DNA of 64,000 nt from an uncultured cyanobacterium (GTDB taxonomy: Bacteria > Cyanobacteriota > Cyanobacteriia > PCC-6307 > Cyanobiaceae), in contig CAVXWZ010000001.1 in the NCBI GenBank assembly GCA_963765575.1, positions 365,784 through 429,783 on the forward strand. The letters are read 5' to 3'. Of this stretch, positions 1 through 64,000 are shown one piece after another (position 1 is the stretch's first letter; every line of letters starts with the position of its first letter). The notes under the pieces are model-generated. The model saw only the letters and a list, made by a program, of their open reading frames with translations, was not told where the DNA came from and did not search any database. The position numbers were made by a program, and so were the translations under genes.

Positions 1-487
1 CGGCGCCGCGGCCGACCAGGGCCACCGGGTGCAGATGGCCGCAGATGTTGAGCTGGCCGGGCCGCGGCTCGGGTGCATGGCTGAGCCACCAGGGGCCGAG
101 CTCCTGGCTGGGTTGCTGGGGCAGCCCGGCGATCCAGCTGCCGCGCTCATGGTTGCCCCCCACCAGCTCCAGCGGACAGTCCAGCAGCTCCGGCAGGGCC
201 GCGAGCTTGGCGCGCAGCTCGGCGGTGAGGCCCAGGCGGCTGTGGATCAGGTCGCCCAGCACCAGCACCCGCTGGGGCCGCAACCGGTGCGCCAGCTCCA
301 GCAGACGGTTGACGTTGCCGGCATCGCCATCGCTGGGCAGGGCCACGCCGTGGGCCTGGAGGGTTTCGGCCTTGCCCAGGTGCACATCGGCCAGCAGCAG
401 CACGCGGCGCCGGGGGTCGAAGGCGGCCCGGTCGCTGAGCAGCTGCAGCTCCTCCCCCTGCCATTGGAAGCCAGTGCTGCTGTTCAC
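1..487 (-). CDS. pdeM: Ligase-associated DNA damage response metallophosphoesterase/endonuclease (3' end outside window)
   Basis: My minus-strand translation from GTG 487 gives LLLADVHLGKAE...VLGDLIH...GGNHE...LSH...ICGHLHP, the calcineurin-like phosphoesterase motifs. The GTG overlaps the GST stop (GTGA). Not in the ORF track. Confidence 0.88.
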   Translation of the reverse strand, partial: MNSSTGFQWQGEELQLLSDRAAFDPRRRVLLLADVHLGKAETLQAHGVALPSDGDAGNVNRLLELAHRLRPQRVLVLGDLIHSRLGLTAELRAKLAALPELLDCPLELVGGNHERGSWIAGLPQQPSQELGPWWLSHAPEPRPGQLNICGHLHPVALVGRGA

Positions 488-1095
488 CGCGGGCCGATGG
501 CGCGCTGGTAGGCGGGGCGGGCCTGGGTGGCGGCGATGGTGGCCTGCACGTGGGGCCAGGGGCTGAGGTCGATCTCGGGGAAAAAGATGGGCAGGTAGGC
601 CAGGTAGGCCTGCACGGCGCAGTCGGCGGCACCCCAGCACTCGCCCACCAGCGGCCCGCCGCCGGCCAGCTGGTCGTTGAGCACGCCCATCAGGCGCGGG
701 AATTCGCGCTCGCGGTTGCTGGCCACGAACAGGGCCACCGCCAGGGTGGAGTTGGCGAACAGCAGCCACTGGGCCACCAGCGCCCGGCGGGCGGCCCCCT
801 GCTCCGCGTCAGCCACCGCCGGGCCCGTGAACTCGCCGCCGTAGCGCTCGGCCAGGAACAGCAGGATGGCGCCGCTCTCGAACAGCTGCAGCGCTCCGCC
901 GCCGGGTGCCTCCAGGCTGTCGTCGGCCAGGGCCGGCAGCTTGGCGAAGGGGTTGATGGCGGTGAAGGCCGGCTGGCGGTGTTCGCCCGCCTGCAGATCC
1001 AGCTCGATCAAGCGGTAGGGGATTCCCTTCTCCTCCAGATACCAGCGCGGCATGGAGGCGCGGGTGCGGGCGCCGCCGTAGAGGGTGAGGGTCAC
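484..1095 (-). CDS. Glutathione S-transferase family protein
   Basis: RASMPRWYLEEKG, INPFAKLPAL and LFESGAILLFLAERY GST motifs; GTG start at 1095 is inferred. Confidence 0.92.
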   Translation of the reverse strand: MTLTLYGGARTRASMPRWYLEEKGIPYRLIELDLQAGEHRQPAFTAINPFAKLPALADDSLEAPGGGALQLFESGAILLFLAERYGGEFTGPAVADAEQGAARRALVAQWLLFANSTLAVALFVASNREREFPRLMGVLNDQLAGGGPLVGECWGAADCAVQAYLAYLPIFFPEIDLSPWPHVQATIAATQARPAYQRAIGPR

Positions 1096-1217
1096 GGACT
1101 GGCGGCAGGGCGGCGGCCAGCCTATGGGCGTAGGGCGCCAGGCAGAGGCGCCAGCAGAGGGCGGCGCCCGCCGGGTTGCGGCCACACAATCGGAATGGCG
1201 GCAGCGAGCGAGGGCCG

Positions 1218-3365
1218 ATGGCGAATCCCGAAACCAACCCTGACCCAGTCAGCGATCCAGCCAGCGGCCCCGATGCCCGCCAGCAGGCCTGTCTGCTGAC
1301 GCTCGCGCCCCATCTGCTGGGGCGGGCGCGGCGCGGCGTGGTGGGCAGCAGCCGCTATGCCGAGCGCCTGCGCGAGGCCGTGCGCCAGGCGGCCGGCGAC
1401 CCCCAGGCCCGGCCGGTGCTGATCAGCGGCGAGCCGGGGCTGGAGAAGGACAACCTCGCTGCCCTGATCCACTTCGGCAGTGCGCGGCGCCGCCGGCTGC
1501 TGGCCCGCATCGATGCCGTGAGCCTGGGCGAGGAAGGGGTCGCCCTGTTTGGCAGCGCCTCTTCGGGTGGCGACGGCTCCCTGCTGGATTGTCTCGGCGA
1601 TGGCGCCCTGCTGATCGACAACCTCGATCGCGCCGATGCCCGCCTGCGGCCCCGTCTGCTGGAGCTGCTGCGCAGCGGCCGCTGGCGGGCGCCCGGGGCC
1701 GGCAGCCGGGAGCGGCACTTCAGGGGCCGGCTGTTCTGCACCACCGAATCGGCCCTGCCGGAGTTCGACTGCTGGGCCGCCGTGATCCGGGTGCCGCCGC
1801 TGCGGGTGCGGCGCCAGGACCTGGGCGAATGGCTGCGCTACGGCCTCTGCCAGCAGGCACGCCGGCTGGGCTGGAGCAGTCCGCCGCGGGTGAGCGAGGC
1901 GGCGGTGAAGCGGCTGCAGAACCACGACTTCCCCGGCAACGTGCGCGAGTTGGAGGGACTGATCGAGCGGGCCCTGCGCCAGTGCGCCGCCGAGCGGCCG
2001 GCGGAACTGCCGGAGGAGGCCTTCTGGACCGGGTCGCGCACGGCGCCGGCGCGGTTTGACCTCTGGCGCTGGAAACCCCGGCTGCGCTTCTGGATGCGCG
2101 CGCCGCGGCTGTGGAACACCCTGCTGTTCGGCCTGGTGAGCTGGCTGTTCGTGCTGGTCAACCTGTGGCTCTGGCTCGGCCCCCAGGACCGGGCCCACAA
2201 CGGCGCCCTCAACCTCTTCTGGGCCTGGTGGTGGCCCCTGATCCTGCTCGGCTTCCCGCTGGTGGGGCGGCTGTGGTGCTCCTTCTGCCCCTTCATGGTG
2301 TGGGGTGAGATCAGCCAGCGCCTGGCCCGCCGCCTGGGCTGGCAGCCGCGCCCCTGGCCGCGGGGCGACAGCGACCGCTGGGCGGCACCGCTGCTGGCGG
2401 CCGGCTTCGCCCTGATCCTGCTCTGGGAGGAGGTGTGGGACATGGAGAACAGCGCCTGGCTGAGCAGTTGCCTGTTGCTGGCGATCACCGCCGGGGCGGT
2501 GTTGGGGTCGCTGCGCTTCGAGCGGCGCTTCTGGTGCCGGTTCCTCTGCCCGGTGGGGGGCATGAACGGGCTGTTCGCCAAGCTCTCGATCCTGGAACTG
2601 CGCGCCGAGGCCGGCACCTGCAGCGGCAGCTGCAGCAGCTATGGCTGCTTCAAGGGCGGCCCGGCGGTGGGGGAGGGTCTGGCCACCGCCGGCTGCCCCC
2701 TGGGCACCCACCCCGCCCACCTGGCCGACAACCGCAACTGCGTGCTCTGTCTCACCTGCGCGGCCGCCTGTCCCCACCGCTCGGTGCAGCTGCGCCTGCG
2801 TCCCCCCGCCGCCGACCTGCAGCGGGAGATGCAGCCGCCGGCCGGCGAAGCCGGGCTGATCCTGGTGCTGGCCGGCGGCATCGTGCTGCACCACTGGCAG
2901 CGGCTGCTGGGCGGCTTGCCCCTGGCACCTGCCAGCCTGCAGCAGGGGCCGCTGCTGCCGCGGCTGGCCTTCGCCGCCCTGGCCCTGGCCCTGCCCGGCC
3001 TGGTGTTTCTGCTCAGCCGTCCCCTGCTGGCGGCCCGGCAGCGGCGCCTGCTGCTCTATGCCCTGCTGCCGCTGCTCTGGGCCCTGCTGCTGGCCCGCCA
3101 CCTGCCCCTGGGCCTGGCCGAAGCGGGGCAGCTGCTGGCGGTGAGCCTGGGGCCGCTGGCGACCGGCCTCGCCCATTGGCCGTCCTGGAGCGCTGACCCC
3201 CACGTGATCGGCTTCTGCCAGAGCGCAGCAGTGTTGCTGGGTCTGGCCTGGGTGGTGCCGCTGCTGCGGCGGCTGTGGCCGGCGCCGCGCCTGCAACTGG
3301 CGGGGCTGGCCGTCGCTGTGGTGCTGGCGGCCGGCGGCCGCTGGCTGGTGGCCCTGCCGGGATAA
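1218..3365 (+). CDS. Sigma54-interaction-like AAA domain fused to a 4Fe-4S-binding membrane domain
   Basis: GEPGLEKD Walker-A-like motif, FPGNVRELE, WCSFCPF, WCRFLCP, CVLCLTCAAACP and many TM segments. Confidence 0.85.
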   Translation: MANPETNPDPVSDPASGPDARQQACLLTLAPHLLGRARRGVVGSSRYAERLREAVRQAAGDPQARPVLISGEPGLEKDNLAALIHFGSARRRRLLARIDAVSLGEEGVALFGSASSGGDGSLLDCLGDGALLIDNLDRADARLRPRLLELLRSGRWRAPGAGSRERHFRGRLFCTTESALPEFDCWAAVIRVPPLRVRRQDLGEWLRYGLCQQARRLGWSSPPRVSEAAVKRLQNHDFPGNVRELEGLIERALRQCAAERPAELPEEAFWTGSRTAPARFDLWRWKPRLRFWMRAPRLWNTLLFGLVSWLFVLVNLWLWLGPQDRAHNGALNLFWAWWWPLILLGFPLVGRLWCSFCPFMVWGEISQRLARRLGWQPRPWPRGDSDRWAAPLLAAGFALILLWEEVWDMENSAWLSSCLLLAITAGAVLGSLRFERRFWCRFLCPVGGMNGLFAKLSILELRAEAGTCSGSCSSYGCFKGGPAVGEGLATAGCPLGTHPAHLADNRNCVLCLTCAAACPHRSVQLRLRPPAADLQREMQPPAGEAGLILVLAGGIVLHHWQRLLGGLPLAPASLQQGPLLPRLAFAALALALPGLVFLLSRPLLAARQRRLLLYALLPLLWALLLARHLPLGLAEAGQLLAVSLGPLATGLAHWPSWSADPHVIGFCQSAAVLLGLAWVVPLLRRLWPAPRLQLAGLAVAVVLAAGGRWLVALPG

Positions 3366-3387
3366 TGACCTGAACGCCACCACCGCG

Positions 3388-3468
3388 ATGACCACCGCCC
3401 TGCTGATCGCCCTGGCCGTCTCCCTGGGGCTGATGACCTGGATCATCAAGCGGCTGGAGCAGGCCTGA
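3388..3468 (+). CDS. Putative 26-aa single-pass membrane peptide
   Basis: MTTALLIALAVSLGLMTWIIKRLEQA; GC3-rich codons; fills the intergenic gap; GATAAT upstream. Confidence 0.5.
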   Translation: MTTALLIALAVSLGLMTWIIKRLEQA

Positions 3469-3490
3469 CGCCCCAGCCCGGCGCCGGCGC

Positions 3491-4648
3491 TCAGGGGGGC
3501 AGGGAGCCGGCCAGGCGGGCACAGCCGCCAGCCTGGGCCTTGGCCGCATACATCGCCCGGTCGGCGGCAGCCAACAGCTCCTGCACCCCGCGGGCGTTGT
3601 CGGGGTAGCGGGCGATGCCGATGCTGGCTGAGAGCGCCAGATCGAGCTGCAGCTCGGCCAGGGGCTGTTCGCTCACCTGGATCAACTTGGCGGCGATCTG
3701 GCCCAGTTCCGCGTCGCCGCCGGCCTGGGACACCAGCACCACGAACTCATCGCCCCCCTGGCGGCAGAGCAGGTCGGTTTCGCGCAGCACGCCCTGCAGG
3801 CGCCGCGCCATCAGCTGCAGCACCTGATCGCCCATGGCATGGCCGTAGCGGTCGTTGACCTGCTTGAAGCCATCGAGATCGAGGAACAGCAGCGCCACCG
3901 CCCCGTGATGGCGCCGGGCCAGGGCCAGGTCCCGTTCCAGTTGCTCCAGCAGCACGGTGCGGTTGGCCAGGCCCGTGAGCTGGTCGTGGCGGGCCTGGTG
4001 GAGCACCGCCTTCTCCGCCGCGTAGCGCTCGGTGACGTCCTCGAGCATGCCCACGAAGTAGCGGGGCTTCTGGTCGGCGTCGCGCACGGTGGAGATGGCC
4101 AGGTGGTGGCGCCGCTGCTCGCCGCTGCTCACCCTGTTCCAGAGGTCGCCCTGCCAGTGCCCCCGGCTGAGCAGGCTGCCCCACAGCTCGGCATAGAAGC
4201 TCGGCCCGTGGCGGCCGGAGCGCAGCAGGTTGGTGTGCCGCCCGAGCACCTCCACGGGCCGGTAGCCGCTGAGCCGGCTGAAGGCCTCGTTGACCATCAG
4301 GATGCGGCCCTGGGGGTCGCTGACGACGATGCCCAGCCGCGACGCCTCGAACACGGTGCTGGCCAGCGCCCGTTCCTGGGCCGCCGCTTCGCTCACGGCC
4401 AGGGCCGCACGCATGGTGAGGTGGCTGTTGACCAGCGCCTGGCTGCCCAGGGCCGCCAGGACGCTGGCCCCCAGCCCGCCGGCCAGCAGCAGCGTGAGGC
4501 GGTGCTGCCGGCCGCCCGGCGCCGCCAGCAGGCCGGTGAGCAGCAGTCCCCCCGCCAGCACCAGCAGCGGCAGTGCCCGCAGGGGATAGCGCCTTCGTGG
4601 CTCGGGCGGGGTTGCCACGCGTCCGGCTCCGGGGCCCGGGCCCCCCAC
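3491..4648 (-). CDS. PAS-GGDEF diguanylate cyclase with N-terminal TM helices
   Basis: PAS (VNEAFSRLSGY...WQGDLWN), HDQLTGLANR, DLDGFKQVND, GGDEF; start uncertain. Confidence 0.92.
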   Translation of the reverse strand: MGGPGPGAGRVATPPEPRRRYPLRALPLLVLAGGLLLTGLLAAPGGRQHRLTLLLAGGLGASVLAALGSQALVNSHLTMRAALAVSEAAAQERALASTVFEASRLGIVVSDPQGRILMVNEAFSRLSGYRPVEVLGRHTNLLRSGRHGPSFYAELWGSLLSRGHWQGDLWNRVSSGEQRRHHLAISTVRDADQKPRYFVGMLEDVTERYAAEKAVLHQARHDQLTGLANRTVLLEQLERDLALARRHHGAVALLFLDLDGFKQVNDRYGHAMGDQVLQLMARRLQGVLRETDLLCRQGGDEFVVLVSQAGGDAELGQIAAKLIQVSEQPLAELQLDLALSASIGIARYPDNARGVQELLAAADRAMYAAKAQAGGCARLAGSLPP

Positions 4649-4741
4649 ACGACAGCACTGGCCTAGCAGGGCCAGGCCCGCCCTGCCTGAGGTGCCAGCC
4701 GATCCTCAGGTGTCAACCAACCATCGGGGGCCAGAGACTGG

Positions 4742-5050
4742 GTGCAGGTTGCAACCCCGCATGCCTTGGCGCCTGTTCGTCGTCCGATCCTCCAGGGTGT
4801 TGTTCTGGCGGCCGTCGTCGTTCTGGGGGGCTGGCTGCCGGCTCAGGGTGCCACGGTTCTCGATGAGCTGATCCGCGGCCATTGCCTCAAGGCGATCAGA
4901 GCTGAGGAGGAGGTGTCCGGCCTTGCGGCACCGGACGGCATGGACGCCTACACCTGCGATTGTGTGGTGGAGGAGTTCAACAAGGGCACCTCGATTGATC
5001 AGGCCATCGCCAGCTGCAAGCAAGCCGCGATCGAGGCCTTCGGCCTCTGA
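4742..5050 (+). CDS. Small secreted Cys-containing hypothetical protein
   Basis: Signal-peptide-like N terminus; C...CDC...C pattern. Confidence 0.65.
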   Translation: MQVATPHALAPVRRPILQGVVLAAVVVLGGWLPAQGATVLDELIRGHCLKAIRAEEEVSGLAAPDGMDAYTCDCVVEEFNKGTSIDQAIASCKQAAIEAFGL

Positions 5051-5056
5051 AGGGGC

Positions 5057-5707
5057 GTGCTCTGGCTGCGATGGGCCCATGACCCGCCTCGGCCCGTGAC
5101 CCCCTTCGCTGTGCTGGTGCTCTTGGCCTCGTGGGGCTGGGGCCAACCGCACCAGGCCCGAGCAACCGCCACGGCCATCGATGCGACCATCGATGCGGCC
5201 ATCGACGCGGGCAGCGGTGGAGCCCCGGAGATGATCGTGGCCTTCGCCGAAGATCCCCACCGCAGCCTGGCCGCGGCGCGCCTGCAGCGCCAGCGGCCCA
5301 ACGCCAGGCTGCTGATTCAGGGCAGCCGCTCGCTGCTGGAGCTCTCAGAGCGGCGTCTGAAGGCGGCCCGCCTGTGGTCCGATCCCCCGCCCCGGCTGCT
5401 GGAGCTGCGCGGACACTGCGACACCGTGGGACAACTGACCCAACTGGTGCCTCTGCTGGAGCGCCAGTCCGTTCCGGGGCGGCTGACCGTGGTCACCAGC
5501 CGGCCCCATCTGCAGCGCTCCGTTGCCATTGCCCATGTCCTCACGTTCCAGCGGGGCTGGCGGGTGGCTGGTGTGGCGGTTGACGAGGGCTTCATCACCC
5601 CCCAGCACCCGCTCAGCACCCCCCGGGACATGCTGCGCGCCCTGCTCTGGCGCCTCACCGGCTGGCATGGCCGCCTCAGCCGCTGCAGCCAACACCCGCC
5701 GCTCTGA
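5057..5707 (+). CDS. YdcF/DUF218-like protein
   Basis: CDTVGQL and VVTSRPHLQRS motifs of DUF218. Confidence 0.7.
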   Translation: MLWLRWAHDPPRPVTPFAVLVLLASWGWGQPHQARATATAIDATIDAAIDAGSGGAPEMIVAFAEDPHRSLAAARLQRQRPNARLLIQGSRSLLELSERRLKAARLWSDPPPRLLELRGHCDTVGQLTQLVPLLERQSVPGRLTVVTSRPHLQRSVAIAHVLTFQRGWRVAGVAVDEGFITPQHPLSTPRDMLRALLWRLTGWHGRLSRCSQHPPL

Positions 5708-5716
5708 CGCCTGCCC

Positions 5717-8257
5717 TCACACCAGCCCCTCCAGGCGGGTGGCGTCGTGGATCAGGCGCTGCAGGCGCTCCTGCAGCGACTCGTTGCTCATGCGGTTGTT
5801 GAGGCGTTCGGCCAGCAGCGGGAAAGCCAGCGGCCCCGGCCGGGGGGTGCGCTCCAGCAGCAATCGGCAGCCCAGCAGCCGCTCCAGGGCCGCCCGGATG
5901 CGGGGCAGCTCCAGCTGCTCCTGCAGCACCTCGCGGCGGGCCTGGGCCAGCAGCCGGTTGCTGGGTTCGTGGCGGCTGAACACGTCGTGCAGCAGCGCCG
6001 CACTGATCTGGATCTGGCCGCCGCTGCGGCCCTGGCCGGGGTAGCCGTTGCGCACCAGGCCGGCGATCTGGGCGATGGAGCGGAAGCGGCGGCGGCCCAG
6101 TTCCGAGAGGTTCACGGCCTGCTCCAGGTCGGCCTGCAGCTCCTCCACCTCCAGCAGCCCGTCGCCGTGCAGCTCCAGCAGCTCGGCAAACGGGTAGCCC
6201 CGCGGCGCCAGCAGCTCGAAGCCGTAGTCGTTCACCGACACCGTGAGCGTGCTGGGCCGGTGGCGCGCCAGGCGCCAGGCCCACAGGAAGCCCAGGCCCT
6301 CGTGCACGAAGCGGCCCTCGAAGGGGTAGGCGTAGAGGTGGCTGCCCTCGCGGCTGCGGCACACCTCCACCAGAAACTCGCCCTCGCGCGGCAGCCGTGA
6401 GAGCTCGCTCTGGCGGCGCAGCAGCGGCTCCAGGGCCCGCAGCTCGGGGGTGTCGAGCAGCGCTTCTCCCTCAGCCGCAGCCTCGCCCCCAGCCGCGGCA
6501 GTGCTGAGGGCCCTGGCGCAACGGTCGACCTCCGCCCGCAGCCCGGCGCTGAGCAGGTCGGAGAGGGCCATCTGGCCGCCGGCCCAGGCCGGCACGGCGG
6601 AGCTCTTCTTCGTGGTGGCCTTCACCTGGGCGGTCATCTCCCGCAGGCGCACGAACTGCAGCTGGCGGCCGGCGAAGAAGAACACATCGCCCGGCTTCAG
6701 CCGCGAGATGAAGGTCTCCTCCACATGGCCCAGCACGGCCCCGCGCACGAAGCGCACCGTGACCGAGCGACCGGCGGTGATGGTGCCGATGTGCAGCCGG
6801 TGCAGGCGGGCGACCGCCCGCTCGCGCACCACGTAGGTGAAGGGCTCGCCACCGCGGCCGGGGGCTGTGCGTTCGAGCTTGCGGTAGCGGGGGTAGGCGC
6901 CCAGGCAGTCGCCGCCGTCCTCGAGGAAGCGCAGACACCAGAGCCAGTCGCCGCGGCTGAGGCCCCGGAAACTCCAGGCCGTGCGCACCGTGGCCCACTC
7001 CCGCTCCGGCTCGAAGCCCGGCCCGCAGGCCAGGGTGGTGAGGTGCTGGAGCAGCACGTCGATCGGCGCCTCGGGGGGCCGGCGGTGCTCCACCAGGCCC
7101 GCGGCCAGGCCCCGCCGCATGGCGCTCACCTCCAGCAGTTCGAGGGCGTTGGTGGGCATGAACAGCACCTGGGAGGTGCCGCCGGGGGTGTGGGCGCTGC
7201 GGCCGGCGCGTTGCAGCAGCCGGGCCAGGTTTTTGGCCGAACCCACCTGCACCACCCGCTCCACCGGCTGGAAGTCGACCCCCAGGTCGAGGGAGCTGGT
7301 GCACACCACCCAGCGGATGCCGCCGGCCTTCACCGCCGCCTCGATCGCCTCCCGCTCCCCCCGGTCGATGGCGCTGTGGTGCAGGGCCAGGGCGCCCTCC
7401 ATCTCCGGGCAGGCGTAGCGGAGGCACTGGTGCCAGCGCTCGGCCTGGTTGCGGGTGTTGGTGAACAGCAGGGTGGAGACGGCGGGATCGAGGGCCGCCA
7501 CCAGCTCCTCGTACATGCGCAGGCCCAGGTGACCGGCCCAGGGAAAGCCGTCGATCGCCTCGGGGAGCAGGCTGCGGATGCTGGTGGGGCGCTCGATGGC
7601 GGCGCTGATGATCAGGGGCTCGGGCTGGGCGGTGCCCAGGGCCGCCTGAGCCGCCTCCCGCAGGTTGCCGATGGTGGCGCTGATCGCCCAGCTGCGCAGG
7701 CCCGGCCGCAGCCCCCGCAGCCAGCTCAGGCAGAGCTCGCACTGGCTGCCGCGTTTGCTGCCCATCAGCTCGTGCCACTCGTCGAGCACCACCGCCTGCA
7801 GGCCGCCGAACAGCTCACGGGCCTTCGGGCCCGCCAGCAGCAGCGACAGCGATTCGGGGGTGGTGATCAGGATCTGGGGTGGCTGGCGCAGCTGCCGGGC
7901 GCGTTCGCTGCTGGCCGTGTCGCCATTGCGGATGCCCACCCGCAGCGGCCAGCCCATCGCCTCGATCGGGGTGCGGATGGCCAGGGCCAGGTCGCGGCTC
8001 AGGGCCCGCAGGGGGGTGAGGTAGAGCAGGCGCAGCCCGGGGGTTGCCTGGTCGCCTGCGGCCGCCGCCTCGGCGAGCAGCTCGGCGATCGGACCCATTA
8101 CTGCCGCGTAGGTCTTGCCGGAGCCGGTGGGCACCTGGATCAGGCCGCTCTCACCGCCCAGGTAGGCGTGCCAGCACTGACGCTGGAAGGGCAACGGTGA
8201 CCAGCCCTGCCGCTCGAACCAGGCCTCGATCGGCGCCAGGGCCGCGGCTGGATCCAT
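5717..8257 (-). CDS. lhr: Ligase-associated DNA damage response DEXH-box helicase (Lhr-core)
   Basis: PTGSGKT, TPLRAL, DEWH, SAT, SLDLGVD and QRAGRSAH SF2 motifs; 846 aa. Confidence 0.93.
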   Translation of the reverse strand: MDPAAALAPIEAWFERQGWSPLPFQRQCWHAYLGGESGLIQVPTGSGKTYAAVMGPIAELLAEAAAAGDQATPGLRLLYLTPLRALSRDLALAIRTPIEAMGWPLRVGIRNGDTASSERARQLRQPPQILITTPESLSLLLAGPKARELFGGLQAVVLDEWHELMGSKRGSQCELCLSWLRGLRPGLRSWAISATIGNLREAAQAALGTAQPEPLIISAAIERPTSIRSLLPEAIDGFPWAGHLGLRMYEELVAALDPAVSTLLFTNTRNQAERWHQCLRYACPEMEGALALHHSAIDRGEREAIEAAVKAGGIRWVVCTSSLDLGVDFQPVERVVQVGSAKNLARLLQRAGRSAHTPGGTSQVLFMPTNALELLEVSAMRRGLAAGLVEHRRPPEAPIDVLLQHLTTLACGPGFEPEREWATVRTAWSFRGLSRGDWLWCLRFLEDGGDCLGAYPRYRKLERTAPGRGGEPFTYVVRERAVARLHRLHIGTITAGRSVTVRFVRGAVLGHVEETFISRLKPGDVFFFAGRQLQFVRLREMTAQVKATTKKSSAVPAWAGGQMALSDLLSAGLRAEVDRCARALSTAAAGGEAAAEGEALLDTPELRALEPLLRRQSELSRLPREGEFLVEVCRSREGSHLYAYPFEGRFVHEGLGFLWAWRLARHRPSTLTVSVNDYGFELLAPRGYPFAELLELHGDGLLEVEELQADLEQAVNLSELGRRRFRSIAQIAGLVRNGYPGQGRSGGQIQISAALLHDVFSRHEPSNRLLAQARREVLQEQLELPRIRAALERLLGCRLLLERTPRPGPLAFPLLAERLNNRMSNESLQERLQRLIHDATRLEGLV

Positions 8258-8266
8258 GCCCAGCGA

Positions 8267-8686
8267 CTACATCCGCGACATGGCGGTGATCTTGGCCAGC
8301 TTGACGGGGTCGAGACCCTTGAGCTCCTCAATCGAGAGCAGCTTGTCGCGCACCAGGTTGGCGAACACGAACAGCAGGCCCGGCAGGCGGAAATCGAAGC
8401 GGCCCTCGATGGCGTGGCGCTGGATGCTCAGGAAGTCGTGCAGTATCCACACGCTGTCCATGTTCTCGAGGCTCTCGGCATGGGCCTGCACGGTCTGCAC
8501 CAGGGCGCTGATGGTGCGCTGCTGGGCGGTGTCGAAGGCGCGCCGGGCGACGAGCTGCTCTGCCTCGCTCCAGCCGTCATCGGCCGCTGGCCGCGGCTGG
8601 CCGGGCTCCGGAGCGGCCTGGCTCGAGGCCGTCTGGAGGGGCGCTGCCGCTGCCGTGGCTGGCGATTGATCGGATGCCTGTCCCAC
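8267..8686 (-). CDS. frp: Fluorescence recovery protein
   Basis: WSEAEQLVARRAFD...VWILHDFLSIQRHAIEGRFDFR; lies downstream of ocp and crtW; start uncertain. Confidence 0.9.
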   Translation of the reverse strand: MGQASDQSPATAAAAPLQTASSQAAPEPGQPRPAADDGWSEAEQLVARRAFDTAQQRTISALVQTVQAHAESLENMDSVWILHDFLSIQRHAIEGRFDFRLPGLLFVFANLVRDKLLSIEELKGLDPVKLAKITAMSRM

Positions 8687-8735
8687 TAATGCCCTGTCAT
8701 GAACTGCTGACTTTTTGAACCTACAGCGTTCGTTC

Positions 8736-9455
8736 TCAGGCCGCGAGCGCGCCATGGTGGCGCCGGTGGCAGGCGGGAAGCTCGTACCACGGCAGGGCCG
8801 GATGGCTGTGGTGCTCGCGGTGGTAGCCGAAGTGGAAGCAGGCCAGCAGCGAGAGCGGTTCGGGCCAGGCCAGGGTGATGGCCCCGTGGGGTGCCGCCGT
8901 GGCCCGGCCGCGGTGGGGCAGGTAGGTGCCGAACAGGAACAGCTGCAGGGAGCTGAGCGCCAGGGGCAGCACCCAGACGGTGAGCACGGCCTGGGCACCG
9001 TGGCCGTGCAGGGCGGAAGCCGCCAGGGCAGCACCGCCCCAGAGGGCCACCAGCAGCGTCAGGGAGGAGGGGCTGAGATAGCCGGCCAGGAAACGCAGAT
9101 ACCAGCGGATCGCCCCGGGCTGACGGGGGGCGTGGAAGTCGGGATCACGGTGGCTGCCGGGGGCGCGGTGGTGCAGCAGGTGGTTGCGGCGGCAGAGCCG
9201 GTAGGGCAGGCAGGCGTAGAGGCCCAGGGCGATGCGGCCGAGACCGTCGTTGAGGCCCTGATGCCCGGGCACCAGGGAGCGGTGCATGGCGTCATGGCCA
9301 ACGATGAACAGGCCGGTCTGGAGCTGGGTGCGCACCAGCACCAACGCCAGCACGACCCCCGCCGGCAAGACCGGAGCGAGGGTCAGCAGCAGCACCAGGC
9401 TGAGGCACCAGCCGCCGATCAGCCCCAGGGCCAGGGCGGTGCCTCGGGCGATCAC
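8736..9455 (-). CDS. crtW: Beta-carotene ketolase (fatty acid desaturase family)
   Basis: His boxes HDAMH, HLLHH, HREHH, plus DPDFH and FGTYLPH; GTG overlaps the ocp stop. Confidence 0.88.
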   Translation of the reverse strand: MIARGTALALGLIGGWCLSLVLLLTLAPVLPAGVVLALVLVRTQLQTGLFIVGHDAMHRSLVPGHQGLNDGLGRIALGLYACLPYRLCRRNHLLHHRAPGSHRDPDFHAPRQPGAIRWYLRFLAGYLSPSSLTLLVALWGGAALAASALHGHGAQAVLTVWVLPLALSSLQLFLFGTYLPHRGRATAAPHGAITLAWPEPLSLLACFHFGYHREHHSHPALPWYELPACHRRHHGALAA

Positions 9456-10405
9456 TTGCCGAGCTTGAGCAGTTCGGCGGGGGAGGCGAGCAGGTCGATG
9501 GCCACGAAATAGATCTTGTTGTCGGGATCGAGCAGGAAGCGCCAGGCCACGTTCATGCCCACGCCGGCGCCGAACCAGGGGGTCTGGACCTTGCCGGTGA
9601 CCTTGATCTGGTTGAAGCCACCATCGGCTGGCTCGCTGTAGCCCCGTTCGGGGATCAGGCGCAGGTTCTGGCACTCCTCGCGGAAGAAGCGCGCGATCGC
9701 ATCGGCGCCCACGATCGGCCGCTGGAATGGCGGCTGCAGGGCGCCGTCGGCCAGGAACAGCTTGATCAGATTGTCGAAGTCATTGGCGTTGAGCTGCTCC
9801 ATGTAGGCGATCACCGTGGGATTGAGCACCCCTTCGATGAACACCTTGGTGCGCTTGTTCTCGGCGGTGGGCACTTCCACCGGCTCCATCATCCGCTGGC
9901 CTTCGCCCTTGCCGGGATCGAAGCCCATGTCCACCACGAAGTTGCGCAGCACGGTGATCTGCTGGCCGGACTCCAGGCCCCGCAGGCTGGCGAGCACGGA
10001 GGCGGCGTTGGCGGAAAGCGCGTAACCGTCGGGAATCGGGGCCACAGTGCCCTCATCCATCCACACGCCCAGCTGATACCAGAAGCCCAGCTTGATGTTC
10101 ACCGACCAGTTGGCGTAGGTGCGGCCGATCTCGGTGTCGGCGCGGTTGGCCAGATCACACATCGCCTGGCTCTGATCGGTGAAGGACATCGCCTTCAAGG
10201 CCTTGAGCACGGGCTCGGCGAACTGCATGCGGGCAGCGCCGGGGGCAGCGATGGTGATCGTCTTGCCCATCTCGAGGTAGGCGTACCAGATCAGGGCCAG
10301 CTGATCTTCGGCGCTCAGCAGCCTGTAGCGGGCGGTGAGGGCGGGAACGGCCTCGGCTGAGAGCGTTTCAGGAAAAATCTTGGTGGCCTTGTCCAGCGTG
10401 AACAT
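9452..10405 (-). CDS. ocp: Orange carotenoid protein
   Basis: EDQLALIWYAYLEMGKTITIAAPGAA, NIKLGFWY, and an NTF2-like C domain (KVTGKVQTPWFG). Confidence 0.97.
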   Translation of the reverse strand: MFTLDKATKIFPETLSAEAVPALTARYRLLSAEDQLALIWYAYLEMGKTITIAAPGAARMQFAEPVLKALKAMSFTDQSQAMCDLANRADTEIGRTYANWSVNIKLGFWYQLGVWMDEGTVAPIPDGYALSANAASVLASLRGLESGQQITVLRNFVVDMGFDPGKGEGQRMMEPVEVPTAENKRTKVFIEGVLNPTVIAYMEQLNANDFDNLIKLFLADGALQPPFQRPIVGADAIARFFREECQNLRLIPERGYSEPADGGFNQIKVTGKVQTPWFGAGVGMNVAWRFLLDPDNKIYFVAIDLLASPAELLKLGK

Positions 10406-10492
10406 GGGGAAGGGCTCCGGCGATCAAAGGTCCAGTCCAAAACCTAGGCGGTGTCTGCCCCCCTCGCCTGGTGTGGGGACCCGCCATGGCCT

Positions 10493-12154
10493 TCAGCCCG
10501 GCGGCAGCAACGCCAGGGCGCTGGCGAGGCTGTCGGCTTCGGCGGCGAGCTTGTCGCGGCGCCAGCGGGCGATGCGGGGGAAGCGCACGGCGATGCCGCT
10601 GCGGTGGCGGCGGGAGCGCTGCAGCCCCTCGAAGGCCAGTTCGAACACCTGCAGGGGCTGCACGGCCCGCACCGGCCCGAAGCGCTCAGTGGTGTGGCTG
10701 CGGATCCAGCGGTCGAGCTCGGCGATCTCGCCGTCATCGAGGCCGGAATAGGCCTTGGCGAAGCTCACCAGCCGGCCGTCGCCATCCCAGAGGCCGAAGG
10801 TGTAGTCGGTGAAGAGGTTGGCGCGGCGGCCGCTGCCGGCCTGGGCGTAGAGCAGCACGGCATCGAGCCGCAGGGGGTCGAGCTTGTGCTTCCACCAGGG
10901 GCCCCGCCGCCGGCCGGCCAGGTAGGGCGAGTCGGCGGCCTTGAGCATCAGCCCTTCGGCGCCCGCTGCCCGGGCCTGCTGGCGCCGGCCCTCCAGCTGC
11001 TCCCAGCCCTCCAGGGCCAGCCGGGGGGAGAGGCGCAGGGGGCCGTCGGGCGGCTCCGCCGCCGGCTGGTGGGCCGCGATCAGGGCGTCGAGGGCGGCCC
11101 GGCGCCGGCTCAGGGGCCAGCCACGCCGGTCTTCGCCGTGCTGCTCCAGCAGGTCGTAGGCCAGCAGCACCGCCGGACACTCGCCCAGCAGCCGGCGGCC
11201 GGGCGCCTTGCGGCCCAGCCGCCGCTGCAGCTGGGCGAAGGGGGCCGGCCTGGCGGCCCCCGCCGGCCACACGATCACCTCGCCATCGAGCACGGTGCCA
11301 TCGGCCAGCTCGTCCGCCGCGGCGATCAGCTCCGGGAAGGCGTCGTTGATCAGCTCCTCGCCGCGGCTCCAGAGAAAACTGGTGCCGCTGCGGCGGATCA
11401 GCTGGCCGCGGATGCCGTCCCACTTCCACTCGCACAGCCAGGCCGTGGCGGGGCCGTCCAGGGGCGGAGCACCATCCTGGGCCGGCGGCAGCGGCGAGGC
11501 CAGGAAGAAGGGATAGGGGCGGCTGGGGGCGGCTTCCTGGGCTCCGGCCGGGGCGACCAGCTGCTCGTAGGCCTGGGCTGAGGGGCTGAACCCACCCATC
11601 AGCCGATGGGCCAGCAGGGGCTCCTCGAGGTTGCTGAGGCGGGCCAGGGCGCGGATCACCAGCCCGCGGGCCACCCCCACCCGCAGGCCGCCGGTGAGCA
11701 GCTTGTTCACCACCAGCAGCTCGCCCGCGTCCAGTGCGCTCCAGAGCTGGCGCACCGCCGGGCCCTGCTGGTCGCCATCGAGGCCGGCGGCGCCGGGCAG
11801 CAGCACCTCCATCCAGTGCTGCAGCGATTGCTGGCTTTCGCTGCGGGGCTCCACGGTCGGGGGAGCTGCCGGCTGCAGCTGGCGCCAGAGCAGGGCGATG
11901 GTCTCGGCCGAATCGCCCACCTGGGCGTAGCAGTCGTCGAACAACCACTCGGGCAGCGTCGAACCCTCCAGGCAGATGCGACGCAGCCGCAGGCCGGTGA
12001 TCAGGCGCTGGCGCTGTTTGCCCAGCAGCACCTGCAGGGCCCAGGCGGCATCGGCGGGGTCGGCGCCGGCGAAGTAGCGCACCAGGGCCTCCACCTTGGC
12101 GTTGGTGCCGGTGACGCCATCGAGTTCGGCATAGAGCGCGGCAAACCTGCGCAT
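10493..12154 (-). CDS. ATP-dependent DNA ligase
   Basis: EWKWDGIRGQ (motif I), LDGEV, EGLMLK, WWKHK, RFPR. Confidence 0.95.
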   Translation of the reverse strand: MRRFAALYAELDGVTGTNAKVEALVRYFAGADPADAAWALQVLLGKQRQRLITGLRLRRICLEGSTLPEWLFDDCYAQVGDSAETIALLWRQLQPAAPPTVEPRSESQQSLQHWMEVLLPGAAGLDGDQQGPAVRQLWSALDAGELLVVNKLLTGGLRVGVARGLVIRALARLSNLEEPLLAHRLMGGFSPSAQAYEQLVAPAGAQEAAPSRPYPFFLASPLPPAQDGAPPLDGPATAWLCEWKWDGIRGQLIRRSGTSFLWSRGEELINDAFPELIAAADELADGTVLDGEVIVWPAGAARPAPFAQLQRRLGRKAPGRRLLGECPAVLLAYDLLEQHGEDRRGWPLSRRRAALDALIAAHQPAAEPPDGPLRLSPRLALEGWEQLEGRRQQARAAGAEGLMLKAADSPYLAGRRRGPWWKHKLDPLRLDAVLLYAQAGSGRRANLFTDYTFGLWDGDGRLVSFAKAYSGLDDGEIAELDRWIRSHTTERFGPVRAVQPLQVFELAFEGLQRSRRHRSGIAVRFPRIARWRRDKLAAEADSLASALALLPPG

Positions 12155-12312
12155 GGCCCGCTCCGGCAGGGCCGCGACGCTAGGGCGTGGGCCGGCGCGC
12201 TTCGCGGTGGGTCGATAGGCTGGGCCAATTGCAGGCACGAAACTGATCCAGCCACTGGGTTGAATCTGGTCAACCGACTGATTTTGATTCAGCTGATTAA
12301 CCCAGTTAAAAG

Positions 12313-13429
12313 ATGAGTTCTGATCAGGAATTGGAGCTGGTCACCCGGTTGATTCCAGCCTCCAGGGCACCGATTGAGACGACCGCCGGGCCCAGGCCTG
12401 GGCTGCGGGCGGCGGCGTCTGCGGTGTTGCTGGCGGTCTGCGCCAGCAGCCCGGCCCTGGCGTCGCCGGCAGGGCCGCCACCATCGCCGCCGCTGGTCGA
12501 CACGATCCGCTGTGAACACAACCCGCTGATCGCGCCCGATCTCAGCCCCACGATCGGCACCAACATCAATGGCCCGTCGGTGATTCGCACCCCCGACTGG
12601 TTGCCCAACCGCCTCGGCCGCTACTACCTCTACTTCGCCCATCACCGCGGCGATTTCATCCGCCTGGCCTACGCCGATGAGCTGTGCGCTGCCTGGACGA
12701 TCCATGAACCCGGCAGCCTGCGGGTTGAGCAGGCCGAGGGGTTTGTGCGCCACATCGCCTCACCCGATGTGCACGTGGACCACGCCAACCGGCAGATCCG
12801 CATGTACTTCCACGGCCCCAGGGCCAGCGGTGGCGGCCAGCACAGCGGTGTGGCCGTCTCCAGCGATGGGATCCACTTCTCGGTGCTTGGCCCCGTGCTC
12901 GACGATCCCTACCTGCGGGTGGTGGCCTGGCGGGACGCCTGGCTGGCCATCGCCAAGCGGGGCACGTTGGGGGGCGTGATCCACCGGCGCAGCGAACCCG
13001 GGCGAGCCCTTTGTCGAAGGCGCCGTGGTGATTCCCCGCATGCGGCACGCCGCCGTGCTGCCCTGGCGGGACGATCTGCTGGTGTTCTTCAGCCGCATCG
13101 GCGACGCGCCGGAGCGCATCCTGCTGACGCGGCTGAGTTTCAGCGAGGGCTGGCAGCGGCCGCAGCTGTCCGAGCTGCGGGAGGTGCTGACGCCCCTGGG
13201 TGCCAGCGAAGGCGCCGAGCTGCCGCTGGCCCGCTCCCGCTCCGGTGCCACAGGCCCGGCGCGGCAGCTGCGTGATCCGGCGATCTTCAGCGACGGGGGA
13301 CTCACGTACCTCTTCTATGCCATGGCCGGCGAAGCGGGAATCGGCATGGCTGAACTGCGGCTGCGGCCCCTGGAGCCGCAGGCCGCAGGCCTGGTCACGG
13401 GTGCTGCAGCAGGGCCGCCTCCACCGTGA
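12313..13429 (+). CDS. Secreted beta-propeller/glycoside-hydrolase-like hypothetical protein (frameshift near 12990)
   Basis: INGPSVI, YYLYFAHH, HIASPDVH and LRDPAIF segments across two overlapping ORFs. Confidence 0.65.
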
Positions 13430-14486
13430 GGCCGGGGCCGAAGGCCAGGGCCAGCCAGGGTCCGCTGATGCCCCGGCGGCGTAGCCGCTCAAGGATGAAC
13501 AGGATCGTTGCCGACGACATGTTGCCGTGCTCGTGCAGCACGCCCTGCGACTCGGCGATCTGCTCCGGCGCCAGGCCGAGCGCATCGGCGCTGGCCTGAA
13601 GGATGCGCGGGCCGCCGGGGTGCAGGGCCCAGGCGGCGATGGCGCCCAGCTCCAGGTTGCGCTCCCGCAGCCAGTCCTCCAGCCAGGGGCGCAGCTGGGC
13701 GGCGACCGCCGCCGGCACCTTGGGCGAGAGGCCCATGGCGAAGCCGTGGTCGCCGATCCGCCACGACATCAGCTCGGCGGTGCCCGGAATCACGGTGGAG
13801 CCGGAGGCCAGCACCCGCAGCGCCGGCCGCTGCTCCGGCCGCAGCAGCGGTGGCCACCAGGGCGGCGGCACCGTCGGCGAAGAGGGCATTGGCCACCACC
13901 TTCTCGGGGTCCCAGCCGTAGTGCAGGTGCAGGCTGCAGAGCTCCACCGAGCAGAGCAGCACACAGGCGCTGGGGTCGGCTTCCACGAAGGCCCGCGCCA
14001 CCCGCAGCCCGTTGAGCGACGCCGTGGCAGCCCATGAAACCCACCTGGGTGCGCTCCACCCCGGGCGGCAGGGGCAGCTGCTGGACCAGGTGGAGGTCGA
14101 AGCCCGGTGCCTCGAAACCGGTGCAGCTCACCGTCACCAGGTGGGTGATGCGCTCCGGCGGCAGCTCGGCATCGGCCAGGGCCCGGCGCGCCGCCGCCAG
14201 GGCCAGGGGTCCGGCATGGCGGGCTGAAACGCTGCATGCGCTCGGCGGTGGAGGGATTGTGCTCGCCGTAAAAGGGCAGGCGGGCCGCGATCGGCTGCTC
14301 CGGCTCACCGCTCTCCAGCAGCACGCTGTGGCGGGTGTGCACCTTGGTGCGCCGCTGGATGCGCTCCAGCAGGGCGAAGCGCTCGGGGCTGTCGGCGATC
14401 AAGAGCCGGGCCAGGGCCACGGCGTCGTTTTGATTGGCCCTGTAGTCGGGCACGGCGGTGCCGATGCCACGGATGGTCAGCGGCAT
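13395..14486 (-). CDS. Type III polyketide synthase (two compensating frameshifts)
   Basis: Catalytic Cys in GFMGCHG, His in WALHPGG, Asn in GNMSSATILF; AFGPGL; pieced together from 3 frames. Confidence 0.92.
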   Translation of the reverse strand: MPLTIRGIGTAVPDYRANQNDAVALARLLIADSPERFALLERIQRRTKVHTRHSVLLESGEPEQPIAARLPFYGEHNPSTAERMQRFSPPCRTPGPGGGAPGPGRCRAAAGAHHPPGDGELHRFRGTGLRPPPGPAAAPAARGGAHPGGFHGLPRRRSTGCGWRGPSWKPTPAPVCCSARWSSAACTCTTAGTPRRWWPMPSSPTVPPPWWPPLLRPEQRPALRVLASGSTVIPGTAELMSWRIGDHGFAMGLSPKVPAAVAAQLRPWLEDWLRERNLELGAIAAWALHPGGPRILQASADALGLAPEQIAESQGVLHEHGNMSSATILFILERLRRRGISGPWLALAFGPGLTVEAALLQHP

Positions 14487-15667
14487 GGCAGGGCCTCGGC
14501 GCTGGCGGCGGGCGGCTGGTTGAGCTGGCGGATCAGCCGCCGGGGCAGGGGCGGCCAGCGGCTGGCCAGCTGGAACAGGGCGTTGGCGGCGGGGGGGCGG
14601 CGCAGCACGGCGGCGACGCCGCGGCAGAGCCGCTGGCGGCGGCCGATGCGGCGCCGGTGGAGGCGCGTCCACTGGCGCTCCAGGGCTGGATCCCAGCGCT
14701 GCACGCCCTGCAGCACCAGCGGGGTGGCGGCGGCGGCGGCACTGAGGGCCCAGCCCATCCCCTCGCCGGTGAAGGGCTCCACGTAGCCGGCCGCATCGCC
14801 GAGCACCAGGAAGCGCTCCCCCGCCAGGGCCGTGGCCCTGCGGCTGAGGGCCGGCGTGCACTGCCAGGCGCCGGCGGCCAGGTTGTCGGGGCTGGCAAAT
14901 CCGGCCTGCTCCAGCACCACCGCGGCGGCGGCGGCAGGCCCGCCGGCGGCCGCCAGCAGGTCGCGATCGAAGGCGGCGGCCAGATCCAGGCGGCCGTCCT
15001 CCAGCCGCACCAGGCCCACGTAGCCCTGGCGGCCCACGGCCATGTGGATGCAGCCCGCTGGGTAGCCGCAGCTGCTGGCGGGAAGCACGCAGCCCGCCCC
15101 CAGGCGTGAGCGCGGCTGGATGCGCACATCGGCGCCGGGCACAGCCTCAAGGCAGCGGTGGGCCAGCCCCGCCGCCACCAGCACCACGGCGGCGCCCACC
15201 GTCTGGGGCTGCTGTCCGTTGCTCTTGAGCTGCACGCTGCGCCCGTGGGCCTGCACCGGCCCCAGCCGGGCGGTGGTGCCGCTGCGCACGTGGGCACCGG
15301 CGGCGATCGCGGCCTCCAGCAGGGCCTGATCGAAGCGTTCCCGCGACAGGGCCCGACCCTCGCTGAGCGGGAAGCTGGCCTGGCGGCCGCCCAGCCCCAC
15401 CTGGATGCGATCCAGCGGCACCCCGCCCTGGCCCTCAATCAGACCGTCCAGATCCATGGCGGCGAGCACCGCCCGGGCCTGGCCGTTGAGACAGCAGCCG
15501 CACACCTTCCAACGCGGCAGGCGGCGCTTCTCCACCAACAGCACCTGCAGGCCGCGGCGGGCCAGGTCGAAGGCCGCCAAGGCTCCGGCCGGACCGGCAC
15601 CCACCACCACGACGTCCCAGTCCTGAGCTGGCCAGTGTTGATCAGGGTCGCCGCTGCTGGACCCCAT
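14477..15667 (-). CDS. FAD-dependent oxidoreductase (geranylgeranyl reductase/monooxygenase-like)
   Basis: VVVGAGPAG, KVCGCCL, GDAAGYVEPFTGEGM. Confidence 0.88.
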   Translation of the reverse strand: MGSSSGDPDQHWPAQDWDVVVVGAGPAGALAAFDLARRGLQVLLVEKRRLPRWKVCGCCLNGQARAVLAAMDLDGLIEGQGGVPLDRIQVGLGGRQASFPLSEGRALSRERFDQALLEAAIAAGAHVRSGTTARLGPVQAHGRSVQLKSNGQQPQTVGAAVVLVAAGLAHRCLEAVPGADVRIQPRSRLGAGCVLPASSCGYPAGCIHMAVGRQGYVGLVRLEDGRLDLAAAFDRDLLAAAGGPAAAAAVVLEQAGFASPDNLAAGAWQCTPALSRRATALAGERFLVLGDAAGYVEPFTGEGMGWALSAAAAATPLVLQGVQRWDPALERQWTRLHRRRIGRRQRLCRGVAAVLRRPPAANALFQLASRWPPLPRRLIRQLNQPPAASAEALPCR

Positions 15668-15668
15668 C

Positions 15669-16403
15669 TCAATCCCGGCTCCAGCGCAGAAGGTAACGCT
15701 CGGGCCAGCAGCGGCGCAGCTCGGCGCCCGCCAGCCCGGCCCGCTCGGCCATGGCGGCCACCTCGGCCAGCTGGAATGCCCCCCGCACCGACAGCGGTCC
15801 ATCGATGTGGACCACCGGCGATCGGCTCAGCAGCCGCGTGCCGCTCCAGGCCAGGGCGAAGCCCAGGGGACTGCGGATGAGGTCGTTGACCAGCACCAGC
15901 CGGCGAGCGCGCTGGGCCATCAGCGCCAGCAGGCGCTCGGCGTCGGCGTTGTCGAGGTGGTGCAGAAACAGGGAGGTGAGCACCACGTCATAGCCCTCGG
16001 GGCTGGCGGCCCCGGGGCCCAGGGGCCAGGACTCGGCGAGGGCATCGGCGGCGAAGAAGCGCACCGGGGCGCCGCGGCGGCGGGCGTTGGCGGCGGCGAT
16101 CGACACCGCCTCGGGGTTGAGGTCGCAGCCCTCGAGGATCAGGGGGATGGCGCTGCGCTGGGCCATCAGGGCCAGATCGATGGCGGTGTCGCCGCCGCCG
16201 CAGGCCAGGTCGAGCACCCGCAATGGTTGGCCGGGCTGGCTGGCGGCCAGCTCCCGGATCGGCGCCATCAGGCTGGCCGAGCAGCGGCTGATGGCATTGA
16301 TGCGCCGCAGGCCCGCCAGGGCCCGTTCGTGCTCAGCGGGATCCAGCCCCGGCTGATCCATCAGTTCCGGCAGGCGCTGCCGCGTCGCCAGCGGGATCGG
16401 CAT
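15669..16403 (-). CDS. Class I SAM-dependent methyltransferase
   Basis: ELMDQP, VLDLACGGGD, SLFLHHL, VNDLIRS. Confidence 0.88.
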   Translation of the reverse strand: MPIPLATRQRLPELMDQPGLDPAEHERALAGLRRINAISRCSASLMAPIRELAASQPGQPLRVLDLACGGGDTAIDLALMAQRSAIPLILEGCDLNPEAVSIAAANARRRGAPVRFFAADALAESWPLGPGAASPEGYDVVLTSLFLHHLDNADAERLLALMAQRARRLVLVNDLIRSPLGFALAWSGTRLLSRSPVVHIDGPLSVRGAFQLAEVAAMAERAGLAGAELRRCWPERYLLRWSRD

Positions 16404-17441
16404 GGCTGGGGTGGGGCGGCGTGGATGGGTCCATGGTGGCGCGCTCCGCGGCGAAGCCGCCCTCCAGGGGTGAGGCGCTGAGGCCCTCCACCTCCTGGAG
16501 GTAGCGGGCCAGGCCGTCGCTGTGGCCGTGGGTCACATACACCTGGCTGGCGCCGGTGTCGCGCACGCTGCGGATCAGGCCAGGCCAGTCGGCGTGGTCG
16601 CTCATCACGAAGCCGCGCTCGTAGCCGCGTCGGCGCCGGGCGCCGCGCACCGCCATCCAGCCGCTCACAAAGGCCGTCTGGGGCAGCTTGAAGCGCTTCA
16701 TCCAGGCCGAGCGGTGGGCGGAGGGGGGCGCGATCACCAGCCGGCCCGCGAGCGATTCCCCCTTCGCCAGGGCGCTCAGCGGCCGGGTGGGCGGCATCGC
16801 CACACCGGCCTGGCGGTAGGCCGGCATCAGGGCCTCCACGGCGCCGTGCAGCAGCACCTCCTCCACCACGCCGATGGCGTGCAGTTCGGCCAGCAGCCGC
16901 TGGGCCTTGCCGAAGGCATAGGCGAACAGCAGCGAGGGCCGCTCCGGTGCCGCCTGCCACCAATCGCGGATCTGGGCGGCCACTGCGGCGCCGCTCTGCC
17001 AGCGGTAGATCGGCAGCCCGAAGGTGGCTTCGGTGATGAACACATCCGCCTGCACCGGCTCGAAGGGGGCGCAGCTGGGGTCGGCGCAGCGCTTGTAGTC
17101 GCCGCTCACCAGCCAGCTCTCGCCGCCCGCCTCCAGGCGGATCTGGGCGGAGCCGAGCACGTGGCCGGCGCTGTGGAACGACACCCGCGCGTCGCCGATG
17201 CGCAGCCGCTCGCCGTAGGCCACCGGCAGCAGCTTGATCGTGGCCCCGAGGCGCTGGCGCAGGATCGGCTCGCTGGCGTCGATCGCCCAGTATTCGCCGC
17301 AGCCCGGCCGGGCGTGGTCGGCGTGGGCGTGGGTGATCAGGGCGCGGGGCACCGGCCGCCAGGGGTCAATCCAGGCCGCCGCCGCCGGGCAATAGAGCCC
17401 TTGGGGGGTGAGCTGCAGCAGGGCGCCGGGGGGCAGGGCAC
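16333..17441 (-). CDS. Ligase-associated DNA damage response exonuclease (MBL/beta-CASP fold)
   Basis: LQLTPQGLYC...WIDPWRPVPRALITHAHADHA, AGHVLGSAQ, SDHADW; start approximate. Confidence 0.9.
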
Positions 17442-17820
17442 TGGGGGGCTGGGCCGTGGATGCGGCGGTGGGTCGGTGCGCTGAGCTTTCCAGCTGGACG
17501 GGTGCCGGGATGCCGATGTCGTTGTAGCGGCTGGCGGGAGAGAACCACTGGCTCCCCTTGCCTCAGGGGCCGCCGCCAGCAGCTGCTTCGCGGATGCAGA
17601 AGCTGAACGCTCTGTGGCTTGTGGGCCGGGAGGTCGCCCGCTAGTTCCTGCTGGTCTGGGGATACCAGCTCCATCTCAGCCAGGCATTGTTCGCCCTTGG
17701 AGCACTGCTTGGCCCTGGTCTGCTCGTCAGCGGAAGTGTCGCCCCATACAGCCCGATGTCGTGGGGTAGTCCAGCGGCTGAGGCTGGATCCCCTGCCAAG
17801 CACGCTGCCCGCCATGGTGG

Positions 17821-20097
17821 ATGGATGCTGCCCTGGGTGTGGTGACTGCAGACAACGAGCCCGGGTCCCCCAGCGTCGGCGGCGGTTGGCCGGTGATCGA
17901 CGGCTGGGCCAGGGCCACCCTCTCGCCGAAGGGCCCCCTGCTCTGGCAGACCCTGCTGCACAAGAGCGCCTGCCTCTCCTGCGCCTGGGGCACCGGCGGC
18001 CAGAACGGCGGCTTCCGCGACGAGCTGGGCGAGCCCCTGCAGCGCTGCCTCAAGAGCGTGGAGGCGATCAGCGCCGAACTGCAGCCGGCGGTGCCGGAAT
18101 CGGTGTTCTCGGGCCGCAGCATCGGCGCGCTGCAACAGCTCAGCTCGCTGGAGGCCGACCGCCTCGGCCGCCTCAGCCACCCCTTGATCCTGCGCGAGGG
18201 CCGCAGCCACTACGAACGGCTCGGCTGGGACGACGTGTTCGAGCTGGCGGAGGCCGCCTTCCGTCGCCCGCCGGAACGGGTGGCCTCCTACAGCTCCGGC
18301 CGCTCCTCCAACGAGGCCGCCTACCTGCTGCAGCTGCTGCTGCGGGCCTGGGGCTCCAACAACCTGGCCGACTGCTCCGACCTCTGCCACGCCCCCTCCA
18401 CCGTGGGGCTGGCCGAGGTGTTCGGCTCGGGCACCTCGATGGTGAGCCTGGAGAGCCTGCAGCAGGCCGACTGCGTGGTGCTGGTGGGCTCCAACGCGCC
18501 GGCCAACCACCCGCGGCTGATGAACGAGCTGATCCGGCTGCGGGAGCGGGGCGGCTCGGTGCTGGTGATCAACCCGGTGCTGGAGGTGGGGCTGCTCAAG
18601 TTCGGCTCGCCCGCCTTTCCGATCAAGTCGATGCTGCGGGGGTCGGAGATCGCCTCGCTGTTCCTGCAACCGGTGCCGGGCAGCGACACGGCGGTGTTCC
18701 TGGGCATCCAGAAGGCGTTGCTGGAGGCCGGCTCGATCCAGTGGGACTTCCTCAAGGCCCACACCGAGAACTGGCAGGAAGTGCTGGAGCCGCTGCAGGC
18801 CACCTCCTGGGAGGCGATCTGCGCCTGCTGCGGCCTCAGCCGCGAGGAGATCGAGCAGGCCGCCGCCATGATCAGCCGCGCCCGAGGCGTGGTGTTCGCC
18901 TGGGCGATGGGCATCACCCACCACGTGAACGGCACCGCCAATGTGCAGGCGATCGCCAACACCGCCCTGCTGAGCGGCAATGCCGGCCGGCCCGGGGCGG
19001 GCACGATGCCGATCCGGGGCCACTCCAACGTGCAGGGCTTCGGCTCGATGGGGGTGTCGGTGAAGCTGCGGGCGGCGATGCAGGAGGCCCTCGAAGCCCT
19101 GCTGGGGCGCCCCCTCAGCCGGGTGCCCGGCTACGACACCCGCGCCCTGATCGAGGCCGCCGACAGCGGGGCCGTGGACACGCTGCTCTGCCTGGGGGGC
19201 AACCTCTGGGGCGCCAATCCCGATTCGCAGCAGGCCCGCCGCGCCCTGGGCCGCATCGACACGGTGATGTATCTGGCCACCAAGCCCAACCAGGGCCATT
19301 TCCATGGCCTGGCGGCCCAGACCACCCTGCTGCTGCCGGTGTTCAACCGCTTCGAAACGCCGCACCGCACCACCACCGAGTCGGGCAACAACTTCGTGCG
19401 GCTGAACGAACCCGGCAGCACCCACCTCAAGCAGGCCGATCTGATCAGCGAGGTGGGTTTCCTGGCGGAGCTGGCCCGGCGGCTGATGGGCAGTGAGCCC
19501 GTGGACTGGGGCCGCCTGCAGGATCCCGCCTACATCCGCGAGCTGATCGCCCGCACCGTGCCGGGCTACGGCCCGATCGCCGCCATCGACTCCACCAACA
19601 GGGAATTCAGCGTGGAGGGGCGGGTGTTCGACAGACCCCACTTCCCCACCCCCTCAGGGCGGGCGCGGATGCGGCCCACGCCCCTGCCGGCGCTGTCGTT
19701 GCCGGGGCCCGATCACTTCGGGGGCCTGGCGCCGGGCGAGAACGGCCTGGTGCTGGCCTTGATCACCGCCCGCAGCTACTCCCAGCACAACACCGTGGTG
19801 TACAAACCCGGCGATGCCTACCGGGGCATGCCCCACCGCAACACCATCCTGATGAACCGGGGCGACCTGGCCAGCTCAGGCCTGGAGGCCCACCAGCGGG
19901 TGACGGTGCAGGGGGAGGCCGGCAGCCTGGAAGCCGTGGAGATCATCCCCGGCGAGATCCGCGAGGGGGCGGCGCTGATGTTCTATCCGGAGGTGAACGT
20001 GCTGATTCGCGCCCCGGTGGATCCCCGCAGCGGTACCCCGGCCTTCAAGCGGGTGCCGGTGCTGGTGCGATCAGCCGCACGCGAATTCCACCGCTGA
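17821..20097 (+). CDS. FdhF/YdeP family molybdopterin oxidoreductase
   Basis: YSSGRSSNE, NNLADCSDLCH, PIRGHSNVQG, TARSYSQHNT, SGTPAFK. Confidence 0.9.
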   Translation: MDAALGVVTADNEPGSPSVGGGWPVIDGWARATLSPKGPLLWQTLLHKSACLSCAWGTGGQNGGFRDELGEPLQRCLKSVEAISAELQPAVPESVFSGRSIGALQQLSSLEADRLGRLSHPLILREGRSHYERLGWDDVFELAEAAFRRPPERVASYSSGRSSNEAAYLLQLLLRAWGSNNLADCSDLCHAPSTVGLAEVFGSGTSMVSLESLQQADCVVLVGSNAPANHPRLMNELIRLRERGGSVLVINPVLEVGLLKFGSPAFPIKSMLRGSEIASLFLQPVPGSDTAVFLGIQKALLEAGSIQWDFLKAHTENWQEVLEPLQATSWEAICACCGLSREEIEQAAAMISRARGVVFAWAMGITHHVNGTANVQAIANTALLSGNAGRPGAGTMPIRGHSNVQGFGSMGVSVKLRAAMQEALEALLGRPLSRVPGYDTRALIEAADSGAVDTLLCLGGNLWGANPDSQQARRALGRIDTVMYLATKPNQGHFHGLAAQTTLLLPVFNRFETPHRTTTESGNNFVRLNEPGSTHLKQADLISEVGFLAELARRLMGSEPVDWGRLQDPAYIRELIARTVPGYGPIAAIDSTNREFSVEGRVFDRPHFPTPSGRARMRPTPLPALSLPGPDHFGGLAPGENGLVLALITARSYSQHNTVVYKPGDAYRGMPHRNTILMNRGDLASSGLEAHQRVTVQGEAGSLEAVEIIPGEIREGAALMFYPEVNVLIRAPVDPRSGTPAFKRVPVLVRSAAREFHR

Positions 20098-20101
20098 ACC
20101 G

Positions 20102-20443
20102 ATGCTCCAGGCGGTCACGCGGGTGAAGATCTGCGGCATCCGCGGCTTGGGCGATGCTCTGCTGGCCGCCGATGGCGGAGCCGATGCGGTGGGTGTGCTG
20201 CTGGGCCAGAAGCACCCCAGCCCTGATTTCATCGCGGCGGATCAAGCCCAGAGCGACCTGGAGGATTCTGGCGAGTTGATCCGACTGGTCGAGCAGACCG
20301 CAGCCCGGGTCGTTCAGTTGCATGGCGCCGTGACGCCGGAGGGGTTGCGGGAATTGCACCGTCGCCTGCCTGGGCTCACGCTGCGCGAGGCGATTCAGGT
20401 ACTGACAGCAGAACTGCGCACCCAGCCCAGCACAAACGTCTGA
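20102..20443 (+). pseudogene. Internally deleted phosphoribosylanthranilate isomerase-like gene
   Basis: VKICGIR...GADAVG and VQLHG present, but only 113 aa. Confidence 0.6.
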
Positions 20444-20459
20444 TCCGCAAACTTCAGCG

Positions 20460-20933
20460 TCACAGGAGGGGCTGGGGGGGCAGCGGTTTGCTCAACAGGC
20501 GACGGCCGAGGTCGCCGTAGCCCTGGCGCTGGTAGAGGGCGGCGGCGCGGGGGTTGTCGGCCTCCACCTCCAGGCGCAGCACGGCGATGCCGAGGGCATG
20601 GCAGGCGGCCTCCGCCAGGGCGAGGGCCCGGGCCCCGGCCCCTTGGGAGCGGCCCTCCGGGGCGATGAACAGTTCATCGACAAAGGCGATCCGGCCCTCC
20701 ATCTCCAGGCTGAAGGAGAAGGCCAGCAGCAGATAGCCGATCGCACCTCCCTCCTGCTCAACCCACCAGAGCCGGCCCAGCGCCGGGTCGTCGAGCAGCC
20801 CCTGCAGCAGGGCCCGCTTGCGGCGTGCTTCGAAGCTGTAGCCGAAGTGGTTGTAGAACGCCTCCACCAGGGGCAGCAGCCGATCGAGATCCCCCGGCTC
20901 GACCACCCGCAGCTCGATTTCAGGGCTGTCCAT
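20460..20933 (-). CDS. GNAT N-acetyltransferase
   Basis: VDELFIAPEGRSQGAG, LEVEADNPRAAALY. Confidence 0.88.
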   Translation of the reverse strand: MDSPEIELRVVEPGDLDRLLPLVEAFYNHFGYSFEARRKRALLQGLLDDPALGRLWWVEQEGGAIGYLLLAFSFSLEMEGRIAFVDELFIAPEGRSQGAGARALALAEAACHALGIAVLRLEVEADNPRAAALYQRQGYGDLGRRLLSKPLPPQPLL

Positions 20934-20958
20934 TCAGGCGTGGGGATGGGGGCAGAAC

Positions 20959-21245
20959 CTACGGCTGCCGGGGCTTTTGGCGCAGCAGACGCAGGCCCAC
21001 CACCTCGCCTTTGAATCCCTGGTCGTAACGGCTGAGGAAGGTGTCTGAGCACCAGCCCGGGGGGATGTGGGCCAGCAGTGGTTCCACATAGGGATGCAGC
21101 TGGGCCGTTTCGCTGCGAAGGGTGTGGGCTGGATAGAGGCGAAGCTCGCCGCGGCATCGCCCGGCAGCTGCTCCGCCACGGCGCGGATGTCGGCGCGGGT
21201 GCGCACTTCCAGCTCGTCTGGGGAGAGGGCATAACTGGGATCCAC
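20959..21245 (-). CDS. Hypothetical protein (frameshifted)
   Basis: Two overlapping minus-strand ORFs join into about 95 aa; no motif recognised. Confidence 0.35.
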
Positions 21246-21467
21246 CGCGGCAGTCGAGCACCTTCAGGCCAGACAGATGCTGGGGCTCCAGGCCCTACAT
21301 CTCCAGCAGTTCCTCGCCCGTGCGGCCAAAGGAGAGCACGCGATCGAAACGCATGGGCCGGGGCCGAGCTGGAACTCCATGCTGGACGGTAGAGGGAGGG
21401 TCTTCTGCTTGCGCTGCGAGCACATGAACAACTGAACTCGCGACCTGCTCGCCCTTCAAAATGGCTG

Positions 21468-22223
21468 ATGCTGCCGACCGTTGCGACTGTGGTGATCCGC
21501 CTGTCCCGTCTGCTCCCGCTTGCCCTGGCCCTCAGCTCCGCTGGATTGGCGGCACCGGCGCTGGCCGACAGCACCGAAGCCACCTGCATCCTCAGCCGCC
21601 ACGACCACACGATCCCGGTGGAGAAGGGGGCCTGCATGTTCAGTCAGCGACAGGGCAACGTGAACGTGCGTTTCGGGGCCTGGGCCTTTTCTTTCCCCAG
21701 CGCCGAGCAGGACAGGACCTACCAGCGCAGCAACACCACCGAAGGCATCCGCTTCAACCGGGCGGGGCAGTACACCCTGCAGGTGTTCTGGGATTCCTCC
21801 CAGGCGGCGATGGCCAAGCCGCAGGGATGGGCCACCGACAACTTCTTTCTGGGCCGCTGGCAGGGTGAGAGCACGGCGGGCCGGGCGGTGATTGATGTGC
21901 TCAGCGTGGAACCCAATCGAATCCGCTGGGGCAACCAGGCCAACGGCCTCTGCGACAGCGACTACAGCGTGGAGAACCTCCCCTGGGGCCGCAACGGCCG
22001 TTATCCCGATCAGCTGGTGCCGCCCAGTCAGCCCACGGATCTGGTGTTCGGCGTGGCCCGGCTCACGCTCAGGCCCACAGCCTGCAGCACGGGGGATGCG
22101 GTGATCCAGCTGGCGATGCCGCTGGATGGCTCCAGTGCGCTGGAGGTGGTGACCTATGACGCGAAAGGCCAGGTGACCGCCCAGTACGGCAGCTTCACAC
22201 CACTTCCCTCCCCCAGGCCGTGA
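21468..22223 (+). CDS. Secreted hypothetical protein
   Basis: Signal peptide ending ...APALA; typical codon usage. Confidence 0.7.
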   Translation: MLPTVATVVIRLSRLLPLALALSSAGLAAPALADSTEATCILSRHDHTIPVEKGACMFSQRQGNVNVRFGAWAFSFPSAEQDRTYQRSNTTEGIRFNRAGQYTLQVFWDSSQAAMAKPQGWATDNFFLGRWQGESTAGRAVIDVLSVEPNRIRWGNQANGLCDSDYSVENLPWGRNGRYPDQLVPPSQPTDLVFGVARLTLRPTACSTGDAVIQLAMPLDGSSALEVVTYDAKGQVTAQYGSFTPLPSPRP

Positions 22224-22301
22224 GGAGCAACGGCTCATCACTCCCCTTCCACGCCTCCATGGAGACCGTTGACCTGTGGACACGGAACCAGGGGAACCCC
22301 A

Positions 22302-22480
22302 CGGCGGGCAGCCGTGAGCGCGGGCCCGTCGATCGCCGATTTGCTGGAGCAGACCAACCGGGAACTGGGCTGGCCAAGGTTCTGGAACGCCATGGCGTGA
22401 CCCCACCGCAGCCGCCCTTGGAGAGTTTCACGAAGAAGGACTTGATTGCTCTGGTGCGGCAGTTGTTGCGGGAGAGTTGA
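22302..22480 (+). repeat. Internally deleted duplicate of the Rho-N-like gene at 24349-24745
   Basis: 22302-22368 matches 24349-24416 and 22369-22478 matches 24634-24743; about 217 bp between the blocks is missing. Confidence 0.88.
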
Positions 22481-22564
22481 GAGAGGCCGACAGGCTTGGA
22501 AACAACATGCACATCCACAGGGATCCGGAAGTTGGTGCTGTTGTGGTTGCCCCCTTGATCCCCT

Positions 22565-23784
22565 TCACACCGCCACCGCCAGCTCCGGATAGAACGCCGC
22601 CGGGATCGGCTGCTGCAGCCGCCAGCGAATCGCCATCGGCCGCTCGCCTTCGTGGCTCAGGTAGTCGGCAAAACCAAGGCAGTGGAACGGCATGCGTGAC
22701 GCCGCCCCTTTTGTTTTCCTCGCGCACAAACAGCAGCACCTGGCTGCCCCGCTCGCGGTGGTGGATGTAGCGCTGCCCGGTGGCGGAGGCTTCCCTGGTG
22801 AGGCTCTGGCTCTCCCAGTGGAACTCCCATGGGGAGATGGCGTAGTCGTTGTAGCGGGTGGTGGGGGAGAACAGGCGCTCGGATTTCTTGAGGGTGATGA
22901 AGAAGACGTCGCACTGGGTGGCTTCATCAAAGAACACCCCCTCGCGGCCAGGGAAGGGGCGGGCCTCGTTCAACAACCCAAAGGCGGCGAACACCTCGGC
23001 GCGGGAGTAGCGGCCGTGGAGGTCAAGGGGATGGGGGGCGGTTCGGCGCGGCCAGGAACGGCCAGTCGAGCGGCGCCACCAGGTGGTCGGTGCGCTCTAG
23101 CAGCAGCTCGAACAGCTCCACCAGCTCGGCGCGGAGGTCGGCGGCGGCCCAGAGCCGGGCGAGGGCCTCGGCCAGGGGCACGTGGTGCCGGCCGCTGCCC
23201 CACAGCTGGGCCATCAGCATGCGCCAGCTGCGCTCGGTGGCAGGATCGAAACCCGCCGGATCAGGCGCCATGGGCTGCTGCAGCTGATCCGCCAGCCAGC
23301 ACAAGCGCTCGGGGTCATCCAGATGCAGCAGTCCGCCGGAGATGCCCCGCCCCAGCCGCTGCTCATCGGCGCTGGGCTCGCCCGAGGCCGCCCCCGGCCA
23401 ACCACCCCAGCTCCCGCTGCAGCAACGCCCACGACCCCGCCACCCGGTAAAACTCCCCCAGCTCCATCCCCAGCCCCTCCAACACCCCCGCCAGCGAACA
23501 GCGCCCGAGGCTGCGGCATTCGGCTACCAGCTGGGGCCGCCGGCTGGGCAGCGACTCGCGCAGGTTCGGCCAGCACCCGCTCGCTCGACACGCGATCGAG
23601 CTGCAGGCTGCAGCCGGCCGGCAGGAAGGGAAAGCCGGTTTCGATCTGCTGGCGCAGCTGGTCGCGCGTGCCGCCGAACAGGGCGCGGTAGCGGAGGTCG
23701 AAGCGGAAGCTGCGGTGGGCCTGGCCGATGAAATCCAGCACCGTGAGGCAGCTTTTTCTCCGGGCAGAGACGCAGCCCGCGGCC
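22565..23784 (-). pseudogene. 3' remnant of a DUF3427-containing SF2 helicase gene
   Basis: Begins at helicase motif VI (GRGLR...CLTVLDFIG) and ends with the DUF3427 segment FFITLKKSERLFSPTTRYNDYAIS...FHWESQS; N-terminal part missing; several frameshifts. Confidence 0.85.
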
Positions 23785-23901
23785 ACACGTTCCAATCCCC
23801 TGGGCTTCTGCAGCAAGGGTGGAGTAGCTGTTTCACCCTGGGTAGAAATCAAGGCGAAATCGCCCAGAATCCGCAATCCTGTAGCCAGCTGTCCGTTTCC
23901 G

Positions 23902-24364
23902 ATGCCTCTCCGTTCGGCCACCGAATTCCCGATCACGCCAGATCCAGAGGCTCTGGAGAGCACCTACCAGGACTGCCGCGCGGCCCTGGTCTCGGCCAAC
24001 CGCTCCCGGGGGATCCTCAAGGCCCAGAGCGACCGACGTGGGGTGGTCATCACCGAGCTGCAGCGGGAATTAGTTGAGCTGGAGGCGGATCTGGCCGATG
24101 AGGCCCGGGCCAAGGCGCGGCTCCATGCCCTCAACGCCAAGCTCGGCAGCGTGATCCGCGAACTGGAGGAAACGGGCGATGCGATGGTTGGTCTGATCGA
24201 CGAGAGCGAGCGGCAAAGCGGCTTCTGGCTCGTGGAGATGTTCCGCCGCTTGATTGAGCAGGCGACGCGCTGGCGCACGGTGAAAGCAAAGGCTGCTGCG
24301 TTGGCCGCCGAAGCAGCCGAGGAGAGCTCAGATCTCCTCGAACCAGCTCGGCGGGCAGCCATGA
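23902..24364 (+). CDS. Coiled-coil hypothetical protein
   Basis: MPLRSATEF...heptad-rich; likely stop (ATGA) overlaps the next gene after one indel. Confidence 0.65.
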
Positions 24365-24745
24365 GCGCGGGTCCCGTCGATCGCCGATCTGCTGGAGCAG
24401 ACCAACCGGGAACTGGCGGGCACCGATGCCCGGGTGTACCGCCGGATGGCAGACCATCTGCAGCGCTCCAATGCTGCACTCCAGACCCTCCAAGATCCCC
24501 ATCCAGAAGGAACAACTCAAGCCCCCATAGCCCTGCTGGGGAAGGGGAGCTTCCTGAAGCAATCTGTGGCCAGCCTCAAACGGCTGTGCAAGGAGCATGG
24601 GATCAAGGGCTACTCCAAGCTCCAGAAGGTTGCACTTGCCAAGGTTCTTGAACGCCATGGTGTGACCCCACCGCCGCCACCGTTGGAGAGTTTCACGAAA
24701 AAAGAGTTGATTGCTCTGGTGCGGCAGTTATTGGGGGAGCGCTGA
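24361..24745 (+). CDS. Rho-N/HeH-like nucleic-acid-binding protein (one indel near start)
   Basis: SVASLKRLCKEHGIKGYSKLQKVALAKVL and FTKKELIALVRQLL; the copy at 22314 shows the frame (VSAGPSIADLLEQTNREL). Confidence 0.7.
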
Positions 24746-24748
24746 GAG

Positions 24749-26558
24749 ATGGCCACGCAGCGCTACTCGGTGACCCCCCATCCGATCGACACCCTGCTGA
24801 CGTGGGTGAAGAGCGGCGAGATCGCCATTCCTGAGATCCAGCGGCCTTTCGTGTGGGAGGCCACAAAGGTGCGGAATCTGCTGGATTCCCTCTACCAGGG
24901 GTTTCCGGTGGGCTACCTCATCGCCTGGCGAAACCCCACAGTGAAGCTCAAGGACGGCACCACTTCTGCGGGGAAGCGCATCCTGATCGACGGACAGCAG
25001 AGGGTGACGGCCCTGATGGCGTCGCTCCTGGGAATGGAGGTTCTGACGAAGGACTACGCGAGTGTTCGCATCCGCATTGCCTTCAATCCATTGGCAGGCG
25101 AAGACGAGCCGAGCTTTGAGGTGAGCAATCCTGCCATCGCCAAGAATCCGCTTTGGATCGCGGATGTCTCAAAGCTCTTCCAGACAGATGCGGATCTGTT
25201 TGAGCAGACCGATGCCTATGTTGCACGCAATCCTGAGATCGATCGGAATCGAGTTGGCAAATCGCTCCAGAGACTCCTGAAGATCGTGAACAACTCTGTT
25301 GGCTTGATCGAGCTGGCTGAGGATCTTGACATTGAGACCGTTACCGAGATTTTTATTCGCGTCAACTCGGCTGGGGCCGAGCTCTCCCAGGCCGACTTTG
25401 CCATGTCAAAGATCGCCGTTAACGAGACCTATGGCGGCAACACACTCCGCAAGGCCATCGAATACTTCTGTCACCTAGCGATCTCGCCAGACTTCTTCTC
25501 CCAGATCGAGAAGAACGATCCGGAGTTCGCCAGATCAGAATTTCTGACCAAGATGGCTTGGCTTAAGGACGTCAATGACGATCTCTACGACCCCACCTAC
25601 ACCGATATGCTGCGGGTGGCCTTCACCTCTGAATTCGGGAGAGGCAAGCTGCAGGATCTCGTGGCCCTGCTTTCAGGCAGGAACTTTGCCAGTAAGCAAT
25701 ACGAGGAGAGCATCGCAGAAGAATCCTTTGCCAAGCTGAAGCAGGGTGTTCTGGCGTTCATGAACAAGACCCATTTCGATCGGATCACGATGATCTTGAG
25801 ATCGGCGGGGTTCGTGACCAGCGACCTGATCCGCAGCCGCAATGCCATCAACTTTGCGTATATCCTCTATCTCAGGGGCAGGCGAGATCATTTGGCGGCG
25901 GATGATATCGAGCGGCTGGTTCGGCGATGGTTTGCCATGTCGATCCTCACCGGACGCTATTCCGGCAGCCCAGAGACAGCCTTCGATCTCGATATCCGTC
26001 AGATTGATTCCCAGGGTCTGCAGGCCTATGCCGAAGCGGTGATCGAGAACGAGCTGCCCTCCACCTTCTGGTCTGGGATGCTGCCCCAGCTGATGGATAC
26101 ATCGTCTTCGACGAGCCCCTACTTCATCGCTTATCAGGCAGCCCAGGCGCGGCTTGGGGATCGTGGCTTTCTTTCGGCGGGTATCACGGTGCGCGATCTT
26201 CTGCTGAATCGCGGCGACAAGCACCATGTGTTCCCACGTAAGCATCTACAGCGGGGAGGAGCATCCAGGAGTCGATACAACCAGATCGCCAACTTCGTGA
26301 TGGCGCAGAGCGAGATCAACATCGCGATTGGCGACAAGGCCCCCGAGGTCTACTTCGCTGAACTGCGCGAGCAGGTGAATGGTGGCTCCAAGCGTTACGG
26401 CGGCATCACCGATACAGCGGAGCTGAGGGCCAATCTGGTGATGAATTGCGTGCCGGTGGCTCTGCTTGGACGGTGAGCCCATGGAGTACGACACCTTCTT
26501 GGTGGAGCGGCGGCGACTGATGGCGGACAAGATCCGCCAGTGGGTTGAGGTGCTGTGA
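24749..26558 (+). CDS. DUF262 (GmrSD-like) protein
   Basis: [28 protein letters not shown] and C-terminal HHVFPR...NFV; frameshift near 26470. Confidence 0.88.
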
Positions 26559-29500
26559 CCACAAATTTCGCCCAGCTGCGCCCTTACGACGAGCAGCTTT
26601 TCCGGCTGGGTGTGCTGGCCGAGCGCTATTTCCCCGAGGATCCCAATACAGCGCTCATCAAACTGCGCCAGCTCGGCGAGCGGTTGGCCCAGCAGGTGGC
26701 GTCCCGGTTTGGGGTGTTCACCAGCCTTGAAGAATCACAGCTGGCCCTGATCCGCCGGCTGGAGCTGGAGGGACTGATCGAGCGGGAGGTGGCCGGCCTC
26801 TTCCACGATCTGCGCAAGACCGGCAATGCGGCCACCCATGGGCTCCAGGGCGACCATGCCAGTGCCTTGAGCACCTTGAAGATTGCCTGGCAGCTGGGGG
26901 TGTGGTTCCACCGCACGTTTGGTGATCCGGAGTTCCGCAGCGGTCCCTTTCGGCCTCCCCAGCCGCCCGTTGATGAGAGCGAGGAACTGAGCCAGGAGCT
27001 GGCACGTCTGCAGAGTGCGCTCGACGCCTTTCGGGCGAACGAGACGGCGATGGCCGAGCAGCTCAGTGCCGCTGAAGCCCAGCTGCAGCAGGCCCTGGGC
27101 GAGCAGCAGCAATGGGAACAACTGGCCGAGCAGGTGGAGGCCGACAAGGCAGCCCTCGCTGCCCAGCTGCAGGAGCTGCAGAGCGCTGCCGCCCAGCAAC
27201 CAGCAGCCGTGACTTCAGGCCTGCGGCAGGCAGCGCGCACGGCCGCCGCCGCGATCGAGCTGGATGAGGCCGCCACCCGCCAGCTGATTGATGAGCAGCT
27301 GCGGGCAGCCGGGTGGGAGGCGGATACCCAAGCGCTGCGGTACGGAGCGGGGGCTCGGCCGCAGAAGAACCGCAATCTCGCCATTGCCGAGTGGCCCACC
27401 CGCAGCGGCCCGGCCGACTACGTGCTGTTTGTGGGGCTCACGGCCATCGCGGCGGTGGAGGCCAAACGGGCCAACAAGGATGTGGCGGGCGTGCTGCCCC
27501 AGGCCCAGCGCTACTGCCGCGATTTCCAGCCCAGCAGCGACACTGGAGGAGCCCAGCCAACCGTGGGGCCCTGATGGGGAGTACCGCATCCCCTTCGCCT
27601 TCTCCAGCAACGGCCGGCCGTTTCTGCAGCAGCTGCGCACCAAAAGCGGGATCTGGTTTCGGGATCTACGCCGCAGCGAGCAACCTGGCCGTTCCCCTCG
27701 ACGGCTGGTATTCCCCGGAAGGGCTGAGGGAGCTCGCCCGGCAGGACGTGGCCGGCGCCGATGCGCAGCTGCGCCGGGAGGCCTTCAGCTACGGCTTTCC
27801 GCTGCGCCCCTACCAGCGGCGGGCGATCGAGGCCACCGAAGCGGCGATCGCCGCAGGCCAGCGGGAGCTGCTGCTGGCGATGGCCACCGGCACCGGCAAA
27901 ACCAAAACCTGCATCGCCCTGATCTACCGGCTGCTCAAGACGGGGCGCTTCCGGCGGGTGCTGTTTCTGGTGGATCGCTCGGAACTGGGCACCCAGGCCG
28001 CCGATGCCTTCAAGGAAACGCGGATGGAGAGCCTGCAGAGCTTCGCCGACATCTACGGCATCAAGGAACTGGGCGAGCGCGAGGCCGAATCCGACACCAA
28101 GGTGCACATCGCCACCGTGCAGGCGATGGTGCAGCGGCTGCTGCTCGGCAGCGAGGAAGACAAGCCCACGGTGGACACCTACGACCTGATCGTGGTGGAC
28201 GAATGCCACCGGGGCTACCTGCTGGATCGGGAGCTCAGCGATCGGGAACTGCGCTTCCGGGATTTCAACGACTATGTGTCGAAGTACCGGCGGGTGCTGG
28301 AGCGGTTTGATGCCGTGAAGATCGGCCTCACGGCCACGCCGGCCCTGCACACGGTGGAGATCTTCGGGCAGCCGGTGTTTGTGTACAGCTACCGCGAGGC
28401 GGTGGTGGATGGCTACCTGGTGGATCACGAACCACCGATCCTGATCTCCACGGAGCTCTCCAGCGAAGGCATCCGCTGGGCCGCAGGAGAGGAGGTGAAA
28501 ACCTACGACCCCGGCACGGCCCAGATCGAGCTGTTCACCACGCCCGATGAGCTGCGCTTCGAGGTGGAGGCGTTCAACCGCCAGGTGATCACCGAACCCT
28601 TCAACCGGGTGGTGTGTGAGGTGCTGGCGAAGGAGCTGGATCCACTCTCGCCGCACAAAACCCTGATCTTCTGCGCCACCGATGCCCACGCCGATCTGGT
28701 GGTGCTGCTGCTCAAGGAAGCGTTTCGGGAGCATTACGGCGAGGTGGCCGATGACGCGGTGGCCAAGATCACCGGCGCCAGCGACAGGCCGAAGGAGCTG
28801 ATCCGCCGCTACAAGAACGAAGCCTTCCCCAATGTGGCCGTCACGGTGGATCTGCTGAGCACCGGGGTGGATGTGCCGGCCATCGGCAACATCGTGTTCC
28901 TGCGGCGCATGAACAGCCGCATCCTGTATGACCAGATGATCGGCCGTGCCACCCGCCTGTGCGAAGCGATCGGCAAGGACAGCTTCCGCATCTTTGATGC
29001 CGTGGGCATCTACCAGGCCCTGCAGAACTTCACCCAGATGCAGCCGGTGGTGGCGAACCCGAAGATCAGCTTCAGCCAGCTGCTCGGTGAACTGGAGAGC
29101 ACCGGCGAGGAGGAGAGTGAGCTGGTGCGCGAGCAGCTGATCGCCAAGCTGCGCCGCAAGCAACGGCACCTGAGCGAGAACGCCGAAGCGCGGTTCCGGC
29201 TGCTCACCGGCGATGAACCTGCCGCCTTCATCAGCCGCCTGCAGCAGCTGCCGATCGCCGAGGCGCGCCGCTGGCTGGGCACGATCAACGGCCTGGGCGA
29301 GCTGCTCGATGAGCAATGGCAGGGGCCTGCCCAGCCCCAGTTCGTGTCGGAGCACGACGACGAGCTGCGCGCCATCGAGCGGGGCTATGGCGACGCCACC
29401 CGCCCGGAGGACTACCTGGAGGGCTTCACCGCCTTCGTGCGCGATCCCGGCAACGATCTACCGGCCCTCACCACGGTGCTGCAACGGCCGTGGGAGCTCA

Positions 29501-29913
29501 GCCGCAAGGATCTGCGGGAGCTGAAGCTGGCCCTCGATCAGCGCGGCTACAGCGAAGCCACCCTGGCCACCGCCTGGCGGGAAACCACCAACCAGGACAT
29601 GGCCGCCTCGATCATGGGCTACATCCGCCAGGCGGCCCTGGGTGATCCGCTGGTGCCCTATGAGCAGCGGGTGGAGCGGGCCCTGCAGCGGATCCTGGCC
29701 TCGCGGGCCTGGACCACGCCCCAGCGCCAATGGCTGCAGCGCATCGCCAACCAGACCAAAGCGATCACGATCGTGGACCGTGAAGCCCTCGACGACGACG
29801 CCCTGCTGTTCCGCCGCGAGGGGGGCGGCTGGCCACGGCTGAACAAGCTCTTCGGCGGCGAGCTGGAGACGGTGCTGCACCGCTTCCAGGAAGCGGTGTG
29901 GGAGGCGGCTTGA
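26555..29913 (+). CDS. hsdR: Type I restriction endonuclease subunit R (EcoKI-like; frameshifts about 27530-27690)
   Basis: ADYVLF..VEAKR nuclease motif, MATGTGKT, DECHRG, GLTATP, QMIGRATR. Confidence 0.95.
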
Positions 29914-29983
29914 CCCGCTGTACCACGGCTTCATCAAAGCCCACGTGCCGCATGGGCACGCCAAACGGTGGTATCATCAACGG

Positions 29984-30262
29984 GTGATCAGGTCGTTTCG
30001 TTGCCGAGACACCCTTGCGCTCTTCGAGGGTCGGCCGGTGAGGCGCTTCGGCAGCATCGCCCGCGTGGCTTGCCGCAAGCTGGCCATCCTCGATGCCGCC
30101 GGCTGCCTCAACGATCTGATGATTCCGCCAGGCAACCGCCTGGAGCCGCTCCGCGGAGACCGCCATGGCCAGCACAGCATCCGCATCAACGATCAGTTCC
30201 GGCTCTGCTTCGTCTGGACGGAAGCCGGCCCAGAGGAGGTTGAAATCGTTGACTACCACTGA
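29984..30262 (+). CDS. higB: HigB/RelE toxin
   Basis: PPGNRLEPLRGDRHGQHSIRINDQFRLCFVW...IVDYH. Confidence 0.93.
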   Translation: MIRSFRCRDTLALFEGRPVRRFGSIARVACRKLAILDAAGCLNDLMIPPGNRLEPLRGDRHGQHSIRINDQFRLCFVWTEAGPEEVEIVDYH

Positions 30263-30548
30263 ATTGATGCTGGTGCCCCCGGGTGAGGTGCTGCTGGAGG
30301 AGTTCCTGCGGCCGATGGGAGTCAGCCAGTACCGGCTGGCCCTGGCCATCGGCGTGCCGGAGAGCCGCATCAACGCGATCGTGAAGGGGCGGCGGGCGAT
30401 CACCGCCGACACCGATCTGCGCCTTTGCCGGTTTTTTGGCCTCAGCGAGGGCTTCTGGCTGCGGATGCAGGCCAGCCATGACCTGAAGCTGGCCAAGCAG
30501 GCACTGGCCAGTGTTCTGCCAGCGATCGAGCCGTTGCAGCACGCCTGA
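30249..30548 (+). CDS. higA: HigA antitoxin (HTH)
   Basis: PGEVLLEEFL..SQYRLA..ITADTDLRLCRFFG..FWLRMQ. Confidence 0.93.
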   Translation: MTTTELMLVPPGEVLLEEFLRPMGVSQYRLALAIGVPESRINAIVKGRRAITADTDLRLCRFFGLSEGFWLRMQASHDLKLAKQALASVLPAIEPLQHA

Positions 30549-30586
30549 TCTAGTCTTGGTATCGACCGTCTTGGAAGGCCAGAGCG

Positions 30587-30847
30587 ATGCGCGCCAAGCT
30601 CTTCCGCAACGGCCGCAGCCAGGCGGTGCGCCTGCCGGCTGCCTTTCGCTTCGAGGGAACGGAAGTGGAGATCGAGCGCGACCCGGAAACCGGCGCCGTG
30701 GTGCTGACGCCGGTGCGGCCATCGGCCCGTGCCTTGCTGGAGCTCAGGGATGCGTTGCTGCAGGAGCCTGGCTTCCGGGCCGAACTGGATGCGTTGTTCG
30801 AGGGGTTGCACGACACCCGTCCTGCCGAACCGGTGGACTTCCCCTGA
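30587..30847 (+). CDS. vapB: VapB antitoxin (AbrB fold)
   Basis: AKLFRNGRSQAVRLP. Confidence 0.92.
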   Translation: MRAKLFRNGRSQAVRLPAAFRFEGTEVEIERDPETGAVVLTPVRPSARALLELRDALLQEPGFRAELDALFEGLHDTRPAEPVDFP

Positions 30848-31257
30848 TGGCTGCGGGGAACGAGAGGTTGATGCTGGACACCAACGCCATGAGCGCCTTT
30901 CTCAAACGACGCTCGCCACGACTGGATGCCTGGGTGCGTGAGCAACGTTGTTGCCTGTCCGCCATTGTGGTGGCCGAGATCCGCTACGGGCTGGAGAAGC
31001 TGCCGCCCACTTCGCGGATGCAGACGCGGTTACAAGAGCTGGCGGAGGCCACCCTCGAGACCCTGGAGATCCTGCCCTGGTCGGAAGCGTGCACGAGGAT
31101 CTACGGCCGGCTGCGCGCCGATCTCGAACGCCATGGCAAGCCTCTGGCGGTGATGGATCTGCTGATCGCCAGCCATGCCCTCAGCGAAGGCTGCGCCCTG
31201 GTGACGGCCGATCAGGCCTTCGCCAACGTGGCCGAACTCCACCTGGAGGCCTGGTGA
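30847..31257 (+). CDS. vapC: VapC PIN toxin
   Basis: MLDTNAMS, EIRYG, DLLIASHA, LVTAD; TGATG coupling at both ends. Confidence 0.92.
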   Translation: MAAGNERLMLDTNAMSAFLKRRSPRLDAWVREQRCCLSAIVVAEIRYGLEKLPPTSRMQTRLQELAEATLETLEILPWSEACTRIYGRLRADLERHGKPLAVMDLLIASHALSEGCALVTADQAFANVAELHLEAW

Positions 31258-32721
31258 TGGCAGGCACCACCACCCACGACATCGTCGCCAAGCTCTGGAA
31301 CCTCTGCAATGTGCTGAAGGACGACGGGGTGACGTACCACCAGTACGTGACGGAGCTCACCTATCTGTTGTTCCTGAAGATGGCGAAGGAAACCGGCACC
31401 GAAGCCGGGATCCCCGAGGAGTGGCGCTGGGATGCGCTGGAGCCGCTCAAGGGCCTCAAGCAGCTGGAGCACTACAAGCTGCTGCTGCTGGAGCTGGGCA
31501 GTTCCAGCAGCGGCAGCTCGATGCTGGTGCAGGAGATCTTCGCGAATGCCACCTCCTTCATCCGCAAGCCCGTCACGCTGAACAAGCTGGTGGAGGAGAT
31601 CGACAAGCTGGATTGGTACAGCGCCCGCCAGGAGGGCCTGGGCGATCTGTATGAGGGGCTGCTGCAGAAGAACGCCGAGGAGAAGAAATCCGGGGCGGGG
31701 CAGTACTTCACGCCCCGGCCGCTGATCGATGCGATGGTGGCGGTGATGCAGCCGCGGCTGGGGGATGTGATCCAGGATCCGGCGGCGGGCACCGGCGGCT
31801 TTCTGATTGCGGCCCAGCACTGGATCCGCGAACACCAGGACATCAGCGAGCTGGATGAGGCGCAGCAGAAGCGCTTCTACCAGAGCACCTTCTACGGCAT
31901 GGAGCACGTGCAGGACACGCACCGCCTGGCGCTGATGAACCTGATGCTGCACGGGCTGGATTCGGTGCAGGGCGAAGGCGGCATCCGCTATGGCGACACC
32001 CTCAGCAGCGATGGCGAGGGGCTGCCGAAGGCCAGCTTGATCCTCACCAATCCGCCCTTCGGCACCAAGAAGGGCGGCGGCCTGCCCAGCCGCAAGGATT
32101 TCACCTTCCCCACCAGCAACAAGCAGTTCTGCTTCCTGCAGCACATCTACCGGGCGCTGCAACCCGGCGGCCGGGCGGCGGTGGTGCTGCCCGACAACGT
32201 GCTGTTCGAAGGCAACGTGGGCAAGCAGATCCGCGCCGATCTGATGGACAAGTGCAACCTGCACACGATCCTGCGCCTGCCCACCGGCATCTTCTACGCC
32301 CAGGGCGTGAAGACCAACGTGCTGTTCTTCACCCGCGGCAGCAGCGAGAAGGGCAACACCAAGGAGGTGTGGGTGTACGACCTGCGGGCCAACATGCCGG
32401 CCTTCGGCAAGCGCACGCCCCTCACCCGCGAGCATTTTGCGGACGTTCGAGGCGGCCTATGGCCCTGATCCGCTGGGGCTGGCCCCGCGCACGGCCACCG
32501 GGCCCGAGGGCCGCTGGCAATGCTTCAGCCGTGAGGAGATCGCCGCCCGGGGCGACAGCCTCGATCTGGCCTGGCTGAAGGACGACTCTGCCGAAGATGG
32601 CGCCGACCTGCCGGAGCCGGCGGTGCTGGCCCAGGAGGCGATGGTGGAGCTGGAAGGGGCGCTGGAGGATCTGCGGGCGATCCTGGCGGAGCTTGGGGAA
32701 GAGGTGGAGGAGTTGGTGTGA
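31257..32721 (+). CDS. hsdM: Type I R-M N6-adenine methyltransferase (frameshift near 32445)
   Basis: GAGQYFTPR, DPAAGTGGFL, TNPPFG. Confidence 0.95.
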
Positions 32722-34355
32722 TGGAGGGGCGGGAGTTGCCGGTGGGGTGGGTCAAGCGCCCTAGCGCATGAGATTGGCTGATCTCGAGGCTGACGAGTTG
32801 ATGCAAGCCAGGCATCAAGATCAGACTATGAGCATGACACCGTTCCTGCGATTATCGGCGATCCGAGTCAATGCTGATGAAGTCAAGCGAGATCGGATCA
32901 AGAAAGCAGAGGCTGTCCTGAGCTCGAGAGTTAGGCTGAGTTCATAGCGACATATGCTGACCTGCGTATGCAACGAGCTGGCGATGGACGGCTTGGGCAG
33001 ATGCGGCATCCGCAGATGCGCCATTCAGTCAGGATCGTTGCCTCGCTGACGAGCTCCAGCTAGACTGATCTGATGCGATTGTCATCGCTATGGTATCTGA
33101 GTCCTCGGCGAAGCAGATGTCTGATGCATCAGCGCTGAAGCAGACAGAGGAGGCGCATCAACTCAGCACAAGCGCAAACTGAGTCGGAGCTTCAGTTCCC
33201 ACTTGCCCCTCTCAACGAACAACGCCGCATCGCCGCCAAGCTCGACACCACCCTCGCCGCTGTCGATGCCTGCCGCCAGCGGCTCGATGGCGTGGCGGCG
33301 ATCCTCAAGCGCTTTCGCCAGGCGGTGCTGGCGGCGGCGACGTCGGGGGAGTTGACGCGGGAGTGGAGGGAGGAGAGGGGGAAAGACATCTAGTTGGGAA
33401 TGATGTTCAGCTGGCTGAGCATGCCGTACAGCATTGAACTGATGGAACATCGGCCAAATCCCAGAGATCGGAAGGCTCTGAAATACCCGTGCTTCCATGG
33501 GCAATCTGCAGGAAGGTGACGCTTGATGGCACTGAGTCTCGTCTACACCTCGGACCTTGGCTGAGATGCCAAAGAATGCTCGATGATGGACGATGTCCTC
33601 TTTCAATCGCACTAACTGGCCTGAGCTGGTCGGAAAGTCAGCCATCTTATCGCGGCGAAGAGACCTGTGATCTATGCGGGATATCTAATCCGAGTGCGCT
33701 GCCGCCCGATGCGCTGGATACCAGAGTTCTTGAATCTGAGCTCTTAACAGTCCTGTCCGCGAGAGATTATTGCTGGCGAGTCAAGTCAGATGGCTGTCAG
33801 TCAGTCTAACATCAATCCAAGAAGCTTCGGCATACCCATTCCTTCTACCCTCAGTTGAAGAGCTGGAAGAAATCGTCCGCCGCGCCCAGGAACTCTTCTC
33901 CCTCGCCGACCAACTCGAAGCCAAGCTCACCGCCGCCCGCAGGATCGTCGATCGCCTCACGCCGGCCCTGCTGGCCAAGGCCTTCCGCGGCGAGCTGGTG
34001 CCCCAGGATCCCAACGACGAACCGGCAAGCGTGCTGCTGGAGCGGATCCGGGCGGCCCGTCAGGCGGACAATGCTCGGGGGAAAACCATCCGGTCCAGGC
34101 GAACCATCACGAATCGATCACGAACGAAGACCGTATCACCCACGAACATGCTCACACGCGATCAGATTGCCCAAAACCATCTCAGCTCCATCCTTAAGGA
34201 ATGCGGATCTCTCTCGGCTGAGGCTCTTTTGAGTGCCTCTCAGCTCGAGATTGACGATTTCTACGATCAGCTGAGGGACGAAGAGTCACGGCTTCTTGCG
34301 TGAGAACCGCAGCGACTCTCCTGATAGCTCTCGGCTGATAGAGAGTGCCACATGA
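32721..34355 (+). CDS. hsdS: Type I R-M specificity subunit with C-terminal extension (TRD regions heavily frameshifted)
   Basis: ELPVGW start; conserved PLNEQRRIAAKLD...ATSGELT and ALLAKAFRGELVPQDPNDEPASVLLERI. Confidence 0.85.
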
Positions 34356-35928
34356 GACTCGATCGTCTAACTATCCCAAGTTATCGAAACCTTCAGTCCT
34401 TTACGCTCGATTTTGATGAGTGCCAGGCGACGACGGTTTTGATCGGGCGAAACGGCTCGGGTAAATCTAATCTATTCGAAGCGATTGTGAGATCTTCCGA
34501 GAGCTTGAATCTGGTGGTCCGCCACCATTCGCCTACATGCTTGAGTATTCATGTCGTGATCATAAGATCAGGATTGACGCTGATCCTGGACGGGCAAACA
34601 AACGTCTCGCTATTTCTGTAGACGGCACGGGATGACTCAGTCAGCGTTTAAGCAAGGTCTCCAGATTACTGCCAACTACGTCTTCGCGTATTATTCGGGC
34701 TGGAGTAGCCGTTTAGAGCGCCACTTCGATCGACCAACCCGCAAACACTATACCGCCATCCTGAATGCTCGCCACAAGCAGCTTCCCCTACGAAGGATGT
34801 TTTTCTGCCGCAAGGAGTACAGTCAACTTGTCCTTCTGGCCTTCTTTCTTGAGAAGACGGCGGCGGCGCGTGATCTGCTTGAGAAGTATCTGGGAATCAA
34901 GGGTTTCGACTCAGCTCTTTTCGTGCTAAAGACCCCATGGTGGCGTGGAAGCGGGGCTCCAAAGAAAATTCAACTCGAAGAGGGGGATGCCCGATTCTGG
35001 TACGCGCGAGGTGCATTTAAGGACTTTCTTGATCGTCTTTGGGAATGTTCGCTAGCGCCAATCCGCAATAGCGAGACCGTGGACCGCGATGTCCGCAGGC
35101 AAGGTGAAGCAACCGAAAGGCTCTACTTGTTCGTCAAGAATGAGGACGGATCTTGGAGGGGCTTAAGCAAGGAGAATCTGATTCAAAGGATCTTTTCGGC
35201 TATCTAGAGAGCCTCTTCCTCTGTGACCTGATAGACGAAGTCCGGGTAACAGTCGAAAGAACTGATGGTACGCGTGTGAAGTTCACGCAGATGAGCGAAG
35301 GCGAGCAGCAGCTTCTCACTGTCCTCGGCCTCCTTCTATTTACGCAAAATGATGAGTCGCTGTACCTGCTCGATGAGCCCGACACACACTAAACCCAGTT
35401 TGGACTTATGACTTTCTCAAGCTCCTCCAGGACAACATTCGGGCCGATAAGGGTCAGTTGCTCGTGGCAACTCACAACCCGCTGATGATTGGCAATCTGC
35501 GTAAGAACCAAGTGCGCATTCTTTCCGTTCAAAACGAGATCGTCGTTTCGCGGGAACCCGAAGATGATCCGCTTGGGATTGGGGTTGAGGGTCTCCTTAA
35601 GTCGGAACTGTATGGATTCGCTCAACCTCGCGCCTGAGATTCTGAACAGACTGGATCGCCACTACTTTCTTCTTGGAAAAGAGAGCCTTCTGACAGTGAG
35701 CAAGACGAGCTGAGAGAGCTCGCTGCAGAGCTTAATGAGCTTGGATAGTTCGCGTTCTACACCCAAACCCGTACTTTGAAAGCTTCGCTGGTGCTCTGGC
35801 ACGCCGATGTCCCACACGATGAGACCGTTATCACTAAGGCGGAGATCCAAGCGCAGGTTGAGGTGGCGAATGAGGTGTTAACTGAGTTAATCGAGGAAGA
35901 GAGGTCTCCCGAGAAGATTAAGGCATGA
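34352..35928 (+). CDS. ABC-type (AAA_21) ATPase associated with the restriction system (frameshifted)
   Basis: GRNGSGKS Walker A, MSEGEQQ signature, LLDEPDTH Walker B, ATHNP switch; lower GC. Confidence 0.85.
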
Positions 35929-36737
35929 GGCACATCCCGCTCCACGACAACTGCCCAGATCCCGAGTGGTGTGAACGGGCAGCCGACTCTTCTCGATCAG
36001 CTTAAGGCTGCACCTGATATTGCGGCGCGTCATGAGCTTATTGATGGCAACAGCATCTCTTTGGCGCGAGCTAAAGGAATGGCTGCTTGCACTCTCCCAT
36101 GGAAAGTGCTGGTTTTCTGAAGCGAAGGATTGTTTCAGCTACTGGGATGTGGAGCACTTATCGCCCGAAGAAGAGCGCGAGGAATGAGCGTGGCTACTTC
36201 TGGCGAAGGTTACTGGTGGCTAGCATTTGACTGGCACAACTATCGTATCTGCGGGAATGTCGGCAATCGAAAGAAAGGTGCATATTTCCCATTGCGTGAC
36301 GGCTGTCCCCGTGTTGGGCCACTTGGTGACCTCCGGTACGAACAGCCACTGCTGCTTGATCCAGCTGATGAAGACGATCCCAATCTGCTCTTTTCAATCT
36401 CGAGGGGGAGGCGATACCTGCGCCACATGTAACGATGCATGGGAGCGGGACCGAGTCATATATTCTGTAGAGATATAGGCTGGATTATCCACCACTTTTG
36501 ACAGGCGAAAGTTGGTCTGGGCGAGTGCTGGAGCCAGGTCCAACATATCTTGCTGAGTTGGCGCTATATCAAGCTGATCCTACCAACGCGATCGCAAAAG
36601 AATCTTTGAAGAATGCAGCGAGGCACATTAGAGACATGATAAGAGCTGACAAGGAGTTTTCGTCTGTTGCTGAGAGCATGCATTCTGAGCAGCGGAGAAG
36701 AGAGGGTTACTTCTTTATTGCAGAATTAATCCAATAG
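35925..36737 (+). CDS. HNH endonuclease (PtuB-like; frameshifted)
   Basis: GKCWFSE...DVEH...GYWWLAFDWHNYRICGNVGNRKKG..FPL...LLLDP; ATGA overlap with the ATPase. Confidence 0.8.
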
Positions 36738-37263
36738 TCTCCCGCCGAGGGCCTTGATTTCTCCTTCGCGCACAATCTTGTGGGTAACACAATTCGTTCT
36801 TATAGGAGCCTCCAAATCGAGCCGGTTAGGCCGACGATGAGTCAGGCAGGCCTCATCCGTGGGGTTTGAATTGTTCGAGGTGCCCTTGTATCTATCGGCA
36901 ATTGAATTCGCTTTCTCTCTCAGGGATTAACCCCTACCCATCTGGAGCGGATCCTGGTACCCTAGTCCGCAGCGCGCAGGCCCTCGCAAAGTGGACGGCG
37001 CAAGGCTGCTGGCAACTGGGAGCCGTTCGCTGTTGAGGCCACCCCTGAGGCGCCGGCTTCCTGATCACCCTGCCTTATCAGAACAGGTCGCGGATGCCGG
37101 GCGTCTTTCCTGGTGCAGCTCCTCTCCGACGCAGACCCCACCTATAGGTGCAGTGCTGTTGATGGATTCCTGGCGGTGGCTACGAAGGTTCAGTACTGCA
37201 AAGGCGCCTTGGCCTTTCCCAGTCCTACGGTGGCGTCAAAACTTGGCGTATGAAGTCTTCAGC

Positions 37264-38215
37264 GTGAAGCGTCATCGGCTGGTTCTGGAGGGGGGCGATG
37301 CTGAGGCGCTTCGCATCAGCGACGACCAACTCGCGGAGCTCCTGGCGGCTCTCAAGGAGGGGGCGCGCCTCGCGTTGCGCTTTCAGGCGGAGGGCATCAG
37401 CAGTCAAACGGGCCCCAGACCCCGCTGGCTGGAGGCCTGCACCAGCCATGTGATCACAGGCCTGAGCGCCGGCTCTGCGGTGCTGGAGCTTGAGGCGCCC
37501 ACCCTGGAGGAGGCCGCCCCTGACGTCTTCCCGTCGACAGGCCAGTTCAGCCTGTTGGAGCAGGAGGAGCCCCCCGTTCCACAGGGCAGCACAGCCCTGG
37601 AGCTGTTCGCGGTGGTGCTCCGGCAGATTCAGCAGGGGGATGGCTCCACCCTGAAGGCCGATCGGGCACTCCTGGAGGGTTGCCTGCGCTTTGCCCGCGT
37701 GCCCGGTTGGATCCTTCAGCGGCATCAGCCTTGGGCCCATCGACGGCGAGGGCCCGCCCGTGACCCTCAAGGCCTCAGACATTCCCCTCATCGAGGCGTT
37801 GGTGCAGCAGACGCCCCTCCCCCAGGCCATCCGCTTCACCGCCAAGCTCGACACCATCTCCTCCACCAGGCCGTCGGTCACCCTGCTGAGCGACGACGGC
37901 GAGAAGATCCTGGCCAGGCTTCCGGGCAGCGTCACCACCGAGGAGTTGCGGACCCTGTTCGGGCAACGCGTGATGGTGGCAGGCATTGGCCACTACCGCC
38001 CATCGGGACGCGTGCAACAGATTGCCATCAGTCAGATCCACCTGGCTGCGGCATCTGATGAGCTATTCAGCGAAACTCCCCGGGCGTGGGGCTCAACACC
38101 TCTGTTTGCGCCCGCCACTCAGGAGCCTGGATCCGGTGTCGCGAACTTCTTCGGCACCTGGCCAGGGGAAGAGTCTGACGACGAACTCACGGCTGCCCTT
38201 TCCGCCATTCGATGA
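37264..38215 (+). CDS. Hypothetical protein of about 315 aa, coupled to a PIN gene (frameshift near 37705)
   Basis: Two ORFs join; C terminus FFGTWPGEESDDELTAALSAIR; ATGA overlap with the PIN gene. Confidence 0.7.
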
Positions 38216-38680
38216 CGGCGGCCACAAGCCCCGGGAGGCCCTTCCTGCTCGACACCAGCGTGATTCTCCATCTGGTGCGGGGGAATGCTCTCGGGCAGCA
38301 GATACGAGACACCTATGACTTGCTTCACTGCCAGCCTCGGCCTTTGGTCTGTGTGGTGAGCCTGGCCGAGGCGCGGGTGCTGGCGGAAACCAATGGCTGG
38401 GGAGACGCCAAACGCAATGCCCTGGACACAGCCTTCCGCTCCCTGACGGTGGTGAACATCAACCATCCCACAGTGATCGAGGCCTATGTGAAACTCGATC
38501 TTCATGCCCGTTCCCATCCGCTCGGGGCACGCAGGATGGGCAAAAACGATCTGTGGATTGCTGCGACTGCCGTTGCCGCTGATGCTTTCTTGCTGACGAC
38601 GGACAAAGACTTTGAATGCCTGATCCCATCCCATGTTCAAGGACAGGTGATTTCTGCACAGTTGGCGTTTGGAGTTCACA
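38212..38680 (+). CDS. PIN-domain (VapC-like) nuclease; 3' end uncertain
   Basis: LLDTSVILH, SLAE, GKNDLWIAATA, LLTTDKDF. Confidence 0.85.
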
Positions 38681-38728
38681 TCCTGCCGATACGCCGGTGG
38701 CACTGGCAAGAGCAGCCGCTCCAGCCCC

Positions 38729-39099
38729 TTGGCCACCCGCGCCGTCTTCTCCTTCACCGGCTTTCCCGGCGTCCCGGAGCGCCACCTCTACCTCCACCAC
38801 GACGGCTACCCCACCGGCGCCGCCTGGCGCTTTGCGGCGGCCCTGCGCGAAACCGCTGACGCCTCCAGCTTCCTCGCCGCCTTTCTGAGCACCCAGCACC
38901 AAGCGGAACCCTGGCCAGCCCAGATCAGGCCGCCGATGCCGAGTACCGCTACCGGGTGCAGCTGCTCCCCGGCACCGATCCCCAGCTTAAGGTGCAGTGC
39001 TGGCGTCGGATTCCGGGCGGCGACAGCTGGATTCCCCGCTGCGGGCCCATGCCGCTGGCGGCCTTCATCCAGCGCTTCCTGCCCGGTGATCCGCTTTGA
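38729..39099 (+). CDS. Hypothetical protein with an HxDGYP motif (frameshifted)
   Basis: MATRAVF...LYLHHDGYPTG...AEYRYRV. Confidence 0.6.
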
Positions 39100-39315
39100 C
39101 CCGGCCAAGCGCCTGCGAACCCTGGAGCAGCGTGGCCTGGATTTTCTCGATGCTGAGAGCGTCTTCGCCGGCCCCACGATCCAGGTCCCTGATCGAAGGC
39201 GAGACTATGGTGAAGTGAGAATTGTCTGTGTTGGATTGCGGCATCAGGCACATCATCTCCATGCGAAAGGCCAATGAGCGAGAGCAACGTCGTTTTCTCC
39301 CCCACCTCTCCTGAA
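39086..39315 (+). pseudogene. BrnT-family toxin with internal deletion
   Basis: FDPAKR..RGLDFLDA..RRDYGEVR, then HIISMRKANERE in another frame. Confidence 0.75.
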
Positions 39316-39480
39316 GGTAAGATCCATTCTGATCTTCAGCGCGTGGATGCCCATGACATCCAACCCGAAGAGTATGAGGAGATCCCCGAAATCACGGAGG
39401 AAGATCTCACGCACGCCGTGATCAAGCGACCTGGTCAGCCTGATCAAGCTTTTCTGGAAGCACCAACCCAAGAATCTTGA
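39274..39480 (+). pseudogene. BrnA-like antitoxin, N-terminal part only
   Basis: SDLQRVDAHDIQPEEYEEIPEITEE; no C-terminal RHH segment. Confidence 0.6.
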
Positions 39481-39491
39481 CCCATTGGCCC

Positions 39492-40445
39492 TCAGCGCCT
39501 CAGCGCTTCCCGGTGGGCACTTAGGAACATCTCCTGCTCCCGACTGAACGGCCGAATCAGGTTCGCCCCCTCGATTCCCCAGCAGCGCAAGGCCTCCCGG
39601 GCCGCCTCGTGTTGCCAGATCAGCTGTCCGCCCCAATCGAAGCTGATCCAGTGGCGATCAAACAGTTTGTCCACATGGGGGGAGAGCAGCAGGCCATTGG
39701 CGCCGCTCAGCCGTTCGCTGTTGTCGCAGGATCGCCAGGGCTTGATGTGGCTGGCCACCAGGAACTCCTGCCGCGCCAGCCCCGTGACCCGGCAGGCCGG
39801 CTCCAGCTCCGACACCCGATGGCGAAACAAGCCCTGCCCCAGCCGCGCTTTGGTGAGTGCATTGCGCTCGGTGCTGCTGGGCACCTCCCGCAGTCGCTGC
39901 ATGTCATCGAGCAACGCGGCGGTGTACTCCCCCTCTTCCGCCAGCACCACCAGGTGCACTCGCACCGCCGGATCGGCGTGCTCCTCGATCAGCTGGAGCA
40001 ACAGCAGCCCCAGACTTTCGCTCAGCCCGGCCAGGTACACCCCCTGGTTGCCCCGGCCTGTGCTGGTGCTGATCGGGCTGTGGCGCTCCGGCAGCAGCGG
40101 TTGCAGCAACGCAAAGAACGTCTGCGGCACCAGCGCCTTGCGCAGCGGCTGCCAGTTCACCCGCACCAGCCAGCCCTCCTGGCTCCAGTTCTCCCCTGCT
40201 GAGCCGAACTCCGGCGGCTTGGGTGCCGTGATCGCCGCCGTTTCCACCAGGCCGAGCTGGCTGATCCGCCCCTTGGCATAGCTGAACACCACATCCCCCC
40301 GCTGGCAGCGGCTGAGGTTGTCGTAGGTCACGTTGCGGGCGCCGTTGGCATTCGTCTTCGGCGACCAGATGTAGCCGCCGTCGGTCTCCTGCCGGTACGT
40401 CTGCTTGTGGTTCACCCACCAGTAGGAGGGCACGGATTCAGACAA
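39492..40445 (-). CDS. HNH endonuclease with an N-terminal EVE/PUA-like domain
   Basis: YWWVNHKQTY..GGYIWSPK..GDVVFSY; RLGQGLFR..CRVTG..ASHIKPW..NGLLL..DKLFD. Confidence 0.88.
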   Translation of the reverse strand: MSESVPSYWWVNHKQTYRQETDGGYIWSPKTNANGARNVTYDNLSRCQRGDVVFSYAKGRISQLGLVETAAITAPKPPEFGSAGENWSQEGWLVRVNWQPLRKALVPQTFFALLQPLLPERHSPISTSTGRGNQGVYLAGLSESLGLLLLQLIEEHADPAVRVHLVVLAEEGEYTAALLDDMQRLREVPSSTERNALTKARLGQGLFRHRVSELEPACRVTGLARQEFLVASHIKPWRSCDNSERLSGANGLLLSPHVDKLFDRHWISFDWGGQLIWQHEAAREALRCWGIEGANLIRPFSREQEMFLSAHREALRR

Positions 40446-40512
40446 GGCTGGCCTCGTTGTAGCCGTGGTGGGGCGGTGTGTCCTCAGGCGGGCCGTCTCG
40501 ATGGAATCACCA

Positions 40513-40833
40513 CCTCACCCCGTTGCTCGCGGAATCCGTCCAGCCGCTGGCGGCACAGCTGCAGCAGCGCGTCGCGCTCGGTGTCGCTCAGCTCCTCCGC
40601 GCCGATCAGGCTGTAGAGCCCATCGCCATAGCGGGTGATGCCGTTGCCGGTGAGCACGCGGCCCACCATCCGTTTCCCCAGGATCCGCCGGGCGATGTCC
40701 TGCGCCGGGGCCGGGCTGCGGCGGCCCAGCAGTTCCATGAGCATCAGGGGTTGATCGATGGGGCTCATGCGCATCCGCTGGGCGATGGTGTGCCGGAGGC
40801 GCTCGTAGGTAGTGGAGGGGTTTGGGGGCATGG
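40513..40833 (-). repeat. Array repeat copy A (5' fragment of a dead gene, MPPNPSTTYERLRHTIAQRMRMS...)
   Basis: Nearly identical to 42473-42795; related to copies C-F. Confidence 0.9.
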
Positions 40834-40844
40834 GAGACCCCATC

Positions 40845-41237
40845 AGGGATCACGGTCAGAACCTGGCAGGATCAGTTCGTTCACACGACCAGCAGCGCTT
40901 TCACCTGTCGGTTGTAGTGCGTTCGATCCAGCCCCAGAGGGGTGGGATCAGCGTCATAGCGGAATTGCACGGCGTAAACGGTGAGCTGAGCCAGCGGCTC
41001 CAGATCTGCCGTGCTCTCACCGGCTGCGGCGAGAGCAGCAGCAGCCGACGCAGATCATGGGTGAGAGGCGCATCAACGTCCAGATGCAGCAGCCAGGCTT
41101 TCAAGCCTTCTCACGGCCTGCTGAAGCCAGAAGCCCCAGGCACCCTCCCGGAACACGGCGGGATCGCTGCTGGCCTCAGCCGTCTCCAGGTCGGCAGTGG
41201 CGATCTTCAGCACGCCTTCCGGCTCAGAGAGCACCAT
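40845..41237 (-). CDS. HEPN-domain toxin (frameshifted)
   Basis: ADLETA...GFWLQQAV/KALKAWL...THDLRRL...VQFRY. Confidence 0.8.
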
Positions 41238-41571
41238 CGAGCAAGCGCCCCTCCCGATAGGCCCTGCCGATCACGTGACTGCGCCAGTGGCGGCGCTCCA
41301 CGCACTCCCGCTGCGAATAGAGCAGAAGATCGAGGGACACATCCGCCTGAGCCAGCTCGTCCCAGAGCTGGTTGAGCACCTCGAAGCGGTGGTGGCCCTC
41401 AAGCCAGGCATCCGGTGCGGTGATCAGCAGGTCGATGTCCGATTCCGGCCCCGCTGTGCCACGCGCCCGGGAGCCGAACAAGCGCACTTCGGCGCCTGGG
41501 ATCCTTTGCCGGATCACAGCCGCCATCCGCTGGAGGCGCTGCTCGATCGGTGGCGCGGCGGCGCTGGTCAT
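41224..41571 (-). CDS. Minimal nucleotidyltransferase (MNT) antitoxin
   Basis: LFGSRARGTAGPESDIDLL. Confidence 0.9.
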   Translation of the reverse strand: MTSAAAPPIEQRLQRMAAVIRQRIPGAEVRLFGSRARGTAGPESDIDLLITAPDAWLEGHHRFEVLNQLWDELAQADVSLDLLLYSQRECVERRHWRSHVIGRAYREGRLLDGAL

Positions 41572-41623
41572 GCCGCCATTCTGGGCAGGGTCTTATCGGG
41601 CTGGTAGCGGGGGTGGGGAAACC

Positions 41624-41670
41624 GGGCTGGGCCGTCATGGGGGTGGCACTGGAGGAGGAGAAGAATTGGC
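41624..41670 (-). repeat. Array repeat, upstream motif only (copy G)
   Basis: GGCTGGGccgtcatGGGGGTGGCACTG resembles GGCTGGGGTGTGACGGGGGTGGCACTGA of copies C, D and F. Confidence 0.6.
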
Positions 41671-41747
41671 GTCATGACATGCCCTTCCCCGGACCCCGCC
41701 TCACTCCAGGAAGCGTACCTACGATGGATTCCTTGCCTGGGGGTGTG

Positions 41748-41972
41748 ATGGCGTTTGCGCCCATGTCTGACCTTCTCCAACTCCCGCAGAGCGAGCGGCT
41801 GGCCCTGGCGATCGCCCTGTGGGACAGCCTCGATGACCAGGCCCGGGATGGGGCGTTGCCGGTCGACCCTGCCCTCTGCGCGGAGCTCGACCGGCGCTGG
41901 GCCACCCATCTCGACAACCCGGACGAGGCTCTGGCCTGGGATGAGGTTCGGAGCCAGCTCGACCTCGGCTGA
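41748..41972 (+). CDS. Addiction-module antitoxin component
   Basis: LLQLPQSERLALAIALWDSL...AELDRR...WDEVR. Confidence 0.85.
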   Translation: MAFAPMSDLLQLPQSERLALAIALWDSLDDQARDGALPVDPALCAELDRRWATHLDNPDEALAWDEVRSQLDLG

Positions 41973-41974
41973 CC

Positions 41975-42265
41975 ATGCGCCCAGTTCGCTTCCTGCCGGA
42001 TGCGGTGCAGGATCTTCTGGCGACTCAGCGCTGGTATGGCATGCGGGAGCCTGCGTTGGCTCGTGACTTTGCTGAAGTCTGCGCTGCTGCGGTGGAGCGC
42101 ATCCGCTGCGATCCCCGATCCTTCCCCTTGGTTCACGGGCAGATCCGCAGGCTCGTCATGAAGCGTTTTCCCTATGCCGTCTACTTCCGGGAGCAGGGCG
42201 ATGAAATCCTGGTGATCGCCCTTCACGGCCGCCAGGATCCCAAGCTTTGGCAGCAGCGCACCTGA
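41975..42265 (+). CDS. RelE/ParE-family toxin
   Basis: WY...IRRLVMKRFPYAVYF...VIALHGRQDP. Confidence 0.88.
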   Translation: MRPVRFLPDAVQDLLATQRWYGMREPALARDFAEVCAAAVERIRCDPRSFPLVHGQIRRLVMKRFPYAVYFREQGDEILVIALHGRQDPKLWQQRT

Positions 42266-42380
42266 AACGTCCGTTGGACAGACCCCATTCATGGGCCTGA
42301 TGTGGAAACGTTCCTACGTTGATTCGCCTGGAGACAGCTGAGTGGGGTTCCCGATGGCTGGGCAACTGCCTGGCGGCCCG

Positions 42381-42795
42381 TCACTCGCAGCGGCCCCGTG
42401 CCCTTGTGAGCACCCGGTACTTCACCGAACCGCTGATCGGGCTGCGGTGGCGGGAGCGATGGGCAAACACCTCCTCACCCCGTTGCTCGCGGAACCCGTC
42501 CAGCCGCTGGCGGCACAGCTGCAGCAGCGCGTCGCGCTCGCTGTCGCTCAGCTCCTCCGCGCCGATCAGGCTGGTAGAGCCCATCGCCATAGCGGGTGAT
42601 GCCGTTGCCGGTGAGCACGCGGCCCACCATCCGTTTCCCAGGATCCGCCGGGCGATGTCCTGCGCCGGGGCCTGGGCTGCGGCCGGCCCAGCAGTTCCAG
42701 GAGCATCAGCGGTTGGTCGATGTGGCTCATGCGCATCCGCTTGGCGATGTACTGCCGGAGGCGCTTGTAGGTGGGGGAGGGGTGCGGGGGCATGG
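42381..42795 (-). repeat. Array repeat copy B (longest; runs to ...KYRVLTRARGRCE, the start of an HNH-like domain)
   Basis: Direct alignment with copies A and F. Confidence 0.9.
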
Positions 42796-43004
42796 AGCGA
42801 TGGTGGCGGCTGCCGGGCGCCTGGGCCAGGTTTGGTTTCGGGCGGCCCGTCAGGCGAACCCCCTGCTGGGATCCCTTCTGGTGCGGGCGTCGTGGCGGCT
42901 GCAGCCAACCCGGCTCCAGCTGTGGCTGTGCCGCCCCATCCCTCTGCCCAGACAGAGACAGCATCCCTGCCCCCACTGCCAGACTGGTGCCGCTGGAGGG
43001 CGTC

Positions 43005-43215
43005 ATGCAGGAAATCCTTTTCGTGGTCGAGGAAGCGGAGGATGGCTCCTTCCGGGCCAGCGCAGCTGCCGCCGCGATCCACACCGAGGCCGACACCCTT
43101 GAGGAGCTCCACCGGGAGATCCGCGACGCCGTCGTCTGCCACTGTCGATCCCGGCAAGGCGTTGCCGACTCCGTGATCTCGCACATCCATCCGATGAGGC
43201 AGATGAACTGTCATG
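43005..43215 (+). CDS. HicB-like antitoxin (degraded 3' end)
   Basis: MQEILFVVEEAEDGSFRA...IHTEADTLEELHREIRDAVVCH. Confidence 0.7.
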
Positions 43216-43420
43216 GCCCTGTGGATTTCACGGACGTCAACGGCCAGTCTTGGCCGACTATTGTCAGGAGCTAGTGGTGACTCGCAGACATCCAGTCACA
43301 TGCGGTTGACCCAGATATCGCACGAAGTCGCATTCAGATTCCGCCGACAGCCTCTGAGGCGTTGTCACCTTGCGGCAATCATTAAGGATTGAGCCGGCCA
43401 GTGGGCTGTCGCTCGGAGCT
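43213..43420 (+). pseudogene. HicA-like toxin (many indels)
   Basis: Fragments across frames: DVNGQSL, VVTR, SHMRLT, QIP..PL...LAAIIKD. Confidence 0.5.
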
Positions 43421-43486
43421 GCAGCCTGGTACTTTGAGGCCCCCGGGCGGCTAATCCCCTATGGCCGCTCCAGAGTCATGCGGATT

Positions 43487-43604
43487 TGATGATGGGGCTT
43501 CCATGCCGCATGCGCCGGCGATCTGCCGGAGGCGCTCGTAAGTGGGGGAGGGGTGCGGGGGGCATGGGGGCATCCTGGCTGGGGTGTGACGGGGGTGGCA
43601 CTGA
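43487..43604 (-). repeat. Array repeat copy C
   Basis: CCGGAGGCGCTCGTAAGTGGGGGAGGGG...GGCATCCTGGCTGGGGTGTGACGGGGGTGGCACTGA. Confidence 0.88.
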
Positions 43605-43698
43605 CCAGGGAGAAGCTTTGGCGTCCTGTCATGCCCTTCCCCGGACCCTGCTCCACGCCAGGAAGCGTGCCTGCGATGGATTCCTTGCCTGGGGTGTG

Positions 43699-43792
43699 AT
43701 GGCGTTTGCGCCGATGTCCGACCCGCTCCAACTCCACCAGAGCGAGCGGCTGGCCCTGGCGATCGCCCTGGGGGGGACAGCCTCGATGACCA
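43699..43792 (+). pseudogene. Truncated copy of the addiction-module antitoxin
   Basis: About 43590-43792 aligns with about 41640-41840, including the upstream region. Confidence 0.8.
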
Positions 43793-43862
43793 TGCCCCCG
43801 GTATCCAGGATGGTGGAAATGCCTTGGCCTGGTGCCAGAATGAATGTCGCGTCGATGTCCTG

Positions 43863-44039
43863 ATGCCCAAGACCGACCCAGAGCTTCAGCGGCTGCGTCA
43901 GCAGGCCAGTTCACTGTCGCTGGGTTCGCGCATCATCCGTGCGGTGGCCAGTTCCACGGCCATCGAAACGGGTCAGTCGGTTGCTGAAATCGAACGTGAA
44001 CTCAGGAATCGACAATCCTCCCAGTCAACACCTGCCTGA
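43863..44039 (+). CDS. Putative Fic antitoxin (58 aa)
   Basis: AVASSTAIETGQ resembles the (S/T)xxxE(G/N) inhibitory helix; convergent with fic. Confidence 0.6.
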   Translation: MPKTDPELQRLRQQASSLSLGSRIIRAVASSTAIETGQSVAEIERELRNRQSSQSTPA

Positions 44040-44632
44040 ACAGATCCTCCATTGGGGTGACATTCAGCACGGCCCCCGCCCGGATCGCGGCGAAGTACAG
44101 GTCCCGCTGACGATCCCATTCTGAATAGTCGAGCGGACCAATCCCCGCTTGGCACGCCATCACATCAGCCAGCAGTCGGGCGATTCGACCATTGCCTTCG
44201 CGGAACGGATGGATGAGCACGAATTCAACATGCACCTCAGCAAGTCCCCTGATCAGTGCACCCATCGAGTCTGGGTTGAACGGAGTCAGCCGACACCAGA
44301 TACTCCGATTCGAATGACTTGAGCAGATCTGGCAAAAGATGAGCACTCGCGAAAGCAAAGCCTTGTTTGCTCAGATTGAACGTCCGAACCTTTCCTGCCC
44401 AGGAATAGACAGACCCCAGCCATTGCCGATGCCAGCCGATCAAATCTGAAATCCTCAGGCGGTTGGTTGGAGCCCCATTCCCGATGATCGTCTGATAGAG
44501 ATCGAGAAGCAGGTCCCGCTCCACGCCCTCCATCACCGCCGGATCCTTGATGCCCAGGCGATTGCTCAGAACCAGATCATTCGATCCTGGCTCACACTCC
44601 GCGGCAGAGCCGACGACCCTGTAGCGACTCAT
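44002..44632 (-). CDS. Fic-domain protein (frameshift near 44290)
   Basis: HPFREGNGRIAR canonical Fic motif; VLSNRLGIKD, YSWAGKVR. Confidence 0.9.
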
Positions 44633-44640
44633 CGGTTCTC

Positions 44641-44826
44641 TCCCAGGATCTGCTGAAGCTCACTGGCCCCGCAGCGCTCACAGCGGCTGGCAGTTCCATG
44701 AGCATCAGCTCGATTGGTCTCATGCGCATCCGCTCGGCGATGGTCTGCCGGAGGCGCTCGTAGGTGGGGGAACGGGCCGGGGGCATGGGGGCATCCTGGC
44801 TGGGGTGTGACGGGGGTGGCACTGAT
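44641..44826 (-). repeat. Array repeat copy D
   Basis: Encodes MPPARSPTYERLRQTIAERMRM and carries the full upstream motif. Confidence 0.88.
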
Positions 44827-44976
44827 GGAGGAGGAGCGATGGCCCCCCTTCCTCCATTGCCCCCACCCACCCGATGGGACCGACGCCATGGCCTCCCTGC
44901 TGATCCGGCCCAAGGGCACGGAGGTAGACACTGTCTACCCATGAAGCTAGGCTGCAAGGAGGTTTGCGGCACGGCC

Positions 44977-45250
44977 GTGGCTGCCACTCCTCGCCTCAGC
45001 TGGAACCTGCGGGTCTCGCCCGACGATCAGGCCCTGATCGATCGCGCCGTCCGTGCCTCCGGGCTCACCCGAACCGACTTCGTTCTGCAGGCGGCCCGCA
45101 CCGCCGCCCGTGAGCTGCTGGTCCAGCAGAGCTGGCAGTCCGTGTCGTCCGAACAGTTCGACCAGCTTCTCCGCCTGCTGGATGCTCCCCCAAGCCCCAC
45201 GTGACCGCCTGCAACGCACCATGACCGCGCCGAGGCCCTGGCAACGCTGA
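44977..45250 (+). CDS. DUF1778 (TacA/AtaR-like) antitoxin (one indel)
   Basis: NLRVSPDDQALIDRAVRASGLTRTDFVLQAA...LLDAP...PW. Confidence 0.85.
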
Positions 45251-45750
45251 TGGAGCTGCTGGCGCCGCAGCCCCTGGCCAGCCACCACAGCACAGTGGGC
45301 TTCGACTGCGGCGACACCAGCCTGGATCACTGGCTCCGGCAGCGTGCCCTGCCGAATCAGCAGAGCGGTGCGACACGCACGTTTGTGGTCTGCGATGGCG
45401 ACGGCACCGTCAAGGCCTATGTGGCTCTGGCCTCCGGTGCCGTGGCGGTGGCCTCAGCACCCGGGAGCTTTCGTCGCAACATGCCCGATCCCATTCCGGT
45501 TGTGCTGCTGGCACGGCTGGCGGTCTGCCGCAGTGTGCAAGGTCGCGGCATCGCGCGTGCCCTGCTTGCCGATGCGTTCGAGCGGGTCCTTCAGGCCAGC
45601 GAACGGATCGGCGTTCGCGGCATCGTGGTCCACGCTGCTTCCGCGGACGCCCGCAACTTCTATCTGCACATGGGTTTCGATCCCTCACCCATCGATCCCG
45701 ACACCCTCCTGATCCGTCTCTCGGATGTGGCGGCAACCCTGGGGTTGTGA
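45250..45750 (+). CDS. GNAT toxin (TacT/AtaT-like)
   Basis: FDCGDTSLDHWL, RRNMPDPIPVVLLARLAV, VHA...FY...GF; TGATG coupling. Confidence 0.92.
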   Translation: MELLAPQPLASHHSTVGFDCGDTSLDHWLRQRALPNQQSGATRTFVVCDGDGTVKAYVALASGAVAVASAPGSFRRNMPDPIPVVLLARLAVCRSVQGRGIARALLADAFERVLQASERIGVRGIVVHAASADARNFYLHMGFDPSPIDPDTLLIRLSDVAATLGL

Positions 45751-45784
45751 GCGGCCCTGGATGGAGGCTTCGTAGCCGTAACCC

Positions 45785-46020
45785 CCTCGCCGCTGATCAG
45801 CGAGGTTCCGCTGTTCCTGTTCCGGGTGATGACCTGCGCCGGGGCCGGGCTGGTTGTTGCCTGGCAGATCCGTGGCCCAGCAGTTCCATGAGCATCAGCG
45901 ATTGATCGATGGGGCTCATGCGCATCCGCTCTGCGATGGACTGCCGGAGGCGTTCGTAGGTGGGGGAGGGGTGTGGGGGCATGGGGGAATCCTGGCGGGG
46001 TGAGACGGGGGTGGAACTGA
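45785..46020 (-). repeat. Array repeat copy E
   Basis: Encodes MPPHPSPTYERLRQSIAERMRMSPIDQSLMLMELLG; variant upstream motif. Confidence 0.88.
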
Positions 46021-46135
46021 CAAAGGAGAAGCCTCGCTGCCGTGGCGCTCACGCGCTCTCCTTCACCCCACAAGGGCCTGGCGCCCAGAGCCCATCAGCG
46101 GGTCAGCCCCGTGGGCACGTAGCACGCGCGCTAAC

Positions 46136-46420
46136 ATGGAAGGGTCGTTTCGGCTTGAGTACTACAACGCTCGTGTTCGCGAGGACATCGAGGACTAGGC
46201 CTCCTGCGATCTCCTGAAAGCGCGATGCATCACTCTCGGCGGCGGCCTGTTCGAACTCAGGCCCAGAGGCCGTTCCGGCATCGGCCGGGCCTTCTACTGC
46301 TTCTGCGGTGGCCGGGTGATCACCGTGCTCCATGCCTTCGTGAAGAAGACCCAGAAAACAGCCAGGCGTGAGCTCCTCATCGCTCGCGAACGCCTCAGGA
46401 ACGTCAAACGCTATGCCTGA
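46136..46420 (+). pseudogene. RelE/HigB (Gp49-like) toxin, disrupted
   Basis: GGGLFELRPRGRSGIGRAFYCF...VLHAFVKKTQKT; N-terminal half has a stop and a deletion. Confidence 0.75.
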
Positions 46421-46748
46421 CATCCCCTATCAACCGGTCATCCGCGATCGCGGTGCCGAACGCGCCCGGCTCGATCAGGTGCCGGGCTACAGCGAAGCGC
46501 GGCAGGAGGCCGCCGTGGAATTCCGTCTGCTCCGGCAGCTCCTGGAGGCACGCCAGCGGGCCGGTCTCACCCAGGAGGAGGTCGCCGTGCGGATGGGCAC
46601 CACGCGCAGCGCCATCAGTCGGCTCGAGGGATCCCGCAAGCACATACCCGCACTGTCCACTCTCCGCCGCTACGCCGATGTGCTCGGCTGCGATGTGGAA
46701 ATCCAGCTGGTGCCTCGAACCCCTGATGAAGCTTCACCGCCTTGGTGA
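46413..46748 (+). CDS. XRE-family HTH antitoxin
   Basis: ARQRAGLTQEEVAVRMGTTRSAISRLE...STLRRYA. Confidence 0.88.
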   Translation: MPDIPYQPVIRDRGAERARLDQVPGYSEARQEAAVEFRLLRQLLEARQRAGLTQEEVAVRMGTTRSAISRLEGSRKHIPALSTLRRYADVLGCDVEIQLVPRTPDEASPPW

Positions 46749-46761
46749 GCGGCGGTGGAGG

Positions 46762-47095
46762 GCATCGAGGCGCTGGCGGCACAGCTGCAGCAGCACGTCG
46801 CGCCCCTCGCCGTAGCGGGTGATGCCGTTGCCGGTGAGCACGCGGCCCACCATCCGTTTCCCAGGATCCGCCGGGCGATGTCCTGCGCCGGGGCCGGGCT
46901 GGCTCCTGCCCCAGCAGTTCCAACCGCTGCGCGGAAGCCTTCGGCTACAGCATCAGCGGTTGATCGATGGGGCTCATGCGCATGTGCTCGGCGATGTAGG
47001 CGCGGAGGCGCTCCGGGGGAGGGAGGCAGAAGCATCGGGGCATCCTGGCTGGGGTGTGACGGGGAGGGCACTTGTAGGCAGAAGCCTTGCTGCCG
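46762..47095 (-). repeat. Array repeat copy F
   Basis: Aligns with copies A and B and carries the upstream motif CATCCTGGCTGGGGTGTGACGGGG. Confidence 0.88.
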
Positions 47096-47170
47096 TCTCC
47101 TCGATCCATCCCATCGCGTCCTCCGTCGTGGAGCGTGCCTACCCTGTGTTCTCAGCCGTCCGCCGTGGCG

Positions 47171-47389
47171 ATGACACCCCTGTCTGACCTCCTTCAGCTG
47201 CCCCAGAGCGAGCGCCTGGCCCTGGCGATCGCCCTCTGGGACAGCGTGGATGACGAGGCCCGCGATGGGGCGCTGCCGCTCGATCCCGACCTCTGCGCTG
47301 AGCTGGATCGGAGCTGGACGGCCCATCTCAGCAACCCTGACGCAGCTCTGGGCTGGGATGAGGTGCGCAGCCAGCTCGGCATCGAATGA
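47171..47389 (+). CDS. Addiction-module antitoxin (paralog of 41748-41972)
   Basis: LSDLLQLPQSERLALAIALWDSVDD. Confidence 0.85.
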   Translation: MTPLSDLLQLPQSERLALAIALWDSVDDEARDGALPLDPDLCAELDRSWTAHLSNPDAALGWDEVRSQLGIE

Positions 47390-47560
47390 CGCTCCCTGCA
47401 GTGCGCTTCCTGCCTGAGGCGCTGGAGGAGCTCCTGGAAACCCAGCACTGGTACGGAACGCGTGAGCCGGCGTTGGCCAACGACTTTGCCCAAACCGTTG
47501 CTGCTGCGGTGGAGCGCATTCGCCACAGTCCCCAATCCTTCCCCTTGATTCACGGCCGTT
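47386..47560 (+). pseudogene. Truncated RelE/ParE toxin (paralog of 41975-42265)
   Basis: VRFLPEA...WYGTREPALA...SFPLIHG, after which similarity stops. Confidence 0.8.
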
Positions 47561-47589
47561 CCTCTTGCCTGAACGGGGACGTGCCCGGA

Positions 47590-47921
47590 ATTGGTCGCGC
47601 TTCCTCCTGAACATGCGGGGGTGCTGCTCGAAGATCCTCAGGTACAGCCAGGGGCTCACCAAACAGCACTCACGTACTGACGAGATGATGGTTGACGCCG
47701 ACCTGCGCAATCTGGAGGTGCTGGGTGAAGCGGCGAAACAGAATCCGCCGGCGCGGTTCGTGAGCGCCCCCCCAGGTGCCCTGGCGACGCATGTCTGGCC
47801 GCCGCGATGCTGGGTACATGCCTACTTCGGCCTGGAAGAAGACACCATCTCGCAGATTGTTTGCAAGAGCATTCCAGCCCTGACTGACCAGTTGGACCAA
47901 GTGGTTGAGGCTGAGCTCTGA
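47590..47921 (+). pseudogene. DUF86/HepT-like ribonuclease remnant without its MNT partner
   Basis: DADLRNLEVLGEAAK...VHAYFGL...IPAL. Confidence 0.7.
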
Positions 47922-48262
47922 TGGCGGCTGGTGCGCTGAGCGCGTTGTGAAGAGCACTGAACGCGCCAGTTTGTTCTCAAAACGCTCAGGAGGCCATCAC
48001 CTCGACATGGCAGCGCAGGCAGGGTGCCCGGGCAGCACGGCTGTCGTCAGTGGCAGTCGGGCGCGGTTGGCCAGCCTTTCGACCCGCGCGTCAAAGCTGT
48101 TGTGTTGCCGAGGTGGTGCCGCCAGGCCCATGGCTTCTCAGCGAGAAGGCTGCTCCAGCTCAGAAGCCTTCGGCTTGAGGATCGTCTTCAGACCCTGCTG
48201 CGCTACCAACACCCAGCCGACCGCCTGAGACAATCCAACCTCGCCGACCCCCAGGGAAAGAC

Positions 48263-48787
48263 ATGACCGTTCTGGGGAGAGAGGCGATCCTGCAGGCGAT
48301 CCAGCAGGGCTCCATCACGGTCACCCCGTTCGATCCCGAGCGGCTGGGTCCCGCCTCGCTCGACCTCACCCTCGCCCCCACCTTTCGCGTGTTCCGCAAG
48401 GTGCACGAGGTGATCGAAGTGCGTGAGCACACCGATTACAGGCAGCTCACCGAGAAGATCGAGGTGCCCGAGGGCCAGCACATCCTGATCATGCCGGGCG
48501 AAACGGTGCTCGGCATCACCCAGGAGCGGCTGCGCCTGGGCCCCGGGCTGTGCGGCTGGCTGGAGGGTCGCAGCCGTTTCGCGCGGCTGGGCCTGATGGT
48601 GCACATCAGCGCCCCCTTCATGGGGCCGGGGATCGACAGTCAGCAGGTGCTGGAGATGAGCAATTTCGGCCCCGCTCCCCTGGCTGTGCATCCCGGCACC
48701 GCGATCTGCCAGTTCGTGTTCCAGAAGCTGCAGGGCAGCGAGAGCTACGCCGGACTCTTCGCTGGCCAGACGGAAGACTCCTTTTGA
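48263..48787 (+). CDS. dcd: dCTP deaminase
   Basis: PASLDLTL, LEGRSRFARLGL, LEMSN, ICQ. Confidence 0.9.
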   Translation: MTVLGREAILQAIQQGSITVTPFDPERLGPASLDLTLAPTFRVFRKVHEVIEVREHTDYRQLTEKIEVPEGQHILIMPGETVLGITQERLRLGPGLCGWLEGRSRFARLGLMVHISAPFMGPGIDSQQVLEMSNFGPAPLAVHPGTAICQFVFQKLQGSESYAGLFAGQTEDSF

Positions 48788-48836
48788 GCGTCGGTGCTTT
48801 CACGCGTTTCCCTTGGTTGCTCCAGGTCCGCTGAGA

Positions 48837-49121
48837 TCAGAAAATCCCCAGGGTTTTCTTCTTGCAGTAGCCCGCCCCAATGTTCATCCAGCCCGAGTCA
48901 CAGGGCTTTCCGTCGGTGGGCTTCACCTCGTAATAGATGGGTGAATTGCAATGCTGCTTCAGGTCATTCACATACCCAAGCGGACACTGGTCATAACCCG
49001 GCAGTTTGGGAATCCGCTTCTGAGCCAGTGCTGGCCCAGGCGTCAGCAGCGGAAGGGCCAGAGGCGGCAGGGTCAGAGCACAGTGGCCAGACCAGGGGTA
49101 GCGTCTGCACTGGGGGAGCAA
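48837..49121 (-). CDS. Small secreted Cys-rich hypothetical protein
   Basis: CPLGY...C...PCDSGWMNIGAGYC. Confidence 0.6.
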   Translation of the reverse strand: MLPQCRRYPWSGHCALTLPPLALPLLTPGPALAQKRIPKLPGYDQCPLGYVNDLKQHCNSPIYYEVKPTDGKPCDSGWMNIGAGYCKKKTLGIF

Positions 49122-49235
49122 GCAACTGATCAGACCCTAGGAGTTTGTCGCGGGTCGTGCCACGTGCCGGAGCCGATCCCACCACGACGACGCCGGAGGG
49201 GGGCGAGCAGCTCGGGGCCAGCTGCGGTGAGCAGA

Positions 49236-50770
49236 ATGGCGACCATGCAGAGCAGACAACCGCCAACCACGCCCTGCCACCGATCGCCGGCTCTGAAGCG
49301 GAGATCCTTGCGCTTGTTCACGGATACCGGTCCGGTGTCTGCTGCCGCACACCAATCTCAACCTGGAGCAGATCCGCTCAGGCTTTGCCTGCGCGCTCCA
49401 CATGCACCAGCCCACGATTCCAGCCGGGGCGGAGGGGGAACTCATTTCCCATCTTCAATACATGCTGGAGCATCCAGGGAGGGCGACAACCACAACGCCG
49501 AACCCTTTGCCGATTGCTATAAGCGCCTCGGCGTCATCATCCCCCAGCTGATTGAAGAGGGCTGCAACCCCCGGATCATGCTGGATTATTCGGGCAATCT
49601 GCTCTGGGGCTTTGAGCAGATGGGCCGCCACGACATTCTCGATGCCCTCCAGACGGCTCGCCTGCGATCCCAGCCTCCAACCCCATGTGGAATGGCTCGG
49701 CACCTTCTGGGGCCATGCGGTGGCGCCCTCCACCCCCATCCCCGACCTGAAGCTGCACATCCTGGCCTGGCAGCATCAGTTCGCGGCCCTGTTCGGAAGG
49801 GAGGCCCTGCAACGGGTGAAGGGATTTTCACCGCCGGAGATGCACCTGCCCAACCACCCCGACACCCTCTATGCCTTGGTGAAGGCCCTCAGGGAGTGTG
49901 GCTACCGCTGGCTGCTGGTGCAGGAACACAGCGTGGAAAACCTCGATGGCTCCAGCCTGCGCCAGGAGCAGAAATATCTCCCCAATAAGCTCGTGGCGCG
50001 CAGCTCCAGCGGCGAAACGGCCACGATCACGGCGCTGATCAAAACCCAGGGCTCCGACACCAAGCTGGTGGGCCAGATGCAGCCCTGTTACGAAGCCCTG
50101 GGGCTCGGCAGGCAAGTCGCTGGGAGCCACCACGGTGCCTTCGCTCGTTTCCCAGATTGCCGACGGGGAAAATGGTGGCGTGATGATGAATGAGTTCCCG
50201 CCGGCCTATCAGCCAGGCCCATCACAAGATCGCCTCCCAGGGCAGTGATCCCGGCACGGTGGCGATCAACGGCACGGAATATCTGGAGTTGCTGGAAGCC
50301 GCCGGGGTGCAGCCAGCGGATTTCCCGCAGATTCAGGCGGTGCACCAGCACAAACTCTGGGACCGGCTCGGCAGCCCCCGAGTCACCCGAGCCACCCAGA
50401 AGCCACCGAGGCGGCCATCGCCGAGCTGCAGGCCAGCGATCCCTCCTTCTCCATGGCCGGCGCCTCCTGGACCAACGACCTCAGCTGGGTGGAGGGCTAC
50501 GCCAACGTGCTGGAGCCGATGAACAGCCTCAGTGCCCGGTTTCACCAGGTGTTCGACCCCCTGGTGGCCGAGGACCCCGGGGTGACCCAGACCCCGCCCT
50601 ATCAGCAGGCCCTGCTCCACCTGCTGCTGCTGGAAACCAGTTGCTTCCGCTACTGGGGACAGGGCACCTGGACCGAGTACGCCCGCGAGATCCACCGGCG
50701 CGGCGAAGCCGCGATCGCAGCCGTGCCCGGCACTGGCTTGTCCAGGGCCATGGAGCCGGGCGCGTCCTGA
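49236..50770 (+). CDS. Glycoside hydrolase family 57 protein (multiple frameshifts)
   Basis: ALHMHQP, LDYSG, GFSPPEMH, DGENGG, ETSCFRYWG across frames. Confidence 0.82.
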
Positions 50771-50814
50771 CCGCTGAAGGCAGGATGGGGGCGTTGTCTC
50801 TGCGTGTCGGCTTG

Positions 50815-52383
50815 ATGCTGCTGTCCGGACCCGCCCTCACGCTGCCCGACCGCCTCGATGCGCTTCTGGAGGTGGGGCTGGCCCGGGATCCTGACGGGTC
50901 CAGCCCTGCAGGATCTCCAGACAAGCCTCAGCTGGAGGCAGCTGGCAGAGCGGGTGGAACGACTGACTGGCCGCCTACGGCACCATGCCGCTGAAGGCGG
51001 GCGACCGGGTGGCGTCCTTGATGCCCAACCGGGTCGAGCTGGTGATCCACTACCTCGCTTGTCTGCGGCTGGGCCTGGTGATCACACCACTCAACTACCG
51101 CTATGTGGTGCCCGAGATCGACCATGCCCTGCGGGTGAGCGGGGCGGTGCTGCTGCTGTATCACCAGGAGCGCCTGGCTGATCTGGAAGCCACGGAGCTG
51201 GCCGGATCCCTGCCTCTGGGGCTGATCCGCTTCGAGGATGGGCAGAGAGCGGCAGCGGGCTGAAGGCGAGAGGTGCCTTGAGACTCTGCTGACCACGCCT
51301 GCCACCGGCGAGGAACTGTCCTGCCTGCCAGCGGAGGCCCCCGCGATCATTTATTTCACCTCCGGCAGCACTGCCAAGCCCAAGGGGGTGACCCACAGCC
51401 GCGCCAGCTATGGAGCGACGCTCGCCAGCCTGGCCCAGGCGATGGAATACGCGCCGGGGGAGCGTCTGATGGTGGGCTGCTCGCTGGCCCATGCGGCGGC
51501 CTCGATGTACGGACTGGCAGGCCTCTCGCTGGGGGTCACCCTGGTGGTGGCGACCGAGAGTGACAACCATGCCCTTGAGGCGCTCCTGCATCACCGCCAG
51601 CCGAATCTGCTGCTGATGTTGCCGGCACCGCTGATGGGCCTGATGCATGACCGGGATCTGAATCCGGCCGATTTCGCCGACGTGCGCCTGTGCCTCTCCG
51701 GTGGTGACAAGGTTCCCCTGCAGCTGCAGCGGGATTTCAAGACCGCCGTGGGTTTTTCGATCGACGAATGCTTCGGCATGAGTGAATGCGGTGTGGCCAC
51801 GATGTCTCCGCCTTCCGGCGAGAACCGGGTCGGCTCGGTGGGTCGGGTCTGCCCCGGTTTCGAGTGCTCCATCCGCAACGAGGAGGGCCGCGAACTGCCG
51901 GTGGGAGCAGAAGGAAGGTTGTGGCTGCGTTCGGCGTCGGTGATGACGGGCTACTGGGACAATCCCACCGCCACAGCCGAGACGATTGTGGACGGCTGGC
52001 TCGACACCGGTGACGAGATGCGCCTGGACGCGGACGGCTACCTGTGGTTCTGCGGCCGACGCAAACAGATCATCGTTCACGATGCCTCCAACATCTGTCC
52101 GCAGGACGTGGAGGATGCCCTCTGCGAACACCCTGCTGTGGAACTGGCCGGAGCGATCGGCATCCATGACGTCATGCACGGGGAGAACGTGCGGGCCTAC
52201 ATCACCCTCCAGCGGGGGGCCCAGGCTCCGATGGCCGCCGAGCTGATTCGCTTTGCCCGCGAACGCATCGGTTACAAGGCACCGGAGGAGATTGTGGTGC
52301 TGGCGGAGATGCCCCTCAACCCGAGCGGCAAGGTGGACCGCGTCGCGCTCAAAGCGATGGCGGCTGAAGCTCCCAGGAGCTGA
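50815..52383 (+). CDS. AMP-dependent acyl-CoA synthetase/ligase (frameshifted)
   Basis: YFTSGSTAKPKG, FGMSE, GWLDTGD, GKVDR. Confidence 0.88.
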
Positions 52384-52389
52384 AAACTG

Positions 52390-52560
52390 GCGAAAGCCAT
52401 CAAAGACTGTCTTGCATTCGTAGAAGCTCTCGACTCAGCCCCAACCCTGATCGACCATTCCCTGGGAGGCGTCGTCGCATAGCAGCTGGCGGCCATCAGC
52501 TTGGCCGAAGCGATTGTGCTTTTCATTGGCAGTGTCCATTGGAGCATCGTCCCGATGACC
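52390..52560 (+). pseudogene. Alpha/beta-hydrolase fragment
   Basis: PTLIDHSLGGVVA*QLAA, a degraded GHSxGG nucleophile elbow with an in-frame stop. Confidence 0.4.
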
Positions 52561-52696
52561 ATGACACCCACCGATGACGCGGCAGTACAGAAGCAGTACA
52601 GACGCGCAGATCGCCACGGTTAAGAACAGATCCTGCAGCCGCCGGGGCCCATCGCTATGGTCAGCCCCTCCGGTGTGTCGCAGTGAGGACGGCCAG

Positions 52697-55527
52697 GTGA
52701 CGGAACGGCGCATGCATCTGGTGCGGTGGGCGCTCACCACCGGCTGGCTGCTGATCATCGCCTCGCTGCTCTACGACCCCTTCACGCCGCGCTTCACCGA
52801 GCCGGACCATCCCTGGAGCCCGCTGCGGCTCAGCGGCGACTGCGTGCCGGTGCAGGGCACCTGCCTGCACGGAGGCCCCCTATCCCCTGGGCACCACCCT
52901 GTTCTGGGGCGCTGGTGGTGCCCTCGGGCGATCTTCATCCTGCTGGTGTTCGGCCATGAACTCTGGCGGCGCATCTGCCCGCTCTCCTTCCTCTCCCAGA
53001 TTCCCCGGGCCCTGGGGCTGCAGCGCCAGATCGCCCGGGTGAATCCGAAAACCGGTGAGAAGCGCTTCCAGCTGGCCAAGGTGCCGGCCGATTCCTGGCT
53101 GGGCAAGCACTATTCCCAGCTGCAGTTCGGCTGGCTGTTTGTGGGCCTCTGCGGCCGCATCCTCTTCTTCAATGCCGACCGGCTGGTGCTGTTCGCCTGG
53201 CTGACCTTCACCATCGTCTGCGCCATCGCCGTGGGCTGGCTGTATGGCGGCAAGAGCTGGTGCCAGTACTTCTGCCCGATGGCGCCGGTGCAGAGCATCT
53301 ACTCCACCCCCACCGGCCTGCTGGGCAGCAAGGCCCACATGGCGGCCACGCCGATCACCCAGTCGATGTGCCGCACCGTGCAGCCCGATGGCAGCCGAGC
53401 AGAGCGCCTGCGTGGCCTGCCAGCAACCCTGCATCGACATCGATGCCGAGCGCACCTACTGGGCCCGGCTGCCCACCCCTGCCTTCGCCTTCGAGCGCTA
53501 CGGCTACGTGGGTCTGGTGGTGGGCTACTTCCTCTACTACTACCTCTACGCCGGCAACTGGGACTACTACTTCTCCGGAGTCTGGCAACGCCAGAGCGAC
53601 CAGCTGGCCCTGCTGCTGCGGCCGGGCTTTTTCCTGTTCGGCCAGCCGATCGACGTGCCCCGGCTGGTGGCGGTGCCCCTGTTCCTGGGGGTCTGCACCT
53701 GGCTGGGGGTGCTGGTGGGCCGGGGGATCGAGTCGGGCCTGCGGGGCCGGGTGCGCCGCCGCGGCGCTGAGCCCGATCGGGACCGCATCCGCCACCGGGT
53801 CTTTCTGGTGGCCACCTATCTGGTGTTCAACTTCTTCTTCCTGTTCTCCGGCCGGCCCCTGATCCTGCTGCTGCCCGCCTGGGTTCAGTACCTCTACGAC
53901 GTGATCCTGGTGGCGCTGAGCACCCTCTGGCTCTACCGGGCCTGGGGGCGTTCCCCAGCGCTCTACGGCCGCGAGAACCTGGCGGAGCGCTTCCGCAAGC
54001 AGCTGGCCCGCTGGATCTCGACGTGGGCCGCTACCTGGACGGCCGCTCCCTCGCCGACCTGGGCACCGAGGAGGTCTACGTGCTGGCCAAGGTGCTGCCG
54101 GGCTTCACCGGCCAGAAACGGCTGGAGGCCTACAAGGGCGTGGTGCGGGAGGCCCTCGAGGAGGGTTTCGTCAATGCCGCCAGCAGCCTGGAGGTGCTCC
54201 AGCAGATGCGCCTCTCGCTCGGCATCAGCGACGACGAGCACCGCCAGCTGCTGGAGGAGCTGGGCGTGGAGGATCCCGGCCTGCTCGATCCCGACAGCCG
54301 CCGCAGCCTGGAGGATCAGATCCGCCTCAGCGGCTATCGCAAATCGCTGGAGCGGCTGATGCTGGTGCAGAGCCTCGAGCGACGGCAGCGGCCGGGTGCA
54401 GCGGTGACGCTCGCGATGGGGCGGCGTTGCGGGCCCTGCGGCGGGAGTACGGCATCTCGCCGCGGGAGGAGGAACGGGTGCTGGGGCGATCTCTCCCCCA
54501 GGGCCGCGGCGATCCGCAAGGCTGGAGCTGTTGCTGGAGCGGCTGCCGGCCCTCACAGACGGCTACAGGGCCCTGCATCAGAGCGCCCTGCGGCACCAGT
54601 CGCCGTGCTGGCATCTGCTCGACGACCGCCTCCAGCTGCGCAAGGAACTGACCCTGCGGGCCATCCTCGATGGCCTGGCCACCCTCCAGGAGGATCCGGC
54701 GGTGCCGGCCCTGGTGCAACGCCTGCAGGCGATCGCTCCGCTGGGGTTGCCGGAACTGGTCCGAGGGGGAGGACTGGGCGAGGCGCCTGCCGCCCGCCGT
54801 GGCCGAGGCCCTCGGCCGGCCCGGGGCGGAGGCCCCCTCCTGCTCGCTGCAGCGTGCCCGTGGCCGACACGCTCGCCTTCCTCGACAGCCTGGCGGCCGA
54901 CCCCAGCCCCACCCTGGCGGCCGCCGCCCTGTTCCTCACCGCCTGCCTGGATGCCGACCGGGCCCGGGCCCTGGCGGCCCGGGTGGGGCGGCAAGGGCGC
55001 CCCTCCCCTGCTGGCCCAGACGGCCCAGGCTGTGCTGGCCCTGCAGGGGCCGCCGGCCCTGCGCGATTGTCCGGAGCTGGAGAAGCGGGTGTTCCTGGCC
55101 ACCAGCGATTTCTTCCGCCGCAGCGACGGCGACACCCTCGCCGCCCTGGCCGATCAGGCCGACGTGCGCGCGTTCTGCCGACGGGGAGCTGATCACCGAG
55201 GCCGGCGACACCTGCCGGGAGCTGCTGCTGCTGATCGAGGGCCGGGCCCGGGTGCGCCACCGCGACGGCGAGCGGGAGTGGCTGGAGGACATGGAGCCCG
55301 GCCGGGTGCTCGACGAACTGGAGGTGCTCACCCACAGCACCTCGGAGAGCACGATCGTGGCGGAGGCCGATGGCACCCGGGTGCTGGCGGTGCCGGTGGA
55401 TTGCTTCGATGCGGTGCTGGAGCGGGATCCCGATTTCGCCCGCCGGGTGCTGGAGCTGGAGAGTGGCCAGCTGCAGCGGCTGATGCGGGCTTCGGCCGAC
55501 GCGCCCGTTGGCAGCCTCAGCTCCTGA
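52697..55527 (+). CDS. Membrane 4Fe-4S-binding protein with a C-terminal cNMP-binding domain (many frameshifts)
   Basis: WRRICPLSF, WCQYFCPM, CVACQQPCIDID, and C-terminal ITEAGD...ELEVL. Confidence 0.82.
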
Positions 55528-55622
55528 CGCTTTCGTCGCTTGGTTCTGCCCGAATCAGCAGGGCCTGACAACGATCTCGGTCCGCTTGTCAGCGCGCCGA
55601 TTCTTCATCTGCAGGGTGACTG

Positions 55623-56067
55623 ATGGAGGAAACTGGAGTCATCCGTGATGCCTGTGTTGTGATGCCCCAGACCCTGCGAGAGCGATCGATGCCTCTGGTG
55701 GTGTCCAGATCCTCCACGGCGGAGCCGCCCCGGACCGAGCCTGATCCGGGTGAGGTGTCCCGGGGATTCGGTGGGTCCGGAGCCGAACGGAACAGCAGGC
55801 GCAGGAAGAGCAGCAAGAAAAAAAGGTCCCTCCCTCAGCCAGGCCGACTGGGGCCCCCTTGGTAAGCACCCGGACCTGGACGCGATCGTGGCGCGTCAGC
55901 GGTTGCATCTGCCCCTCTCGGGTCGGATCCGGGAAAGCGATGTCACCCGGGCCTGGAAGGAGGCTGCAGCGGAACACCATCCCGATCGGGGCGGTGTGCA
56001 CGACACCATGCAGCGTGTCAACGGTGCCCGGGATCTCCTGCTGGGCCGAGGACTTGAAGGCGGTTGA
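55623..56067 (+). CDS. Protein with a C-terminal J-domain (one indel in an A run)
   Basis: AWKEAAAEHHPDRGG...MQRVNGARDLL. Confidence 0.75.
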
Positions 56068-56289
56068 TGTCTGATCTATCGACAAGGTGTTCCAACGGGG
56101 CTTTCAAAACCCTCACCCGATAATCAGTGAGTCAGATCGGTTGTCTTCAAACAGCGGATCCAGAAACACGAGGGATGATCAACAGGCGCCTTGATCGTGC
56201 CGATGGCGGGGATTTCGTTTCCGGACTCCTCAGCCTCAATGCCAAGACGGACAACCATCCTCACAGGTCGGTGACCGTTGAATCAATAA

Positions 56290-56335
56290 TGGCTCGGGGG
56301 AGACTTGAACTCCCGACCTTGGGATTATGAATCCC
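56290..56335 (-). tRNA. 3' fragment of a tRNA with CAT anticodon (Met or Ile2); probable att site
   Basis: Minus strand reads GGGATTCATAATCCC-AAGGTC-GGGAGTTCAAGTCTCCC-CCGAGCCA (anticodon arm, T arm, 3' acceptor strand); the D arm and 5' strand are absent. Confidence 0.85.
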
Positions 56336-56621
56336 TTTGATTGGAGCAAAACCCTTGCAGTAGCTGGGTTTGTCGATGAGGGATTCCCCGTCAGGTTCAC
56401 AAGTTCACTGAATCTTCATCGAATCCGGCCTCTGGGGCGCTCTGCTGGCCCGCTCCCCCGAGGGACCTCTGCGACGGCGAAACCCTCTTCTTGAGACAGG
56501 TGAGCCGGACCGCTGCCCCCTACCCCCGCAGCTGCAAAACCACCCCGCAAGGCAACGCCATCGACCCCAACGACAGCCTTGCCTTGTCGTTCAGCCCCTG
56601 GGCCTTCTGCTGAAGGCTGCC

Positions 56622-56825
56622 TCAGGGTGTGTCGACCCGCAGGAGAACACCCTGCTGGTGCCACACGGTGTTGGAACGCGGTGCCAGCGGGTTGGCCATT
56701 CGGAAGTGGTGGCCGCCCCGGAAGAAGCCGCCCTTCTTCAAGCGCTGCAGGGTGACGCGGTGGATGCCAAGCAGTTCGGCCATGTGCTGTGTGCTGACCC
56801 ACAGCCCAGGGGTCGTGGTGCTCAT
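56622..56825 (-). CDS. Small HTH DNA-binding protein (excisionase-like)
   Basis: WVSTQHMAELLGIHRVTLQRLK; about 300 bp from the tRNA fragment. Confidence 0.65.
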   Translation of the reverse strand: MSTTTPGLWVSTQHMAELLGIHRVTLQRLKKGGFFRGGHHFRMANPLAPRSNTVWHQQGVLLRVDTP

Positions 56826-56848
56826 CGGATCTCCACAGGTCTCGGAGG

Positions 56849-57238
56849 CTATTGGGGCCGTCCCTGCGCCGTTCCCCCCAGTGCCAGCCCGGCCAGGATG
56901 CTGAGCCCCTGGCTCACGGCGTCATCGATGCGGCCCTGGGGCCGGGCGCAGAACAGTGACAGCGGATGCACCAGCGGGGATTGACCTGAATCCTCCACCG
57001 GTGGCGTGGAGGCATCGGGAACCAGCACCCCGGCCTTCCCCATGGAGCGCTGGGCCCCGGGCTCGCCGGCCAGGGAGACAGAACGCTGCACCGCGGCGTC
57101 AAAGCCGTTCAGGCGCACGTACAGCCAGGAGAGGGCGGTGCAGTTGAGCAGGTCGAAGCACAGGGTGAGGCCCTGAAAGCCCAGGATTCCCGACAAGATC
57201 CAGACCACCAACCGGCGGGATTCCATGGCGCTTGGCAA
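56849..57238 (-). CDS. Hypothetical membrane protein
   Basis: Two hydrophobic segments; no motif recognised. Confidence 0.55.
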   Translation of the reverse strand: MPSAMESRRLVVWILSGILGFQGLTLCFDLLNCTALSWLYVRLNGFDAAVQRSVSLAGEPGAQRSMGKAGVLVPDASTPPVEDSGQSPLVHPLSLFCARPQGRIDDAVSQGLSILAGLALGGTAQGRPQ

Positions 57239-57480
57239 CGGCTACCCCAGAGGGTTCCGGGCCGGCAGTGCAGCAGCCCCGGCGCGTCGACGCTCCGAAC
57301 CGCCATGGTGACCACCATTGGCAGGCACCATGACCATAGGCTGGGTGATGGACAGCACGGGACTGTTTCAGTCAGGCCGCAGCCAGGCGGGGGCTCCGGC
57401 CACGTTGCTGATCCCGCGGGACTGGGCGAGCTTTCCCGCAGCTCCATCCTGGTGAGGGTGGCGAGGGCCAGGGCCGGGGC

Positions 57481-57549
57481 CCTAGTGTGCCGTCCCGCAA
57501 ATAACAACTAGAATCCGGGGTGTCGCTAGAGGTGCTCCGTGGCACTAGG
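57481..57549. mobile_element. Possible miniature IS remnant
   Basis: CTAG at both ends with imperfect inverted ends (CCTAGTGTGCC ... GGCACTAGG). Confidence 0.4.
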
Positions 57550-57630
57550 CCTTCCGATGAATCTACTGGTCCTCAGTGAGTGCCAACCAGAATTCACATA
57601 GGATGCATGTGGATGATCTGACAGAACAGA

Positions 57631-58266
57631 ATGAACACCAGGTCGACGGCCGGTATCGACACCAATTCTGAAACATCGCAGACTGACGTGGCTGAATCAC
57701 TCTGCTCGACTTGCGGCTTTTGCTGCAGCGGTGCTTTCTTCTATCGCACTGTAGTAACTGAGGAAGAGGTCTCTTGCCTCACATCTCTATCGGTACCAGC
57801 AAAGCCATATCGCCATAGCAAGTTCAGCATTATGCACCCATGCAGTGCACTCTCAGAATGCAAGTGCTCAATTTATAGCCAGAGGCCACAGGATTGTAGA
57901 GACTGGAGCTGCAAGCTTCTGATAGCGACAGAATCCGGAACCATTCCCTTTTCCAGCGCGAAGGCCATCATCGCCAATGGAAAGTCGCAAATCTCATCTC
58001 TGACCACTCGAATCAACTCCTTCTTGCCTCCAGAACGATCAGGCACGACGAACTTTTACCTATTGCTTCACAAGCTTACCGACTACGTTGAAGAGAGCAT
58101 AATGAGTGGCAGGCCAGAGGGCGTCGGCCGTAAAGCACTTCAACTCATTGGGGCCACTAGAGATTACCTCGTTCTGATCAACGAGCACTTCAGGTCACCC
58201 AGTCTTCTTGGAAGGATCAACACTCTAATCGACTCAGTAGGCACAGCCAAGCCCGGAAAGTCTTAG
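57631..58266 (+). CDS. YkgJ-like CxxCxxCC protein
   Basis: CSTCGFCC, PC..L..CKCSIYSQRPQDCRDWSC; low GC. Confidence 0.8.
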   Translation: MNTRSTAGIDTNSETSQTDVAESLCSTCGFCCSGAFFYRTVVTEEEVSCLTSLSVPAKPYRHSKFSIMHPCSALSECKCSIYSQRPQDCRDWSCKLLIATESGTIPFSSAKAIIANGKSQISSLTTRINSFLPPERSGTTNFYLLLHKLTDYVEESIMSGRPEGVGRKALQLIGATRDYLVLINEHFRSPSLLGRINTLIDSVGTAKPGKS

Positions 58267-58424
58267 TTCTGAAGGTATTCATCTTCGGATGAGCTCAGTT
58301 TACCTGCCTGGGATCTATGGTTTGGTACTCGTTCAGGGGGGGGTGACTGATACGGCGACGACATCTTCGCTTCGGCGAATGCAACCCCAAGCGGCAATCA
58401 GTCACGATGCCTTAATCCAGGCCA

Positions 58425-58890
58425 CGGTGCACGGCGACGATTAGGTAGGCGGGTCCGCGCAACTACATAGGCGGGTCTCAAGACGCGACAACAGGGCTCC
58501 GATCCGGTCTTGAGCCTTGTCATGCCCGCCCCTCTGTCGTTGCGGATAAGGAGCGGTACATGGCCAAGCGCTCAGGCGGGCTCAGCCAGCAGATCGCCGC
58601 TGATGCCGTGGGGATCTCGGTGCGCAGCGCCCAGCGCATCGACCGAGGCGAGCTGCAACCCCGAACCAGCAGGGTCGCCACTGGCGCACCCGCGCCGATC
58701 CCCTCGCCGATGTCTGGGACAGCGTCTTGGTGCCGATGCTGGAGCAGGCGCCCCAACTGGATCCCCAGACCCTGCTGCTCCACCTGGAGGGGATCCACCC
58801 CGGCCAGGAGTGGTACCGGCGCAAACGCACCCTGCAGCGGCGGGTGGAGCAGTGGCGGGCGCTGCAGGGCCACACCAAGGAGGTGATGTT
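58425..58890 (+). mobile_element. IS21-family remnant (left end plus istA N terminus)
   Basis: AADAVGISVRSAQRI...WRTRADPLADVW...RTLQRRV; TAGGCGGGTC occurs twice upstream. Confidence 0.75.
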
Positions 58891-59150
58891 AGCGAAGAAC
58901 AGCGCCCGCGCTGCTCACCATTGGCTTGGAATCAACAACGATGTTGATCAGCTCTGTATGGGGAATGACTGTCAGCCTGAATCGGTTGCTGGTAGTGGGG
59001 AAGGTGTACCAGATTGGCCTGCCTTCCCCCGCCGATGAAGCCATCAACTACGGATTGCTGATCGGAATGGCTGCATTTACAAGGTATGACAGCAGTGTGC
59101 TGCATCGGCGCACGCTCGAGGCTCGGCCTCACTGACGCTCCACCGTCTGA

Positions 59151-59654
59151 TCAATGCAGCTGCTCACTGAGCCGCTGCAGGCGTCCGCCGGATTGGCTCG
59201 CTTCCTCCAGGAGCTCCTCCCAGTCGTCTGGCGGATGGCCGCGGTCCAACATCGACTCGAATACGCGGTAGGCATCCGTCTTGCTGCCGTAGGCGCGCTT
59301 GGTGTCAGTGTCGTTCACCCAGCCCAGCACGATCACCTTCGAGCGATTGTGAAAGCGAAAGAACAGGCGGAACTGCTGAAAGAACTTGGCCCGGCGCCAG
59401 TGCCGATGCTCAGCGCCCAGGGTTGATCCCTGCTGGTACTCCTTGCGGCTGGGGTCCTGAGGAATGTCCTGCAGCATCAACCGTGCGATGGCAGCCAGGC
59501 GTTTGCTGGTGTTCTTGCTGCGATATCCGAGGGGGTCCTTACGTCGCAACGTCTCGACCTCCGCGATCAGCGCCTCCAGCTGATCCAAAAATAACGGGTG
59601 CGCATAAAGCAGCCACCCATGGGCCACCAGGGGCGCTGCATCGGCCTTGCCCAC
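59151..59654 (-). CDS. yhaV: YhaV-family toxin
   Basis: GWLLYAHPLF, IPQDP, WRRAKFFQQFRLFFRF, WVND..TKRAYGSKTDAY. Confidence 0.92.
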   Translation of the reverse strand: MGKADAAPLVAHGWLLYAHPLFLDQLEALIAEVETLRRKDPLGYRSKNTSKRLAAIARLMLQDIPQDPSRKEYQQGSTLGAEHRHWRRAKFFQQFRLFFRFHNRSKVIVLGWVNDTDTKRAYGSKTDAYRVFESMLDRGHPPDDWEELLEEASQSGGRLQRLSEQLH

Positions 59655-59656
59655 GA

Positions 59657-60082
59657 TCAGAATGTGTCGCCGCAGCCGATGTTTCCGGAGTCGGTGTCGC
59701 AGCCGCCGGTCTCGTCGTCGTCCGGCAGCGGTGCATCGAGATCCACCTCGATGCCTCCAACCAGATCCTGCAGGCGGGAGACCAGATCAGCAGTGATGGG
59801 CTTGAGGCGCTCTGGATGGCTGGCGATGTCCTGCTCCAACAGCGCCAGGAAGGGAGCGAGGGCTGGATCGTCGTCGGCGGGCTCTGGACTGACGCGCTCC
59901 AGGACCACTTCGCCGTTGGAGCGGAAGGCGTAGCGGATGCGGTCGCGTTTGCGCAGCCCCAGGGCCCGCCGAACCGGCTGCGGCACGGTGGTCTGATAGC
60001 GATCGGTGAGCGCCGATTCCACCTCCTGCTGGGGAGCGTCCACGGCGGACGCGGCCGCGGGAGACGAGGAAACAGGAGCCAT
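59657..60082 (-). CDS. prlF: PrlF antitoxin
   Basis: ESALTDRYQTTVPQPVRRAL...DDPALAPFL...DIASHPERL. Confidence 0.92.
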   Translation of the reverse strand: MAPVSSSPAAASAVDAPQQEVESALTDRYQTTVPQPVRRALGLRKRDRIRYAFRSNGEVVLERVSPEPADDDPALAPFLALLEQDIASHPERLKPITADLVSRLQDLVGGIEVDLDAPLPDDDETGGCDTDSGNIGCGDTF

Positions 60083-60108
60083 CGGACCACCCAGCGGAAC
60101 CAACACAA

Positions 60109-60130
60109 AGGTAATGCAGCTGCATTGCCT
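60109..60130. promoter_or_regulatory. 22-bp near-perfect palindrome upstream of prlF (putative autorepression operator)
   Basis: AGGTAATGCAGCTGCATTGCCT, about 27 bp upstream of the prlF ATG. Confidence 0.6.
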
Positions 60131-60271
60131 CAGCGAGTGGAGTGTGGCCCCAGCTCTCACCCACCAGCGGCTCGAGCAGGCGGGGCTCGCCTGCTGCAGA
60201 ACACCGTTGATCTGGCGGGCTGCTGGTGAGTCCGCACAGACCCAAGATTGGGGCCATCGAAGAAATGCCCG

Positions 60272-61003
60272 ATGGATGGGATCCCCCTGCTGTTGTTGGC
60301 CCTGGGCCTGATGCTGCTGAGTGATCTGGTGGCGTTCGGGCTGCTGCTGCCCTCCCTGCTGATCCGAACGGTTCTGGCCCGGCGCCATCCTGAGGTGGTG
60401 TTCTGCGGAGCGGCGGATCGCAGGCGATTGGCCCTCACCATCGACGATGGACCGAGTGGGCCAGGCTCTGGGGCTCTGCTGGATCTGCTGCGGGAATTGG
60501 ATGTGCCGGCCACCTTCTTCCTGGTCGGCTCCCATCTGGAGCGCGATCCCCACTTTGCCCGCCGGGCCCTGCAGGAGGGCCACGATCTCGGCAACCACCT
60601 CTGGCGGGATGAGCGGACCGCCACCCTGGAGGAGCCGGCCTTTCTGCAGCAACTGCGCGATACCCAGCGGGCAATCGAGCGGGCCGCTCTGCCGGAACGG
60701 CTGACCTGGCGCTGGTGCCGCCCCGGACAGGGATGGTTTCACCGGCCGATGGTGGAGTGGCTGCGCGGACGCCGCTACCGCCTGGTGCTGGCCTCGATCT
60801 TCCCCTGGGATACCCTGCAGCCACCGCTTGGTTTCATGCGCTGGTTCGTGCGGATCAACGCCCACCCCGGCGGAATCCTGGTGCTGCATGACACGCCGGC
60901 CCTGAGTGGGCGAACCCTCCGAGCCCTGCGCCGGATCATTCCCGACCTGCAACGGCTCGGCTATACGTTCGTGCCGCTGGCGGAGCTGCTCGATGCGGAG
61001 TAA
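60272..61003 (+). CDS. Polysaccharide deacetylase (NodB/CE4)
   Basis: LTIDDGP, ATFFLVG, GNH, RPG, ILVLHD. Confidence 0.9.
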   Translation: MDGIPLLLLALGLMLLSDLVAFGLLLPSLLIRTVLARRHPEVVFCGAADRRRLALTIDDGPSGPGSGALLDLLRELDVPATFFLVGSHLERDPHFARRALQEGHDLGNHLWRDERTATLEEPAFLQQLRDTQRAIERAALPERLTWRWCRPGQGWFHRPMVEWLRGRRYRLVLASIFPWDTLQPPLGFMRWFVRINAHPGGILVLHDTPALSGRTLRALRRIIPDLQRLGYTFVPLAELLDAE

Positions 61004-61207
61004 TCGCACCGGGAGGAACGATCAGCACAGAACCAGTCAGCACAGAGCCAGAAAGGCAACCTCCGTATGCCTGGCTTTCGGTGTTGTCCATGCCGGTGGT
61101 TGCGTTACAGCTTCTGATCCCGTACCAGAGTTCCAAGCGCCTCAGATGGAGACGCATGAAACAAAGGCTTGATGGCAGATTTCAGCGGGTGATTGCCCAA
61201 GACCTCC

Positions 61208-61417
61208 CTAATCACGAACGTCCATAAGTGCGTACCAGTCCAGCCTTTGAACGCCTTCAGCGGAGGCCTGGACCAGCTCAATACCCTTGACAGTTCCATC
61301 GCTCTTGTACCAGGGGTCTTCGCACAATGAGGCAAAAGCCTGACGCGCTTCTTCCTGGGACTGGAAGGTCCCGACATTCACGATCCCCCAGGAATCGTGG
61401 GTATGAATCCTGAACAT
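61208..61417 (-). CDS. Small hypothetical protein
   Basis: 69-aa ORF with plausible composition. Confidence 0.55.
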   Translation of the reverse strand: MFRIHTHDSWGIVNVGTFQSQEEARQAFASLCEDPWYKSDGTVKGIELVQASAEGVQRLDWYALMDVRD

Positions 61418-61479
61418 CAGAAGCTCACGGCGTTACCCCCCATTATCGTGGAACCAACCTCGAAGCGGCGCCACTCCAC

Positions 61480-61695
61480 ATGCGTCCGGAGACCATGCAC
61501 GACGACAAGACGCATCGTTCTCGCCTGGTGGAGGAAGCAGCGGCAGGTGAAGCGTTTGTGATCGGCATGACCGGCCGGCCGATGGTGCGCCGCCTGGGCC
61601 TGCTGGGGGGCCAGTGCACCGTGCCCGACGACTTCGATCAAATGGCTGCCGGCGAGATTGCCGATCTGTTTGAAGGCGCTGGGCAAGGCGGCTGA
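61480..61695 (+). pseudogene. Orphan degraded Phd/YefM antitoxin
   Basis: HDDKTHRSRLVEEAAAGE...GRPMVR...VPDDFD; no toxin follows. Confidence 0.65.
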
Positions 61696-62165
61696 GCCGC
61701 GCCATGCCTCGGCTGCTGTGCTGATCACGGCAGAGTCCCCGTTGGCGAGTTTCCCAGTGCCGCTCCTGTTCATGGCCGCTACCGAGAGGTGTAGCCGTGC
61801 CTGAAGCTGGTGGCCACCACCCGCTCACCCCGCGCAGCCAGGCTCTCCACCTCGGTGCTCGGACCACCAGCCGTCCTGTCGCTTGTGGTACGACCTCCCT
61901 GCAGCTGCTGTCCTGCAGCCGTGAACGGTTTGCCGTACTGACACGGCGGTCCAGCGGATCTATCAATGAATCAGAGGCCTCGACCAGGGCAGCGCGAGCC
62001 CTAGCCCTGCAACCGGCCCTAGCCCTTGGGCTTCTGCGAAGCAGTAGGGCGTCCGACACGGGGCGCCCTTCTTCATTGGGAACTCAGTCCACCAGTGACC
62101 ATGGCCTCACGAGGCAGGGCGAGCTGAGTCGCTTCTCTTAGGCTGCCAATGGCTTCTGGGCAGCC

Positions 62166-62453
62166 ATGCGCCTCGACGACCTACTGGCACAGGCTCCAAG
62201 GATCCGGGAGATCGCCATGGCCCATGGCGCCAGCAATCTGGCAGCGTTTGGGTCCGTGGCCCGTGATCAGGCTGGACCCGACAGTGATCTGGATCTGCTG
62301 GTGGATCTGCCTCCCCGCACCGGTCTCCTGGACCGCATTGCCCTGAAGCAGGCCCTGGAAGACACGCTGCACTGCCGCGTCGATCTGATTCGCCGCCGCA
62401 ATCTCAGGCCTACCGCTCTGGCCTCTGCTCAGCGGGACGCGATTCCTCTTTGA
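62166..62453 (+). CDS. MNT antitoxin
   Basis: AFGSVARDQAGPDSDLDLLV. Confidence 0.88.
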   Translation: MRLDDLLAQAPRIREIAMAHGASNLAAFGSVARDQAGPDSDLDLLVDLPPRTGLLDRIALKQALEDTLHCRVDLIRRRNLRPTALASAQRDAIPL

Positions 62454-62560
62454 TGGAGCCCAGGGATCGTGATGCCTTGCGCGACATCCTGACAACGATC
62501 CGACGGGTTCAAGGATTTCCCATTCCTGATCGAGAGACGCTATCGGAGAGAAGTCCATAG
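62453..62560 (+). pseudogene. DUF86/HepT N-terminal fragment
   Basis: MEPRDRDALRDILTTIRRV coupled to the MNT gene, then similarity is lost. Confidence 0.5.
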
Positions 62561-62938
62561 TCACCACGACCTTGGCTGGAGAGCCTTCAAGGAGAACGCT
62601 TGGCATCGCCCTCATGTCGATGGCTCAAGCCCAGACAATCATGAGCCGTGACCGTTGATTCCATAACGGAAGGCTTGCACGGTGCCTCCGCTCTGGCTTT
62701 TCATCAGATCACGAACTGAGCACCAACGGGGTTTGTACGGGCCCACGTGCTTCACGCATTTTCTGGTTCTGCAGATCCAGGCTGGTACTGAGCAGAAAGG
62801 CCGGGGGGTTGCGTTTCGGGACTGCATTGCTCTTGTGGTATTTAAGTCCCATCTTGACTGCATAGGCCGTCGCACGCTTGATCTCAGTATCCGGCGATTG
62901 CGATTGCGGCCCCGTTGCAAGGAAAATCTGGCCAGCGT

Positions 62939-63761
62939 TCAGGGTGAGATATTCCGACTGCCACCTTCCTCTTGTGGCAGTGATGCCACTGGCCGACCAG
63001 GTTGCCGGACTGGCCTCCTGGTCTCCGTTGTGATCCGTGCCCGGGTGCGCGACAGCGGAAGGGAGGAATCCGACAACCGACCGTTGTGCTCAACCATCAC
63101 GGCCGCGGACGCCGGTTTCAGGTGGGTCATGCCCGCCCGCAGAGCACTCGCGAGGGCGCGCGTATCGCCCAGGGCCGTGTGAGCAGCAGCAGCGCTCAGC
63201 TCCACTCCATGGCGAGCGCAGAGTTTCGCCAGCTTCACCCGTGGGGTGGGCATGGTGTCAATGCCCCTGCCCAGGTTGAGACGGATGCCATCAACCTCAG
63301 CGAAATGGGCTACGAGGATCGGCCCATCAAAGCTGTGGAGATTGTGGGCCACCAGAACATGCTGGTGCAGCTTGGCGGCCCCAGGGCCCCGGCGATCTGC
63401 TCGAACGACGGAGCATCGCTCACCAGTTCGTTATCGATGCCGTGCACATAAGCGTTGGGGATCGATAGTCCGGGATGCACCAGCGTTTCCCATTCCTCTG
63501 TGATTCTTCCTTGTGGATCCAGGCGAACCAGAGCGATCTCCACGATGCGGCAGGAGCGCCCGGTCCCGGTCGTTTCCAGGTCAAGGACTGCGAACCCGTT
63601 CGCACCGCCGGGCCACTTCGGGCAAAGCCGGCGCCTGGCGGCCTGCACAGCAGCAACTGACACCGATTCCGATTTTCTCTCCGATGCAGTTGTCCGCGGT
63701 GGTGGTGGCGGCGGAGGTGGTAGAGGGGAAGTGGGGCGCTTTGGTCGTTGCGACCGCTCAT
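62939..63761 (-). CDS. DEDD 3'-5' exonuclease (DnaQ-like; frameshifted, possibly truncated)
   Basis: VLDLETTG, IVEIA, VHGI, AHN..FD, HTALGDTRA. Confidence 0.82.
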
Positions 63762-63763
63762 AG

Positions 63764-64000
63764 CACCTGGAGCACCTGCGATACCAGCATGTTTTGATTC
63801 TCTCCGGCGACCATCTCTATCGAATGGATTACCGCCATTATCTCAAGACCCACCTGGATAACAATGCCGATGTCACCATCGCAGGAAAAATGCTGCCGCG
63901 TGAACGCGCAGGGTCACTTGGAGTTATCGGTACTGAAGGCGACCGCATAACCAGGTTCTATGAAAAACCGGACCCCAGAAACCTTGGCAGAACTAGGAAA
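63764..64000 (+). pseudogene. glgC: Internal fragment of glucose-1-phosphate adenylyltransferase
   Basis: VLILSGDHLYRMDY...ADVTI...GVI...RITRFYEKP, directly after an in-frame TAG with no N terminus. Confidence 0.75.

Follow-up and report, generated by a model that had tools for sequence, protein, structure and literature searches.

We identified, in an uncultured cyanobacterium of the family Cyanobiaceae, a pool of toxin-antitoxin (TA) cassettes flanked by broken pieces of an HNH-HIT gene; these cassettes probably enter, leave and are swapped by homologous recombination, with no dedicated recombinase. The array lies in a 64,000-nucleotide stretch of DNA (assembly GCA_963765575.1, contig CAVXWZ010000001.1, positions 365,784 to 429,783), here called the window, and contig C3 of the same assembly carries a second one. 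The array is real and widespread in Cyanobium-type picocyanobacteria: the repeat that separates its cassettes matched 89 of 301 family genomes, many with multi-copy clusters, and in this comparison, proposed in an earlier note on the window, content and order vary.

Layout of the array

The earlier note had described six repeats, A to F, and a motif-only copy, G, in one orientation and 0.8-1.2 kb apart. Self-BLAST and a leader profile agree: all seven copies were found near the positions first given, all on the minus strand and with starts about 0.8-1.2 kb apart, and A to F match one another with E-values from 1e-139 to 1e-9. A to G are decayed, co-oriented 5' pieces of one 333-aa N-domain-HNH-HIT gene. 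The features of the region are as follows.

39492..40445, minus: HNH_2 endonuclease gene (PF13391), the array's usual 3'-side neighbour
40488..40840, minus: repeat A, terminal copy; gene nt 1 to about 387, with about aa 54-65 missing in frame
40890..41571, minus: MNT and HEPN pair, co-oriented with the repeat; MNT (41224-41571) intact, HEPN broken
41601..41673, minus: repeat G, leader motif only (nhmmer 43.6 bits)
41748..42265, plus: intact genes for an addiction-module antitoxin (PF09720) and for ParE, divergent from leader G
42372..42818, minus: repeat B; gene nt 1 to about 459, frameshifted, without leader motif
42987..43274, plus: 5' piece of a HicB-like antitoxin; 96% match to relatives over the first 52 aa, remainder degraded
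43464..43624, minus: repeat C; leader motif and gene nt 1 to about 110, decayed
43699-43770, plus: truncated addiction antitoxin, within the interval 43691..44632
43866-44039, plus: 57-aa ORF, earlier called a putative Fic antitoxin
44002-44632, minus: Fic, frameshift at 44295
44634..44845, minus: repeat D; leader motif and gene nt 1-111, plus a short stretch around nt 440-490
44938..45750, plus: TacA (DUF1778) and TacT (GNAT); TacA frameshifted near 45185, near its end, TacT intact
45822..46041, minus: repeat E; leader motif and gene nt 1-144
46175..46748, plus: RelE/Gp49-like toxin, broken, and XRE antitoxin, intact
46735..47094, minus: repeat F; leader and gene nt 28 to about 343, decayed
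47171..47921, plus: second addiction antitoxin, intact, 5' half of ParE, cut off at 47558, and HepT remnant
48263..48787, plus: dcd (dCTP deaminase, PF22769), the array's frequent 5'-side neighbour

The nuclease gene previously placed just beyond A is thus confirmed as HNH_2; it adjoins the last repeat in many relatives, and the window copy is 92% identical in DNA to the one adjoining the C3 array. On the other side, dcd also flanks the array in six further genomes (G013, G023, G015, G009, G010 and G159).

Most of the cargo previously assigned was recovered, namely MNT-HEPN, antitoxin/ParE twice, HicB, Fic, DUF1778/GNAT and RelE/XRE, but HicA was not detected in the window at E<=1e-4. Compared with relatives, the HicB region has joints at 43143/43285 and 43312/43421. 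Fic itself stands, but its proposed antitoxin does not fare as well, as the 57-aa ORF is convergent with Fic and has no match in Pfam or NCBIfam. Overlooked earlier was the HepT remnant (47565-47921), fused to the truncated ParE; one repeat and one MNT were likely deleted at this place, and contigs of two independent sequence runs, X1 and X5, carry a longer ParE, a repeat and other sequence ahead of HepT. Contigs of X1, X5 and X6 have Fic without the extra base and a longer antitoxin/ParE piece than the window. These runs were compared as contigs, not raw reads, and contig depth in X1 is RNA-derived and gives no basis for ranking expression. The toxins of the window array are mostly broken, so addiction no longer holds most of its units.

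Distribution and architecture across genomes

We mapped 38 array loci in 33 genomes, choosing loci with several matches. Gene matches are co-oriented within the locus at 41 of 41 loci. Each unit reads, in order, a gene piece ending at a point x, a TA operon, and the leader with the start of the next gene piece. A recognised TA gene occupies 155 of the 171 intervals (300-2600 bp), or 166 counting candidate pairs. The cargo consists of two-gene TA operons of about 20 classes, mostly on the strand opposite the repeat: 143 of 166 modules diverge from the leader and 23 are co-oriented with it. Labels of dcd, MNT and c65 overlying repeats arose from reference ORFs that include parts of the repeat, and were filtered out as artefacts. 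Among 80 outgroup loci none had an array; a second protein match occurred in five, none with a series of 5' pieces. The array TA proteins had no match at 78 of these 80 loci, a count that understates outgroup TAs since the queries were picocyanobacterial.

Cassettes are shuffled and move between genera

The test set beforehand for recombination at the repeat was that arrays should differ in how many cassettes they hold and in what order, with their breakpoints inside the repeat, and this is what we found: across the 33 genomes 111 of 129 neighbour pairs are distinct, full-length cassettes have their next neighbour in common in 3 of 36 cross-genome pairs, and near-identical modules occupy different positions in different genomes. 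Near-identical strains differ by joints inside repeats. A close relative, represented by run X5, lacks precisely the RelE/XRE unit, with a joint from 45972 to 47026, inside repeats E and F, and X1 and X5 change to another allele at 40616 in repeat A. The scrambled order and the joints inside repeats support the earlier proposal that a pseudogene fragment serves as a reusable recombination anchor for TA cassettes.

Between genomes with comM 73-76% identical, cassettes reach 96-99% DNA identity, and across genera they are 96-98% identical. Identities are 96.5-97.7% between G000 and each of G016, G119, G162 and G186, and reach 99.6% over 1187 nt between G000 and G012; the window TacAT cassette is 97.1% identical over 998 nt to that of G119, from another genus. 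The high-identity tracts had no clean breakpoints, owing to indels and to stronger conservation of the TA genes than of the repeats.

Both unit junctions are inherited with the TA type, across genera. Left junctions agree within 6 nt in 107 of 686 same-class cross-genome pairs, 61 of the 107 being cross-genus, against 16.2+/-4.0 expected from 2000 shuffles (maximum 32). Truncation points that recur across genera include nt 343 before XRE/RelE, 769 before PIN, and 571 and 807 before DUF5615; in the window, the junction of repeat F at 343 also precedes XRE/RelE in G175, G186 and G274, and that of repeat E (143) precedes TacAT in G119. Left ends are cassette-specific and span 0 to 1002. Some TA classes have many junction positions (more than 15 for HepT), suggesting that births recurred or that deletions followed. 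At the other junction, whether a leader motif is present depends on the upstream TA (p=0.0002) and not on the downstream TA (p=0.24), and an allele without nt 1-116 likewise goes with the upstream TA (p=0.009 upstream, p=0.44 downstream). Identity over the last 60 nt of the repeat is highest when the downstream TA is common to both (0.849 vs 0.797), and over the first 60 nt when the upstream TA is (0.796 vs 0.773); these linkage effects are small and the pairs not independent. The aa 54-65 deletion, as a linkage marker, was associated with neither side (p=0.49 and 0.09).

Arrays are polar, with gene copies usually most complete at one end

In 13 of 20 arrays the final gene copy is also the most complete one (3.3 expected), and the completeness gradient is positive in 19 of 20. 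The window array is an exception, its longest copy being B and not the terminal A. Both genes are intact in 119 of 179 modules, the antitoxin alone in 45 and the toxin alone in 2. Same-class duplicates number 14, compared with 33+/-4 expected. The perfect matches that adjacent repeats share are short, with a median of 20 nt (at least 25 nt in 36% of 171), which probably makes old units slow to pop out.

The parent gene carries HNH and HIT domains and is intact in 4 of 25 genomes of the genus; its N-domain had no sequence match in Pfam or PDB. We rejected an RNA-guided role, as IscB/Cas9 matches cover the HNH motif only and fall below the cut-off. The leader motif is rare and its boundaries are sharp: on the 2.7-Mb genome its profile gave 12 significant matches, all inside the two arrays, and one further weak match (E 0.17) at comM. 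An Rfam scan of five loci returned no match.

A proposed homologous route to polar growth

We propose the following scheme. In a rare birth event, an illegitimate joint would connect a TA upstream of the gene with some point x inside another gene copy, and both flanks of the unit would then match the target gene. A popped-out circle, by a single crossover, or a transformed linear fragment, by two crossovers, could then insert the TA, leaving a truncated 5' gene copy upstream. The longest copy would be the best target, biasing growth to the 3' end, with older units moving upstream and decaying. Post-segregational killing would oppose loss by pop-out until the toxin breaks, and redundant TA types would be lost or not retained. 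We infer the recombination route (RecA, natural transformation) from sequence; comEC and dprA are present in five of five genomes, but also in 10 of 14 control genomes, which makes their presence weak support.

Might each unit instead have been born in place by one-ended homology-facilitated illegitimate recombination (HFIR), the repeats being scars and not arms? Kirchberger et al. (2017; PMC5361080) give as the mark of HFIR that each unit has one conserved and one variable junction, several TA classes show many truncation points, and the 3' polarity is also consistent with HFIR. However, the recurrence of truncation points at the same base across genera (107 vs 16 expected) indicates that units are reused after birth, and X5 shows a clean repeat-to-repeat absence of a unit. 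HFIR is also, according to the same paper, several orders of magnitude rarer than homologous recombination (PMC5361080). We consider HFIR weakened, and unlikely, as the sole route, and still favour it as the birth step.

Site-specific recombination at the leader motif by an integrase acting in trans (IntI or another), making the array an integron with atypical sites, appears less likely again. The earlier note had seen no intI, and none lies within the window, but IntI is encoded elsewhere in the genome, at C2:324905. IntI scored above the cut-off in 98 of the 301 family genomes and in 21 of the 26 from the genus, in much the same clades as the arrays; it adjoins an array at one of the 38 mapped loci (L047, G018), and IntI fragments lie near arrays in G013 and G023. 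The rarity and sharp bounds of the motif, and one G000/G012 tract that spans roughly motif to motif, also fit such a recombinase. The attC consensus is a RYYYAAC...GTTRRRY hairpin. A custom detector, run on five intI loci and four arrays, found canonical attC sites beside intI in three of the five (G013, G002 and G023) and none at unit boundaries in the four arrays, where matches lay inside HNH, Fic or the coding part of the repeat. Nor did we see a crossover site fixed for all units: left ends vary and the motif is present in 97 of 169 units, and the 72 without it, including common MNT-HepT, MNT-HEPN, HicAB, MazEF and BrnTA types, shuffle too. The homologous route is favoured over an integrase because of the missing attC sites and these 72 motif-less units. 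Further points stand against an integrase. The nt 1-116 deletion follows the upstream TA and not a motif-to-motif unit; the cargo does not take the form of promoterless, co-oriented single-gene cassettes; and G138 (eight repeat matches, draft, 99% complete) has a single weak tyrosine-recombinase match. The motif also stands ahead of the core gene comM, which suggests a promoter or regulator site. A search for direct repeats around intI (G000, G012 and G013) showed nothing connected with the array repeat apart from the leader motif at comM.

Tandem duplication of whole TA-plus-gene blocks within lineages, followed by decay and vertical inheritance, is very improbable. Some copies keep most of the gene, with two near-full copies each in G186, G205 and G222, and repeats are slightly more alike within a genome than between genomes; but adjoining units carry different TA families, duplicates are under-represented, order is scrambled, and the cross-genus cassette identities, about 97% against 73-76% for comM, largely refute it.

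A misassembly of strain haplotypes, to which the similar flanks of the two arrays (GH57 81% and HNH 92% identical) and the clustering of frameshifts in the window island might point, is refuted for the array itself: contigs of four independent runs bridge five junctions (HNH-A, A-HEPN-MNT-G, antitoxin-ParE-B, Fic-D-TacA and TacT-E-RelE), and six single-contig genomes (G002, G012, G013, G141, G159 and G162) carry arrays.

Relation to known systems

Some integrative elements restore their target gene and leave tandem att remnants. The arrays resemble these in duplicating one target-gene end per insertion, but their units are about 0.8 kb, have no integrase, and end in fragments that vary by cassette and are not fixed. 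Our literature search found no account of these arrays (Fucich and Chen, 2020, ISME J, lies outside its scope). The claim that no similar system is known nevertheless needs qualifying, as the orphan arrays of Rhs/CDI systems and the T6SS immunity arrays of Vibrio work in a comparable manner.

In Rhs/CDI orphan arrays, as Poole et al. (2011; PMC3150448) describe them, consecutive toxin modules each carry a parent-gene fragment of varying length, near-identical modules take differing positions between strains, and recombination between fragments was proposed. There the fragments belong to the toxin carrier, and orphans lie downstream and are reloaded onto it by fusion. Here, in contrast, the parent is an unrelated HNH-HIT gene and not a secreted polymorphic toxin carrier, and the cargo consists of self-contained intracellular TA operons, mostly antisense, never fused, and upstream. 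The Vibrio cholerae T6SS immunity arrays likewise show polar growth without integrase; Kirchberger et al. (2017; PMC5361080) propose birth by HFIR and then spread by homologous recombination, and liken the arrays to integrons. In Vibrio the old effector is displaced so that immunity genes alone stay behind, and there is no repeated landing pad. Our arrays retain complete TA pairs, and every step adds another copy of the anchor. Sedentary chromosomal integrons (Richard et al., 2024; PMC13108822) share a shuffled array and an apparent insertion end; their promoter-bearing TA cassettes kill on excision, and TAs are a minority of the cargo. The present arrays differ in having no attC, attI or linked intI, spacers that are 50-1000-bp pseudogene pieces, and cargo that is nearly all TA.

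We suggest, tentatively and with more doubt than for the homologous route itself, that these arrays are a self-templating, recombinase-free analogue of the integron. Scraps of a defence gene would serve as a cross-genus address, and a TA with two permuted arms would be a portable cassette in a community pool; new cassettes would join at one end, and addiction would keep them there. Through the leader motif that the arrays have in common with comM, TA expression may be linked to the DNA-uptake programme by which cassettes arrive. If true, integron-like, ordered, polar capture would be possible from a pseudogene and homologous recombination alone, and a principle described until now for secreted toxins would apply more widely. 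Picocyanobacteria of estuaries and fresh water are rich in TAs, and the available text of that report gives no account of how the genes accumulate (PMC12413379). The locus offers both a route and a place for such accumulation, with about 20 classes cycling through one address across genera, and the polarity of cassette order may record acquisition history.

Two ORFs of unassigned family had only matches below 0.9 in the ESM Atlas; one of them, c66, we rejected as a gene, as it is a shadow of reverse-strand DUF6883/DUF4926 genes. Array slots also flag candidate TA pairs: DUF6883/DUF4926, DUF433/DUF5615 and a DUF2283 pair.

A real array shared across the clade

The array is a real, clade-wide, polar and shuffled array of toxin-antitoxin (TA) cassettes set on pseudogene pieces. 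All seven repeats of the earlier note, six plus a motif-only copy, are present and co-oriented, every one on the minus strand; its list of cargo was mostly correct, except that HicA was not detected and a HepT remnant after the second ParE had been missed. The majority of window toxins are broken. Misassembly, which the note had named as grounds for refutation, does not explain the array, as contigs of four public sequencing runs (a contig-level comparison at 88% likeness) span several repeat/cargo joints (HNH-A, A-HEPN-MNT-G, antitoxin-ParE-B, Fic-D-TacA and TacT-E-RelE).

Some frameshifts may be errors, because the one in Fic at 44295 and several GH57 insertions are missing from other runs. 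Of 36 relatives' proteins compared with this assembly, 4 were split, 3 of them within the island, and the other 32 matched intact. Frameshifts also affect GH57, an acyl-CoA synthetase and a cNMP-domain gene at 49263-55500, and several single-base insertions in or adjoining GH57, absent from three or four other runs, reflect decay or assembly error.

Over the N-terminal third of 333-aa HNH + HIT proteins with source names Cyanobium and Synechococcus, translated copy A (119 aa) shows 81% identity; on this basis the host is taken to be a picocyanobacterium of the Cyanobium type. This HNH-HIT family is large, with 4375 members at E<=1e-30, and its gene is intact in 4/25 genus genomes. Enzymes with a wH-HNH architecture have been described (PMC11037411); Pfam and PDB sequence searches matched nothing in the N-domain of the HNH-HIT parent, whose winged helix is putative. 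The repeat was matched in 22 of 31 other genomes of the genus and in 89 of 301 family genomes, covering 17/42 genera, and in none of 24 genomes of the class outside this family. Three genomes of one genus (g50) have a single copy without an array. A search headed by a distant homologue retrieved 385 loci; among the best 80, nearly all from other phyla, no arrays were seen.

The mapping covered 41 loci, of which 38 are array loci picked for several matches (33 genomes) and 3 are controls. Gene matches share one orientation within each. After exclusion of 8 of 179 intervals falling outside 300-2600 bp, the remaining 171 have a median of 787 bp; 155 hold a recognised TA gene, 166 once candidate pairs are counted, from about 20 TA classes, and 143 of 166 modules are divergent from the leader, a motif before the gene start. 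The last copy is the most complete in 13 of the 20 arrays with both flanks visible (3.3 expected), and the completeness gradient is positive in 19; the window array, with B longer than A, is an exception to this polarity. Flanks on the 5' side are island genes (dcd, GH57, ATPase), and those on the 3' side HNH, restriction or SLFN genes. Candidate pairs occupying TA slots are DUF6883/DUF4926, a DUF2283 pair, and DUF1902 (weak match) beside HicA.

Candidate TA pair sites:
L037:11753-12376
L084:13601-14094
L036:7344-7818

A second array lies on another contig (C3) of the genome under study (G000).

G000:C3 55.7-63.2 kb (= L001:9700-17200), second array

Its TAs differ from the window's (MazEF, BrnTA, ParE, HicB, DUF433/DUF5615, VapBC), and it also has a near-complete frameshifted HNH-HIT copy and an HNH gene 92% identical to the window's. 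C3 may represent either another island or DNA of a co-binned strain.

Probable recombination through the repeats

Cassette order varies with breakpoints inside repeats, as had been predicted: 111 of 129 adjacencies are distinct, and in public run X5 an E-to-F joint skips RelE/XRE (depth about 1 versus about 10). Only 3/36 cross-genome pairs of full-length shared cassettes have a common next neighbour. G000 cassettes share 96.5-97.7% identity with counterparts in G016, G119, G162 and G186, with comM DNA identity at 73-76%; one is 99.6% identical to its counterpart in G012, with comM protein identity at 74%. Runs X1 and X5 switch allele within repeat A at 40616 and keep sequence that the window genome lost through deletions at 43800 and 47558. 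comEC and dprA occur in 5/5 genomes, yet also in most controls.

Judged from the sequences, the point ending the gene piece ahead of a given TA is inherited: it agrees within 6 nt in 107 of 686 same-class cross-genome pairs, which are not mutually independent (shuffled, 16.2+/-4.0), and 61 of the 107 are cross-genus. Presence of the leader motif after a TA, missing from 72/169 units, is determined by that TA. A deletion allele of nt 1-116 is linked to the upstream TA (p=0.009) and unlinked to the downstream TA; an aa54-65 deletion (27 genomes) is linked to neither. Start segments of the repeat lean to the upstream TA and end segments to the downstream TA, with small effects, and high-identity tract mapping on shared cassettes gave no clear breakpoints. 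The TA-specific junctions and linkage imply that a unit carries a permuted pair of arms, both homologous to the target gene. In standard recombination geometry, permuted homologous arms insert the cargo and duplicate the gene's 5' part; the pattern that such insertion would be expected to leave matches the pattern seen. We regard homologous recombination through the repeats as the best reading, and a reasonably probable one; a unit is likely born by illegitimate joining. Adjacent repeats share brief exact matches (median 20 nt), which probably leaves old units nearly locked.

A second repeated block, comprising an HNH or SLFN-helicase piece, TacAT, and the leader with the HNH-HIT 3' end, suggests that further island genes also act as anchors.

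L032:2669-4757 and 14130-17650, second repeated block
L039:1-4320, second repeated block

Integrases and the leader motif

The earlier note saw neither intI nor attC, which holds for the window and the unit boundaries scanned, but IntI is encoded on contig C2. A purpose-built detector based on the consensus RYYYAAC...GTTRRRY found no attC at unit boundaries of 4 arrays, and none was found in the scanned stretch beside the G000 intI. IntI occurs (over cut-off) in 98/301 family genomes, and canonical attC sites lie beside intI in 3/5 loci examined; true integrons thus occur in relatives.

attC sites downstream of relatives' intI:
L053:5590-7330
L054:4690-5790
L055:45-830

Tyrosine-recombinase matches number two in G000, neither in the window, and one, weak, in G138.

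In G000 the leader motif corresponds to sequence 20-45 nt ahead of core comM, which is divergent from hinT, and it stands complete or partial upstream of comM in the remaining comM loci examined. It also precedes one further core gene (120-133 aa, between sdhB and gap), and is otherwise nearly restricted to arrays.

Leader motif at core genes:
L051:790-846 (= G000:C2:315790-315845)
G000:C8:248982
L057-L061, L063-L068, L070-L072

It reads as a candidate promoter or regulator site, and may connect TA operons with a regulon for competence or repair. In one genome without HNH-HIT, G019, it precedes an SLFN helicase (L069).

Selection on the TA modules

By a heuristic length and stop test, 119 of 179 modules have both genes intact, 45 the antitoxin alone, 2 the toxin alone and 13 neither. 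Same-class duplicates inside one array number 14 against 33+/-4 expected. Both results fit active toxins, escape as toxins decay, and the keeping of non-redundant types; either addiction or a benefit such as phage defence could underlie them.

Related systems and further observations

As described in the available parts of the papers, Rhs/CDI orphan arrays (PMC3150448) and Vibrio T6SS displacement arrays (PMC5361080) work similarly, and TA-guarded superintegrons (PMC13108822) show a resemblance, yet the cyanobacterial array belongs to none of these classes. The locus is unreported in the openly readable literature searched, and the claim that no such system was described is to be softened as regards the working, which in the Rhs/CDI and Vibrio arrays is similar. 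TA richness or island location in picocyanobacteria has been reported (PMC5498466; PMC12413379; 10.64898/2025.12.17.694815), and the available parts of these three sources yielded no mention of the repeat or array.

IS481, IS21, IS3, ISAs1 and IS256 insertions lie within or adjoin arrays (L032, L040, L087, L050), and at L093 a DUF4011 Hhe/ProA-like anti-phage gene (below cut-off) directly follows the terminal copy. Two distant genomes repeat an 88-93-nt sequence that lies upstream of their HNH-HIT gene; at a glance it has no attC likeness.

L156:7870-9245, 88-93-nt repeat flanking the gene
L161:518-7970, three copies of the 88-93-nt repeat

Past the array, window 21400-39500 is a defence island with GmrSD, type I restriction-modification pieces and more TA pairs (HigBA-like, MazE/PIN, PIN, broken BrnT/BrnA); at 59-63 kb there are YhaV and MNT genes.
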